NCBI GenBank assembly: GCA_052146735.1
Contig: JBKQMK010000202.1
Location: forward strand, 4,633 to 36,632
Length of the DNA: 32,000 bases
Origin: Desulfomonilaceae bacterium
GTDB taxonomy: Bacteria > Desulfobacterota > Desulfomonilia > Desulfomonilales > Desulfomonilaceae
Direction of reading: 5' to 3'
Shown: positions 1 to 32,000 of the stretch, one piece after another
Position numbering within the stretch: position 1 is the stretch's first letter
Layout: each line of letters starts with the position of its first letter
Program-made: the position numbers and the translations under genes
Notes under the pieces: generated by a model
What the model saw: only the letters and a program-made list of their open reading frames with translations
What the model was told of the DNA's origin: nothing
The model's database searches: none

Positions 1-995
1 AGAGTGGCCCTGATAGCCTGCACCCCGCTGTCGCTATATTCGAGACCGCTGTACATAACCGGAGATGCGCCCCGAGTCGAAGCAATGCGTCTTGCAAGAT
101 CCCGGACTGTTTCCTGAGGGACCCCGGTTATGGACTCCACCACGTCCGGTCGAAAATGTTGAACATAACGCTCAAAATCCTCGAAGCCGTGAGTCCAATT
201 TCGTACGAATGCCTCATCATAAAGCTCTTCTTCTATGAGAATATTACATAGGCCCAAGGCAAGAGCGCCGTCGGTTCCCGGCCGAATTGGTATCCATTGA
301 GCTTCCGTCAGCGTGGCGGTTGCTGTACGCCGAGGATCGATCACCACAACTTCGGCTCCACGGGCGCGGGCATTCATGATTCGGGACATATCCATGGGCG
401 GAGAGTCGGTTGCAGGATTCGCTCCCCACACAACAATAAGCTGTGCATTCTCTATGTCCGAGAACATGTTGATCAGCATTCCGCCCATCGTCACATGCGG
501 CGCAATCATAGCAAAAGATACGTAACAGAGCGCACCGACGCCCAAAGTGTTGGGTGACCCGAAAGGGAAGAGCAGACTTGAAGCAGAAGAGACGGCCACA
601 CCTTTGGGCTGAAAGATGTCACATTTGGCAAGCTCGAAACTGCCACGACCAGTGTATATCGCTGTAGCCTCGGGCCCGTCCTGTGTTTTTATAGCTTGCA
701 GCCTGTCGACTATAATTGTGTAAGCGTCATCCCAGGATATACGTTCAAACTCGTACGTTCCTTTGGGGCCCACTCTACGCAGTGGATGCAGAACTCGATC
801 CTGCGAGTATACTATTTCACCCGAGTGACGGCCGAGCTTACAGATTGCACCCCACTCGGATTCAGTATCTGCTCGCACTTCAGCCACTTTGCCGGATGAA
901 TCGTAAACGACGTTAACCCAACATCCTGCCGGACAGATCCCGCAAATTGCCCGCTTGGAGTTGGAGCTACGGAACTCTTCACATGAAGGTTTCAT
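1..995 (-). CDS. Molybdopterin (bis-MGD) oxidoreductase catalytic subunit, N-terminal ~331 aa; 3' end lies beyond position 1
   Basis: Absent from the ORF track because there is no stop in the window. The reverse strand is open from ATG 995..993 to the edge. Translation: MKPSCEEFRSSNSKRAICGICPAGCWVNVVYDSSGKVAEVRAD..GAICKLG, the Cx2Cx3C..C 4Fe-4S motif of the MopB N-terminus. Later motifs LIVVWGANPATDSPP, VVVIDPRRT and WIPIRPGTDGAL are typical of COG0243-type enzymes. No Tat signal seen. Confidence 0.8.
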   Translation of the reverse strand, partial: MKPSCEEFRSSNSKRAICGICPAGCWVNVVYDSSGKVAEVRADTESEWGAICKLGRHSGEIVYSQDRVLHPLRRVGPKGTYEFERISWDDAYTIIVDRLQAIKTQDGPEATAIYTGRGSFELAKCDIFQPKGVAVSSASSLLFPFGSPNTLGVGALCYVSFAMIAPHVTMGGMLINMFSDIENAQLIVVWGANPATDSPPMDMSRIMNARARGAEVVVIDPRRTATATLTEAQWIPIRPGTDGALALGLCNILIEEELYDEAFVRNWTHGFEDFERYVQHFRPDVVESITGVPQETVRDLARRIASTRGASPVMYSGLEYSDSGVQAIRAT

Positions 996-1922
996 CAAAA
1001 CCCCAAAAGGAAAACGCACTATTTCGTCAGTTCACGTTCATTTAGTAAAGAAACTACGTCCATCATGATCCGCCCTGCTGGAACTGACTCTTGTCGCTCT
1101 TTTGTTCGTTTGGCTTAAAGCCACGCTAAACTTAATACTACCAAATGCGAAATGATTGCATAGCCAACGATACGCAGCCCTTTGTTTGAGTGTAAGCTTG
1201 TCGGCTTCTCCGACAACATAATACTAACGTCTCAAGTAATTATGATCGAGGAGATGGGTCGGATGTTTTTTATTCTATTGCTCCACGAGGAGCCGGTGAG
1301 CATTCATGGTCCCACTCTTGCCCCCGCATCCGTTGCCCCGCCCCTCGAAGATCGAACAGGTCGCTCGAAGAAAACTTCACTAAGAGCCGCACGCCGATTC
1401 CACTCGCCTTCTAAAACCTCCCCCTACTTTTCACAACCAGCATTGAAATCATTCTTTTCGTCTACCATTTGTTTGCGTTATCAATGACCTTTCAATGCCT
1501 TCCCCGCTTTCAAACAACGCACCACCTGGTGCTTACCATATTCCAGCGATGTTATTCGTGCTCGCTTTCTCGCTTCTTTTGCTCTCAAGCTTTTCTGTAG
1601 CGCTTCTAATTAGCCCCACAAAAAAGCTCTCGACGTTTCCTCCGCTGCCCGTTTGTAACTTAGTCACTTTATGGCGTCGCTATGACAGCCATTTCTGATC
1701 TTATGGTAGACATCTGAATAGTTCTTGTCAAGTATGTATGGTTTCTTGAACCTGATGAAACATGTACCTGCCGGTTTGAATCGCAAGAACCAATCTAATA
1801 GAAAATTAACTGTCTGTTAATCCGAATCCAACCGAAAAACCATAAGCTCCCACAGGCCATATCATCGTGCCTGACGCTCCTACGAATGTAATCATGTGCC
1901 CCCATCGGTACAATACGGAGGA

Positions 1923-4151
1923 ATGATGTTCGGGTTAAGACAACTCAGCGGCTGCGTGTTCCGAAATCCGATGAAGGTTCTCACGTTGGGTTTAGTATTG
2001 GGCGTAACTTTACTGCCCATTCTGGGTTCCATAGTGTGGAACATGTATGATTCTCTGTCCAAAATTGGGAACAATGAGCTGCAACTTCAGCGACTTATTG
2101 GAACTGTCGCACACCTCAACGAGGTTCTCACCATGTATGCACGGCTGGCCGCCGCAACGGGCGATCCAAAATGGGAGAAGCAATACAGGGCCGTAGAACC
2201 TGAGCTTGATAACGCCATTGTGGGAGTGGCCATGCAGGCACGCGCGGAATATGAGAAGACCTACGTTGCTCAGACCAAGCTCGCGTACACAAAGTTGATA
2301 GAAATGGAATCCGTGGGCTTTGCCCTTGTTCGACAGGGTCGGCACAAGGAAGCTTCCGAACTTCTTTTTAGTGCGCAGTACGACCAGCAGAAAGCCCTGT
2401 ACTCGCAGGGAATCGGCAAAATGACCGAGGCGGTCCAGAAGCGAATAGCAGAAGAGATCAATTTGTTTCGCCAACGCATTTGGCACACTGGTTTTCTGGC
2501 TGTGGCCACTGTGTTGATTCTTCTTGCAGCATGGTTGGGGGCTTACCTCGTTGTCAATAGACACCTAGCTTTGCGTAGGCGGAGCGAGGACGAATTGGCA
2601 GAGGAGAAGGAGCGCCTGGCGGTGACCTTGCGCTCAATCGGCGACGGCGTAATCACCACAGACACTGACGGGACAGTGACTCTGATAAATCGCGTGGCGG
2701 AAGACCTAACCGGTTGGCGACAAGGAGAAGGCACGGGCAAAACCTTGAAGGAAGTGTTCGTGACGACTGACGAAGTCACCGGTGAGCCATCCCAAAGTCT
2801 CGCAGAAAAGGTTCTCGAAGCAGGCTCGATTTTCGGGACCACGAACCACACGCGCCTGATTTCCAAAGACGGCGCAGGGCGAATAATCTCGCATAGTTGG
2901 GCACCCATACGGGACAAAACAAGTGTCGTCGTGGGCGTCGTTCTGGTGTTCAGAGACATCACAGACCAACAGAACATGCTGAAGGAAGCATTAAAGGCGG
3001 AAAAGCTCGAATCCGTAGGTATATTGGCCGGCGGCATAGCCCACGACTTCAACAACATTTTGACCGCGGTAGTGGGGAATCTGTCCCTGGCCAAAATGGG
3101 CGTTAACCCGGAAAGCAAGGTATTCCAATCGCTATCCGAAGCTGAAAAAGCCTCGATCCGAGCCAAGAACCTCACGCAGCAACTGTTGACTTTTTCCAAG
3201 GGAGGAGCTCCGATCAAGAAAGCAGCTTCCATTCGTGAACTCCTGACGGGCTGGTCGGGCTTTGCATTAAGAGGCTCGAACGTGAAGTGTGAGTTCAGAA
3301 TTCAAGAGAATCTCGGGGACGCTGAAATCGACGAGGGCCAGATAGGCCAAGTCATTCACAACCTTATCATTAATGCGGATCAGGCAATGCCTGACGGGGG
3401 AACAATTCGCGTATCCGCCGAAAACTTTACTCTGAGACCGGGCGACAGTCTTCCTTTGACTCAGACTAAATATATCAAAATATCCGTGACTGACGAAGGC
3501 GTAGGAGTGGCCCCGGAACATCTTCCCAAGATATTTGATCCATACTTCACCACCAAAAGAAGTGGCACCGGGCTCGGACTCGCCACATCCTACGCCATAA
3601 TAAAGAGACACGACGGCCATGTCACCGTGGACTCTCTTCCCGCACTTGGAACGACCTTCACGATATACCTGCCAGCGTCGGAAGAGCATGCGCTGCCACA
3701 AGACCAGGCTCCCCATTACATTGAGAGAGGCAAGGGAAAGGTGCTTGTTATGGACGACGAGCCGCTGATCCGCCAGCTTACAAGTGACATGCTGACGCAT
3801 CTAGGATATCAGGTCTGCATCTCCAAGGACGGCTTCGAAGCTCTGGGCCTCTTCGAACGCTCTAAGAAAGAAGGAAAACCTTTCGATGCGGTGATAATGG
3901 ACTTAACCATTCCAGGTGGAATGGGAGGAAAAGAAGCGATAACGAAATTGCTCAGCTTAGATCCGGAGGTCAAAGCTGTAGTTTCCAGCGGTTACTGTAA
4001 TGATCCCATCATGGCAAACTTCAGAAAGTATGGATTTGCCGGAGTGCTTGCCAAGCCCTATACGGCCATACAGATGAGCAAATTGTTGCACACAATCATA
4101 AGCCCAAAGCAGAGCGAATGTCTTAAGACACAGGACAAATCAGTCGGCTAG
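1923..4151 (+). CDS. Hybrid sensor histidine kinase: 2 TM + periplasmic helical domain, PAS, HisKA, HATPase, C-terminal receiver
   Basis: ORF 1896..4151. PAS-like LRSIGDGVITTDTDGTVTLINRVAEDLTGW. H-box GIAHDFNNILT. ATPase boxes NLIINADQAM, DEGVGV and GTGLGLA. Receiver VLVMDDEP..VIMDLTIPGGMGG..VVSSGY..LAKPY. Start uncertain: GTG 1896, ATG 1923/1926 just after GGAGG at 1917-1921, or ATG 1971 (MKVLTLGLVLG). Confidence 0.9.
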   Translation: MMFGLRQLSGCVFRNPMKVLTLGLVLGVTLLPILGSIVWNMYDSLSKIGNNELQLQRLIGTVAHLNEVLTMYARLAAATGDPKWEKQYRAVEPELDNAIVGVAMQARAEYEKTYVAQTKLAYTKLIEMESVGFALVRQGRHKEASELLFSAQYDQQKALYSQGIGKMTEAVQKRIAEEINLFRQRIWHTGFLAVATVLILLAAWLGAYLVVNRHLALRRRSEDELAEEKERLAVTLRSIGDGVITTDTDGTVTLINRVAEDLTGWRQGEGTGKTLKEVFVTTDEVTGEPSQSLAEKVLEAGSIFGTTNHTRLISKDGAGRIISHSWAPIRDKTSVVVGVVLVFRDITDQQNMLKEALKAEKLESVGILAGGIAHDFNNILTAVVGNLSLAKMGVNPESKVFQSLSEAEKASIRAKNLTQQLLTFSKGGAPIKKAASIRELLTGWSGFALRGSNVKCEFRIQENLGDAEIDEGQIGQVIHNLIINADQAMPDGGTIRVSAENFTLRPGDSLPLTQTKYIKISVTDEGVGVAPEHLPKIFDPYFTTKRSGTGLGLATSYAIIKRHDGHVTVDSLPALGTTFTIYLPASEEHALPQDQAPHYIERGKGKVLVMDDEPLIRQLTSDMLTHLGYQVCISKDGFEALGLFERSKKEGKPFDAVIMDLTIPGGMGGKEAITKLLSLDPEVKAVVSSGYCNDPIMANFRKYGFAGVLAKPYTAIQMSKLLHTIISPKQSECLKTQDKSVG

Positions 4152-4233
4152 TGCCGTACATTGCTATAGGTGCCGCCACCGCAGTGGTGCTAGTGCTGTA
4201 CGTCTCTGTAGGTTCTGCCACAGTACCGCATGC
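4149..4233. repeat. Imperfect tandem direct repeat, two units of ~42 nt, starting at the kinase stop codon
   Basis: Unit 1 (4149-4190): tagtgccgtacattgctataggtgccgccaccgcag... Unit 2 (4191-4233): tagtgctgtacgtctctgtaggttctgccacagtac... About 26 of the first 36 positions are identical by hand count. Confidence 0.4.
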
Positions 4234-4298
4234 TCTCTATTGCTCTGGCTGAACTAACAAGGACCCGAAATCGGGACGCCATGCACCTGACTTGATAA

Positions 4299-4338
4299 AG
4301 TAACCGAGATTTAGTTTGCCGCTAATACTGCACTAACC
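4299..4338 (+). promoter_or_regulatory. Four 11-nt-phased direct half-sites upstream of PstS-like paralogue 1
   Basis: AGTAACC gaga TTTAGTT tgcc GCTAATA ctgc ACTAACC. The TA(A/G) cores start at 4301, 4312, 4323 and 4334, exactly 11 nt apart. Function is inferred only. Confidence 0.3.
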
Positions 4339-4484
4339 TTCGGCCCTTACACATGCCCGTGCAGCGTCTTCACCTGCTTCTTGGCCTCTTGGCGAAGACA
4401 CCCGGATCGGAACATCCGGGGCCGGTGTTGTTGTTTTCCTACGCTCGCGAGAAAATTCACAGTTGGGAAGAGAGGAATTGCTCA

Positions 4485-5351
4485 ATGAGTTGGTGTCGTA
4501 ATGTAGGGTTGGCTGTTGTCTTTGCAATTCTAATCAATGGAGCGGTGTGGAGTTTGCCCGTACAAGGCGAGAATTCGGCTATGGTCCACCTCAGTGGCTC
4601 CAGATACTTGTATTTCACCGTAACGGATCTCGCCAGGCGCTACATGGAGCACGATGCTGAAACCAAAGTGATAGTTACTCACGCGGATCAGCAGTCCTAC
4701 GTGCAATCGCTTATGGATAACACCAGTGACGCAATCATGACACTGGGAAAAATGGAACAGGACTTAAAGGAAGAGGCAGTGGAACAAGGAATCCACCTAC
4801 AGGAGAAGATTGTGGCCTGGGGCGGGGTGGTGCTCGTAACGGACCCGAAAAATCCGGTCAATGAACTAACTATGGACCAGGTCCGGAAGATATTCCTTGG
4901 CGAACATGTCAATTGGGCGGAAGTGGGCGGCCTAGATGAGCCTATTGTGACGATGTCCCGAGATGAAGCCGTGTCGGGCACAGAGCGATTTTTTCGTGAA
5001 TTTGTGCTCCATGGTTTTCCGCTGGTGCAGCAGACCGTCAAATTGTTTGACCCCGACATAGTCCGGGCTGTTTGGAAACGGAGGGGTTCCATAGCCGATG
5101 CGCGCTATACCGAGGCAGTGAGGGGCAGGATTAGGGGTATGGTGAAGATAATTGCCCTTAAGGAAGACGAGGGGTCTCCGGCCATCATGCCGTCCGTGGA
5201 CACCATTGAAGAGCACACCTACCCCTTGTCCGCTCCTCAGGTCATGTACTATGACGTGAAATCCAACTCGCGCGGCCTCAAGGAATTTGTCGACTTCTGC
5301 GCTGACCGGGGCCTCGGTACACATCACGCATGGTTGAAGAAGCAGAGATAA
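4485..5351 (+). CDS. PstS-family (PBP_like_2) periplasmic substrate-binding protein, paralogue 1
   Basis: ORF 4353..5351. Likely start is ATG 4485 after GGGAAGAGAGGA, giving a signal-peptide-like MSWCRNVGLAVVFAILINGAVWSLPVQG. Motifs VNELTMDQVRKIF..W..VGG and SRDEAVSGTERFFREFVL are typical of PstS/PBP_like_2 proteins. Confidence 0.8.
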   Translation: MSWCRNVGLAVVFAILINGAVWSLPVQGENSAMVHLSGSRYLYFTVTDLARRYMEHDAETKVIVTHADQQSYVQSLMDNTSDAIMTLGKMEQDLKEEAVEQGIHLQEKIVAWGGVVLVTDPKNPVNELTMDQVRKIFLGEHVNWAEVGGLDEPIVTMSRDEAVSGTERFFREFVLHGFPLVQQTVKLFDPDIVRAVWKRRGSIADARYTEAVRGRIRGMVKIIALKEDEGSPAIMPSVDTIEEHTYPLSAPQVMYYDVKSNSRGLKEFVDFCADRGLGTHHAWLKKQR

Positions 5352-5383
5352 ACCTCTCTTCCAGATTATTTATCGGAGTGCTC

Positions 5384-5429
5384 GGGCCGACGCAATTTGT
5401 ACCCCCCCAATTGAGACCGGCGTCGGCCC
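5384..5429 (+). terminator. Perfect 10-bp inverted repeat hairpin downstream of PstS-like paralogue 1
   Basis: GGGCCGACGC (5384-5393) pairs with GCGTCGGCCC (5420-5429). The loop is 26 nt and the hairpin is followed by gTTTATATA. The large loop makes the terminator assignment tentative. Confidence 0.4.
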
Positions 5430-5588
5430 GTTTATATACAAATTCAGTTAGCCGCTTCCGCAGGGACAGAGAAATCTTGATCGATGGTGTCAACGCGGAT
5501 CCTGTAGCGAGACCACGTAGAAATGCATGGTCTTCGGGTCAAGTATTTGATATGGCGAAGGAAATGAAAGGACATCGAGGGTAATCAA

Positions 5589-5948
5589 ATGCACGGGAGT
5601 GGTGAGGCGGAAAGAGAGACAATTCGACCTGAATTTGATCCTTCAATCATGATCGATTTTCAGGGGGACAAGATTACTTGTGGCACGGGTTTTCCGTTGC
5701 TTTGAGCGATAGACGACCGCTTTGGCATTTTTGATCGAATCGGGAGCGAACAGGAGGATACCAGATCCAGGGTTCGCAGCAAACTCTCTCAGCTTCAAAT
5801 GGCCTGGTAGAGGAGCTATCAGATAGCGGCTGGGTATAGCGCGCCGCATAATTCCGCCTTGTTCGGAGGACGTGATCCCCTTGTCAAGCAGTTGCGCCCG
5901 CGAAACGGTTCCCCGACCACGGCTGAAGTCAAGAATTCATGCGCCTAG
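5589..5948 (+). pseudogene. Decayed N-terminal fragment of an IS1380-family-like DDE transposase
   Basis: One frame reads MHGSGEAERETIRPEFDPSIMIDFQGDKITCGTGFPLL*AIDDRFGIFDRIGSEQEDTRSRVRSKLSQLQMAW*RSYQIAAGYS..DPLVKQL..*. From memory this resembles the IS1380 N-terminus (..F.GG.lTSdaGllLLRelDeRlGl..rl......R....H.l..Ll.QR.yqIaaGYED..D). It has two in-frame stops and no catalytic domain. Confidence 0.45.
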
Positions 5949-6000
5949 TGGATGCAGAGTCACGCATAACTGGTTTGTGAGAAACTATGTTCAAACAATA

Positions 6001-6039
6001 TCTTAATTTCAATCTAATCGTGTCTTAACCCATGTAACC
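6001..6039 (+). promoter_or_regulatory. Phased direct half-sites plus -10-like TATTAAT upstream of PstS-like paralogue 2
   Basis: TCTTAAT ttcaa TCTAATC gtg TCTTAAC cca TGTAACC. TAA cores start at 6004, 6015, 6026 and 6035, a spacing of 11, 11 and 9 nt. TATTAAT lies at 6056-6062, about 45 nt before ATG 6108. Confidence 0.3.
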
Positions 6040-6107
6040 AAGAATCTGAGTCTCGGTATTAATAGAGGTCCTGATTAGAAACGGCTCTCCTTAGAAAGGA
6101 AGATATT

Positions 6108-6959
6108 ATGTGTAAACGGTTGGTTTTCGTCGCGTGCGTGTTGACTATTTCAGCCGCACTTGTGGATCACAGTTTCGCTCAAGACAAAAATAGCCTGAAA
6201 ATCCAAGGGTCAAAATATGTAGCCTTTACGTTGACTGATTGGGCGAAGGCCTACATGGATCAACAGCCAAATGCCTCGATCAAGGTTGAGGCTGTCGACT
6301 CCGTGGAAGGATTCCAATCATTCCTGAAGCGGAGTTCTGATGCTCTGGCCGTGTTCGGACAGTTGGAGGAGGACGAGAAGGGTGAAGCAGAGGAGAAAGG
6401 CATGGTCGTCACGGAAAGGATCATCGGTTGGGGCGCAGTCGCCATCATTACGCATCCGAAGAATCCGGTCAATGAGCTTTCGATCGATCAGGTCAAGAAG
6501 ATCTTCTCAGGAGCCTACAAGAACTGGAACCAGGTGGGCGGCCCCGATCTTCCGATCGTCGCAATCACCAGAGATGAGGCAATGTCAGGCACTGAAAGGC
6601 TTTTTAGGGACCTTGTCCTCGATGGTTCGCCAGTGGACCAGGACACCAAGCGCCTGCTCTCGTATGACATAATACGTGCCGTTTTAAAGGATCCCGGCTC
6701 TATTGCCGATGCCCGTTACACAGAGGCCATTCGCGGCAGGATTAAAGGAATGGCGAAGATCCTTGCTCTCAAAAAAGATGAAAGCAGCCCGGCGGTAATG
6801 CCGTCAGCGGAAACATTGCAGAACCGCTCATATCTTCTCTCTGCTCCGATGGTTATTTGCTACGATTCAAAAGAGAATTCCGGTGTCCTACAAGCATTCA
6901 CCGAATTTTGTTCAAAGAGAGGATTAGGGGAACGGTTCGCGGAATCTCAGTCGAGATAG
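6108..6959 (+). CDS. PstS-family (PBP_like_2) periplasmic substrate-binding protein, paralogue 2
   Basis: Signal peptide MCKRLVFVACVLTISAALVDHSFA. VNELSIDQVKKIF..W..VGG and TRDEAMSGTERLFRDLVL. Colinear with paralogue 1 along its whole length, with roughly half of positions identical by eye. RBS GAAAGGAAG upstream. Confidence 0.85.
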   Translation: MCKRLVFVACVLTISAALVDHSFAQDKNSLKIQGSKYVAFTLTDWAKAYMDQQPNASIKVEAVDSVEGFQSFLKRSSDALAVFGQLEEDEKGEAEEKGMVVTERIIGWGAVAIITHPKNPVNELSIDQVKKIFSGAYKNWNQVGGPDLPIVAITRDEAMSGTERLFRDLVLDGSPVDQDTKRLLSYDIIRAVLKDPGSIADARYTEAIRGRIKGMAKILALKKDESSPAVMPSAETLQNRSYLLSAPMVICYDSKENSGVLQAFTEFCSKRGLGERFAESQSR

Positions 6960-7487
6960 CATTTTCTCGCACCTAATTACTCGTGTAACCTGAATCGGCC
7001 CTGATGCATCCAAGTCGGACAGTCGGTGTTGACTGCAGGATCTGAAGATCTTTGTGGCCCCGTTAAGTGAGAGGCTGCGGGGATTGGCTATGGAAAGCCC
7101 TGTGGTTGATGGGCACTCTCGAGCGTGGAGCCTGCATCACCATTTGCCTTCGGCCTTCTCCCTCGATCGGCACTACCGGCCGGCATAGAGGTGCGAAGAT
7201 CATAGTTGACTGGAGGCTGAGCGTTGAAGTATGTTCAAAAAGAGGACAAAACAGGAGCTTTCATCGACATGGAGACAGTTTTGCCGCTGTCGGATCTTGG
7301 AAGGGGCCGTGCTGGGACCTTTCGGGGAGGTCGGAGAACCAGCGTGCGACGAGCACAGATCCAGAAACCGTGGAAAAGGAAAAGCTGCCGCATAATTCGG
7401 GTTCAAGACTATTAGGATAGAACGGTCGCAGCACAGTTTCGGATGAGCTGTTCACCTTCAACCACACATTTGGGGAGGAGGAATGCC

Positions 7488-8069
7488 ATGGGAGCCAAGA
7501 AGATTCTGATGTTGGTCGGGGACTACGTAGAGGATTACGAGGTGATGGTGCCGTTCCAGGCCTTGCTGATGGTCGGGCATACAGTTCACGCGGTTTGCCC
7601 TGACAAGAAGGCCGGCGACATAGTGAGAACCGCAATTCACGACTTTGAGGGGGACCAGACCTACAGCGAGAAGCGGGGGCATAATTTCACCTTGAACGCA
7701 ACATTCTCGGAAATAAAGGCTGAAGATTACGATGCTCTGGTGATTCCGGGCGGACGCGCTCCAGAATACATAAGACTCAACGAAGGAGTGCTCAAAGTAG
7801 TACGCCATTTTGCCGAGAAAAACAAACCCATAGCCGCTATTTGCCACGGAGCGCAGGTGTTGGCCGCTGCGGGGGTTGTTGAGGGAAAATCGTGTTCGGC
7901 CTATCCGGCTGTGGGGCCTGACGTCAATAGTGCGGGCGGAAAATGGGTAAACATTCCTTTGGACAAGGCCCACGTGGACGGCAACCTCGTTACAGCACCT
8001 GCGTGGCCTGCGCACCCAGATTGGGTGGCAAAGTTCCTTCAGGTGCTCGGCACCAAGATTGAGCCGTAA
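7488..8069 (+). CDS. DJ-1/PfpI family protein (class I glutamine amidotransferase-like)
   Basis: ORF 7443..8069. Start ATG 7488 follows [34 protein letters not shown].., [12 protein letters not shown], and the nucleophile elbow [15 protein letters not shown]. Confidence 0.85.
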
Positions 8070-8405
8070 CAACGGCCGCGGAGCTTCAGATATTCCCGAT
8101 TGTATGGGCCTGGGGGCGCAGTCGGTTTACGCCCCCCATCGTTCCCGTTCGGTCTGGCCGGTACCGTATCCCTGGTTACCAGGCTCTGCCTGGTAACTCC
8201 CTTGTTCCGGGCTCCGCCCGATATGAGCCACGATTGCGAAATCTGGAAGGCCGGATTCCGGATTGGGGGCAGAACCTGGGAACCAGGTGTAGTGCATGGT
8301 GCCACGGACGAGCCGGTCGGCACGTTCGTGGCACCAATGTTTCGAGCACTTTCATGCTTCGTTGTGGCGCTTTCAACCGTAGAATCCGGCATGAAATCGC
8401 TGGGT

Positions 8406-8624
8406 TCACTTGAATCTGACACAATCTTTGATCATTGTCAGGGAATCGTCTATATGTCCGAGTCGTTTCTCGAATCCTGTGAGTGACCCGTTTGAGCCGT
8501 TTGTTTCCCCTGAACGAACGAGAAGTTTTTCCAACAGTCTAGTTTGTGCATTCACGACTTCCGTAAGTTGATCGATTTTTGAATGCATCACCCTTACCTC
8601 ATCCGGAACCGGTAAAAATCCCAT
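8406..8624 (-). CDS. Hypothetical small coiled-coil protein (72 aa) downstream of pstS
   Basis: Part of ORF 8406..8690. Internal ATG 8624 is preceded by AAGGAAAG. MGFLPVPDEVRVMHSKIDQLTEVVNAQTRLLEKLLVRSGE... No recognisable family. Confidence 0.3.
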   Translation of the reverse strand: MGFLPVPDEVRVMHSKIDQLTEVVNAQTRLLEKLLVRSGETNGSNGSLTGFEKRLGHIDDSLTMIKDCVRFK

Positions 8625-8745
8625 GAAGAAGACTTTCCTTTCCAATCTGCAGTTGGGCTTTCTGATCGAGGGCTTAACGCAGCATTCCACTTCAATCCCA
8701 TTCGGCTGAAATTATTAGCTTTGCGTCTTACCGCTTATCGCGCCC

Positions 8746-9834
8746 TTACTTCCACGCGGGCGCTCCGGCTGCGGTTACCTGCTTTGTCCAATCTGATTCC
8801 ACCAGGTTGTAAACATTGAGCGGTATTGGCACGTAGTGCAGATCCGTGGCCATCGACTGTCCCTGCTTGAAGCACCAGTCGAAGAACTTGAGCATGGCTC
8901 CAGCCTTTGCAGGAGCGAGTTGATCTTTGTATATGAGAATATATGAGGCTCCAACGATAGGCCAACTCTTCTCCCCAGGTTGGTCGGTAAGCACCATGTA
9001 GAAACCGGGAGCCTTATCCCAATCGGCATTGGCAGCCGCAGCTTGAAATGTCTCGATAGTTGGGGCGACGAATTTGCCCGCGCGATTCTGGAGTTGGACA
9101 AACTTCAATCTTTCTCGCAGAGCGTACGCATACTCAACATAACCAATGGCTCCATCAGTTTTCTTCACCAGAACGGAGACCCCTTCATTCCCTTTGCCCC
9201 CCACGCCGGTGGGCCAGGAGACGGACTTGTCGTTTCCTACTTTTTCTTTCCAGTCTGGTGATACCTTGCTAAGATAGTTGGTGAAAATCCAGGTAGTCCC
9301 CGAGCCGTCGGCCCTGTGCACCACAGTGATTTCCTTGTCAGGCAATCTCAAGTCCGGGTTCACTGCCATTATTCTTGGGTCATTCCATTTCTTGATCTTG
9401 GCAAGGTATATGTCTGCCAAGAGTTCAGGTGTAAGTTTGAGTTTGCCTTTTGCTATGCCTTCAACGTGGATAACCGGAACGACGCCGCCCATTATCATGG
9501 GAAACTGGACCAGTCCGTGCTGGTTCAACTCTTCTGCTTTCAGAGGTTCATCGGAGGCCCCAAAGTCAACCGTTTTGGCTTTGATCTGGACTATTCCTCC
9601 TCCGGACCCGATTGCCTGATAGCCTATCTTCAAGCCAGTGTTTTGGTTGTACTTTGTAGCCCATTTGGCATAGACGGGATACGGGAAAGTGGCACCCGCG
9701 GCACTCAAACTCTCAACGTCCGGGGCCGCATTTGCAAACAGCGCTGCCTGCAAAGCCAGTAAGACAGCCACAACCAGCGTGAGTTTAATCTTTGAGGTTG
9801 AATTGACCCCGCAAGAAAGAATCCGTCGCCCCAT
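8746..9834 (-). CDS. pstS: Phosphate ABC transporter substrate-binding protein PstS
   Basis: Signal peptide ..KLTLVVAVLLALQAALFANA. Canonical GATFPYPVYAKWATKY.., GYQAIGSGGGIVQIKAKTVDFGASDEPL, VHRADGSGTT. AAGGAGG RBS. No pstC, pstA, pstB or phoU adjacent. Confidence 0.92.
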   Translation of the reverse strand: MGRRILSCGVNSTSKIKLTLVVAVLLALQAALFANAAPDVESLSAAGATFPYPVYAKWATKYNQNTGLKIGYQAIGSGGGIVQIKAKTVDFGASDEPLKAEELNQHGLVQFPMIMGGVVPVIHVEGIAKGKLKLTPELLADIYLAKIKKWNDPRIMAVNPDLRLPDKEITVVHRADGSGTTWIFTNYLSKVSPDWKEKVGNDKSVSWPTGVGGKGNEGVSVLVKKTDGAIGYVEYAYALRERLKFVQLQNRAGKFVAPTIETFQAAAANADWDKAPGFYMVLTDQPGEKSWPIVGASYILIYKDQLAPAKAGAMLKFFDWCFKQGQSMATDLHYVPIPLNVYNLVESDWTKQVTAAGAPAWK

Positions 9835-10433
9835 TTTGTCCTCCTTTTTGTCTTCAGCAAGATGTTGTCACCATGTTTACAAGAAACTTTAGATGATGCC
9901 CGACTGCCCTTCGGGATGCTTGGGCGGCATATGTTTGAAGGACAGCACGGGCATCCGGAGCCGGGATTTCATTAGAAACGATCAATGTTAAGAGATCGCT
10001 AGTGCAAAGTTAAAAGTTAGATAGAAGTGGAAACCTTCCGTGCTCGATCGCGAGCCCGAAACCACGGTGTGTATTTGCTGCCAGTCCTCAACATCTCGTC
10101 TCTAACTTTTCAAAATCGGTATTTCTAACAAACATTTATAACAGACCTAACCAGTGGCTCACATTTTCGGACCATTCTGTTTCTGCACTAACATCACCAT
10201 GTTGGTATTGAGAATCCACAAGAAAGCGTATCTCATCAAAACTTGGCATCGATATGTGCTGAACGAAGCAAGGTTTAATGAAAAACTCACGCCTGAGTAA
10301 TATTCCGATAACAGACGCAGTCCTAGTAAGGGGCCGGCTGCGGTCACGAGTCAGGACAGGTTGGATGGTCCTGAAATTCGCTTCACGCGGTTCCATGGAA
10401 CTGGCCGATTTTGAGAATAATTAGGAGGAAAGA

Positions 10434-11126
10434 ATGGCGGAATGCAGTCTCAGTACAGGTTTACTCAAAGATGTCCTTCAGCACGCCAAACCGCTCGGGC
10501 ATAACCAAAAACCCCGCAATTTGAACCTTGGTTTCGGCTTCATTTATTATGGCGTTGTAAGGGCCCTCAGACCCAAACACACCCTGGTGATTGGTTCAGG
10601 ATACGGCTTCAGTGTGGTCTGCCTGGCTCTTGCCCTGAAGGACAATGGACAGGGCTCCCTTACGTTTGTGGATCCCTCGTATTCTTTGCTAAAGGATGGT
10701 CCCCTAAAAACCATGGGAGGCCGCGCCACTTGGAGTTCCGACACCAGCGTTAAAGAGCATTTCCGGAGATTCGGAGTTGAAGATATCGTAACCCACCACA
10801 AGATGAGGAGCGACCAATTGTTTCCTTCTTACGAAGACTTACAGTTGTCTCCCATCGACCTGGGCTTTATCGACGGAAATCATTCATATGAGGATGTGAA
10901 ATACGATTTCATCAGTATGCTCGGCCGTTGTCGCAAGAATAGTTACATCTTTCTTCACGATACTAACATCTACGTTAGAGAATTCCTTCACCATTCGGGG
11001 GTCAAACGGTGGCTGAAGATTGTGAAGAGAGAGGAGCAAGCGTTCGAAGTGATAAATTTCCCTTTTTCATCAGGTGTTGCACTAGTGCGAATCTTGGAGC
11101 CCGCTATATGGAAACAAGTTCACTGA
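10434..11126 (+). CDS. Class I SAM-dependent methyltransferase (Methyltransf_24/TylF-CmcI-like)
   Basis: TLVIGSGYGFSVVCLALAL (SAM-binding Gly loop), LTFVDPS, GFIDGNHSYEDVKYDF. RBS AGGAGGAAAGA before the ATG. Confidence 0.7.
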   Translation: MAECSLSTGLLKDVLQHAKPLGHNQKPRNLNLGFGFIYYGVVRALRPKHTLVIGSGYGFSVVCLALALKDNGQGSLTFVDPSYSLLKDGPLKTMGGRATWSSDTSVKEHFRRFGVEDIVTHHKMRSDQLFPSYEDLQLSPIDLGFIDGNHSYEDVKYDFISMLGRCRKNSYIFLHDTNIYVREFLHHSGVKRWLKIVKREEQAFEVINFPFSSGVALVRILEPAIWKQVH

Positions 11127-11809
11127 CTCGCATCATCTTGCCATGCGTTTTGGTAATAATCGCTGCATTCCTGTTCTGGCGCTACATCTGGTTCTTCCGG
11201 AACCCGCCGCGAACCATTGCTGGGGGTGAAAACATGGTTAGCCCTGCCGACGGGACAGTCGTGTATGTCAAGACGGTTCAGCCCAATGAAGAGGTAATAG
11301 TTATAAAACAAGGGGTCTCAGCCCGCATCAAGGACATAGTACGACAGGACATGGACGCGCCCAAGCTGGTGGTAGGCATCTTCATGAGCCCATTTAATGT
11401 TCACTATAACCGCGCGCCAATAGCGGGGAGGGTCGAGCAGATCGTTCACCATCCCGCCAAGACAAGGAACTTACATATGGGACCAATGCACCTTCGGACA
11501 TTGATTAATCACCTACCCCTTTATGAAAACAGCCTCCACATAGTGGAGAATGAGAGGACCGTGACGAGGATCAGAGGAAGATTCAAAGGAGATGATGTGT
11601 CCTGCTACGTGGTCCAGATAGCGGGAAAAAGCGTGAGCGGAATTGACAGCTATGTCCTTGAAGGGGGAGGGGTCCGCAAGGGAGAAATCTTTGGAATGAT
11701 CCGCATTGGATCTCAGGTAGACGTAGTTGTTCCGGAGTTTGCCGGAATGCAAGTCAAGGTCCACCCTGGAGATAAAGTTTGGGCCGGAGAGTCTGTGCTT
11801 GTGGAATAA
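11108..11809 (+). CDS. Phosphatidylserine decarboxylase family protein, small Asd-like type with N-terminal TM helix
   Basis: ORF 11009..11809. Likely start ATG 11108 (METSSLTRIILPCVLVIIAAFLFW), overlapping the methyltransferase gene by 19 nt. VSPADGTVVYV, IFMSPFNVHYNRAPIAGRV, and a candidate pyruvoyl self-cleavage site IRIGSQVDVVVP. Confidence 0.8.
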   Translation: METSSLTRIILPCVLVIIAAFLFWRYIWFFRNPPRTIAGGENMVSPADGTVVYVKTVQPNEEVIVIKQGVSARIKDIVRQDMDAPKLVVGIFMSPFNVHYNRAPIAGRVEQIVHHPAKTRNLHMGPMHLRTLINHLPLYENSLHIVENERTVTRIRGRFKGDDVSCYVVQIAGKSVSGIDSYVLEGGGVRKGEIFGMIRIGSQVDVVVPEFAGMQVKVHPGDKVWAGESVLVE

Positions 11810-11857
11810 TCAATTCAAAACAACTCTACACGAATACTTAAGAAAGGTGGCAATGGC

Positions 11858-14353
11858 ATGAAAATCGATCTGCATGTCCATTCTAAGTTTTCCAGACGGC
11901 CTTCGGAGTGGATCCTCAAAAAGCTTGGGTGTCCGGAAAGTTTCACCGACCCCTTGCATCTTTACACAATTGCAAAAAAGAGAGGAATGTCCGCGGTCAC
12001 AATCACCGACCATAATACAATCGAGGGCTCTATGGAAATCGCCCATCTTCCGGACACTTTCGTAAGCGAGGAAGTGACTACCTATTTCCCTGATGACAGG
12101 TGCAAGCTTCATGTTCTCGTGTATGACATCGATGAGCAAAAGCACCAAGACATTCAAAAGATACGGGAGAATGTGTTCGACCTGACAGCTTACCTCAGAG
12201 AAAGCAGGATAACCCACGTCCTCGCTCATCCGCTATTTTCTATAAATGGGAAACTGAGCATCGAACATTTCGAGAAGTGTCTGCTCATTTTCAAGAATTT
12301 TGAACTGAACGGCGCGCGAAATGAGGAACAGAACCGGTGCCTCGAACTCGTACTCTCGATTCTGACCCCGGAAAAGATTGAACAACTTGCAGAAAAGCAC
12401 AATTTGACGCCATCATTTGTTTTCCCGTGGGTAAAGAACCTGACCGGAGGATCGGATGATCACAGCTCGCTTACCATAGCCCGCAGATATACTAAAGTAG
12501 AAGCGGCGACCGGAGTGGAACGGTTTCTGCGGGGAGTCGAACAGAACGAGGCTGCAGTTGCCGGTCCGGGATCGAGTCCCAAAACATTGGCTCACAATGT
12601 GTACAGCGTAGCATATCAGTTTTATCAGAATAAATTTGATTTGAAGCGGTACGTTAATAGTGACGTCATCTTTAAATTTCTGGACCGATTCCTTCAAGTG
12701 GGCCAAGACCGTGAGCCCGGCCTTCTGGCAAGACTGGATTTCTATTGGAACCACGGGAAGAGGCCAAAGGCTGCCGACAGAGGAAATGGGACCGTCATGA
12801 ACTTGCTGCGGCAGGAGACTCACCGACTGATTTGGGATGATCCGCAACTTTCGGAGATATTCAAAAACGGTAACGGAGATAGCGAAACTCTCGACGAAAA
12901 ATGGTTCCGTTTTGTGAACAAAGTCTCGATTAAGGTAGTAGAGCACTTTACGGACCACGTAATGGACAGCCTTGCCGGAGCCCACTTTCTGAACCTGTTT
13001 AACGCTCTGGGTTCTGCCGGGGCGCTATATTCGGTGCTGGCGCCGTATTTTGTCGCATTCTCGATCTATTCGGAGGATAGGCAGTTCGGCGATACAGTGC
13101 TACGCCGGTTTCTCGAGGAAAAGCCGAACCCCTCAAAGCGTGCCGACAGCATCAAGGTTGCGCACTTTACTGACACGTTCTATGAAGTCAATGGAGTTGC
13201 GGGCACGTTGAAGGCGCAAATAGGCGCTGCTCTCAGAACCGGCAAGAACTATACCGTGGTAACCTGTGACCCTGGACATCACACCAGCACCAAGGGCGTC
13301 ACGAACTTCAAGCCCATCGGAGTTTACGAAACGCCTGTTTATCCGGAACAAAAGCTCTTCTATCCTCCTTTTCTGGAAATGCTTGACTACTGCTACAATG
13401 AAGCATTCACTCACATTCATTGCGCTACACCAGGTCCTCTCGGACTCGCAGCACTAGCCATTGCGCGCATATTGAAGGTTCCTGTAGTGGGAACTTATCA
13501 TACAGCCCTACCTCAATATTCCCAGTATCTTACAGAGGACGCCACCATCGCTGAACTGATGTGGAAATACGTCTTATGGTACTATGACCAGATGGATCGC
13601 GTGTTCGTGCCATCCAGGAGCACGGCTGCCGAACTTACGGAAAGGGGAATATACTCGCACAAGGTTGTAGTGACTCCGAGAGGAGTGGACACCAGCCGAT
13701 TCTGCCCGACTAAGCGCAATGGGTGTCTTGATGAGTATTGCAGCAGCAAAGAAGCGGTGAAGCTCCTGTATGTGGGTCGAGTTTCCAAAGAAAAAAACTT
13801 GGAACTACTTGTGAAGGCTTTCCGGGAGTTGGTCCAGTCAGGGGAAGAAGTGAATCTGTTCATTGTGGGGGACGGTCCGTACCGCGAAGAGATGGAGCGG
13901 GCTTTGACGGAGACTCCGACCATTTTCATGGGATACGTGGAGGGTGAGGCGCTTGCGGAAGTCTATGCTTCCTGCGATCTTTTTGTGTTTCCCAGCACCA
14001 CCGATACCTTCGGAAACGTGGTTCTGGAATCTCAGGCATCCGGTCTCCCGGTTATTGTGACCAATTGCGGCGGGCCTCGAGAGAACATGATTCCGGGAAA
14101 AACAGGTCTGATCGTCGAAGGAAACAGTGAGAAAAGCCTTCTGGACGGAATACAGACCTTGCTGTCAGACCCACGGCGTCTGAAGGAGATGGGGAAGGCG
14201 GCCCGTGGGTACGCGGAGAATCGCTCATTCGACATTGCGTTCAACAAGTCGTGGGACCTTTACACCGAAACTCCTGAATCCTTTGGGACCGGCTCTCAGG
14301 TACCTTGGATTTGGTCCTTTCCGGCAGAGGGCCCACAGAGGCGGTCGGCTTAG
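11858..14353 (+). CDS. Fusion protein: N-terminal PHP metal-dependent phosphoesterase + unknown hydrophobic linker + C-terminal GT4 (GT-B) glycosyltransferase
   Basis: PHP: MKIDLHVHSKFS, ITDHNTIEG, VLAHP, GGSDDHS. Linker has the hydrophobic stretch FLNLFNALGSAGALYSVLAPYFVAFSIY. GT4: VAHFTDTFYEVNGVA, GRVSKEKNLELLVKAF, FVFPSTTDTFGNVVLESQASGLPVIVTNCGGPRENM. Confidence 0.85.
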   Translation: MKIDLHVHSKFSRRPSEWILKKLGCPESFTDPLHLYTIAKKRGMSAVTITDHNTIEGSMEIAHLPDTFVSEEVTTYFPDDRCKLHVLVYDIDEQKHQDIQKIRENVFDLTAYLRESRITHVLAHPLFSINGKLSIEHFEKCLLIFKNFELNGARNEEQNRCLELVLSILTPEKIEQLAEKHNLTPSFVFPWVKNLTGGSDDHSSLTIARRYTKVEAATGVERFLRGVEQNEAAVAGPGSSPKTLAHNVYSVAYQFYQNKFDLKRYVNSDVIFKFLDRFLQVGQDREPGLLARLDFYWNHGKRPKAADRGNGTVMNLLRQETHRLIWDDPQLSEIFKNGNGDSETLDEKWFRFVNKVSIKVVEHFTDHVMDSLAGAHFLNLFNALGSAGALYSVLAPYFVAFSIYSEDRQFGDTVLRRFLEEKPNPSKRADSIKVAHFTDTFYEVNGVAGTLKAQIGAALRTGKNYTVVTCDPGHHTSTKGVTNFKPIGVYETPVYPEQKLFYPPFLEMLDYCYNEAFTHIHCATPGPLGLAALAIARILKVPVVGTYHTALPQYSQYLTEDATIAELMWKYVLWYYDQMDRVFVPSRSTAAELTERGIYSHKVVVTPRGVDTSRFCPTKRNGCLDEYCSSKEAVKLLYVGRVSKEKNLELLVKAFRELVQSGEEVNLFIVGDGPYREEMERALTETPTIFMGYVEGEALAEVYASCDLFVFPSTTDTFGNVVLESQASGLPVIVTNCGGPRENMIPGKTGLIVEGNSEKSLLDGIQTLLSDPRRLKEMGKAARGYAENRSFDIAFNKSWDLYTETPESFGTGSQVPWIWSFPAEGPQRRSA

Positions 14354-14411
14354 ACAGTCTGCTCTTCTTTTACTGGTGCTGTGACAAAAATTGGCTGCTG
14401 AATTGACATCT

Positions 14412-15272
14412 ATGCCATTGGACTATTATTTGGCGTCAGTGCTCGACTGGACCCAGAGTCTTGGTGGATGGGGCCTCATTGTCGTTGCAGCCTTGTATGT
14501 CCTGGCGTGCCTACTGTTTCTCCCCGGATCGATACTTACTCTAGGGGTCGGCTTCTTGTTCGGTGCTCCCGCGGGAGTTTTGACCGTGTTGACGGGAGCC
14601 AATTTCGGGGCTTGCGCCGTTTTCGTCGTTGGCCGGACTATTGCTCGTGACTGGATAGCCCGGAAGATAGCCGATAACCCGAAACTTGCAGCCCTGGATG
14701 TTGCTGTAGGTAAAGAAGGGTTTAGGATGGTGCTGCTGCTCCGGCTGAATCCGGTGGTTCCTTTCAATGTTCTGAATTATGCCCTTGGCCTTACCAAGGT
14801 TTCCTTCCGCGATTACGCTCTCGCAACACTGATTGGTATGCTTCCTGAGACCCTGATATTGGTCTACCTGGGCTCCGCGGCAAAATCTTTAGCCGATTCG
14901 GTTACAGGCCAGGCAGACAGTGGTACGGCCGGTCGCGTTTTTATGTGGATCGGACTTGCAGCCACGATAGGCGTTGCAATCTTGGCAACACGGATTGCCC
15001 AACGGAGCCTGAAGGCGGCCCGAACGCCGGCACGCGATGCCCGCATGGCTACACCTGTTGAAGGGCTTCGAGAAAAAGAGGTCAATAATCGAACAATTCC
15101 GGTCTGGGCGTGTCGGACGTTCCCTATCCCCTCACGTGGATTTGAACCAACCATCCCCCAATTTATCGGCGAACAACCTGCCAACCCTTTGGATTCCAGG
15201 ATCGAACACTCTTCATTCTCAGACTTTATGCGCTCCACGCAACCAAGCACGCACTTGTCGGATGAGCGATAA
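14412..15272 (+). CDS. TVP38/TMEM64 (DedA/SNARE-associated) family membrane protein with non-conserved-looking C-terminal tail
   Basis: ORF 14391..15272, with TTG at 14391 and the first ATG at 14412. LLFLPGSILTLGVGFLFG and RLNPVVPFNVLNYALGLTKVSFRDY. The last ~90 aa are hydrophilic and unlike the family core. Confidence 0.75.
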   Translation: MPLDYYLASVLDWTQSLGGWGLIVVAALYVLACLLFLPGSILTLGVGFLFGAPAGVLTVLTGANFGACAVFVVGRTIARDWIARKIADNPKLAALDVAVGKEGFRMVLLLRLNPVVPFNVLNYALGLTKVSFRDYALATLIGMLPETLILVYLGSAAKSLADSVTGQADSGTAGRVFMWIGLAATIGVAILATRIAQRSLKAARTPARDARMATPVEGLREKEVNNRTIPVWACRTFPIPSRGFEPTIPQFIGEQPANPLDSRIEHSSFSDFMRSTQPSTHLSDER

Positions 15273-15357
15273 ATCCTGACTACGAGCGCTGCCTTTTTCT
15301 GGAGCCGACCACTAATCGTTTTTTAATTGATTCCAAACACCCCCAAAACTTTTTCCT

Positions 15358-15419
15358 TGTACACATTATGTAATCAATGTTTTGATTCGATCACGAAACG
15401 TGTTTTACAGAAGCAAATC
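15358..15419 (+). promoter_or_regulatory. Operator/promoter module copy A, upstream of the LysR gene
   Basis: TGTACAC-ATTA-TGTAATC direct repeats, the inverted repeat CACG-AAA-CGTG, and GCAAATC. 46 of 62 positions are identical to copy B in an ungapped alignment (hand count), with the same internal spacings. Confidence 0.5.
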
Positions 15420-15462
15420 GGCCGTATTCACCTGGACAAAAAGTCAGAGGAAACCGAAAGTG

Positions 15463-16350
15463 ATGAATCTGGAGCATGTCAAATCCTACTTGGCGGTTGT
15501 GCGCACTGGGAGCTACCATAAAGCTGCCAAGCACCTCGGATTGGCTCAGCCCACGGTCAGTCAGCATATCAGAAAACTGGAGAAAACCCTTGGCGCCACA
15601 TTGATCATCCGCGACCGCAATGGATGCTTCATGGCGCCACGCACTGAAGCCTTTGCACGCCAGGCCGAGTCGTTAGTCCGGATCGCGGACAAGGCGCGGA
15701 ATGCTTTGCGCCGTCCGACGATGACTGTGGGGGCCAGCACAAATGTAGGGACCTACCTGCTGCAGCCCATGTTTAAAGACTTCTACGAAGCTAATCGCGA
15801 GTCGCTGACTCTAGACCTGGTCATTGATCGCAATGATCGGATCGCGGATCGTCTCGAGAGTGATGAGATTGATGTTGCAGTCATGGAGTGGTGGGACAAT
15901 CGAGCGGGTTTCGTGAACCGCCCTTGGAAGAAGGAACGACTGGTGGTGATTGTTCCTCCCGGTCATCCCTGGAGCACTCGAAAATCTATCTCAGCGGAAG
16001 AGCTAATGGGGGAAAGGATGATCGGAGGCGAATCGGCCACGGGAACTGGCCGAGTACTGCGTGAAGCCCTGGGGGATCTTATGTCTGAATTTCACGTGGC
16101 ATTCAAACTTGGGAGCACGGAGGCCGTTAAGAACGCCGTTCAGACCGGGCTTGGAATTTCTATGGTCTTGGCGAGTTCAGTTGTGGACGAGGTCAAAAGC
16201 GGGGCGCTTAAAGCCATACATATCGATGGCCCTTGGCTCGAAAAGGAACTCATGGTCATTCATCGTCGCGGCCTTCCTAGTGACAGCGTCGCGGTAAGGT
16301 TCGCCGAGAAACTGACAAAAGAAAACGCGGTTTCGCTCGCGCCTTCTTGA
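15463..16350 (+). CDS. LysR-family transcriptional regulator (PtxE-like by context)
   Basis: ORF 15382..16350. Start ATG 15463 follows AGAGGAAA. HTH VKSYLAVVRTGSYHKAAKHLGLAQPTVSQHIRKLEKTLGATLIIRD, followed by a LysR substrate-binding domain. Confidence 0.88.
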   Translation: MNLEHVKSYLAVVRTGSYHKAAKHLGLAQPTVSQHIRKLEKTLGATLIIRDRNGCFMAPRTEAFARQAESLVRIADKARNALRRPTMTVGASTNVGTYLLQPMFKDFYEANRESLTLDLVIDRNDRIADRLESDEIDVAVMEWWDNRAGFVNRPWKKERLVVIVPPGHPWSTRKSISAEELMGERMIGGESATGTGRVLREALGDLMSEFHVAFKLGSTEAVKNAVQTGLGISMVLASSVVDEVKSGALKAIHIDGPWLEKELMVIHRRGLPSDSVAVRFAEKLTKENAVSLAPS

Positions 16351-16421
16351 AGTAATCATTTTCACCTGTGATACCAATGCGCTGCCGAATAAGTAATCCC
16401 GCCGATGAAGGGACTGACCGG

Positions 16422-16490
16422 CGTTTCGGGCAGGTCTCCGGAGCGCACTCACCCTATGCCGTTCATAGCGTAAGAGATCTGCCCGAAACG
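16422..16490 (+). other. Long inverted repeat: 17-bp stem with one G.U, 35-nt loop, between the LysR gene and the ptx promoter module
   Basis: CGTTTCGGGCAGGTCTC (16422-16438) pairs with GAGATCTGCCCGAAACG (16474-16490). No U-tract follows. Confidence 0.45.
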
Positions 16491-16614
16491 GCACCAACTG
16501 CTCTGACGCAGTACTACTCGTTTGAAAGCGCCTTGTTATTACGGGTCTTCATTGGTCGAGGAAAAGGATTAACCATTTTTTAGTTTGATCCTAATTCCTA
16601 CCAAATTTTGTCCG

Positions 16615-16676
16615 GGTAAACATTATGTAATCAAAATCCTTTTTCGATGACGAAACGTCATCCATCGCAGCAAATC
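16615..16676 (+). promoter_or_regulatory. Operator/promoter module copy B, upstream of the ptx operon
   Basis: GGTAAAC-ATTA-TGTAATC, the perfect 7-bp inverted repeat GATGACG-AAA-CGTCATC (16646-16662), and GCAAATC (16670-16676). See copy A. Confidence 0.5.
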
Positions 16677-16743
16677 TCCCATTTTACGCCGCACTCGATG
16701 CGAGGGAGATTGGGATTTCCATCCGCTGAAAGAAGGAAAGACC

Positions 16744-16869
16744 ATGGCAAGTCAGCACCTAAATCTGAAAAGTTTGGCGGCGGTCACCGCGATTGAGGCA
16801 TGTTTCCTGCTCGTTGCCCGCAGTTTCCGTGCGCAGCAGACGAAAGACGGGCAAATCGCTGAAATTTAG
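16744..16869 (+). CDS. Candidate 41-aa small ORF/leader between the ptx promoter module and ptxA
   Basis: Below the ORF-track size cut-off. GAAGGAAAG RBS, then ATG. MASQHLNLKSLAAVTAIEACFLLVARSFRAQQTKDGQIAEI*. No family recognised. Confidence 0.25.
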   Translation: MASQHLNLKSLAAVTAIEACFLLVARSFRAQQTKDGQIAEI

Positions 16870-16991
16870 TTTCCAATTTCGCAACGAGAAAGCCGATGAG
16901 GCGCTTGCTCCTTACTTAGTTTTACTCCAGCGGTGTTGAAACTGGTGTAGGGACATCACTCTTCCGCGGGATACCGGATGGGGAGAATGAA

Positions 16992-17750
16992 ATGATTGAA
17001 TTGGACGGAGTCGGCATGTGCTATCCAAGCGGAACCGAGGCACTTCGGCCGACATGCCTCAGATTCTACAAGGGACACTTTACCGTGTTGCTGGGGCCGT
17101 CTGGCGCCGGCAAGTCTACACTGCTCCGCTGTCTCAACTTCCTGACCAGGCCTACGTGCGGTCAGGTAGTCATCGAAGGTCTGGGAAAACTCGACTTCAA
17201 CGCGAGAAAACTGCGACAACTCAGAGGCTTCACCGGCATGATTTTCCAACAGCATCAATTGATATCCGGCCAGAGCGCTTTGAAAAACGTTCTGGTGGGC
17301 CGACTCGGAAAATATAGCTCGTTTCGTAGCCTCTTTCCATTGCCAAGGCGTGAACAGGAGTTCGCGTTGGAATGTCTTGAGCGAGTCGGCCTTCTGGATA
17401 AGGCGCTGGAAAGAGTGGACAACCTTAGCGGAGGCGAGCAACAGCGGGTAGGCATAGCACGAGCACTTGCTCAAAAACCCCAGTTGATTCTCGCAGATGA
17501 ACCGGTCGCAAGCCTCGATCCCGGTACGGCTGACAGCGTGCTTTCACTCCTCCATAAGATAACCAAAGAGGATGTCATTCCCGCAATTGTCAGTCTTCAC
17601 CAGGTGGAATGGGCGAAAAAGTACGCTGACCGAATCATAGGACTGTCAGAAGGAGCTGTAGTGTTTGACGGAAGCCCCCAGAGCCTGTCCTCGGACATGC
17701 TCCAGCAGATATATCACGTGAAAAAAGTGAGGATCCCGGCCGCAGCCTGA
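16992..17750 (+). CDS. ptxA: Phosphite/phosphonate ABC transporter ATP-binding protein (PhnC family)
   Basis: Walker A GPSGAGKST, signature LSGGEQQRVGIARAL, Walker B LILADEPVASLD. The symbol is assigned from operon context with ptxD. Confidence 0.85.
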   Translation: MIELDGVGMCYPSGTEALRPTCLRFYKGHFTVLLGPSGAGKSTLLRCLNFLTRPTCGQVVIEGLGKLDFNARKLRQLRGFTGMIFQQHQLISGQSALKNVLVGRLGKYSSFRSLFPLPRREQEFALECLERVGLLDKALERVDNLSGGEQQRVGIARALAQKPQLILADEPVASLDPGTADSVLSLLHKITKEDVIPAIVSLHQVEWAKKYADRIIGLSEGAVVFDGSPQSLSSDMLQQIYHVKKVRIPAAA

Positions 17751-17815
17751 GTACGAGTGACGAGACACGATTATCGTATTGGGCTGGAGCCGGACTACCC
17801 TTGACTGCCATCTAG

Positions 17816-18703
<888 letters not shown>

Positions 18704-18724
18704 CGACTGCTGGAGCGCTGTTTC

Positions 18725-19522
18725 ATGAATGAACGTTACGACCGGGTACTAATCGAACAACGGAGGCAATGGTATTATTCGGCACTCCAGATCGCCCTGG
18801 TTGCTCCTGTCATCGCAATCTGTTTCTACTATGTAGGGTTGTTTGATCGGAAACGAGTGCTGGACGGCATACCATCTATATTGAGCCTGATCGCTGAAAG
18901 CCTGCCTCCAAATTTCAGTGACCTGCCCAATTGGTTCAAACCTCTTTTGGACACCTTGGCCATGAGCATTGCGGGCACAGCGATAGCAGTGGGATTATCG
19001 CTGCCGCTGGCCTTGCTCGGAGCACGTAATACGTCTCCACACCCACTGGTGTATCAGTTCACCCGAGGCGTGCTTAACGGATTGCGCTCCGTTCCAGAGC
19101 TGATAATGGGCATCATTTTTGTGGCTGCCGTCGGCTTTGGTGCGTTGCCGGGAGTGCTGGCACTGGGCCTTCACTCAGTGGGAATGGTAGGAAAATTCTT
19201 TGCCGAAGCCATTGAGCATGTGGCAGAGGAACCCGTTGAAGCGGTCAAGGCCGTAGGTGCGCGGCCAATGCAGGTTATTCTTCATGCAGTGCTACCACAG
19301 GTCTCGTCGCAAATAGCAGACGTGTCAATCTACCGGTGGGAGTACAATTTTAGGGCGTCGACGGTGATGGGAATGGTCGGAGCAGGCGGCATCGGTTGTG
19401 AATTGATGAGCGCGTTGCGAATCATGCAATATCAGCACGTATCAGCCATTCTGATCGTTATTCTGCTGATGGTCACATTGGTTGATAGCTTTGGCGCCCA
19501 CCTGAGGCAGCGCTTCAAATAG
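18725..19522 (+). CDS. ptxC: Phosphite/phosphonate ABC transporter permease (PhnE family)
   Basis: Multi-TM protein with a PhnE-like loop RSVPELIMGIIFVAAVGFGALPGVLALGLHSVGMVGKFFAEAIE. Confidence 0.85.
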   Translation: MNERYDRVLIEQRRQWYYSALQIALVAPVIAICFYYVGLFDRKRVLDGIPSILSLIAESLPPNFSDLPNWFKPLLDTLAMSIAGTAIAVGLSLPLALLGARNTSPHPLVYQFTRGVLNGLRSVPELIMGIIFVAAVGFGALPGVLALGLHSVGMVGKFFAEAIEHVAEEPVEAVKAVGARPMQVILHAVLPQVSSQIADVSIYRWEYNFRASTVMGMVGAGGIGCELMSALRIMQYQHVSAILIVILLMVTLVDSFGAHLRQRFK

Positions 19523-19542
19523 AGCCCAAAAAGGTCTGATGA

Positions 19543-20529
19543 ATGAAACATCGTGTGGTCATAACATCTTGGGTGCACCAGGAGGTGGTCCAGCTATTAG
19601 AGCAATCGTGCGAAGTCATCCCAAATAACGAGCGGGAGCCTCTGACACGTGAGGAAATCTTGCGACGAACACAAGACGCTCATGCCCTTATGGTCTTTAT
19701 GACAGACAGTATAGACGACGATTTCCTGATTGCCTGCCCGAATCTGAAGATTGTGGCCGCGGCTCTCAAGGGCTACGACAATTTCGATGTGGAAAGTTGC
19801 ACGCGGCGCGGCATTTGGTTCACCATTGTGCCGGACCTCCTCACCATTCCTACGGCAGAACTGGCGGTGGGGCTTCTGATCGGTTTGACGCGGAAGATGC
19901 TCGACGGCGACCGCTTCGTCCGGACAGGTCAGTTCAGAGGCTGGCGCCCCAAGCTTTACGGTACGGGTTTGGCCGGCCGATGTGTGGGAATAGTCGGGAT
20001 GGGGGCTTTGGGCCAGGCGGTCGCAAAACGCCTGGCTGGCTTTGAAATGGAATTGCTCTACACAGATCGAGTCCCTTTACCAGAGCGACAAGAACAAGCC
20101 TGGGGCCTCAGTCGCGTTTCTATGGAAAGTCTTTTGGGACGAAGCGATTTTGTGCTCTTATCCGTACCACTGACTCCTGATACCCTTTGCTTTATCGATG
20201 ACAAGGCCCTTGCCAAAATGAGGCCGGGCAGCTTCCTTGTCAATGTATGTCGGGGGTCTGTGGTGGATGAGGAGGCTGTTGTGTCGGCGTTGGCCTCCGG
20301 GCATCTTGCAGGATACGCGGCCGATGTATTCGAGTTCGAAGACTGGGCCAGGAAGGACGCTCCATCGGGTATCTCCCGGTCGCTTCTCGAAGAGGGCACC
20401 ACCTTTTTCACTCCCCACCTCGGTTCGGCTGTGGACGACGTGCGCCGTGAAATTGCATTGGAAGCCGCACGCAACATTCTGCAAGCATTCGCCGGAACCA
20501 AACCCGAGGGTGCCATAAATCGACTATAG
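19543..20529 (+). CDS. ptxD: NAD-dependent phosphite (phosphonate) dehydrogenase, D-2-hydroxyacid dehydrogenase family
   Basis: Colinear with my recollection of Pseudomonas stutzeri PtxD. Shared blocks: [42 protein letters not shown] (GxGxxG), CRGSVVDE (catalytic Arg), [14 protein letters not shown] (Glu), FTPHLGSAV (His). Confidence 0.9.
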
Positions 20530-20802
20530 AATTCGCCAAATATAATGTCCGAGACTGAAGGTAACTCGGCGGGGGGAGCATCTTACAGACCCTGAACGGC
20601 TGTATGGACATCTCGCCTTTCCGCGGCGGACCTGAAGATGCCTGCCCATCTGCTGCTGATCGGATCAAGGGCGGGTATGGAATCCGCCCTCACCACGTAT
20701 TGTGCTACTGTCCTGATACGTCTGCGAATTTTGAGACAGTTTCAGATGCCGGTACCACCGGGAACAAAGCGTCATTTACTTGGAAGCGAAGTGGCATCAA
20801 CC

Positions 20803-21123
20803 TCATTGTTGCTGCCTCCACCAGATTCTGACCCTCGTAGCTACCAGCCAGACGATCCCGAAAACGAACAGCAGAGCGCCCAGACCTGACGACAGCATTA
20901 TGAGAAAACCCATCGCCGCCAGTATAGATGCGAGAATGACGTGGATTCTCAGATCGGTCCTAATCCGTTGTCTCCCCAGTAGTCCATTATCTGAAGCGGT
21001 CACCGCCTGGCTTTGCACCAGGGGGCCGAAACCGTGCTCGTCGCGCCCACAATGAAGACATACTTTTGCTTCCGCTGGTTTATCACCAAAACAGTGCGGA
21101 CACTTAACCATGTCTGCAGACAT
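20803..21123 (-). CDS. Zinc-ribbon membrane protein: N-terminal CxxC..CxxC plus two TM helices
   Basis: MSADMVKCPHCFGDKPAEAKVCLHCG.., then IHVILASILAAMGFLIMLSSGLGALLFVFGIVWLVA. AAGGGAG RBS. Confidence 0.6.
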   Translation of the reverse strand: MSADMVKCPHCFGDKPAEAKVCLHCGRDEHGFGPLVQSQAVTASDNGLLGRQRIRTDLRIHVILASILAAMGFLIMLSSGLGALLFVFGIVWLVATRVRIWWRQQQ

Positions 21124-21204
21124 AAAATCACTCCCTTCACCAAGCTGGCAGTAAACCTGGGAGAACAGGGCAGGGCGCTAACTCACGCCTCACCATATTA
21201 CCGC

Positions 21205-21624
21205 TTATAATAGGTCCGAGGTGGTTTTGTGCGGTTTCACCGGCTTCTCTTCTTCGACTCTTTTCCGCTGTTTCTGCGCGCGTGGTGGAGGCTTCGCGCG
21301 GCCACCTCTGGCGCGCTCCTCCACAGCTCTGACTCTTGCGGTAGCTACTTCTTCAGTCGGCTCGTCCTTTTTCGTCCTCCGGGCCGACGCCGGCCGGGTT
21401 GCTTCTATCCCCTTTGCCTTTTCTCTCCCCGGCCCCTCGGTAGCATCGCCGAGAATCTGCCGACCAGTTTCATAAAGCATGAATCCGCCCTTTAGAACAG
21501 CCTTCAACACGGGCCTGGTAGCAGACCATGCCAATGGTATAACTAGAGGCGCCGCAAGCAGGCCAGCTCCCACCGCGACGCCAGTCCATAAATCACCTTT
21601 TGGTCTGAAATCCCAAATTGCCAT
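21205..21624 (-). CDS. DUF5132-like small membrane protein with long Lys/Arg/Glu-rich tail (paralogue 1)
   Basis: MAIWDFRPKGDLWTGVAVGAGLLAAPLVIPL..VLKAVLKGGFMLYETGRQ.., then the tail RRTKKDEPTEE..RAQKQRKRVEEEKPVKPHK. AAGGAGG RBS. Paralogous to 27544..27810. Confidence 0.65.
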   Translation of the reverse strand: MAIWDFRPKGDLWTGVAVGAGLLAAPLVIPLAWSATRPVLKAVLKGGFMLYETGRQILGDATEGPGREKAKGIEATRPASARRTKKDEPTEEVATARVRAVEERARGGRAKPPPRAQKQRKRVEEEKPVKPHKTTSDLL

Positions 21625-21769
21625 TTTCAGCGCCCCTCCTTCTATGCTGTTTTTGACACCGTGGCGCCATCTTCTTGTCTCCCCCTATCCTGAGCCTGTG
21701 GTCTTATCCTCCCGATGTCAAGTTAGAGTTTCATCAACGAGTGATAATTGTGACGCCGAATCAAACCGC

Positions 21770-21952
21770 TCAATCATCGACTGACTCCGTTTCAGCGATC
21801 GAACTTATTTCGCTCGCCGCCTCCTCTATCGTCTTTATCTCCTTCAGAGTAGCCTCATCCAAGAGGCCGTAGGCATCGATGAACTTTTCCAAGTAGTCAA
21901 CGATCACTTTGCCGAGATGCATCCCAACGGAGAGTCCGACCCAAAACTCCAT
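21770..21952 (-). CDS. Hypothetical 60-aa protein: hydrophobic N-terminus, acidic C-terminus
   Basis: ORF 21770..21973. Internal ATG 21952 lies 7 nt after GGAGGAG. MEFWVGLSVGMHLGKVIVDYLEKFIDAYGLLDEATLKEIKTIEEAASEISSIAETESVDD. Confidence 0.45.
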   Translation of the reverse strand: MEFWVGLSVGMHLGKVIVDYLEKFIDAYGLLDEATLKEIKTIEEAASEISSIAETESVDD

Positions 21953-22234
21953 GACGTTTCTCCTCCGGGCCAAACATTCAAGACCGGCCCCATCCTATCT
22001 GTTATTCCCAAGCCCATCAAGCCTCATGAGAATGCCCTTCGGACCGCGACAACCGCCTGCAAGCAAAAACTCCAGAACTGACTGTAATCCCCAAAAATGC
22101 CTCCACATTAACATTTAATTTGTTGCTAATACTCTCCTAACATGTGGTAGGCAATTCTTATAACAGATGCGTGCAACAAGAGCCTCCGTGGAAAGGTTGC
22201 CGCCCTGCTCGTCAAAATCGAAAAGGAGAAACGC

Positions 22235-22606
22235 ATGGGCTACTATCTCCACGAGGTGCCGGGTCGTCTGAGAATACAGATTTCATCTCTGAAGAGAAAT
22301 TCCCAGCGCGCACAGGAGGTTCAGGATCTCCTGGAGGATCTCTCCGGCATCAAATCAACCTCTGTGAACACCGTTACAGGCAGCGTAATAGTTCATTATG
22401 ATCCGGACATCGTGCATTCCAGGACCATTCTGACTCTTCTTTCCCGGGAAGAGTATATTGACGTCGCAAGAGCGGTCTCAAGCCATCAATATGTGGAAAC
22501 AACTCTTTCCAAAGCAGGTCACCTCGCGTCCAAGGCCCTTCTCGGATTTGCGTTGGACCGAGCTTTGCAGGGCTCCCCGCTATCTATTCTCGCCGCTTTC
22601 ATCTAG
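22235..22606 (+). CDS. Stand-alone HMA-like (HMA_2-type, no CxxC) domain protein
   Basis: HEVPGRLRIQISSLKRNSQRAQEVQDLLEDLSGIKSTSVNTVTGSVIVHYDPD. Same pattern as the ATPase N-terminus and ORF 26994..27515. AAGGAG RBS. Confidence 0.7.
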   Translation: MGYYLHEVPGRLRIQISSLKRNSQRAQEVQDLLEDLSGIKSTSVNTVTGSVIVHYDPDIVHSRTILTLLSREEYIDVARAVSSHQYVETTLSKAGHLASKALLGFALDRALQGSPLSILAAFI

Positions 22607-22626
22607 AGTTCGCCAGAAAATATCTG

Positions 22627-22650
22627 AAACCTACCCCACTACTAGGTTTT
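22627..22650. terminator. Possible bidirectional hairpin between convergent HMA-like and MetK-like genes
   Basis: AAACCTA (22627-22633), a 9-nt loop, then TAGGTTT (22643-22649) followed by T. The stem is AU-rich and overlaps the MetK-like stop codon. Confidence 0.3.
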
Positions 22651-23832
22651 GAGAATATCCGCTTTGTCAGTCGCCTCCCACGGCAAGTCCATATCTGTCC
22701 GACCGAAATGACCGTAGGCGGCAAGTCTGCGATAAAATCCTCCCTTAGACTTGGAAGGCAGCCTAATCAAGTCGAACTGTTTGATGATCCCGCCCAGCCT
22801 AAAATCAAAATTCTTTTCCACCAGAGCACTGATTTCATCATCGGAGATCTTGCCCGTTCCCATGGTCTCCACCTGGATGCTCACCGGGCCCGCGAGGCCG
22901 ATTGAATAGCTGAGTTGAACCTCGCACTGGTCAGCCAACCCTGCGGCAACAATGTTCTTGGCTGCGTAGCGGGCTGCATAGGCCCCGACCCTGTCAATTC
23001 TCAACGGATCTTTTCCGCTCAGAGCGGACCCGCCGTTTCTCGAATACCCACCGTATGTGTCAATTGCGTTCTTTCTGCCCGTAAGACCCGAGTGCACGGA
23101 CGGCCCGCCCAATTTCAGAGGACCCCCCGGGTTTATTAATATTCTGGTTTTTTTGTCCGGGCCTATGGGCTCACCCTCAAATACCGCCTGTACAACCGCC
23201 TCCATCACGTCCTCTCGGAGACGCTCCGGTTTGGGGTAGGTCCGATCGTTCTGGCTTGAATTGATCGTGATGCTGTGGATTCTGCGAGGCACTCGATTAC
23301 GGTATTCCACACCGACCTGTGTGGTGCCGTCAGGCGCCAGATACGGCAACACGCCCTGCAGGCGCACTTCGGAAAGTCTTCGCGAAATCTTGTGCGCAAG
23401 CCATATCGGGAGTGGCAAGAGTGTAGGTGATTGATTGCACGCAAAACCGAAAAGAGTGACTTGATCGTATGCCACGATTCCGTCAATGTCTTTCTCGGAA
23501 GCTTCTTTTTCGTCAACCAGACAAGGATGCTCCGGCGTCATTTCTTTTAGGCTGGTTAGTATACTGCACGTTTTAAAGTTGAATTCATGGTCAATGTAGC
23601 CGATTTTTCGGATGACCTTTCTGGCTACGTTCGGAAAGTCCACCTTGACCTCCGATGCAAACCTGGCAGCGATGAAAACCAGGGAGAGCGACACCGCACA
23701 TTCGGCGATAATCCTGGCACAGACGTCACGTTCGAGAAAGCGGTCTACAATAGCATCGCTTATTTGATCGCACAGTTTATCGGGATGTCCTTCGGTAACC
23801 GATTCTGACGTGTGTATGAAGTCTTTTTTCAT
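22642..23832 (-). CDS. metK: S-adenosylmethionine synthetase family protein, divergent MetK-like
   Basis: Full-length colinearity with MetK: SESVTEGHPDKLCDQISDA, GLTGRKNAIDTYGG, SGKDP, AAYAARYAAKNIVAAGLA, AAYGHFGR. The GAGDQG motif reads VAYDQV, GGGAFSGKD reads NGGSALSGKD, and GGEIT reads AARFA. The ATG overlaps the ATPase stop codon (ATGA). Confidence 0.8.
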   Translation of the reverse strand: MKKDFIHTSESVTEGHPDKLCDQISDAIVDRFLERDVCARIIAECAVSLSLVFIAARFASEVKVDFPNVARKVIRKIGYIDHEFNFKTCSILTSLKEMTPEHPCLVDEKEASEKDIDGIVAYDQVTLFGFACNQSPTLLPLPIWLAHKISRRLSEVRLQGVLPYLAPDGTTQVGVEYRNRVPRRIHSITINSSQNDRTYPKPERLREDVMEAVVQAVFEGEPIGPDKKTRILINPGGPLKLGGPSVHSGLTGRKNAIDTYGGYSRNGGSALSGKDPLRIDRVGAYAARYAAKNIVAAGLADQCEVQLSYSIGLAGPVSIQVETMGTGKISDDEISALVEKNFDFRLGGIIKQFDLIRLPSKSKGGFYRRLAAYGHFGRTDMDLPWEATDKADILKT

Positions 23833-26800
23833 TTGCTTTGCACCGCTCCGCCTTTCGTGGCTTCAGTAATGAGTAGAGGAGCCAAGGAGGCAACCCCGAT
23901 CACGAGTGCGTCAAAGGCGCCCACCGGGGTTGTACCGAGCAAACTTCTCAGTCCGGGAACAAGGAAAGTGCCCAATTGTAACCCGAGCGAACCGATGACC
24001 GCTATGTTCAGGTACTTGTTGGGAGCCGCTTTCTCCGCATCGAATATGCTGCGGTGTTCCGAACGACAACTTATCGCGTGCAGGATCTGTGATGTCGTAA
24101 GGCTTTGAAACGCTAATGTTCCCGCTGCGGGACCCATGCCGTATCTCATGACCCCGTAGCCGTACGCTGCCAGTGAAGCCGTTGTCATTGTTGCCGCTTC
24201 GAAGGTTATTCTTTTAAAATCCTCCGTTTTGACAATGGGCTCCATAGGGTCCCGGGGGGGCTGGTTCATCACGTCCGGTTCGGCCGGTTCCAGAGCCAAA
24301 GCAAGGCCGGGAAATATATCGGAAACAAGGTTGATCCAGAGTAGTTGCATAGCATTAATGGGGTATCCCAATCCCAGGGCGCCTGCTATGAACATCACCT
24401 GGATTTCGCTGAAATTGGTGGCGAGAAGATAGTGGAGCGTTTTCCTGATATTGTTATAAATGGTTCGGCCATCGCTTATGGCAATAATCAGGGTTTCAAG
24501 GTCATCTTCCTCCAGTACCACGTCAGCCACATCACGAGCCACATCAGTGCCGGCCCGCCCCATGGCTATGCCGACGTCGGCTGCCTTGAGAGCAGGTCCG
24601 TCATTGATACCGTCGCCGGTCATGGCTACAACTTTGCCGGTGCTCTGAAGAGCTTGGACGATCTGGAGCTTGTTCGATGGGCTGACCCTTGAAAAGACGT
24701 GGACCTCGCTGCTCAGGGCTTTCAAGACGGCAGGATCGGTGCTTGTGAGATGTGTCGAATCGAGAATCTCTAATGACCCTCCATTATTAAGCCCCAACTC
24801 TTTGCCTACTGCATAAGCCGTGGGGCTCTGGTCCCCCGTGATCATTACCGTTTCGAGACCGGCCTTATGAAACATTGCGATGGATTCTTTTACCCGTTCC
24901 CTTATAGGGTCGGCCATGCCAACGAGCCCCAGCCAGGTAAAACCATTTTCGTTCTCCAACTGCTCTTCGCCATTCCGGATCGCGTACGCGACGCCAAGGA
25001 CCCGCAAAGCCTTGCCCGCCATCGCGTCATTTTCAGCATCAATGAGGTCTCTGTCTTCGTCACTAAGAGGGACTGTTGTCCCGTCCTTAATTTGATGGCC
25101 GCATTTAGCCAGAACTTCCGCAGGGCTTCCTTTCATAGCAACCAATCTGGTGTTATCCACAGACCCGTGTACAGTGCTCATGAATTGGCGATTATCGGAC
25201 CGGTAGTTAGTATCCATCAACGGGTGCTGCTCTCTCAAAGCGCGAACATCCACACCTGCGCTTATGGCCATGTGAATCAGAGCGTTCTCGGTCGCAGAGC
25301 CGTTCAACACATGTTGGCGCTTCCTCGTCTCTATTTGGGTCTCGTTGCACAGCACGCAGACATGAATAAGTTTCAAGACCTCGTCAGAGTTGCAGGGATC
25401 TAAAGTCCCTGCCGTGCCATAGAAGAGACCCTCCTTTATTTCTATGCGCTCCATCCCGGAATAGATTCTTAGGACCGACATCTTGTTATGCGTTATGGTG
25501 CCAGTCTTGTCGAAACATATCGTCTGGACCGAGCCGAGCGTGCATATTGCATCGAGATTCCGGATCAGGACTTTGTGCCGTCTCATGTTCTTGATCCCGA
25601 GCGCAAGCGTGGTCGTTGCAACAGCCGGCAGACCTTCCGGAACAGCCGCAACCGCAAGAGAAATTGCCGTCTTCAACATCTGGAGAAACCCGTTCCCGCG
25701 GACGAGGCCGATGAAGAAAACTAACCCGCAAACAGCGCCGGAGATTAAAACCAGTTGATCGCCTATTGTGCTTAACTGTCTCTCAATGGGCGTCTCAGGG
25801 GCTTCGGCCTCGCCAACAAGGCACTGGATTTTCCCCATTTCTGACAATCGACCGATGGCTACCACAACTCCCAGGCCCTGGCCTCCTGTAATCAAGGTGC
25901 CCGAGTAGATCATGTTGGTGCGATCTGCAAGAGGAATCCTTGAGCCTTTGAGCGGCAATGCAATCTTGCTAACAGGCATGCTTTCGCCTGTGAGCACCGA
26001 TTCGTCGGCAGTCAAATGACCGGCCTCCACCAGCCTCGCGTCGGCAGTGACGTAGGTCCCGGGCTTGAGCACAAGAATGTCTCCCACCAGAACCTGCTCC
26101 GCGGGTATTTCCAGCGAGCTTCCATCTCGCATTACCTGGGCGTAAGGGCGGATCAGCTTCTTCAGTGAATTAATGGTCTTTTCTGCCTCACTTTCTGTAA
26201 CATAGCCAATTACCGCGTTGATGCCAACCACGGCCATAATTACAACGGCGTCAGCCAGGCCCCCGGTAACCACGGAGAGGCCGGCAGCGGCAGCCAGCAA
26301 CCCAACGGGGAGAGACATGAACTGGTCGATAAAGATCGCCCACTTGGAGCGAGAAAGCGCCTCAGGGACAACATTGAGGCCGTATTTGCTAAGGCTGGTC
26401 TTGGCTGCTTCGGCTGACAGTCCTTTTTTCTTTGAGGAATTCAGCGACGCAAGCACGAATTTGGCGTCCATTAAGTGCCAGGGCTTGGTCTCCTGCTCTC
26501 TCGTAGCAAGAAAATACGGCTCATCTTTCTTGCCGCGGGTGACCCTGAGCTCGGTTACACGGGCGGGGACGCTCTGTGGAAAAAGGCCCGAACCATTCTC
26601 TCCCTGAGACGCTTCTAGCTCTTGCTGGTAAGTTACAGCGATCTGCTCCACGTGCGAAGCGATCTTGCGGGGGTTGCAGTCGGGATCAAAGGTAATAAGG
26701 ACGTTTCCGGTCAGAATGTTGGCAGAAACTTCACCCACCTCCGGGACTTCCAAAAGCAACATTTCCAGTCGGTATTTGAGTGACACTGAACGGTAGAGGC

Positions 26801-26855
26801 CCCTGACCCTGTACCTCCCTCTACCTCTGACGGAGCTATGGATTTGTTTCACCAA
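23829..26855 (-). CDS. P-type ATPase, PIIA (SERCA-like) cation pump with N-terminal HMA-like domain
   Basis: TGES (LTGESMPV), VAAVPEGLPAVATTTLALG (TM4), ICFDKTGTITHN (phosphorylation site), MITGDQ, VAMTGDGINDGPALKAADVGIAMG, TM5 YLLATNFSEI, TM6 NLVSDIFPG. N-terminal ~75 aa: GRGRYRVRGL..VGEVSANILTGNVLITFDPD. Start is TTG 26855 or GTG 26852. Confidence 0.92.
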   Translation of the reverse strand: MVKQIHSSVRGRGRYRVRGLYRSVSLKYRLEMLLLEVPEVGEVSANILTGNVLITFDPDCNPRKIASHVEQIAVTYQQELEASQGENGSGLFPQSVPARVTELRVTRGKKDEPYFLATREQETKPWHLMDAKFVLASLNSSKKKGLSAEAAKTSLSKYGLNVVPEALSRSKWAIFIDQFMSLPVGLLAAAAGLSVVTGGLADAVVIMAVVGINAVIGYVTESEAEKTINSLKKLIRPYAQVMRDGSSLEIPAEQVLVGDILVLKPGTYVTADARLVEAGHLTADESVLTGESMPVSKIALPLKGSRIPLADRTNMIYSGTLITGGQGLGVVVAIGRLSEMGKIQCLVGEAEAPETPIERQLSTIGDQLVLISGAVCGLVFFIGLVRGNGFLQMLKTAISLAVAAVPEGLPAVATTTLALGIKNMRRHKVLIRNLDAICTLGSVQTICFDKTGTITHNKMSVLRIYSGMERIEIKEGLFYGTAGTLDPCNSDEVLKLIHVCVLCNETQIETRKRQHVLNGSATENALIHMAISAGVDVRALREQHPLMDTNYRSDNRQFMSTVHGSVDNTRLVAMKGSPAEVLAKCGHQIKDGTTVPLSDEDRDLIDAENDAMAGKALRVLGVAYAIRNGEEQLENENGFTWLGLVGMADPIRERVKESIAMFHKAGLETVMITGDQSPTAYAVGKELGLNNGGSLEILDSTHLTSTDPAVLKALSSEVHVFSRVSPSNKLQIVQALQSTGKVVAMTGDGINDGPALKAADVGIAMGRAGTDVARDVADVVLEEDDLETLIIAISDGRTIYNNIRKTLHYLLATNFSEIQVMFIAGALGLGYPINAMQLLWINLVSDIFPGLALALEPAEPDVMNQPPRDPMEPIVKTEDFKRITFEAATMTTASLAAYGYGVMRYGMGPAAGTLAFQSLTTSQILHAISCRSEHRSIFDAEKAAPNKYLNIAVIGSLGLQLGTFLVPGLRSLLGTTPVGAFDALVIGVASLAPLLITEATKGGAVQSK

Positions 26856-26993
26856 CTCGGTTAGCCTCTAAGGCGCAACAGTACACTTCCGCGCCGGAAC
26901 GCAGTACGTCACGCCGAAATTTGCCCTCTGCTTCATCAAAAAGGGGTTTAAGTTAATCTATTTATCGCAACACCGAGGGTTGGGACGTGGATA

Positions 26994-27515
26994 TCAATCT
27001 CCGTCCGCATCATCAAGTTCTGCCCCCAGATCTTCCCCCTCGTCCCATTCATCGATCTGCGCTCGAGTAAATACGCCAAGCGCGTAGTAGAAAGCTGTGT
27101 ACCATGCGGGCATGGCCAAATTTCCTCGCGCAATCTGCCAGATCCCGGAAGTTACCAAACTCACAAAAATCAGGCTGGGGATATCTACTTCGCCGCCGGT
27201 CAAATGCTTGAGGCTTTGGTTATACCCCTGAAAAGTATCAGCCACGTTGCCAAACAGACTCTTCCGGCGCGGGGCGGATCGCTTCAAGAGAAACAAGTTA
27301 TGTTCCCTGGCAAACTCGACTATGGTCTTCCTTTGACATTCGTAGGAAATCAGGGCGCTCCCCGTCTGCGGATTCACCCTGATTTCGCCCACGCCGGGAC
27401 AGCCTGAAAGTCGCTCCCGCAGAGTGGAAAAATAGGAAACCTCTCCCCTCTTGGAAGGAATTTTGATCCTGAGCCTACGGGCCATCCCATGGGACACATG
27501 AGCATCGGGAATCAT
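26994..27515 (-). CDS. HMA-like (no CxxC) domain protein with C-terminal membrane segment and acidic tail
   Basis: GMARRLRIKIPSKRGEVSYFSTLRERLSGCPGVGEIRVNPQTGSALISYE, then IPSLIFVSLVTSGIWQIA..AWYTAFYYALGVF and DEWDEGEDLGAELDDADGD. AGGGAGG RBS. Confidence 0.7.
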   Translation of the reverse strand: MIPDAHVSHGMARRLRIKIPSKRGEVSYFSTLRERLSGCPGVGEIRVNPQTGSALISYECQRKTIVEFAREHNLFLLKRSAPRRKSLFGNVADTFQGYNQSLKHLTGGEVDIPSLIFVSLVTSGIWQIARGNLAMPAWYTAFYYALGVFTRAQIDEWDEGEDLGAELDDADGD

Positions 27516-27543
27516 TCGCCCTCCCTTTGCGATGTCTGATCCT

Positions 27544-27810
27544 CTACGCTCCCTTTCCCTTCACCGGTGCCAGCTCGGCCTGCACTTCAGATCTTGCCTC
27601 GGCTGCTAGATCCTCCACCACTTCAGCGACCTCGGCGATCATCTCTCGACTTTTTTCGTAAAGCATAATGCCGCCCTTCATGGCTGCCTTTGCCACCGGC
27701 TTCGCGGCGGCCGCTATCATGGGAATTACCACGGGGGCTACTAGTAATCCTACGCCGATCGCGAGACCGGTCCACAAATCCGCTTTAGGTCTATAATCCC
27801 AAATTGCCAT
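27544..27810 (-). CDS. DUF5132-like small membrane protein (paralogue 2)
   Basis: ORF 27544..27819. ATG 27810 is preferred: it is 9 nt after GGGGAGG and aligns with paralogue 1. MAIWDYRPKADLWTGLAIGVGLLVAPVVIP..VAKAAMKGGIMLYEKSREMIAEVAEVVEDLAAEARSE. Confidence 0.65.
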   Translation of the reverse strand: MAIWDYRPKADLWTGLAIGVGLLVAPVVIPMIAAAAKPVAKAAMKGGIMLYEKSREMIAEVAEVVEDLAAEARSEVQAELAPVKGKGA

Positions 27811-28129
27811 TTGACGCATCCTCCCCTTCAGTTATTCTTAGCACTACTCCCACCGTAATAGGTTAGCGCATTGTTCAGAATATGTCTACTTTGTTAGTGC
27901 TGTATTAGAGTTGTGTTAAAAATCGCAGTTCGGCAAACTTTTTCGGTAATCGTTCACCAGGAAATCAGTTTACCCGGTTTTGCAACGCGACCAATCTCCG
28001 CGCCGATCACCCAATGCGCTATGGACGGCTAATTTTCTTGAAAGGTCGCGATGTCTCCTCCGGGACCATGCCAAGAGCGGCCGAGGCAGGCTATCCAAGG
28101 TCGGGATCAATCAGGCTATCCGGCTGCCT

Positions 28130-28249
28130 TTATGAACATAGCCTCCACATGCCGGAGAATGAGACTGCGGTGAGGAGAATGAAAACCACGAGGGACGTGA
28201 TAACCACAACGGCAAAGCCCGCAAGCGCAATCACTCCAAGCCGTTTCAT
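28130..28249 (-). CDS. Candidate 39-aa single-TM peptide, not in the ORF track
   Basis: AAGGAGGAAAC, then ATG at 28249. MKRLGVIALAGFAVVVITSLVVFILLTAVSFSGMWRLCS*, with TAA ending at 28130. Confidence 0.4.
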   Translation of the reverse strand: MKRLGVIALAGFAVVVITSLVVFILLTAVSFSGMWRLCS

Positions 28250-28510
28250 GTTTCCTCCTTATGCGTGCTGAAAATCGAGCTAATAAGTCGCACGCATGCA
28301 GATTCCACATCCTGACTGGATTAGAGGCGGCGCGATGTGAGCCCAATAAACTGAGCTGCCCTGTTTCCGTCTCTGGCCAGAGATGCGAATTGGCTACACC
28401 ATTCTCGATCAGGAGTATTGGGCGAAGATTATGGAGAGATTAAAAGATCGTTAGGACAGAGAGACTTCGCGTACAACCAATGCGTTGTCGAACAAGAGAG
28501 TTCTCAAGGG

Positions 28511-29560
28511 CTATACCCGGTCTTCAACCACGTGAAAGGACATCGTGCACGCTGTTACCATGCTTCTTCCGGAGAATAGCAATCCGGTCCAACCGAGTGC
28601 CTGCAAAAATAGGATCACAGCCGGGTCCCACAGTGTCGCAATGCCCATGCCCAGATTGGCGGCCGGGATCAATCGTCCCGGAGCGCTCCAGCCAACCAAC
28701 AGAAAGACATACACGATCGCCGCCATGCTCATGATCTGATAGGCGCTAACCTTGCCACCTCCCCGGTAATCGGCTCTGAGAAGCTCGGATACGGGTCTCC
28801 AAGCTTGGGTAGTTACTATCACCAGGATGAGCGCCGCAGAATAGCACCCCTTCAAGTAAAGAAAGATTGCAGCAAGGCTTACAGCCAGGTGCAATATAGC
28901 CGTGATGGCCTGTATGGGAATAACTTCGGTTCCGTCCAGACCTCCTTCGTAGGCTATCTTCTTGGTCTTACCTGAAAAGACGAAAGGATGACGACCTACG
29001 ATGCGCCGAATCCAGGGCCCACATTGAGACAAAGGTTTTCCGTAGCAACAACCGAAGCTTATACACGCCAAACGTCCTAAACCTTCTCCCAATCCGTATG
29101 ATATGGAAATGGACGCAAGTGCAGGAATCATGGGAACAGGATTCTTCCACCCAGAGGCAATGTCAACAATCCACAAAATGGCTGGAGTCACCAGAAAGCC
29201 CACAAAGGATGCGCCACCTATTGTGAGCGTGTGAGGCTTCTTCTCGACTGTCCGTGCTATGAACTTTGAGGCAGGAAGACAGACAGTGAGGACCATGCAC
29301 ATAATTATCCCTGTCACAGTCGCGGACACTCCGATTGCGCCCAACAGAATAAACGTGATCGCCGCGGCCACCATGATCGCCGCGGCACTGAAAAATCCAT
29401 AGTATGTGAAATTTAATCCTCTCCACCTGTTTCCCTCTTCTTTGGCCACAGGAATCGTTGCCATGATTTGCCATTTTTCTTGCGGCAAAGTCTGGAAAGC
29501 CCACCGGAGTACCAATGCGAAAAAGATTGCCAGGCCCAACACGAACGACTCATCTGACAT
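28511..29560 (-). CDS. Lgt (prolipoprotein diacylglyceryl transferase) family polytopic membrane protein
   Basis: ORF 28511..29629. Start ATG 29560 follows AAGGGAGTGGTGG. GLGRLACISFGCCYGKP resembles the Lgt-family GR.GCF..GCCYG motif. 8 or more hydrophobic segments. LLRADYRGG near the C-terminal third. Confidence 0.65.
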   Translation of the reverse strand: MSDESFVLGLAIFFALVLRWAFQTLPQEKWQIMATIPVAKEEGNRWRGLNFTYYGFFSAAAIMVAAAITFILLGAIGVSATVTGIIMCMVLTVCLPASKFIARTVEKKPHTLTIGGASFVGFLVTPAILWIVDIASGWKNPVPMIPALASISISYGLGEGLGRLACISFGCCYGKPLSQCGPWIRRIVGRHPFVFSGKTKKIAYEGGLDGTEVIPIQAITAILHLAVSLAAIFLYLKGCYSAALILVIVTTQAWRPVSELLRADYRGGGKVSAYQIMSMAAIVYVFLLVGWSAPGRLIPAANLGMGIATLWDPAVILFLQALGWTGLLFSGRSMVTACTMSFHVVEDRV

Positions 29561-29644
29561 TCCACCACTCCCTTTAGATCGCTTTTGGCATGAAATGATT
29601 TGTGCATCCGTACGCAGCAGGCAGATCACTCAGAAGCATGTTTT

Positions 29645-30655
29645 TCACTCTCCTCGTGTAATGCTGGTGCCGATTGTAGATCGCACCTTCAAGTCGGTTT
29701 CCACCAACGGCCGGCCGAAGCCTATGGAAAACCGACTTTGCACGCCGTACAGACGCAAATTACGCAAAAGATCCTCTGCAAACTTAATCCGCCCCTGCTG
29801 AAACAAGACCACATCAGTGCTGCTACCAGGCCGATACTGGCTCTTGGGTAATCCTTTCCCCAGAAACATGCCCGGTTCCACCGGTCGTGGATTTTCGTAT
29901 CGGGTTTCGCTGTAGGCCTGAACGATGTCACCGATCATCAGAGCCACGACTTCTATCATTGCAACAAAGCCGACGCCTGTTCCGCCCTGGACGTCCGTAT
30001 CTATGATGGTGACTACGCGCCTGTTTTTTGAAAATGGCGTCACAAGAGCAACTACTGCACCAGGGTTGCAGGAATGATAGTCTCCGGGGATTTCAAATAT
30101 ATCCACCACTTGCCCGGCCACAGGTGTGTGGTTGTAATGATATTTGTCCGGTGTCAACCTGAAGACCGCAAAATCTCCATTAAGGAACGCTCTGTTCCAT
30201 TCCGGCTTGTCCCGACTGAGAAGTTCTTCAAGATCGAAAAACTTTTCTTTGAGAAACAAGCTGGAACTCTCGCTCAAAGAGCCGATTATGACCCTGGAAT
30301 CCGCCGGAGACACTACGGTCACCGGCCGTTCATCCATGGATCGGCACTCCCAATATCGGATTTGACGTTCAAAGACCTTTCTCAAGGTCGTCAAACTTTC
30401 GGGCTCAACGCATTCCGCTAGGTCTACGCCGTATTTCTTCAGTGAGGCCCCGGCCCGATTAGCGAGACGAGCATCGTATTGTATGGACGCGAGCAGCCGA
30501 GACGTGCGGGCGCTGGTGAGGGCTTTGAAAAGAAACGGAGCTCTTTCTCTGCATACTGAGTACATCAGTCGGACAGCTTTGTCTCCAATGAGCCTCTCGG
30601 TGCAAACCTTCCCGGACTCTCTGTCCACGAACTGGTGCTGCATGGCCGCGATCAT
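29645..30655 (-). CDS. psd: Phosphatidylserine decarboxylase family proenzyme (long type)
   Basis: VVSPADSRVIIG, FRLTPDKYHYNHTPVAGQV, and a candidate cleavage site YRPGSSTDVVLF. ORF starts at 30691. ATG 30655 lies 5 nt after the upstream stop. ATG 30643 is also possible. Confidence 0.8.
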   Translation of the reverse strand: MIAAMQHQFVDRESGKVCTERLIGDKAVRLMYSVCRERAPFLFKALTSARTSRLLASIQYDARLANRAGASLKKYGVDLAECVEPESLTTLRKVFERQIRYWECRSMDERPVTVVSPADSRVIIGSLSESSSLFLKEKFFDLEELLSRDKPEWNRAFLNGDFAVFRLTPDKYHYNHTPVAGQVVDIFEIPGDYHSCNPGAVVALVTPFSKNRRVVTIIDTDVQGGTGVGFVAMIEVVALMIGDIVQAYSETRYENPRPVEPGMFLGKGLPKSQYRPGSSTDVVLFQQGRIKFAEDLLRNLRLYGVQSRFSIGFGRPLVETDLKVRSTIGTSITRGE

Positions 30656-30659
30656 ATAT

Positions 30660-32000
30660 TCACAACCCCTTTGAAGCGCAGACGCTTTCATGGTGTACGG
30701 TGACCAGAACCAGGTCGATGAGTGCCTTCAACACTTCAAGAGACGCAACATCGTTAAGCACATCATTTTGAACGGTGGTGAGAAATTCGCAGACCCCTTG
30801 GTCTTTTGTAGAATATGAAAGGGCTTCTCTATAATCTCTTGCGGATTCGGCCGAGCCCGATTCCATCGCTAGAAGATCTTCGTGCAGGAAACGCAAGGCT
30901 TCGACCATGTGCCGTTTCTTCAGGACCGTCCTATAGTAGCGTTCCGAAGCCAGGTTGAATTCATCTGCGGTCAAATTCATGGGAGAGTCCGCACCGGTGG
31001 ACTCGAGTATGCCGCTAGTCAATTTTCCTGCGGCTGAAAATTCTTGGGGATTCTCCAGCCTGGCCTTGAGATCCTCCACAGTGTCTTCCAAATGAAGAGT
31101 TTCGATCAGGTCAGACGCTTCATGCATGAGGAGATCGACCAAAGCCAGCCGATATTGTCGGTTGTACACTCTCAAGTACCCAGGATAGCGTCGACTGTAT
31201 CGCGCTCCTCTCGTGCGTTTCATGATGCTTTTCATGAACAAATTTCGAGTGTCATTGAAAATAAAAAAAGTTGGCAGTCCGATAGCGGAGCCGAAAAACA
31301 TTTGCCTGCGTTCACTTTCCGTAAAGGGGTCGTCGGGAATGTGGGAATGCGTGATCTTGCCTTGAAGCACCAATTTGTAGGCCAGAGCGGTCACCAGGGT
31401 TTGCAGATTGGTAGCATCAGCCATGTCGTGCTCGATGCTTTCAAACAGGCTGTAATGACGTCCCTCGAATCCCGAGAAGCCTACCTTTCTGAATTCTCGA
31501 AGTCGATAGAGCAGGTAGAGTGACATTTCCTGGTCAAACACGCCCAGGTCGGAGAGGTCCTTTTTTAAGCGTTCTTCATTTCCGAGTTTGCCATCAAGTG
31601 CGGGGCTTCTTTCGGTGCTCCTCAGCGTGACCAGATAGTCGAGGAGCCTGAAATCAGCGACAAAGTCCCCTTTCACCCGAAAAAGGCGGCTAATTGTTTT
31701 GTCGAGAAAATCGACGCCGAAAGGTGTCACCGGCCGACCTAATATTTTCAGCGTCGCTTTATTTTTCCACCGCCGCCAGATCATTCTCAAATGGGTGTAG
31801 TCAAGTTCGTGAGGCAAAAAGCCGAGAACCTTTTCCGGATGAAAATCTACGAAATCGAGTCTGTACGGCGCTGCGCTGTATGTCCCCACGAAGAGCGGGA
31901 GAAAGTGTTCTACTATCTTGATTACCAGGTCCCCCAAGAATTTTTCATGAGCCGCTGTGAATCCCGAAGTTTCGTCTGCGAGATGGGCTGTGAGCTTGGC
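30660..32000 (-). CDS. Large conserved-looking hypothetical protein, C-terminal 446 aa; N-terminus beyond the window
   Basis: The track starts it at TTG 31937, but the frame stays open through position 32000 (AKLTAHLADETSGFTAAHEKF-LGDLVIK...). No motif recognised. The stop lies 5 nt before the psd-like ATG, suggesting an operon. Confidence 0.6.
   Translation of the reverse strand, partial: AKLTAHLADETSGFTAAHEKFLGDLVIKIVEHFLPLFVGTYSAAPYRLDFVDFHPEKVLGFLPHELDYTHLRMIWRRWKNKATLKILGRPVTPFGVDFLDKTISRLFRVKGDFVADFRLLDYLVTLRSTERSPALDGKLGNEERLKKDLSDLGVFDQEMSLYLLYRLREFRKVGFSGFEGRHYSLFESIEHDMADATNLQTLVTALAYKLVLQGKITHSHIPDDPFTESERRQMFFGSAIGLPTFFIFNDTRNLFMKSIMKRTRGARYSRRYPGYLRVYNRQYRLALVDLLMHEASDLIETLHLEDTVEDLKARLENPQEFSAAGKLTSGILESTGADSPMNLTADEFNLASERYYRTVLKKRHMVEALRFLHEDLLAMESGSAESARDYREALSYSTKDQGVCEFLTTVQNDVLNDVASLEVLKALIDLVLVTVHHESVCASKGL

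Follow-up and report, generated by a model that had tools for sequence, protein, structure and literature searches.

A PHP phosphoesterase fused to an Agt-like GT4 glycosyltransferase as a probable phosphate-starvation glycolipid synthase in a Desulfomonilaceae bacterium

In anoxic waters and sediments that are poor in phosphate, phosphorus-free glycolipids make up the dominant part of the lipid inventory. To our knowledge, Dde_3613 is the only gene tied to phosphorus-free glycolipids in sulfate reducers. The gene encodes an 'Agt homolog' (glycosyltransferase group 1) in Oleidesulfovibrio (Desulfovibrio) alaskensis G20 and is required for MGDG and GADG under phosphate limitation (Bosak et al. 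2016, PLoS One, PMC5193443). Under this condition, the only one in which the gene is needed for fitness, the mutant is without any glycolipids (PMC5193443). Bosak et al. describe Dde_3613 as homologous to Agt and treat it as a plain Agt homologue; its 430 N-terminal residues, the PHP half, go unmentioned and no source of diacylglycerol (DAG) is named (PMC5193443). DAG must arise by dephosphorylation of phosphatidate or from a phospholipase C (Sebastian et al.). The PlcP and Agt pair (PlcP of Sinorhizobium and Phaeobacter, Agt Atu2297 of Agrobacterium, GTcp of SAR11; PMC4796936, PMC8231724) consists of a Pho-linked phosphoesterase and a GT4 lipid glycosyltransferase, with MGlc-DAG and MGlcA-DAG as the products expected of the Agt/GTcp enzymes. 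In GTcp the signature Glu of MshA-type GT4 enzymes is replaced by Asp, and Asp256 and His104 form a dyad (PMC8231724).

The window analysed here is a 32,000-nucleotide stretch of DNA from a Desulfomonilaceae bacterium (contig JBKQMK010000202.1, positions 4,633 to 36,632). An ORF at 11858..14353 (+ strand, ATG start) encodes an 831-aa protein in which a PHP domain, a linker and a GT4 domain are fused. This three-part layout had been proposed by a reading of the sequence alone (hereafter the sequence-only reading), and both the layout and the reality of the ORF are confirmed. An assembly artefact is ruled out by more than 2,300 full-length homologues and by 899 cluster representatives of the PHP-linker module at E<=1e-30. 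The AlphaFold (AF2) model covers both domains together with high confidence (pLDDT 86.3, pTM 0.86). The protein resembles the PlcP and Agt pair in combining, in a Pho-gene context, a phosphoesterase with a GT4 lipid glycosyltransferase that has the Asp-for-Glu signature, and the same products would be expected of it. It differs in that PlcP belongs to the calcineurin-type metallophosphoesterases (PF00149) and has a gene of its own, whereas the phosphoesterase here has a PHP fold, a 190-aa helical linker, a fused GT4 domain and a putative lipid activity. Agt and GTcp are single-domain proteins of ~330-350 aa, unlike the 831-aa fusion. The public pipelines label the gene 'glycosyltransferase involved in cell wall biosynthesis'.

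The fusion gene is a new member of a family already known genetically. The O. alaskensis genome (G422) encodes an 816-aa protein that clusters with ABB40406.1, 'glycosyl transferase group 1 [O. alaskensis G20]', and shares 50% identity with the fusion over query residues 1-803, with one copy per genome. The only OlsF-type gene of G422 is on the same contig, 50.3 kb downstream of the 816-aa gene. Since this spacing fits the distance of 48 locus tags from Dde_3613 to Dde_3661 (olsF), the 816-aa gene is taken to be Dde_3613. The identification uses cluster membership, annotation and the olsF spacing, and the cluster look-ups covered ten Desulfovibrionaceae candidates. On sequence grounds, the fusion is a 1:1 orthologue of Dde_3613; the two have the same three-part architecture (816 versus 831 aa) and are 50% identical along their full length. 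The loci differ, as Dde_3613 has neither methyltransferase and PSD-like genes upstream nor adjoining pst genes. A GT2 gene is located upstream of the O. alaskensis counterpart.

The C-terminal part (residues 431-805, 13148..14272, + strand) is assigned as a GT4 glycosyltransferase domain (retaining, GT-B) of the lipid-glycosylating, Agt-like type, based on Pfam, Foldseek, the active-site signature and orthology. Both Rossmann halves score far over the Pfam cut-offs (Glyco_transf_4, PF13439, residues 445-614, 84 bits; Glycos_transf_1, PF00534, residues 632-783, 134 bits), so the GT-B GT4 domain first described from the letters is borne out. Foldseek matches the GT4 enzymes MshA, BshA, PimA, PimB' and SPS with a target-normalised TM of ~0.8, and the E values of 1e-16 to 1e-20 for MshA, BshA and PimA place the domain in the GT-B fold. 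D716 in the motif PSTTDTFGNVVLE724 (D716-x7-E724), with its register against MshA aligned by eye, and the invariant H548 give the Glu-to-Asp signature with conserved His that is found in the Agt/GTcp clade. The top NCBIfam match is NF053787 (N-acetylglucosaminyl-phosphatidylglycerol synthase), which covers the C-terminal part only and reaches 147.8 bits against an equivalog cut-off of 480. NCBIfam models for EPS-type GT4 enzymes give weak matches, all under cut-off. The N-terminal stretch of the domain, FTDTFYEVNGVA, was likened to SqdX-type enzymes in the first reading.

The N-terminal part (residues 1-238, 11858..12571, + strand) is assigned as a PHP-fold metal-dependent phosphoesterase domain (COG0613/TrpH-YciV-like) based on Foldseek, a profile match and conserved ligands. 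PF02811 scores 14.7 bits on this half, under its cut-off of 26.4, and a PDB sequence search with the N-terminal 434 aa gives only marginal matches. The family profile matches the PHP protein BAD_1165 (3e0f) at E 6.6e-4, with the DH, E, H and GGSD-H motifs aligned. In Foldseek the AlphaFold model, in which pLDDT is mostly >90 across this domain, matches the PHP structures RNase AM 7ug9 (E 2e-7), 7rty, 2anu, 3o0f and 2yb1 with a target-normalised TM of 0.4-0.6, consistent with the distorted (beta/alpha)7-barrel of the PHP fold. The half is thus classed as a divergent branch, recognisable only by its profile and modelled fold. The metal-ligand motifs HxH, (D)H, E, H, H and DxH correspond to H6/H8, D51/H52, E72, H85, H124 and D200/H202 and are invariant or >=90% conserved. 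In homologues down to ~28% identity, D4, H6, H8, D51, H52, E72, H85, H124, E149, N151, D200, D201 and H202 are all invariant or near-invariant. The complete PHP metal site that had been read from the sequence is therefore present, with its motifs at D4, H6, H8, D51/H52, E72, H85, H124 and D200-D201-H202. The fold and ligand motifs are common to the COG0613-type PHP phosphoesterases (RNase AM, i.e. YciV/TrpH, 7ug9 and 9etk; the pAp phosphatase Cv1693, 2yb1; BAD_1165, 3o0f; TM0559, 2anu), a group whose chemistry includes both mono- and diesterase activity. However, identity to these enzymes is only 14-18%, and they are soluble, act on nucleotides or RNA and have neither a helical hydrophobic linker nor a glycosyltransferase partner. 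Pfam finds no match to the calcineurin-like metallophosphoesterase family PF00149 in the fusion, the fold being PHP. The protein is not a member of the PlcP family, and at most it works like PlcP. A literature search returned no paper connecting a PHP domain, a glycosyltransferase, a glycolipid and phosphate.

The two domains are joined by an all-helical linker module (residues 239-430, 12572..13147, + strand; helices at 241-419 in the AF2 model), for which Foldseek found no structural relative. The linker always accompanies the PHP domain and is kept in stand-alone 430-aa PHP-linker genes. The linker was described earlier as containing a hydrophobic stretch of ~30 residues, and this holds for residues 377-405 (12986..13072, + strand). 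The best 19-residue Kyte-Doolittle mean of the segment is 1.46, which is under the classical transmembrane threshold, and its hydrophobic moment is low (0.16-0.22). Pro396 is near-invariant, and invariant in two of the alignments. The segment is a candidate re-entrant or monotopic membrane anchor with a Pro kink.

The fusion is the third gene of a four-gene operon, and its neighbours are as first described: a PSD-like gene, a DedA/VTT gene, a divergent pstS and further P-scavenging genes. The first gene (10434..11126, + strand) encodes a 230-aa class I SAM methyltransferase (Methyltransf_24, PF13578, 80 bits) with no NCBIfam or PDB sequence match. The second (11108..11809, + strand) encodes a short, membrane-anchored, 233-aa protein of the phosphatidylserine decarboxylase family (PF02666, 136 bits) with a G-S motif of the pyruvoyl-cleavage type (IRIGSQV); its score is under cut-off for every NCBIfam PSD equivalog. 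Its start, previously placed at 11009, is corrected to the ATG at 11108, which gives an overlap of 19 nt with the methyltransferase gene up to its stop. The genome has three PSD-family genes, and the likely housekeeping copy is on contig C422. The fourth gene (14391..15272, + strand) encodes a 293-aa DedA/VTT-domain membrane protein (PF09335, 106 bits) and follows the fusion stop after a 37-nt gap with no convincing terminator. The high-affinity phosphate-binding protein PstS is encoded divergently (8746..9834, - strand) and scores over the cut-offs of two NCBIfam PstS equivalogs (401 and 397 bits). In relatives that share ~50% identity or more, the methyltransferase gene likewise directly precedes the PSD-like gene and the fusion; the two genes are co-operonic with the fusion only in the clade of the query, and the DedA gene is kept only in the closest relatives (L001, L011). 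Sequence searches with the methyltransferase, the PSD-like protein and an 812-aa protein from locus L160 gave nothing useful.

A candidate Pho box is located at 10125..10174 (+ strand), 260-309 nt upstream of the first start codon of the operon. It consists of the five hexamers CTAACA, TTATAA, CTAACC, CTCACA and GGACCA with 11-bp phasing and is the best-conserved intergenic block across five orthologous loci. The site at offsets 0/22/33 has 2 mismatches, and 0.3% of random 420-nt windows score as well. Elsewhere in the genome, triple CTAACA sites are directly upstream of three PstS-family genes (contigs C677 and C155), and the most enriched hexamer upstream of 16 PstS-family genes is TCTAAC. 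In an independent lineage (L076), the operon is also preceded by a triple site with 2 mismatches. Across the whole genome, CTAACA pairs and triples occur no more often than expected; therefore, the case for a Pho box is one of position and conservation only. The motif also precedes a cation-ATPase operon. A search for the E. coli-type Pho box (CTGTCAT-N4-CTGTCAT, <=3 mismatches) gave three matches in the window, which is the chance level, and none in the intergenic region. A scan for sigma-70 promoters and terminators found nothing above background, and the all-against-all comparison of intergenic regions by 10-mers was too noisy for use.

Relatives of the fusion are adjoined by pstSCAB, phoU, phoH or phoR, and olsF is adjacent to a homologue in eight loci. 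In Desulfovibrionaceae and in distant phyla, Pho genes do not usually adjoin the homologue (they do so in at least 1 of 11 and at least 2 of 18 loci, respectively). One distant homologue has a UDP-glucose dehydrogenase gene directly upstream, which is the only donor-side hint. In one split locus, beside olsF and phoH, the PHP-linker (430 aa) and the GT4 domain (389 aa) are encoded by separate genes that overlap by ATGA and are translationally coupled; a second split PHP-linker/GT4 locus exists. There are also 632-aa forms without the donor-binding half of GT4, and these are found in operons of the order olsF / PHP-linker / phoH / PAP2 / Glyco_trans_1_3. The shortened forms at L161 and L163 are real architectures. 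The 659-aa 'truncated' form at L162 was rejected as an architecture because it is a frameshift-split fusion; thus, matches of 600-660 aa are not all real architectures. Since the PHP-linker pairs with two unrelated glycosyltransferase families, the module appears to follow lipid glycosylation and not one glycosyltransferase, and the split forms together with the second partner tie it to the lipid side. PAP2 or calcineurin-type Metallophos genes are in or beside the operon of some relatives. The calcineurin-type genes were considered as PlcP orthologues. With 22% identity the two examples are not related, genome G000 has neither of them, and nothing is concluded from them.

The fusion is very probably a phosphate-starvation glycolipid synthase. 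It would work on the cytoplasmic side of the membrane, where the GT4 domain would use a UDP-sugar to place glucose and/or glucuronic acid on diacylglycerol, giving phosphorus-free lipids of the MGDG/GADG type; this step is well supported by the genetics of its orthologue Dde_3613. The helical linker and its Pro-kinked segment would hold the PHP domain at the membrane. The PHP domain may be an active trinuclear-metal phosphoesterase that makes the DAG acceptor on the spot, either by removing the head group of PE or PG (phospholipase-C-like) or by dephosphorylating phosphatidate. By either route, the release of phosphorus and the synthesis of glycolipid would be coupled in one polypeptide. The operon of methyltransferase, PSD-like, fusion and DedA genes would be switched on by a putative PhoB-type regulator at the phased CTAACA repeats. 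The explanation as a whole, with a glycolipid synthase, DAG made by the PHP domain and control by a PhoB-type regulator, is modestly favoured. It is weakened by the usual lack of Pho neighbours in Desulfovibrionaceae and distant phyla, by the genome-wide CTAACA counts and the occurrence of the motif ahead of a cation-ATPase operon, and by a hydrophobic segment under the transmembrane threshold.

The sequence-only reading had preferred a fused analogue of PlcP and Agt. This is partly supported, since the role of the GT4 half is well founded, and with it the process (orthology to Dde_3613, D716, and the Pho, olsF and phoH contexts), whereas the supply of DAG by a PlcP-like PHP domain is something that we infer. 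The evidence on DAG supply is evenly balanced. The conserved catalytic residues, the pattern of fusion and fission and the two unrelated lipid glycosyltransferase partners point to it; against it, the nearest solved relatives (RNase AM, pAp phosphatase) act on nucleotides or RNA and not on lipids, and the PAP2 or metallophosphoesterase genes near some relatives could give DAG instead. The same two observations favour an unlikely reading in which the GT4 domain makes glycolipids and the PHP half hydrolyses a soluble phosphoester of remodelling, thereby recovering phosphate or pulling the reaction rather than making DAG. Its substrate could be phosphoethanolamine or glycerophosphate head groups freed by another phospholipase, or else the UDP that the transferase leaves behind. 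However, the module keeps its hydrophobic, Pro-kinked helical linker and stays on the acceptor-side (N-terminal) GT4 half even when the UDP-sugar-binding half is missing, which argues against a role on a nucleotide product, and neither Metallophos protein has a homologue in G000. The Pfam score of the PHP domain under threshold and the large helical linker would also suit a non-catalytic module for membrane targeting, oligomerisation or regulation of the glycosyltransferase. This is very unlikely, as all canonical metal ligands are invariant or near-invariant in hundreds of divergent sequences, among them forms that stand alone or are truncated, and such residues are not kept by dead domains.

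The second proposal of the sequence-only reading was a soluble glycoside made via a phosphorylated intermediate, which in a soluble or a lipid version would have the GT4 domain glycosylate a phosphorylated acceptor from which the PHP domain strips the phosphate. Sucrose-phosphate synthase/phosphatase (SPS/SPP) fusions also combine a GT4 synthase and a phosphatase in one polypeptide, SPS enzymes are among the structural matches, and the top NCBIfam match acts on phosphatidylglycerol, though it is far under cut-off. Many other GT4 enzymes match as well, though, and the SPS/SPP fusions have a HAD-type phosphatase at the C-terminus and make soluble products, whereas the phosphoesterase here is PHP-type and N-terminal, and both the gene context and the phenotype of the orthologue point to membrane lipids. 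Pfam finds no HAD domain in the fusion, the context shows no sign of osmolyte or EPS synthesis, the linker seems to be directed to the membrane and the G20 mutant loses DAG-based glycolipids. The Agt-type Asp signature, the olsF and pho neighbours and the pairing of the PHP-linker with an unrelated glycosyltransferase family also argue against this reading, which is therefore highly improbable. A role in cell-envelope polysaccharide or cell-wall synthesis would agree with the source annotations, the weak EPS-type matches and the GT2 gene in O. alaskensis. It is hardly credible given that those models all score under cut-off, that the G20 phenotype is one of lipids and that the gene has no EPS, LPS or wall cluster around it in the loci examined; such clustering of orthologues had been named beforehand as evidence against a lipid role.

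For the window, an operon labelled 'cell wall glycosyltransferase' by public pipelines now has a confident functional annotation. Dde_3613 and ~900 cluster-level relatives carry a conserved and, judging from their residues, apparently active phosphoesterase. This half offers a testable answer to where DAG comes from in organisms without PlcP. Tentatively, and with slightly less confidence than doubt, the PHP-helical-linker may be an unrecognised family of membrane-interfacial lipid phosphoesterases (phospholipase C or phosphatidate phosphatase) that provides the missing DAG step of lipid remodelling under phosphate starvation in anaerobes and many soil bacteria, with a fold whose known substrates are so far limited to nucleotides, RNA and small molecules; the co-operonic methyltransferase and pyruvoyl decarboxylase of the Desulfomonile-type clade may additionally tailor an undescribed head group. 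Should the PHP domain prove to be a lipid phosphoesterase, it would be a new enzyme class for membrane remodelling and would serve as a better marker of phosphate stress than 'GT4' in metagenomes and metatranscriptomes.

The fusion is encoded by one open frame of 831 aa (11858-14353, + strand) with a PHP domain (residues 1-238), a linker (239-430) and a GT4 domain (431-805). Pfam places a full GT4 glycosyltransferase at residues 445-783 and gives only a below-threshold PHP match at the N-terminus. In NCBIfam the C-terminal half is closest to lipid- and thiol-glycosylating GT4 enzymes, with no model at its cut-off. In alignments of 36-45 homologues, with identity down to about 28%, the PHP half keeps D4, H6, H8, D51/H52, E72, H85, H124, E149, N151 and D200-D201-H202, and the GT4 half keeps H548, a D716-x7-E724 motif and the glycine-rich donor loops. 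The whole chain is modelled confidently by AlphaFold with 45 sequences (pLDDT 86.3, pTM 0.86). PHP structures are the sole matches when the N-terminal 434 residues are modelled alone: RNase AM (7ug9, E 2e-7), PsfC (7rty), TM0559 (2anu), BAD_1165 (3o0f) and Cv1693 (2yb1). A family profile of residues 1-240 also matches BAD_1165 (E 6.6e-4), with the ligand motifs in register. The linker is helical throughout and without a solved relative; its stretch 377-405 is uniformly hydrophobic and includes a proline that is near-invariant overall and invariant in two alignments. The three-part description in the sequence-only reading (PHP, linker with a hydrophobic stretch, GT4) is borne out by Pfam, the alignments, the AlphaFold model and the structure matches.

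The gene Dde_3613 of Desulfovibrio (now Oleidesulfovibrio) alaskensis G20 is labelled "glycosyltransferase group I, Agt homolog", has a fitness effect under phosphate limitation only, and its mutant is missing MGDG and GADG (Bosak et al. 2016, PMC5193443). The words PHP, phosphoesterase and phospholipase do not occur in the text of that paper. Full-length matches to the fusion are present in 136 of the 237 Desulfovibrionaceae genomes searched, and exact-sequence look-ups place D. desulfuricans, N. vulgaris Hildenborough (AAS94577.1) and O. alaskensis (genome G422) among the matches. ABB40406.1, annotated "glycosyl transferase group 1 [O. alaskensis G20]", is in the same 90% cluster as the G422 protein (816 aa), and the query is 50% identical to the G422 gene over residues 1-803. 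The fusion and its counterpart each occur in one copy in their genomes. The sole OlsF-type acyltransferase of G422 lies 50.3 kb downstream of the counterpart on the same contig, which fits the 48 locus tags between Dde_3613 and Dde_3661 (olsF). Short of the locus tag itself, Dde_3613 is taken as the established counterpart of the fusion, and the fusion belongs to the Dde_3613 family.

The GT4 half is a retaining GT-B enzyme. An Asp-for-Glu substitution and a conserved His mark the GTcp/Agt clade of DAG glycosyl- and glucuronosyl-transferases (Wei et al., PMC8231724), and the GT4 half carries both. Because of this signature and the Dde_3613 phenotype, synthesis of MGDG/GADG-type lipids is a well-supported predicted function of this half. 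The proposed analogy to the Pho-linked PlcP and Agt pair holds in that the fusion appears to work like the pair, but it is not a member of the pair. The alternative proposal of a synthase-phosphatase on the sucrose-phosphate model is unlikely; the fusion does not belong to the SPS/SPP type.

The fusion is the third gene of a tight co-directional set on the + strand. Methyltransf_24 (10434-11126) is followed by a short PSD-like gene (11108-11809) that overlaps its stop; the fusion follows after 48 nt and a DedA/VTT gene after a further 37 nt. A bona fide pstS is transcribed divergently from the set, and the window has two further PstS-like genes along with a hybrid histidine kinase gene and a ptxABCD-like cluster. 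Gene calls agree with the sequence-only reading on the divergent pstS, the P-scavenging genes and the PSD-like and DedA/VTT neighbours. The methyltransferase, PSD-like and fusion triad recurs in relatives whose identity is about 50% or higher (Desulfomonilaceae, Desulfobaccales and others), whereas Desulfovibrionaceae, G20 included, lack it; the O/N-methyltransferase and the PSD-like pyruvoyl decarboxylase beside the fusion are specific to that clade of relatives. The genome of the window has three PSD-family genes, with the likely housekeeping copy on contig C422.

Many Desulfobacterota loci have pstSCAB, phoU, phoH or phoR beside the fusion gene, and olsF is beside it in eight loci. A tblastn search (E<=1e-8, coverage of 50% or more) detected no OlsF homologue in the genome of the window, but this is a MAG of 701 contigs with 9.6% contamination, so the gene may have been missed. 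Among loci flanked by at least 4 kb on each side, Pho or P-lipid neighbours occur in at least 7 of 11 loci of close relatives, at least 3 of 11 of distant members of the phylum, at least 1 of 11 of Desulfovibrionaceae and at least 2 of 18 metagenomic loci, all four being lower bounds. The immediate neighbours of distant homologues are mostly unrelated, and one such homologue has a second, overlapping GT4 gene. At locus L114 a UDP-glucose 6-dehydrogenase gene (5494-6837) is directly upstream of a homologue at 29% identity, a placement that fits a glucuronosyl-lipid product. Orthologues in exopolysaccharide or cell-wall clusters, named beforehand as evidence against a lipid role, were not found among the loci examined.

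No canonical E. coli Pho box was found upstream of the operon. When the upstream regions of five orthologous loci are aligned, one block (10125-10174) stands out as strongly conserved, with 11-bp-phased hexamers CTAACA, TTATAA, CTAACC, CTCACA and GGACCA. The window has further double sites of a related kind, among them one just upstream of pstS1 (4322-4338). Across the genome, triple sites directly precede three PstS-family genes, one of them that of the pstSCAB operon of contig C677. Of the hexamers upstream of 16 PstS-family genes, TCTAAC shows the strongest enrichment. A triple site with two mismatches precedes the same operon in an independent lineage (L076). The CTAACA-type motif has no genome-wide enrichment. 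The phased CTAACA block is moderately supported as a candidate PhoB-type site.

The strongest triple CTAACA site of the window (27892-27919, - strand, two mismatches; none expected by chance in the window) is 73 nt upstream of an operon (23829-27819, - strand) encoding DUF5132, HMA_2 and a type-II P-type cation ATPase. A further double site precedes an HMA_2 gene at 22235. In L159 a DUF5132, HMA_2 and ATPase set like that of the operon adjoins olsF together with the PHP/GT4 genes, and in L163 olsF has a cation ATPase gene next to it. The operon may encode a cation pump co-regulated with phosphate-starvation lipid genes.

A second lipid-type cluster (28511-31937, - strand) reaches the contig end and encodes three proteins: one Lgt-like (372 aa, with just 24 bits to PF01790), one of the PSD family (348 aa) and one of at least 425 aa that matches no family. 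The trio is directly beside PHP and GT4 genes in two other loci (L160, L051). Of 401 genomes of the phylum, 44 carry the Lgt-like gene, and in eight or more of them it lies no farther than about 15 kb from the fusion. Sulfur-containing "butyramide cysteine glycerol" aminolipids occur in phosphate-starved Desulfatibacillum (Ding et al. 2024, PMC11181052). As a speculation, the trio could be a pathway for these lipids, in which the Lgt-like enzyme would transfer diacylglyceryl to a Cys thiol and the pyruvoyl enzyme would decarboxylate a gamma-Glu-Cys-type head group to 4-aminobutyryl-Cys. The cluster at 15382-20529 (+ strand) encodes, in order, a LysR regulator, an ABC ATPase, a phosphonate/phosphite-binding protein (PF12974, 265 bits), a permease and a D-2-hydroxyacid dehydrogenase, which is under every NCBIfam cut-off. 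The arrangement resembles a ptxABCD-type cluster for phosphite oxidation together with its regulator.

Of 401 sampled genomes of the phylum, roughly 60 carry the fusion gene, with other carriers among Melainabacteria/Cyanobacteriota MAGs and many metagenomes from soil and fresh water; the number of full-length homologues scored exceeds 2,300. At E<=1e-30, a profile of the PHP-linker matches 899 representatives out of 1.84 billion, in two main length classes of about 780-850 and about 585-670 aa. In L159 the protein is split into a 430-aa PHP-linker gene and a 389-aa GT4 gene with a four-base overlap, preceded by olsF and followed by phoH; L160 is a second split locus. Proteins of 610-650 aa with PHP, linker and only the N-terminal (acceptor-side) Rossmann half of GT4 are a sizeable class. 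Two members, real forms of 631-632 aa in L161 (6001-7896) and L163 (5001-6899), share their operons with olsF, phoH, a gene for a PAP2 phosphatase and one for an unrelated glycosyltransferase (Glyco_trans_1_3, PF13528); L059/L060 have the same truncated architecture. A 659-aa protein was rejected as an example, being a frameshifted fusion. All seven sampled genomes of Desulfovibrionaceae genus g313 (G458, G507, G540, G562, G580, G599, G600) have a longer variant with open frames of 950-1035 aa. Its match to the query breaks off at about residue 420, picks up at 465-659 and then stops, which suggests an insertion and a C-terminal half that has diverged or been replaced.

To our knowledge, no enzyme forming DAG by phosphatidate dephosphorylation or by phospholipase C action has been named for these anaerobes. 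The DAG must come from one of these two reactions (Sebastian et al.). It could be made by PAP2 or calcineurin-type enzymes rather than by the PHP half, since such genes accompany some relatives of the fusion. The two calcineurin-type genes seen in these relatives show no relationship to one another, and the genome of the window has neither. The nearest PHP relatives act on nucleotides, which is a caveat to a lipid role for the PHP half. Both monoesterase and diesterase chemistry occur among them, so no choice is possible between a phosphatidate phosphatase and a phospholipase-C-like reaction, either of which the PHP half might catalyze. Indirect evidence points to the PHP half as the putative source of DAG for glycolipid synthesis, because its metal ligands are kept in fused, split and truncated forms, the module always retains the hydrophobic helical linker, stays with the acceptor-side GT4 half where the donor half has gone, and also occurs with another lipid glycosyltransferase family unrelated to the first, and because the DAG needs a source where none has been named. 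The PHP half would thereby supply the DAG acceptor for the GT4 half.

Follow-up and report, generated by a model that had tools for sequence, protein, structure and literature searches.

In the fezABC clusters of ferrosome-forming bacteria, FezA and FezB suffice to form a membrane organelle, the Fez proteins bear an N-terminal R-rich motif, and FezC combines an HMA domain with two TM helices (bioRxiv 10.1101/2020.01.10.902569, 10.1101/2025.09.22.677801). Ferrosomes store an iron phosphate mineral (PMC13307979). The ccyA (calcyanin) neighbourhood of Microcystis, linked to intracellular amorphous CaCO3, contains two DUF5132 and two CoBaHMA genes beside a Ca2+ transporter, several of them co-expressed with ccyA (bioRxiv 10.1101/2024.07.07.602159). 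The HMA_2 domain was described in 2022-2024 as the CoBaHMA family (Benzerara 2022, PMC8890360; Gaschignard 2024 via bioRxiv 10.1101/2024.07.07.602159). According to these papers, the family occurs as single-domain proteins and in membrane proteins of transport or lipid metabolism, with binding of anionic lipids as its hypothesised role; the papers searched treat the domain family and do not describe the four-gene module, MetK partner or phosphate control reported here.

The 32,000-nucleotide stretch of Desulfomonilaceae DNA analyzed here (the window) holds a gene module which resembles both systems in part. As in fezABC (bioRxiv 10.1101/2020.01.10.902569), a P-type ATPase with an N-terminal R-rich motif (RxRxR) is accompanied by two further membrane proteins, one small, hydrophobic and bearing GxxxG, the other joining an HMA domain to two TM helices, and both gene sets are found in anaerobes, although the likeness of DUF5132 to FezA and of the 173-aa protein to FezC is one of architecture only. 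In contrast, the pump of the module is of P2 type (PEGLP, Cation_ATPase_N/C, Ca-type site) while that of Fez is P1B-6 with D[Y/F]SCA and HNxxT, the module lies next to phosphate rather than iron genes, and its MetK-derived enzyme is not among the fez-cluster proteins listed in the fez literature searched. With respect to ccyA, the transporter there is a Ca2+/H+ exchanger instead of a P2 ATPase, the marker protein calcyanin with its (GlyZip)3 domain is absent from the module, and the module, unlike the Microcystis neighbourhood, includes a MetK-like enzyme and resides in an anaerobic member of the Desulfobacterota. No description of this module was found in the searchable literature, where the combination of pump, remodelled MetK and small membrane proteins matches no system.

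Features of the locus

The following features were identified.

20803..21123, minus strand: zinc-ribbon (CxxC...CxxC) protein whose hydrophobic stretch is long enough for about two TM helices (weak zinc-ribbon Pfam matches, hydropathy)
21205..21624, minus strand: DUF5132 protein 'b', TM and helix core as in 'a' plus a long basic tail (tblastn, jackhmmer, alignment)
21770..21973, minus strand: small acidic, family-restricted protein (ORF, homology and hydropathy checks)
22116..22143, plus strand: operator before the 123-aa CoBaHMA gene, TAAT..CTAATAC-tctc-CTAACAT, in a region shared with the divergent acidic ORF (motif search)
22235..22606, plus strand: 123-aa CoBaHMA protein, hydrophobic/amphipathic C-terminus, convergent with the MetK-like gene (Pfam PF19991, E=3e-14)
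22642..23832, minus strand: MetK-fold enzyme of a variant clade with R55, M98, H238, R269 and no GAGDQG (Pfam, NCBIfam, residue comparison, tree, ATGA overlap)
23829..26855, minus strand: P2-type ATPase, its N-terminus (residues ~1-75) a fused CoBaHMA domain, with a SERCA-like ion site (Pfam, NCBIfam, nearest structures, ion-site alignment, CoBaHMA signature)
26994..27515, minus strand: CoBaHMA (HMA_2) domain, amphipathic helix, two TM-like helices and acidic tail (Pfam PF19991, E=8e-13; AF2; Foldseek)
27544..27819, minus strand: DUF5132 protein 'a', one TM helix carrying GxxxGxG at the N-terminus and a long amphipathic helix after it (Pfam PF17195, E=3e-11, over the gathering score; alignment, hydropathy, AF2)
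27891..27919, minus strand: core-operon operator TTAACAC-aact-CTAATAC-agca-CTAACAA, 7-mers spaced 11 bp (motif search, conservation)
28130..28249, minus strand: 39-aa hydrophobic peptide (ORF, Shine-Dalgarno AAGGAGG, hydropathy)
28428..28453, minus strand: TAAY-N7-TAAY-N7-TAAY, a triple operator-like repeat preceding the 39-aa ORF (motif count; conserved in L001 and L014)

All nine open reading frames of the original prediction were found in the window at the coordinates it gave. The strong Shine-Dalgarno sequences it had noted before the module genes were borne out by a start-site check, as were the ATGA overlap of the ATPase and MetK-like genes and the core gaps of 28 and 138 nt. HMM scans matched DUF5132, HMA_2 (CoBaHMA), a P2-type ATPase and a three-domain MetK, and reassigned no small protein to an unrelated characterised function; the families thought to be duplicated or triplicated are represented by two DUF5132-type proteins and three CoBaHMA domains.

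DUF5132 'a' probably starts at its fourth codon (27810), as judged by the Shine-Dalgarno check, and was modelled by AF2 as one long helix (15-89). The 'b' protein, which had no match in the Pfam scan, is 44% identical to it over the conserved part. The acidic ORF reads as 67 aa from the first TTG (21973) or 60 aa from ATG 21952, the start chosen earlier and the one served by its Shine-Dalgarno GGAGGAG. The 39-aa peptide, hydrophobic over almost its full length and with homologues in two loci only (L001, L014), is possibly a real, lineage-specific small membrane protein.

The ATPase and its CoBaHMA partners

The ATPase matched Cation_ATPase_N, E1-E2_ATPase, Hydrolase and Cation_ATPase_C in Pfam, and its nearest solved structures were LMCA1, SPCA1 and SERCA. 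The bacterial and eukaryotic P2A/P2C Ca2+-ATPases LMCA1, SPCA1 and SERCA1a were its top sequence matches (E about 1e-142 to 1e-117), sharing DKTGT, TGDGxND, E309, N768, E771, N796 and D800, whereas the pump carries an additional CoBaHMA domain at its N-terminus, has E908Q and T799S, is accompanied by dedicated genomic partners, and scored under both the PMR1-type and SERCA-type NCBIfam cutoffs. Residues E309, N768, E771, N796, S799 and D800 of the ion site are kept and E908 is replaced by Q; across 120 homologues E309, N768, E771, N796, S/T799 and D800 are invariant, with Q at the E908 position in 118. By this alignment the SERCA-type constellation of two Ca2+ sites is almost complete in the pump, E908 to Q being the sole change. 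In the SERCA and E. coli MetK reference sequences used, every landmark residue fell in the right place.

The N-terminal HMA_2 match of the ATPase was sub-threshold in Pfam (24.5 bits against 30), yet the CoBaHMA signature of a His followed by G-R-x-R-x-basic is present, and the domain has an HMA fold without metal-binding cysteines but with the His and Arg/Lys patch conserved. The His and GRxRx+ were invariant in every CoBaHMA class aligned. All three domains of the window share the beta0 His, basic beta1/beta2 residues, HMA-like fold and lack of CxxC of the family as set out in its descriptions (PMC8890360; bioRxiv 10.1101/2024.07.07.602159). In the 173-aa protein, which is 100% identical to P0391 ('HMA2 domain-containing protein [Desulfomonilaceae]'), the HMA_2 match spans model positions 9-151 of 154 and so takes in the stretch where both C-terminal hydrophobic helices lie. 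AF2 gave a confident HMA-like fold with an extra N-terminal strand (b0-b1-a1-b2-b3-a2, pLDDT >90), followed by helices 87-106, 112-129 and 136-154, two of them TM-like, and Foldseek matched the model to HMA domains (CopZ, MerP, ATP7B, YAM domains). The domain had originally been taken as one with no described function; it has since 2022-2024 been described as CoBaHMA, with a role that is so far hypothetical.

A variant MetK-fold enzyme

All three S-AdoMet synthetase domains of the MetK-like protein were matched by Pfam, and the NCBIfam metK equivalog (TIGR01034) was passed with a score of 385.9 against a cutoff of 309.4. In common with MetK it has the three-domain fold, the HPDK motif and the triphosphate/Mg/K ligands; H14, D16, K17, E42, R244, K245, K265 and D271, to which we assign these roles from the E. 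coli and human enzyme literature, are all kept. In contrast, E55R, Q98M, D238H, K269R, G117Y, G120V, K165T and F230L are changed, and the GAGDQG motif reads VAYDQV. We take E55, Q98, D238 and K269, from the same literature, to be the residues binding the amino-acid part of methionine, and the acidic ones among them have become basic. Canonical enzymes, defined by E55, D238 and K269, were represented by 70 sequences; Q98 and K165 are present in every one of them, the GAGDQG glycines and F230 in nearly every one. The variants form a near-monophyletic clade that is separate from MetK and always adjoins this ATPase subfamily. Because the methionine-binding residues are replaced and GAGDQG is lost while the triphosphate/Mg/K residues are kept, the enzyme is probably not a SAM synthetase. 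The protein earlier labelled "MetK-like" belongs to a divergent clade and is no ordinary MetK. Its gene overlaps that of the ATPase via ATGA and, on this reading of the junction, is translationally coupled to it.

Distribution of the four-gene core

A core of four genes, encoding the single-pass DUF5132 protein, the CoBaHMA protein whose C-terminal part has two hydrophobic helices, the ATPase with its fused CoBaHMA domain and the MetK-like enzyme, recurs in Desulfomonilaceae, Nitrospirota and high-GC lineages. The arrangement was present in 15 Desulfomonilaceae loci. Synteny was also seen in contexts seeded with the ATPase (D. tiedjei, L017; Dissulfurispira, L018; Nitrospirota-like L019 and L022; L020), with MetK (L023-L027, 41-48% identity, each gene following a P2 ATPase gene immediately or overlapping it) and with CoBaHMA (L028 and L029, 24-35% identity), the loci L023-L029 being those of high-GC lineages. 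Of the 15 Desulfomonilaceae loci, 13 have an orthologue of the 123-aa CoBaHMA protein, as do L017-L020 and L022. An ATPase of 38% identity that lacks the N-terminal domain (L016) served as negative control and had no partners. As an exception, the MetK, DUF5132 and CoBaHMA partners were all absent from the context of one CoBaHMA-ATPase (L021). The Nitrospirota version of the module carries an amphipathic-repeat, weakly phasin-like protein.

Gene order around homologous ATPases is thus kept across phyla, and the suggestion of a deliberate assembly is supported, since the core was recovered whichever member served as probe. Retained in 15 Desulfomonilaceae genomes and in distant lineages, the arrangement is by this comparison far beyond chance. 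Of the nine genes first proposed, the core genes, with the 123-aa CoBaHMA gene, make up the conserved part, while the 39-aa peptide, acidic ORF and zinc-ribbon TM protein (homologues in L001, L003, L008, L011, L012 and L014) are lineage-specific additions conserved just within the family or closest relatives.

Regulatory sequences

The window contains five copies of the triple repeat TAAY-N7-TAAY-N7-TAAY, where 0.00 are expected, and five of CTAAT-N6-YTAAC, where 0.02 are expected. All 14 TAAY-N7-TAAY pairs were intergenic and in the orientation of a downstream gene, these genes being two PstS-like genes, a hybrid kinase, LysR-ptx, a lipid operon and those of both module promoters. The core operator is kept upstream of DUF5132 'a' in L001, L002, L004, L005, L011, L013, L014 and L015, and the position before the 123-aa CoBaHMA gene is also occupied in L001, L002, L005, L013, L014, L015 and L017. 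Among related loci, L018, L019 and L022 have the same motif ahead of pstS, and L006 has it ahead of phoH; within 160 nt of the bona fide PstS gene at 8746-9834 there was no clear copy. The window holds no DNA-binding response regulator. Direct repeats of 7+4 bp are typical of OmpR/PhoB-family regulators (PMC4832192, PMC2275107). In at least four contexts the module is flanked by genes for phosphorus acquisition.

The common motif upstream of both supports co-regulation of the core operon and divergent CoBaHMA gene, in line with the regulated system originally envisaged, with phosphate the apparent signal. The 11-bp-periodic TAAY repeat before both module promoters, PstS-like genes and related-locus pstS/phoH points to Pho-regulon (phosphate-starvation) control.

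Proposed function and alternatives

The reading we prefer, tentatively and at somewhat less than even probability, is of a conserved, co-regulated, phosphate-starvation-induced complex for sequestration or export of a divalent cation. Its nearest competitor, an ordinary plasma-membrane efflux pump for Ca2+ (or another divalent cation) with regulatory subunits and no organelle, we hold to be rather unlikely. DUF5132 and the 39-aa peptide would then act like phospholamban, sarcolipin or FXYD micropeptides, the CoBaHMA domains would be lipid-sensing autoregulatory modules, and phosphate stress would induce the pump to expel cations freed by polyphosphate consumption or co-imported with metal-phosphate. 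The P2 architecture and Ca-type site, small single-pass partners and Pho-type context all fit, and no sequence requires an internal compartment; however, this reading leaves unexplained why there are three or four CoBaHMA paralogues, why a MetK-derived enzyme is obligatory and translationally coupled, and why the Nitrospirota version has its weakly phasin-like protein. The sequences do not separate an internal compartment from efflux across the cytoplasmic membrane.

Phosphatases PhoD and PhoX are Ca-dependent, and the pump might deliver metal cofactor to such secreted phosphate-scavenging enzymes, a role similar to that suggested for CtpC, an R-rich P1B ATPase of mycobacteria, in the metallation of secreted proteins. 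This we regard as improbable: PhoD adjoins the module in L024 and the operator is of Pho type, and CtpC is among the P-type ATPases with an R-rich N-terminal motif (bioRxiv 10.1101/2020.01.10.902569), but that adjacency is confined to one lineage (the L025 contig ends too early to tell) and the MetK-like enzyme and cytosolic CoBaHMA proteins get no role. Equally improbable is a normal SAM synthetase paralogue for phosphate starvation, serving for example phosphorus-free lipids and sharing a Pho island with an unrelated pump. The equivalog score and nearby methyltransferase, PS-decarboxylase-like and GT4 lipid-type genes would suit it, whereas the loss of GAGDQG and of all four presumed methionine contacts, the constancy of Q98 and K165 in canonical enzymes, and the overlap with the ATPase gene in every lineage examined, lipid genes present or not, argue against it. 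Chance inheritance of the gene order, suggested by the origin of much early evidence in one family, the Desulfomonilaceae, is very unlikely, scarcely credible given the shared operator motif and a core recovered from three probes, in lineages of 41-72% GC and at protein identities down to 24-41%.

In the preferred reading of a cation sequestration or export complex, the P2-type ATPase would be the engine, and the ion that it expels from the cytosol is most likely Ca2+ or another hard divalent cation like it. CoBaHMA recurs at the pump's cytosolic N-terminus, in a membrane-anchored partner and in the small 123-aa partner; its basic patches would dock onto an anionic lipid or (poly)phosphate, and the single-pass GxxxG protein DUF5132 would complete the membrane set. 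By analogy with fezABC, which combines an R-rich P-type ATPase with a small GxxxG protein of the membrane and an HMA protein having two TM helices, these proteins may form one complex. The MetK-like enzyme, rather than making SAM, would act on ATP or tri/polyphosphate, or else transfer an adenosyl group to an anionic acceptor. Under phosphate stress, a compartment that is membrane-bounded or extracytoplasmic would be filled with the cation by this complex.

Gene content of the module

Translation of the open reading frames at positions 20803-28249 gave exactly the gene list of the original prediction, with a minus-strand core operon and a mini-locus beside it.

28130-28249, minus: 39-aa hydrophobic peptide (ORF)
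27544-27819, minus: 91-aa DUF5132 protein, here DUF5132a (PF17195, E=3e-11)
26994-27515, minus: 173-aa HMA_2 protein, here CoBaHMA-2TM (PF19991, E=8e-13, model positions 9-151 of 154)
23829-26855, minus: 1008-aa P2-type ATPase (Cation_ATPase_N, E1-E2, HAD and Cation_ATPase_C, plus a weak N-terminal HMA_2 match)
22642-23832, minus: 396-aa MetK-like protein (three S-AdoMet synthetase domains, all present)
22235-22606, plus: 123-aa HMA_2 protein, here CoBaHMA-123 (PF19991, E=3e-14)
21205-21624, mini-locus: 139-aa protein with a basic tail, here DUF5132b
mini-locus: 106-aa protein with a CxxC...CxxC ribbon and a long hydrophobic stretch
mini-locus: acidic ORF, with a 60-aa ATG start or a longer TTG start

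The proposed Pfam scan found DUF5132, HMA_2, P2 ATPase and S-AdoMet synthetase domains in the module proteins, and an NCBI protein 100% identical to the 173-aa protein was also found. The second DUF5132-like protein that had been proposed for the mini-locus was 44% identical to DUF5132a over the conserved core when aligned. Overlap of core genes was evident at the ATPase stop and MetK start, which share ATGA, and the Shine-Dalgarno sequences claimed for nearly every gene were strong for seven. The acidic protein had been read as 60 aa, and it is this ATG start that is preceded by a Shine-Dalgarno sequence (GGAGGAG), while the longer TTG start lacks one.

Conservation across lineages

Conservation was examined using one genome per species. 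Fifteen loci with ATPases 67-94% identical to that of the window were recovered, all from Desulfomonilaceae or from MAGs labelled "uncultured delta proteobacterium", and their gene order was DUF5132a, CoBaHMA-2TM, ATPase, MetK and then, on the opposite strand, CoBaHMA-123, in some the acidic ORF, DUF5132b and in some the zinc-ribbon TM protein. The same gene set, comprising DUF5132, a 160-173-aa HMA_2 protein, the ATPase, MetK and a 122-123-aa HMA_2 protein, surrounded the ATPase in Desulfomonile tiedjei DSM 6799 (locus L017), Dissulfurispira (L018), two related Nitrospirota-like loci (L019, L022) and one further context (L020). In another context (L021) the pump stood alone, and a Chloroflexota ATPase of 38% identity and without the N-terminal domain had none of the module partners alongside. 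More than 100 further ATPases of 58-60% identity carried a precomputed PF19991 match besides the P2 domain set.

When MetK-like proteins were used as seeds, three of four divergent representatives (41-48% identity) overlapped or directly followed a P2 ATPase gene, and CoBaHMA-2TM and DUF5132-like genes adjoined three of the four. In locus L027 the MetK-like gene begins at the edge of a 2.6 kb contig, so that its upstream side lies outside the data, and the sole ATPase trace, a Cation_ATPase_C fragment of 110 aa, lay at the opposite contig end. Two CoBaHMA-2TM proteins of 24-35% identity, reached with CoBaHMA as seed, again lay within arrays of DUF5132, HMA_2, ATPase and MetK genes. The assembly proposed from one sequence therefore recurs around homologous ATPases and around the MetK-like and CoBaHMA-2TM seeds, and from this recurrence the conserved core consists of a set of four genes together with the small CoBaHMA protein. 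The family has in addition the acidic ORF and the zinc-ribbon TM protein, and homologues of the 39-aa peptide were seen only in two Desulfomonilaceae loci (L001 and L014).

Neighbouring genes were also considered. At 28511-31937 on the minus strand the window encodes an Lgt-like membrane protein (just under the Pfam cutoff), a second PS-decarboxylase-like gene and a 425-aa protein without a family match. These upstream genes and the ptx genes downstream were rejected as module parts; as they accompany the module only in its closest relatives (L001, L011, L014), they were taken as non-core neighbours in a Pho-type island.

Several further features were recorded in individual loci. MAG MFD01689.bin.2.77 holds the module in two copies, with the MetK-like gene cut to about 46 codons in one (L012, 13029-13166) and kept in the other (L015). 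In five loci from MFD MAGs (L008, L009, L011, L012, L014) tblastn matches to the ATPase, MetK and other genes were broken across frames, a pattern that suggests frameshifts introduced by assembly more than pseudogenes. Versions outside the Desulfomonilaceae carry, directly 5' of the ATPase, a repetitive amphipathic-helix protein of 207-232 aa as called (L018 7299-7997, L019 3756-4439, L020 7165-7839, L021 3163-3786, L022 7261-7953), which is absent from the window and whose similarity to Phasin_2, Senescence and Synuclein stayed below threshold. Nitrospirota versions have CorA after the MetK-like gene (L018 12455-14097, L022 12393-13355), with a CDF gene too in L018. Adjoining the CoBaHMA-123 gene, or MetK in the high-GC locus L028, is a 94-102-aa double zinc-ribbon protein with InsA/IS1595/Top1-type ribbons (L018 15496-15792, minus; L019 9582-9878, minus; L020 4396-4680; L022 14279-14575, minus; L028 11921-12229, minus), which could be a DNA-binding factor. 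In one high-GC lineage (L023, 4907-6727) a 607-aa ORF beside the module resembles, by eye only, the N-terminus of PHA synthase (PhaC).

The ATPase and its ion site

The ATPase has the full P2 domain set and a DKTGT phosphorylation site. Its nearest solved structures were Listeria LMCA1 (E=3e-142), human SPCA1 and SERCA1a. The best NCBIfam models were of PMR1 type (614.9 bits, cutoff 798.3) and SERCA type (539, cutoff 703.4), both below cutoff, and the pump is a P2 ATPase outside the curated NCBIfam subtypes. For the ion site, the window ATPase and 120 homologues were compared in SERCA1a numbering, on a SERCA1a reference with every landmark residue in place. E309, D351, N768, E771, N796 and D800 were invariant throughout; position 799 (T in SERCA1a) was S in 116 of the 120 homologues, and position 908 (E in SERCA1a) was Q in 118 of 120. 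Relative to the SERCA1a Ca2+ site the window pump is identical at five of seven residues, with S for T799 and Q for E908. By these residues the two-site Ca-type constellation appears nearly complete, and the site is compatible with Ca2+ as the putative ion.

CoBaHMA and DUF5132 proteins

HMA_2 corresponds to CoBaHMA, a domain of the HMA superfamily in which an additional strand, beta0, carries a conserved His and which has a conserved basic patch; calcyanin was the protein in which it was first recognised, and its hypothesised partners are anionic, lipids for example (PMC8890360; bioRxiv 10.1101/2024.07.07.602159). The 173-aa and 123-aa proteins scored 49.1 and 53.5 bits against PF19991 (cutoff 30). 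The ATPase N-terminus reached 24.5 bits, under the cutoff, and was retrieved by jackhmmer from the 123-aa protein. Nineteen module domains, including the three of the window, were aligned from ATPase N-termini and from the 160-173-aa, 122-123-aa and 86-89-aa proteins. The His and the motif G-R-x-R-x-(K/R) were invariant in all 19, and G(S/N) after beta2, mostly TG(S/N), was nearly so. None of the 19 had a CxxC or Cys pair at the position of the HMA metal site.

AF2 models computed on database homologues gave residues 1-75 of the 173-aa protein a pLDDT above 90 in the order b0-b1-a1-b2-b3-a2 (E4-11, E14-18, H26-36, E42-48, E53-58, H62-71), followed by an amphipathic helix, TM-like helices at 112-129 and 136-154 and a disordered acidic tail. 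Foldseek matched this model to CopZ, MerP, CCS, the ATP7B metal-binding domains and the YajR YAM domain at an rmsd of about 2 A and target TM-scores of 0.55-0.71, with weak E-values of 6e-3 to 5e-2. The 91-aa DUF5132 protein scored 43.5 bits against PF17195 (cutoff 25); hydropathy placed a TM-like stretch at 13-43, and AF2 gave one long helix (pTM 0.33). No Pfam match was obtained for the 139-aa protein, whose basic tail extends beyond the DUF5132 core. In both copies a short N-terminus leads into a TM helix with GxxxGxG, and a conserved K..K..GG..YE marks the amphipathic helix. A profile search with the DUF5132 alignment returned 279 matches, solely from close Desulfobacterota relatives, with no cyanobacterial or fez-cluster members.

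A variant clade of MetK-like enzymes

The MetK-like protein scored 385.9 against the metK equivalog model TIGR01034 (cutoff 309.4) and aligned over its full length with solved MATs (best PDB match E=4.5e-108). Residues are numbered as in E. coli MetK, with residue roles presumed from the Markham, Takusagawa and human MAT2A literature. H14, D16, K17, E42, R244, K245, K265 and D271, presumably the triphosphate, Mg and K ligands, were kept in every module-linked copy. In every one of these copies E55R, D238H and K269R were changed; Q98 had become M, L or S, GAGDQG had become x-A-x-D-Q-V/A, F230 was variable, and K165T was present in Desulfomonilaceae. The window protein has R55, M98, H238, R269, L230, T165 and VAYDQV. 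Two of the acidic residues, now basic, are those which we take to hold the amino group of methionine.

An exhaustive HMMER search covered 1.84 billion cluster representatives. Seventy MetK representatives fell in the canonical class, defined by E55, D238 and K269, and nearly all of them keep the E. coli pattern at the remaining sites too. About 15 representatives had H238, R/H269 and a non-acidic position 55 (mostly R or H). In a neighbour-joining tree 19 of 19 variant sequences fell inside one clade of 25, and mean identity was 45% among variants versus 37% between variants and canonical sequences. Because the acidic residues presumed to hold the amino group have turned basic, we do not class the window protein as a SAM synthetase on this residue pattern. 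More likely, judging from the kept and changed positions, it would act on ATP or triphosphate together with another partner, one that is anionic.

Putative Pho-type regulation

The intergenic region 5' of DUF5132a was conserved across Desulfomonilaceae and contains direct repeats, whose derived patterns were counted over the 32 kb window.

Upstream of DUF5132a (core operon): TTAACAC-aact-CTAATAC-agca-CTAACAA, 7-mers with 11-bp spacing
YTAAYAM-N4-YTAAYAM: 3 matches in the window versus 0.15 expected
TAAY-N7-TAAY-N7-TAAY: 5 matches versus 0.00 expected
CTAAT-N6-YTAAC: 5 matches versus 0.02 expected
Intergenic sites bearing TAAY-N7-TAAY: 1796-1821, 4322-4339, 6004-6029, 10298-10312, 15313-15327, 22116-22143, 27891-27919, 28428-28453

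The B. subtilis PhoP box, TT(A/T/C)ACA, has the same 11-bp periodicity as the window repeats. Two of the YTAAYAM-N4-YTAAYAM matches lay 5' of DUF5132a and one about 92 nt 5' of the CoBaHMA-123 gene. All 14 TAAY-N7-TAAY pairs were intergenic in a window that is about 79% coding, and they were oriented with the downstream gene. They precede a hybrid histidine kinase, two PstS-family genes, the LysR gene of a ptxABCD-like phosphite locus, an operon of methyltransferase, PS-decarboxylase-like, GT4 and DedA genes, the 39-aa ORF, the core operon and the CoBaHMA-123 gene. As every pair is intergenic and points at the next gene, the whole window looks like one regulon. According to PMC4832192 and PMC2275107, PhoP/PhoB-type regulators bind direct repeats of 7 bp separated by 4-bp spacers, or repeat units of 11 nt.

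Both module motif positions were occupied in most Desulfomonilaceae loci, and that 5' of the CoBaHMA-123 gene in D. tiedjei too. Nitrospirota-type loci had the triple motif 5' of pstS, of pstC and of the zinc-ribbon/CoBaHMA-123 pair, with TAAY repeats 5' of pstS in L018, L019 and L022, and the core operon there was divergent from an 86-89-aa CoBaHMA gene on the pst side. In the Desulfomonilaceae locus L006 the motif lay 5' of a PhoH gene. The module was flanked by PhoH in L018 and L022, by PsiE in L019, by phosphonate-binding ABC transporters in two high-GC loci (L024, L028) and by PhoD in L024. Taken together, we consider that the module probably belongs to a Pho regulon.

The 86-89-aa CoBaHMA gene (L018 5826-6095, L022 5934-6194, L019 2439-2708, all minus) directly heads pstSCAB-phoU in L018 and L022; in L019 two small ORFs come before pstS. 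Within the window, three PstS-family genes were present (4353-5351, 6108-6959 and 8746-9834, minus), of which only the third scored above the PstS equivalog cutoff. No clear motif copy was found within 160 nt of this bona fide PstS gene, and the window yielded no pstCAB genes. Genes at 15382-20529 encode LysR, an ABC ATPase, a phosphite/phosphonate-binding protein, a permease and a D-2-hydroxyacid-dehydrogenase-family protein, an arrangement resembling ptxABCD; by family and context only, the last resembles PtxD. Positions 10434-15272 hold, with the same motif, methyltransferase and PS-decarboxylase-like genes and one for an 831-aa GT4 glycosyltransferase, then DedA/VTT. Methyltransferase, PS-decarboxylase-like and GT4 genes also lie directly upstream of the module in L006 (5054-8960), and this operon may serve phosphate-sparing lipid remodelling. 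Rfam scans of the whole window (gathering thresholds) and of the module (E<=1) detected neither riboswitches nor other RNAs, the only match, to SNORD31 (E=0.29), being dismissed as chance. The sigma-70 scan was uninformative (10 promoter-like sites versus 5.8 expected), and terminator-like sites were at chance level.

Relation to known systems and proposed function

The domain families CoBaHMA, DUF5132, P2 ATPases and MetK are already known. In the literature searched there was no description of the four-gene module, of the variant MetK clade or its obligate link to this ATPase subfamily, or of the phosphate-type operator of the module. The closest precedent is the ferrosome cluster fezABC. 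In it FezB, a P1B-6 ATPase, carries an R-rich motif (RxR, RxRxR) at its N-terminus, FezC is an HMA domain with two TM helices and FezA a small hydrophobic GxxxG protein, and FezA with FezB is enough for membrane-bounded iron stores in E. coli (bioRxiv 10.1101/2020.01.10.902569, 10.1101/2025.09.22.677801). R-rich N-termini occur here too (RGRGRYRVRG in the ATPase, RRLRIK in the 173-aa protein, GRLRIQ in the 123-aa protein); the 173-aa protein, with HMA and two helices, is the counterpart of FezC, and DUF5132, with GLAIGVG, that of FezA, both likenesses being in architecture only. In contrast to the P1B-6 TM motifs of FezB (D[Y/F]SCA, HNxxT), the window pump has the P2-type features VPEGLP (in M4) and Cation_ATPase_N/C, and the module adds a MetK-derived enzyme. 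The module was grouped with P-type-ATPase-centred CoBaHMA/R-rich clusters such as fez.

In Microcystis the neighbourhood of the calcyanin gene ccyA combines DUF5132, CoBaHMA and a Ca-transporter (bioRxiv 10.1101/2024.07.07.602159). Unlike ccyA, which has a C-terminal (GlyZip)3, none of the nine module proteins contains a triplicated glycine zipper, as judged from translations and Pfam. A link to magnetosomes or iACC was rejected; the module genes go unmentioned in the papers examined on iACC in magnetotactic bacteria.

Since the three architectural elements of fez are found here built on a P2 pump, we favour a fez-like complex of the module proteins that would be induced by phosphate stress. 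Such a complex would move a Ca-like cation from the cytosol into a compartment, with its CoBaHMA patches docked to anionic lipid or (poly)phosphate and with ATP or triphosphate as the putative substrate of the MetK-like enzyme. Nearly equal in likelihood to this compartment complex is a regulated efflux pump of the ordinary kind. Metallation of secreted phosphatases by the pump is less likely, and so is the reading of the MetK-like protein as a plain paralogue supplying SAM, against which both its residue pattern and its obligate gene overlap speak.

The fez-like complex could be carried further, to an unrecognised membrane-bounded store of Ca/Mg phosphate or polyphosphate in anaerobes, in effect a Pho-controlled ferrosome-like organelle for another cation; we regard this as unlikely. 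In that setting the role taken on by the MetK-derived enzyme would be synthesis or processing of tri/polyphosphate, or adenosylation of an anionic acceptor, and the basic patches of CoBaHMA would be binding sites for the anionic mineral, polymer or lipid.

Bacterial intracellular biomineral systems have CoBaHMA and DUF5132 proteins as their unexplained companions, namely in calcyanin-linked CaCO3 and ferrosomes. The module offers a compact and widely conserved setting in which to test them, joins them to a pump with a readable ion site and to a predicted inducer, phosphate limitation, and is carried by a cultured organism with a complete genome, D. tiedjei DSM 6799. Its MetK-fold clade is an annotation hazard, automatic annotation giving SAM synthetase where the methionine site appears to be lost, and this component may represent new chemistry. 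If the organelle reading is true, metal-storage compartments driven by P-type ATPases would reach beyond iron.

Follow-up and report, generated by a model that had tools for sequence, protein, structure and literature searches.

The window, by which we mean the whole stretch of 32,000 nucleotides of Desulfomonilaceae DNA analysed here, carries on its reverse strand a gene for a protein of the SAM synthetase (MetK) fold, located directly behind a gene for a P-type ATPase (Table 1). The MetK-like ORF starts with an ATG embedded in the end of the ATPase gene, where the junction reads ...GTG CAA AGC AAA TGA (AAATGAAAA): the ATG occupies positions 23832-23830 and the ATPase TGA positions 23831-23829. 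This 4-nt ATGA overlap, which an earlier note on this DNA had placed at 23829-23832, is read directly from the letters. It is not a chance feature, as 37 of 56 loci, spread over six phyla, have overlapping stop and start codons (mostly as ATGA), the other junctions being gaps of 0-30 nt (11 loci) or longer gaps (8 loci). The overlap, a sign of translational coupling, indicates co-expression of the two genes and does not demonstrate a physical complex between the ATPase and the MetK-like protein. Rfam detected no riboswitch or other RNA leader in the whole window, and promoter and terminator scans yielded nothing above the shuffled background by which the ends of the operon could be defined.

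Table 1. Features of the MetK-like/ATPase locus, in window positions.
Feature	Coordinates	Strand	Remarks
MetK-fold paralog ("H238 family"), 396 aa	22642..23832	-	Triphosphate, Mg, and K sites kept; methionine and adenosine pockets replaced
ATGA stop/start overlap between ATPase and MetK-like gene	23829..23832	-	GGAG ~14 nt before the ATG
Type-II P-type ATPase, 1008 aa, TTG start, N-terminal CoBaHMA/HMA_2-like domain (~4-58)	23829..26855	-	Pfam E1-E2_ATPase, Cation_ATPase_N/C
CoBaHMA (HMA_2) protein, 173 aa, hydrophobic C-terminal hairpin	26994..27515	-	PF19991, 49.1 bits; most loci carry an ortholog upstream of the ATPase gene
DUF5132 small membrane protein, 91 aa, heading the operon	27544..27819	-	PF17195, 43.5 bits (cut-off 25); position conserved
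Single-domain CoBaHMA (HMA_2) protein, 123 aa, in convergent orientation to the MetK-like gene	22235..22606	+	PF19991, 53.5 bits; position and orientation shared by many loci
Small conserved ORF, 67 aa	21770..21973	-	tblastn 54-76% identity in L001, L005, L007, L010, and L012; without Pfam hit
DUF5132-like protein, 139 aa, very basic C-terminal tail	21205..21624	-	N-terminus resembles the DUF5132 protein; clusters with DUF5132/HMA_2 proteins; no Pfam hit alone
Zinc-ribbon and transmembrane protein, 106 aa	20803..21123	-	Only in closest relatives (6 loci)

The MetK-like protein displays the three-domain MAT fold at full length, according to Pfam, AF2, and Foldseek. All three Pfam S-AdoMet_synt domains are matched (N, 112.5 bits; M, 114.1 bits; C, 196.5 bits), and the TIGR01034 equivalog cut-off is passed (385.9 vs 309.4 bits). 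The AF2 model (pLDDT 81) is matched by Foldseek to MetK structures with TM values of 0.77-0.83, the triphosphate loop (residues 242-271) being of low confidence in the AF2 monomer. The motifs TEGHPDK, SGLTGRKNAIDTYGG, ALSGKD, and AAYGHFGR are all found, and the earlier description of a full-length MetK-like protein with conserved motifs holds. The likeness to MetK (EC 2.5.1.6; TIGR01034; PF00438, PF02772, PF02773) thus resides in the fold, the length, and the same Mg2+, K+, and triphosphate residues, with ~45% identity to the solved bacterial MetKs. In contrast with MetK, the MetK-like proteins possess a family-specific insertion, LPxxxKGGFY. The whole protein is also ~15 charges less acidic, with a net charge of -1.4 vs -16.1 for canonical MetK.

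The partner ATPase and the CoBaHMA/DUF5132 genes

The ATPase aligns end-to-end with the P2A Ca2+ pumps (LMCA1, SPCA1/PMR1, SERCA), with which, judged by eye, it has the PEGL motif and Ca2+-site residues of TM5 and TM6 in common. Its closest solved structures are Listeria LMCA1 (478 bits) and human SPCA1. Read by eye, TM4 displays PEGLP, and equivalents of N768, E771, N796, and D800 are present while E908 is replaced by Q, the ion site having the SERCA-type N/E in TM5 and N/S/D in TM6. Unlike these pumps, however, the window ATPase remains below all NCBIfam equivalog cut-offs. The PMR1- and SERCA-type models lead, both under their own cut-offs, the best being the PMR1-type TIGR01522 (614.9 bits, cut-off 798). 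Two further differences are a CoBaHMA domain of ~125 aa added at the N-terminus and an obligatory MetK-like gene downstream. The N-terminus scores 24.5 bits with HMA_2, under the cut-off of 30, and that of an ortholog (locus L022) 31.8 bits. On these resemblances the ATPase looks like a Ca2+ pump, its ion specificity being inferred. The earlier note had called the linkage to a cation pump intriguing in view of the K+ and Mg2+ dependence of MetK. With a pump that looks Ca2+-type, LMCA1 and SPCA1 being its closest solved structures, this dependence is no evidence for the linkage.

CoBaHMA domains were first described in calcyanin, a marker of intracellular amorphous CaCO3 formation in cyanobacteria, and their signature comprises a histidine upstream of strand β1 and basic residues within β1 (PMC8890360). 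Both ORFs 22235-22606 and 26994-27515 meet the PF19991 cut-off (30 bits), and a pattern H-x(3-4)-(G)R-x-R-[IV] is seen by eye in these two proteins and in the ATPase N-terminus. In Microcystis, ccyA and a Ca2+/H+ exchanger have DUF5132 and CoBaHMA-hairpin proteins as flanking, co-expressed neighbours (bioRxiv 10.1101/2024.07.07.602159). The window operon resembles these ccyA gene sets by its DUF5132 membrane protein, its CoBaHMA membrane-hairpin protein, and an adjoining transporter that is Ca2+-type in appearance; through the shared DUF5132 and CoBaHMA types it has a toolkit in common with a calcium-handling system. It differs from them in three respects: it is devoid of a calcyanin gene, its transporter is a P-type ATPase whereas that of Microcystis is a CAX, and it harbors a MetK-like gene, while the text of bioRxiv 10.1101/2024.07.07.602159 is without any "adenosyl". 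More generally, a MetK-like gene goes unmentioned in the publications examined on the calcyanin/CoBaHMA system. Lipid-remodelling neighbours (PS decarboxylase-like, LGT-like) were also considered as parts of the system and discarded, since their conservation does not extend beyond the closest relatives.

A distinct, pump-linked paralog family of the MAT fold

The linkage between the two genes was surveyed by searching all retrieved loci by tblastn with the proteins encoded around the MetK-like gene of the window, and its universality applies to loci long enough to show the upstream gene. A GTDB scan with one genome per species provided 50 orthologous loci. The ATPase is located directly upstream, on the same strand, of every MetK-like protein at least 53% identical to that of the window, i.e., in 50/50 orthologous loci, compared with 0/31 canonical metK loci. 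In the distant members P0127, P0123, and P0144 (43-49% identity), an ATPase C-terminus is found immediately upstream too. The genes are usually ordered DUF5132, CoBaHMA (HMA_2) membrane protein, ATPase, and MetK-like, often with a single-domain HMA_2 gene convergent downstream of the operon. The minimal form, reduced to the ATPase and MetK-like pair, is exemplified by Nostocales HT-58-2, in which transposase genes lie on the flanks. Two complete copies of the module occupy one contig (L006, L012). No fusion of an H238-type protein to an ATPase or a CoBaHMA domain was observed among the long representative hits, which are canonical MetKs with inteins or mis-joined genes. Plasmid-borne copies of the paralog were sought among the best 30 of 188 plasmid matches (all <60% identity): the annotated ones among these 30 are all metK, and none reaches the 53% of the ATPase-linked orthologs.

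The MetK-like proteins form a distinct and conserved paralog family of the MAT fold. More than 120 clusters at or above 67% identity emerged from a search of 5.8 billion proteins, and distant representatives (41-57% identity), retrieved from a library of 1.84 billion proteins, share the signature H238/R269/L262. Neighbour-joining of 100 sequences sets the 60 H238-type proteins apart from the 40 D238-type proteins in 60/60 bootstraps; the pump-linked MetK-like proteins form a separate clade, a point that the earlier note had left to phylogeny. This tree is distance-based. Its canonical sample leans to Firmicutes, so the root and the origin of the family are not settled. Mean identity is 0.58 inside the family and 0.45 to canonical MetK. 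The TIGR01034 scores are bimodal, with 248-399 bits for the paralogs and 590-618 bits for canonical MetK, and one family member falls below the cut-off of 309.4. Hosts belong to the Desulfobacterota, Nitrospirota, Cyanobacteria, Alpha- and Gammaproteobacteria, and Myxococcota, a spread that suggests horizontal transfer of the module. The dN/dS ratio of the window gene relative to eight orthologs ranges from 0.03 to 0.10, and the MetK-like gene is therefore under strong purifying selection. Relatives carry the name methionine adenosyltransferase in the source databases, and no published description of the family was found in a literature search.

To locate the changes in the active site, the proteins were aligned by HMMER to solved MetK structures and by MAFFT, with numbering on E. 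coli MetK. The classical residues of the E. coli reference sequence fell at their published numbers, which supports the numbering. Both alignments uphold the signature changes that the earlier note had read by eye: VGGEIT becomes AARFAS (E55R), GAGDQG becomes VAYDQV (G117Y and G120V, D118 being kept), GPMGDCG becomes GPSVHSG (D238H), and GGGAFSGKD becomes GGSALSGKD. Beyond that list, Q98M, S99T, K165T, T227G, R229P, F230L, and K269R are found. At the methionine-binding positions E55, Q98, S99, D238, and K269, the window protein thus displays R, M, T, H, and R, respectively, and at the adenosine-pocket positions T227, R229, and F230 and the catalytic K165, it displays G, P, L, and T. None of the triphosphate and metal residues (H14, D16, K17, E42, R244, K245, K265, and D271) is missing.

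The same pattern recurs in the 50 orthologous loci. H14, D16, K17, and K245 are invariant, as is K265, one alignment gap aside, and at least 94% of the orthologs have retained R244, D271, E42, and D163. E55 and Q98, on the other hand, are kept in none, being replaced by R in 44 orthologs and by L, M, or I, respectively, and the acidic pair E55 and D238 has given way to the basic pair R55 and H238. Position 238 is H in 50/50 orthologs and in 59/60 family members, and K269 is R in 49/50 and kept nowhere. In the adenosine pocket, T227 is replaced in all 50 and R229 is never kept (P in 39), so that the family lacks these two adenine contacts along with those of methionine. Position 230 varies more (L in 22, F in 12, and Y in 10). 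K165 is often lost, 18 of the 50 orthologs, including that of the window, having T instead. Variation is wider in the larger family (n=60), both at F230 (L/F/Y/G/S) and at E55 (R/H/K/M/S). The triphosphate and metal residues named above stay conserved in these 60 as well. Conservation is incomplete at G258-G260 and K165, further residues lining the triphosphate site. In the alignment with the 50 orthologs, 31/31 canonical MetKs keep the conserved residues named above as well as E55, Q98, K165, T227, R229, D238, and K269. All the substitutions listed in the earlier note are family traits, not drift.

The roles of these positions are documented in human MAT2A (PMC6850014). Methionine or SAM is bound through its amino group by Glu70 and Asp258, the latter of which also contacts the ribose O3', and through its carboxyl group by Gln113. 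Adenine is held by Ser247, Arg249, and Phe250, and activity requires Ser114. SAM synthesis is lost in the patient mutants D258G, K289N, and R249W, whose tripolyphosphatase activity is normal (PMC6850014). In E. coli numbering, E70, Q113, S114, D258, and K289 correspond to E55, Q98, S99, D238, and K269, and Ser247, Arg249, and Phe250 to T227, R229, and F230. As the changed residues are the methionine and adenosine contacts of MAT2A, the paralog is, judged by its residues, a MAT from which the SAM-forming half of the site has been lost and in which the triphosphate half is kept. The earlier note had located the changes on the methionine-binding side. That side is indeed replaced family-wide, but the adenine/ribose pocket and K165 have changed too.

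These data weigh against an ordinary, if divergent, SAM synthetase isozyme found by chance in a pump operon. Full length, a TIGR01034 score above the cut-off (385.9 vs 309.4), and the database name of the relatives are what one would expect of such an isozyme. Yet 40/40 canonical sequences keep E55, Q98, S99, D238, and K269, and the paralogs none of them; the human mutants at two of these positions, D258G and K289N, lose SAM synthesis (PMC6850014). The two score distributions (248-399 vs 590-618 bits) do not mix, two full copies of the module lie on one contig, and the Nostocales pair is flanked by transposase genes. We consider the isozyme explanation highly improbable.

A second possibility is that the protein is an adenosyl- or nucleosidyltransferase acting on ATP, in which the C5' would be attacked by another nucleophile, anionic and without an alpha-amino group, its anionic group being bound by Arg55, His238, and Arg269. 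The conversion of the amino-binding acidic pair into a basic pair resembles a charge reversal for another substrate, H14 and D163 are kept, and position 230 remains hydrophobic or aromatic in the closer orthologs. However, neither of the adenine contacts T227 and R229 survives in any member, and many members have T, Q, or S in place of K165, on which SAM formation depends. At position 230, distant members still linked to the pump have exchanged F for G, S, P, or V. Moreover, no recurrent biosynthetic or tailoring genes are found nearby, and such a transferase seems unlikely.

Possible roles of the MetK-like protein

The earlier note had argued against housekeeping SAM synthesis, and this position is strengthened by the family-wide loss of the methionine contacts, the separate clade, and the universal ATPase linkage. 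That the MetK-like protein makes no SAM is nevertheless an inference: no activity has been measured, and the presence of a canonical metK in the same genomes is not established. The case for a canonical metK elsewhere rests on the residues, the duplicated module, and the transposase-flanked cyanobacterial copy, no genome having been scanned. The alternatives put forward at that time, namely an altered substrate, a pseudo-enzyme, or a nucleotide- or polyphosphate-handling partner of the pump, are supported as a set. Since the adenine/ribose pocket and K165 have changed as well, a simple swap of methionine for another substrate is the less likely part of it.

Our best explanation is that the MetK-like protein is a non-SAM protein, the soluble partner of the pump, that binds and probably hydrolyses tri- or polyphosphate. 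In the absence of activity, ligand, or interaction data, this explanation, taken as a whole, might just as well prove wrong as right. The protein would be made in step with the pump and would most likely be its soluble partner. Independently of SAM synthesis, canonical MAT uses the half of the site that is retained here to hydrolyse tripolyphosphate to PPi and Pi. With Arg55, His238, and Arg269, what was the methionine pocket is now cationic. It is from the conserved triphosphate half, this basic pocket, and the less acidic protein that binding and probable hydrolysis of tripolyphosphate, or of the end of a longer polyphosphate chain, are proposed. In MAT, the Pi released from PPPi is the gamma phosphate, the deepest buried in the site, so a longer chain could leave by way of the old adenosine/methionine pocket, which R55, H238, and R269 now line. 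The hydrolase step is proposed only by analogy with the tripolyphosphatase half-reaction of canonical MAT, the likeness being that the triphosphate and metal residues survive in the family. A difference is that MAT makes PPPi in situ from ATP, whereas the family would need tri- or polyphosphate entering from outside. An acidic gating loop docking on a basic CoBaHMA patch was also envisaged and rejected, as the loops of canonical MetKs are at least as acidic (-6.9 vs -4.7).

The residues could also be read as those of a non-catalytic regulatory or scaffold subunit, in which the MAT fold would serve as an oligomeric platform or as a sensor of ATP, PPPi, or an anion that gates the pump, perhaps via the CoBaHMA domain of the latter, without substrate turnover. 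The tight stop/start overlap fits a stoichiometric subunit, the catalytic K165 appears dispensable (T, Q, or S in many members), and positions F230 and E55 vary within the family, as expected once the substrate constraint is gone. Against this, H14, D16, K17, K245, K265, and D271 are conserved, and H238 and R269 newly fixed, at 43-58% identity, and dN/dS is below 0.1. Such conservation suggests that the site has to perform demanding chemistry and is more than a scaffold, but residues would be conserved for ligand sensing too. A purely regulatory subunit is possible but remains doubtful.

Phosphorus context and significance

The proposed binding and hydrolysis of tri- or polyphosphate may be considered alongside the genes found nearby. 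Upstream in the window are three PstS-like genes, a PhnCDE transporter of which every subunit exceeds its NCBIfam cut-off, and a 2-hydroxyacid dehydrogenase that we take to be PtxD-like (phosphite dehydrogenase). Pst, PhoU, Phn, or PtxD-like genes occur within 10 kb in 15/51 paralog loci, compared with 0/30 canonical loci (Fisher p = 6e-4), and the 15 loci represent at least six separate lineages and arrangements. The test is biased, since its seed proteins were drawn from paralog loci and the lineages share ancestry and are not independent, and the phosphate-gene neighbourhood is to be taken as a lead only. No ppk or ppx was found in the three loci with Pfam gene tables. No upstream motif or E. 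coli-type Pho box shared between the operon and the window's phosphate genes was detected either, a single shared 10-mer being within chance.

Polyphosphate stores carry Ca2+, and for this reason the combination of a polyphosphate enzyme with a Ca2+ pump would be coherent in phosphate starvation. The module could couple the mobilisation of phosphate, or the sensing of a phosphate-rich anion, to Ca2+ transport. In its fullest form, this reading describes a MAT fold used as a phosphatase or binder of polyphosphate ends or tripolyphosphate, in a stoichiometric complex with a CoBaHMA-regulated Ca2+ pump, within an acidocalcisome-like bacterial system not recognised before. Together with the DUF5132 and CoBaHMA proteins, it would build or mobilise calcium-phosphate, polyphosphate, or amorphous-carbonate stores under phosphate stress, and this acidocalcisome-like toolkit would have spread horizontally over at least six phyla. 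We regard this extended reading as a speculation that is unlikely to hold in full.

The databases almost certainly misname this family. Well over a hundred sequence clusters are called "methionine adenosyltransferase" by HMM pipelines while the methionine site is absent, and metabolic reconstructions may consequently count a false SAM synthetase. The family also represents a natural experiment on a bifunctional active site, in which the triphosphate half is retained and the other half rebuilt, and would put one of the most conserved enzyme folds to a new chemistry or regulatory use. The linkage suggests an unrecognised soluble partner of a bacterial Ca2+-pump-like P-type ATPase. It further provides a testable handle on the CoBaHMA and DUF5132 proteins, for which intracellular calcium-carbonate biomineralisation is the only association known to date. 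Finally, the Pst, PhoU, Phn, and phosphite-oxidation neighbours suggest a link between calcium handling and phosphorus scarcity.

Family-specific insertion and companions of the module

The MetK-like protein carries an insertion, LPxxxKGGFY, immediately preceding the AAYGHFGR motif, that is specific to the MetK-like family; none of the aligned canonical MetKs has it. Loci retrieved with relatives of this protein (L numbers) display further additions to the usual operon of DUF5132, CoBaHMA membrane protein, ATPase, and MetK-like genes (the module). Nine of them (L004, L021, L023, L024, L028, L037, L046, L049, and L053) harbor a ~240-residue repeat protein, without a Pfam match, separating the CoBaHMA gene from the ATPase. 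It is rich in Ala, Val, and Gly, a composition that recalls granule- or organelle-coat proteins. In ten loci, L023 included, a double zinc-ribbon protein adjoins the single-domain CoBaHMA gene; it has only weak matches to InsA/IS1595-type ribbons and may be a regulator. In several loci, a second ATPase paralog (35-38% identity) is encoded at a distance of a few kb from the MetK-like gene and lacks such a partner gene of its own. In some cases, as exemplified by L044, this paralog also matches CoBaHMA at its N-terminus.

Features of the window and of related loci
Locus	Feature	Position (strand)
Window	Hybrid PAS histidine kinase/receiver and three PstS-like genes	1896-4151, 4353-5351, 6108-6959 (+), 8746-9834 (-)
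Window	Putative lipid gene regions	11009-15272, 28511-31937
Window	Two phosphatidylserine-decarboxylase-like genes	11009-11809, 29645-30691
Window	LysR regulator and PhnC/PhnD/PhnE, then 2-hydroxyacid dehydrogenase	15382-20529 (+)
Window	LPxxxKGGFY insertion (protein residues ~355-366)	22642-23832
L004	Repeat protein between CoBaHMA gene and ATPase	6068-6796 (+)
L023	Double zinc-ribbon protein, ~110 aa	5425-5766
L022	Nostocales cyanobacterium HT-58-2, CP019636.1	790108-811277
L048	MetK-like and/or ATPase genes in several frames	10001-11186
L066	As L048	6975-11189
L005	As L048	6975-10001
L028	Second ATPase paralog	11218-14163
L031	Second ATPase paralog	8238-11165
L034	Second ATPase paralog	13135-15837
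L041, L042, L044, L050	Second ATPase paralog	

Copy number, spread, and hosts

Contig CAVUIT010000015.1 bears two complete copies of the module (L006 and L012), about 60 kb apart, whose MetK-like proteins share 89% and 96% identity with that of the window. The sole cyanobacterial match, L022, contains the CoBaHMA-ATPase and MetK-like pair alone, with transposase ORFs (IS605 OrfB-like and DDE) on its flanks, and looks like a recently acquired island; a PstS-like gene lies 9 kb downstream. The split frames in the MAG contigs of L048, L066, and L005 could stem from frameshifts in the assembly or, in some lineages, from true gene decay.

Four Nitrospirota hosts (L029, L032, L033, and L036) are presumably magnetotactic, given their strain names (HCH-1, nDJH5bin4, nDJH8bin6, and MYC-10). 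According to a 2026 preprint, amorphous CaCO3 is formed inside the cells of some magnetotactic Nitrospirota. Sampling bias could equally explain the presence of such organisms among the hosts.

Phosphorus and putative lipid genes in the window

The hybrid kinase gene adjoins three distinct genes for PstS-like periplasmic binding proteins (PBP_like_2), an unusual concentration of phosphate-binding-protein paralogs within 8 kb. Besides the two phosphatidylserine-decarboxylase-like proteins, the putative lipid gene regions encode a membrane protein with weak resemblance to LGT, a VTT/DedA protein, and a GT4 glycosyltransferase of 831 residues. These genes may function in lipid remodelling, and their adjacency to the module is kept only in the closest relatives.

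PhnC, PhnD, and PhnE score above the NCBIfam cut-offs, and the dehydrogenase that follows them is 328 residues long, with a sequence that closely resembles the phosphite dehydrogenase PtxD. With its LysR regulator, this block, which also adjoins the module in L005, L012, and L066, looks like a ptx-type phosphite-oxidation operon.
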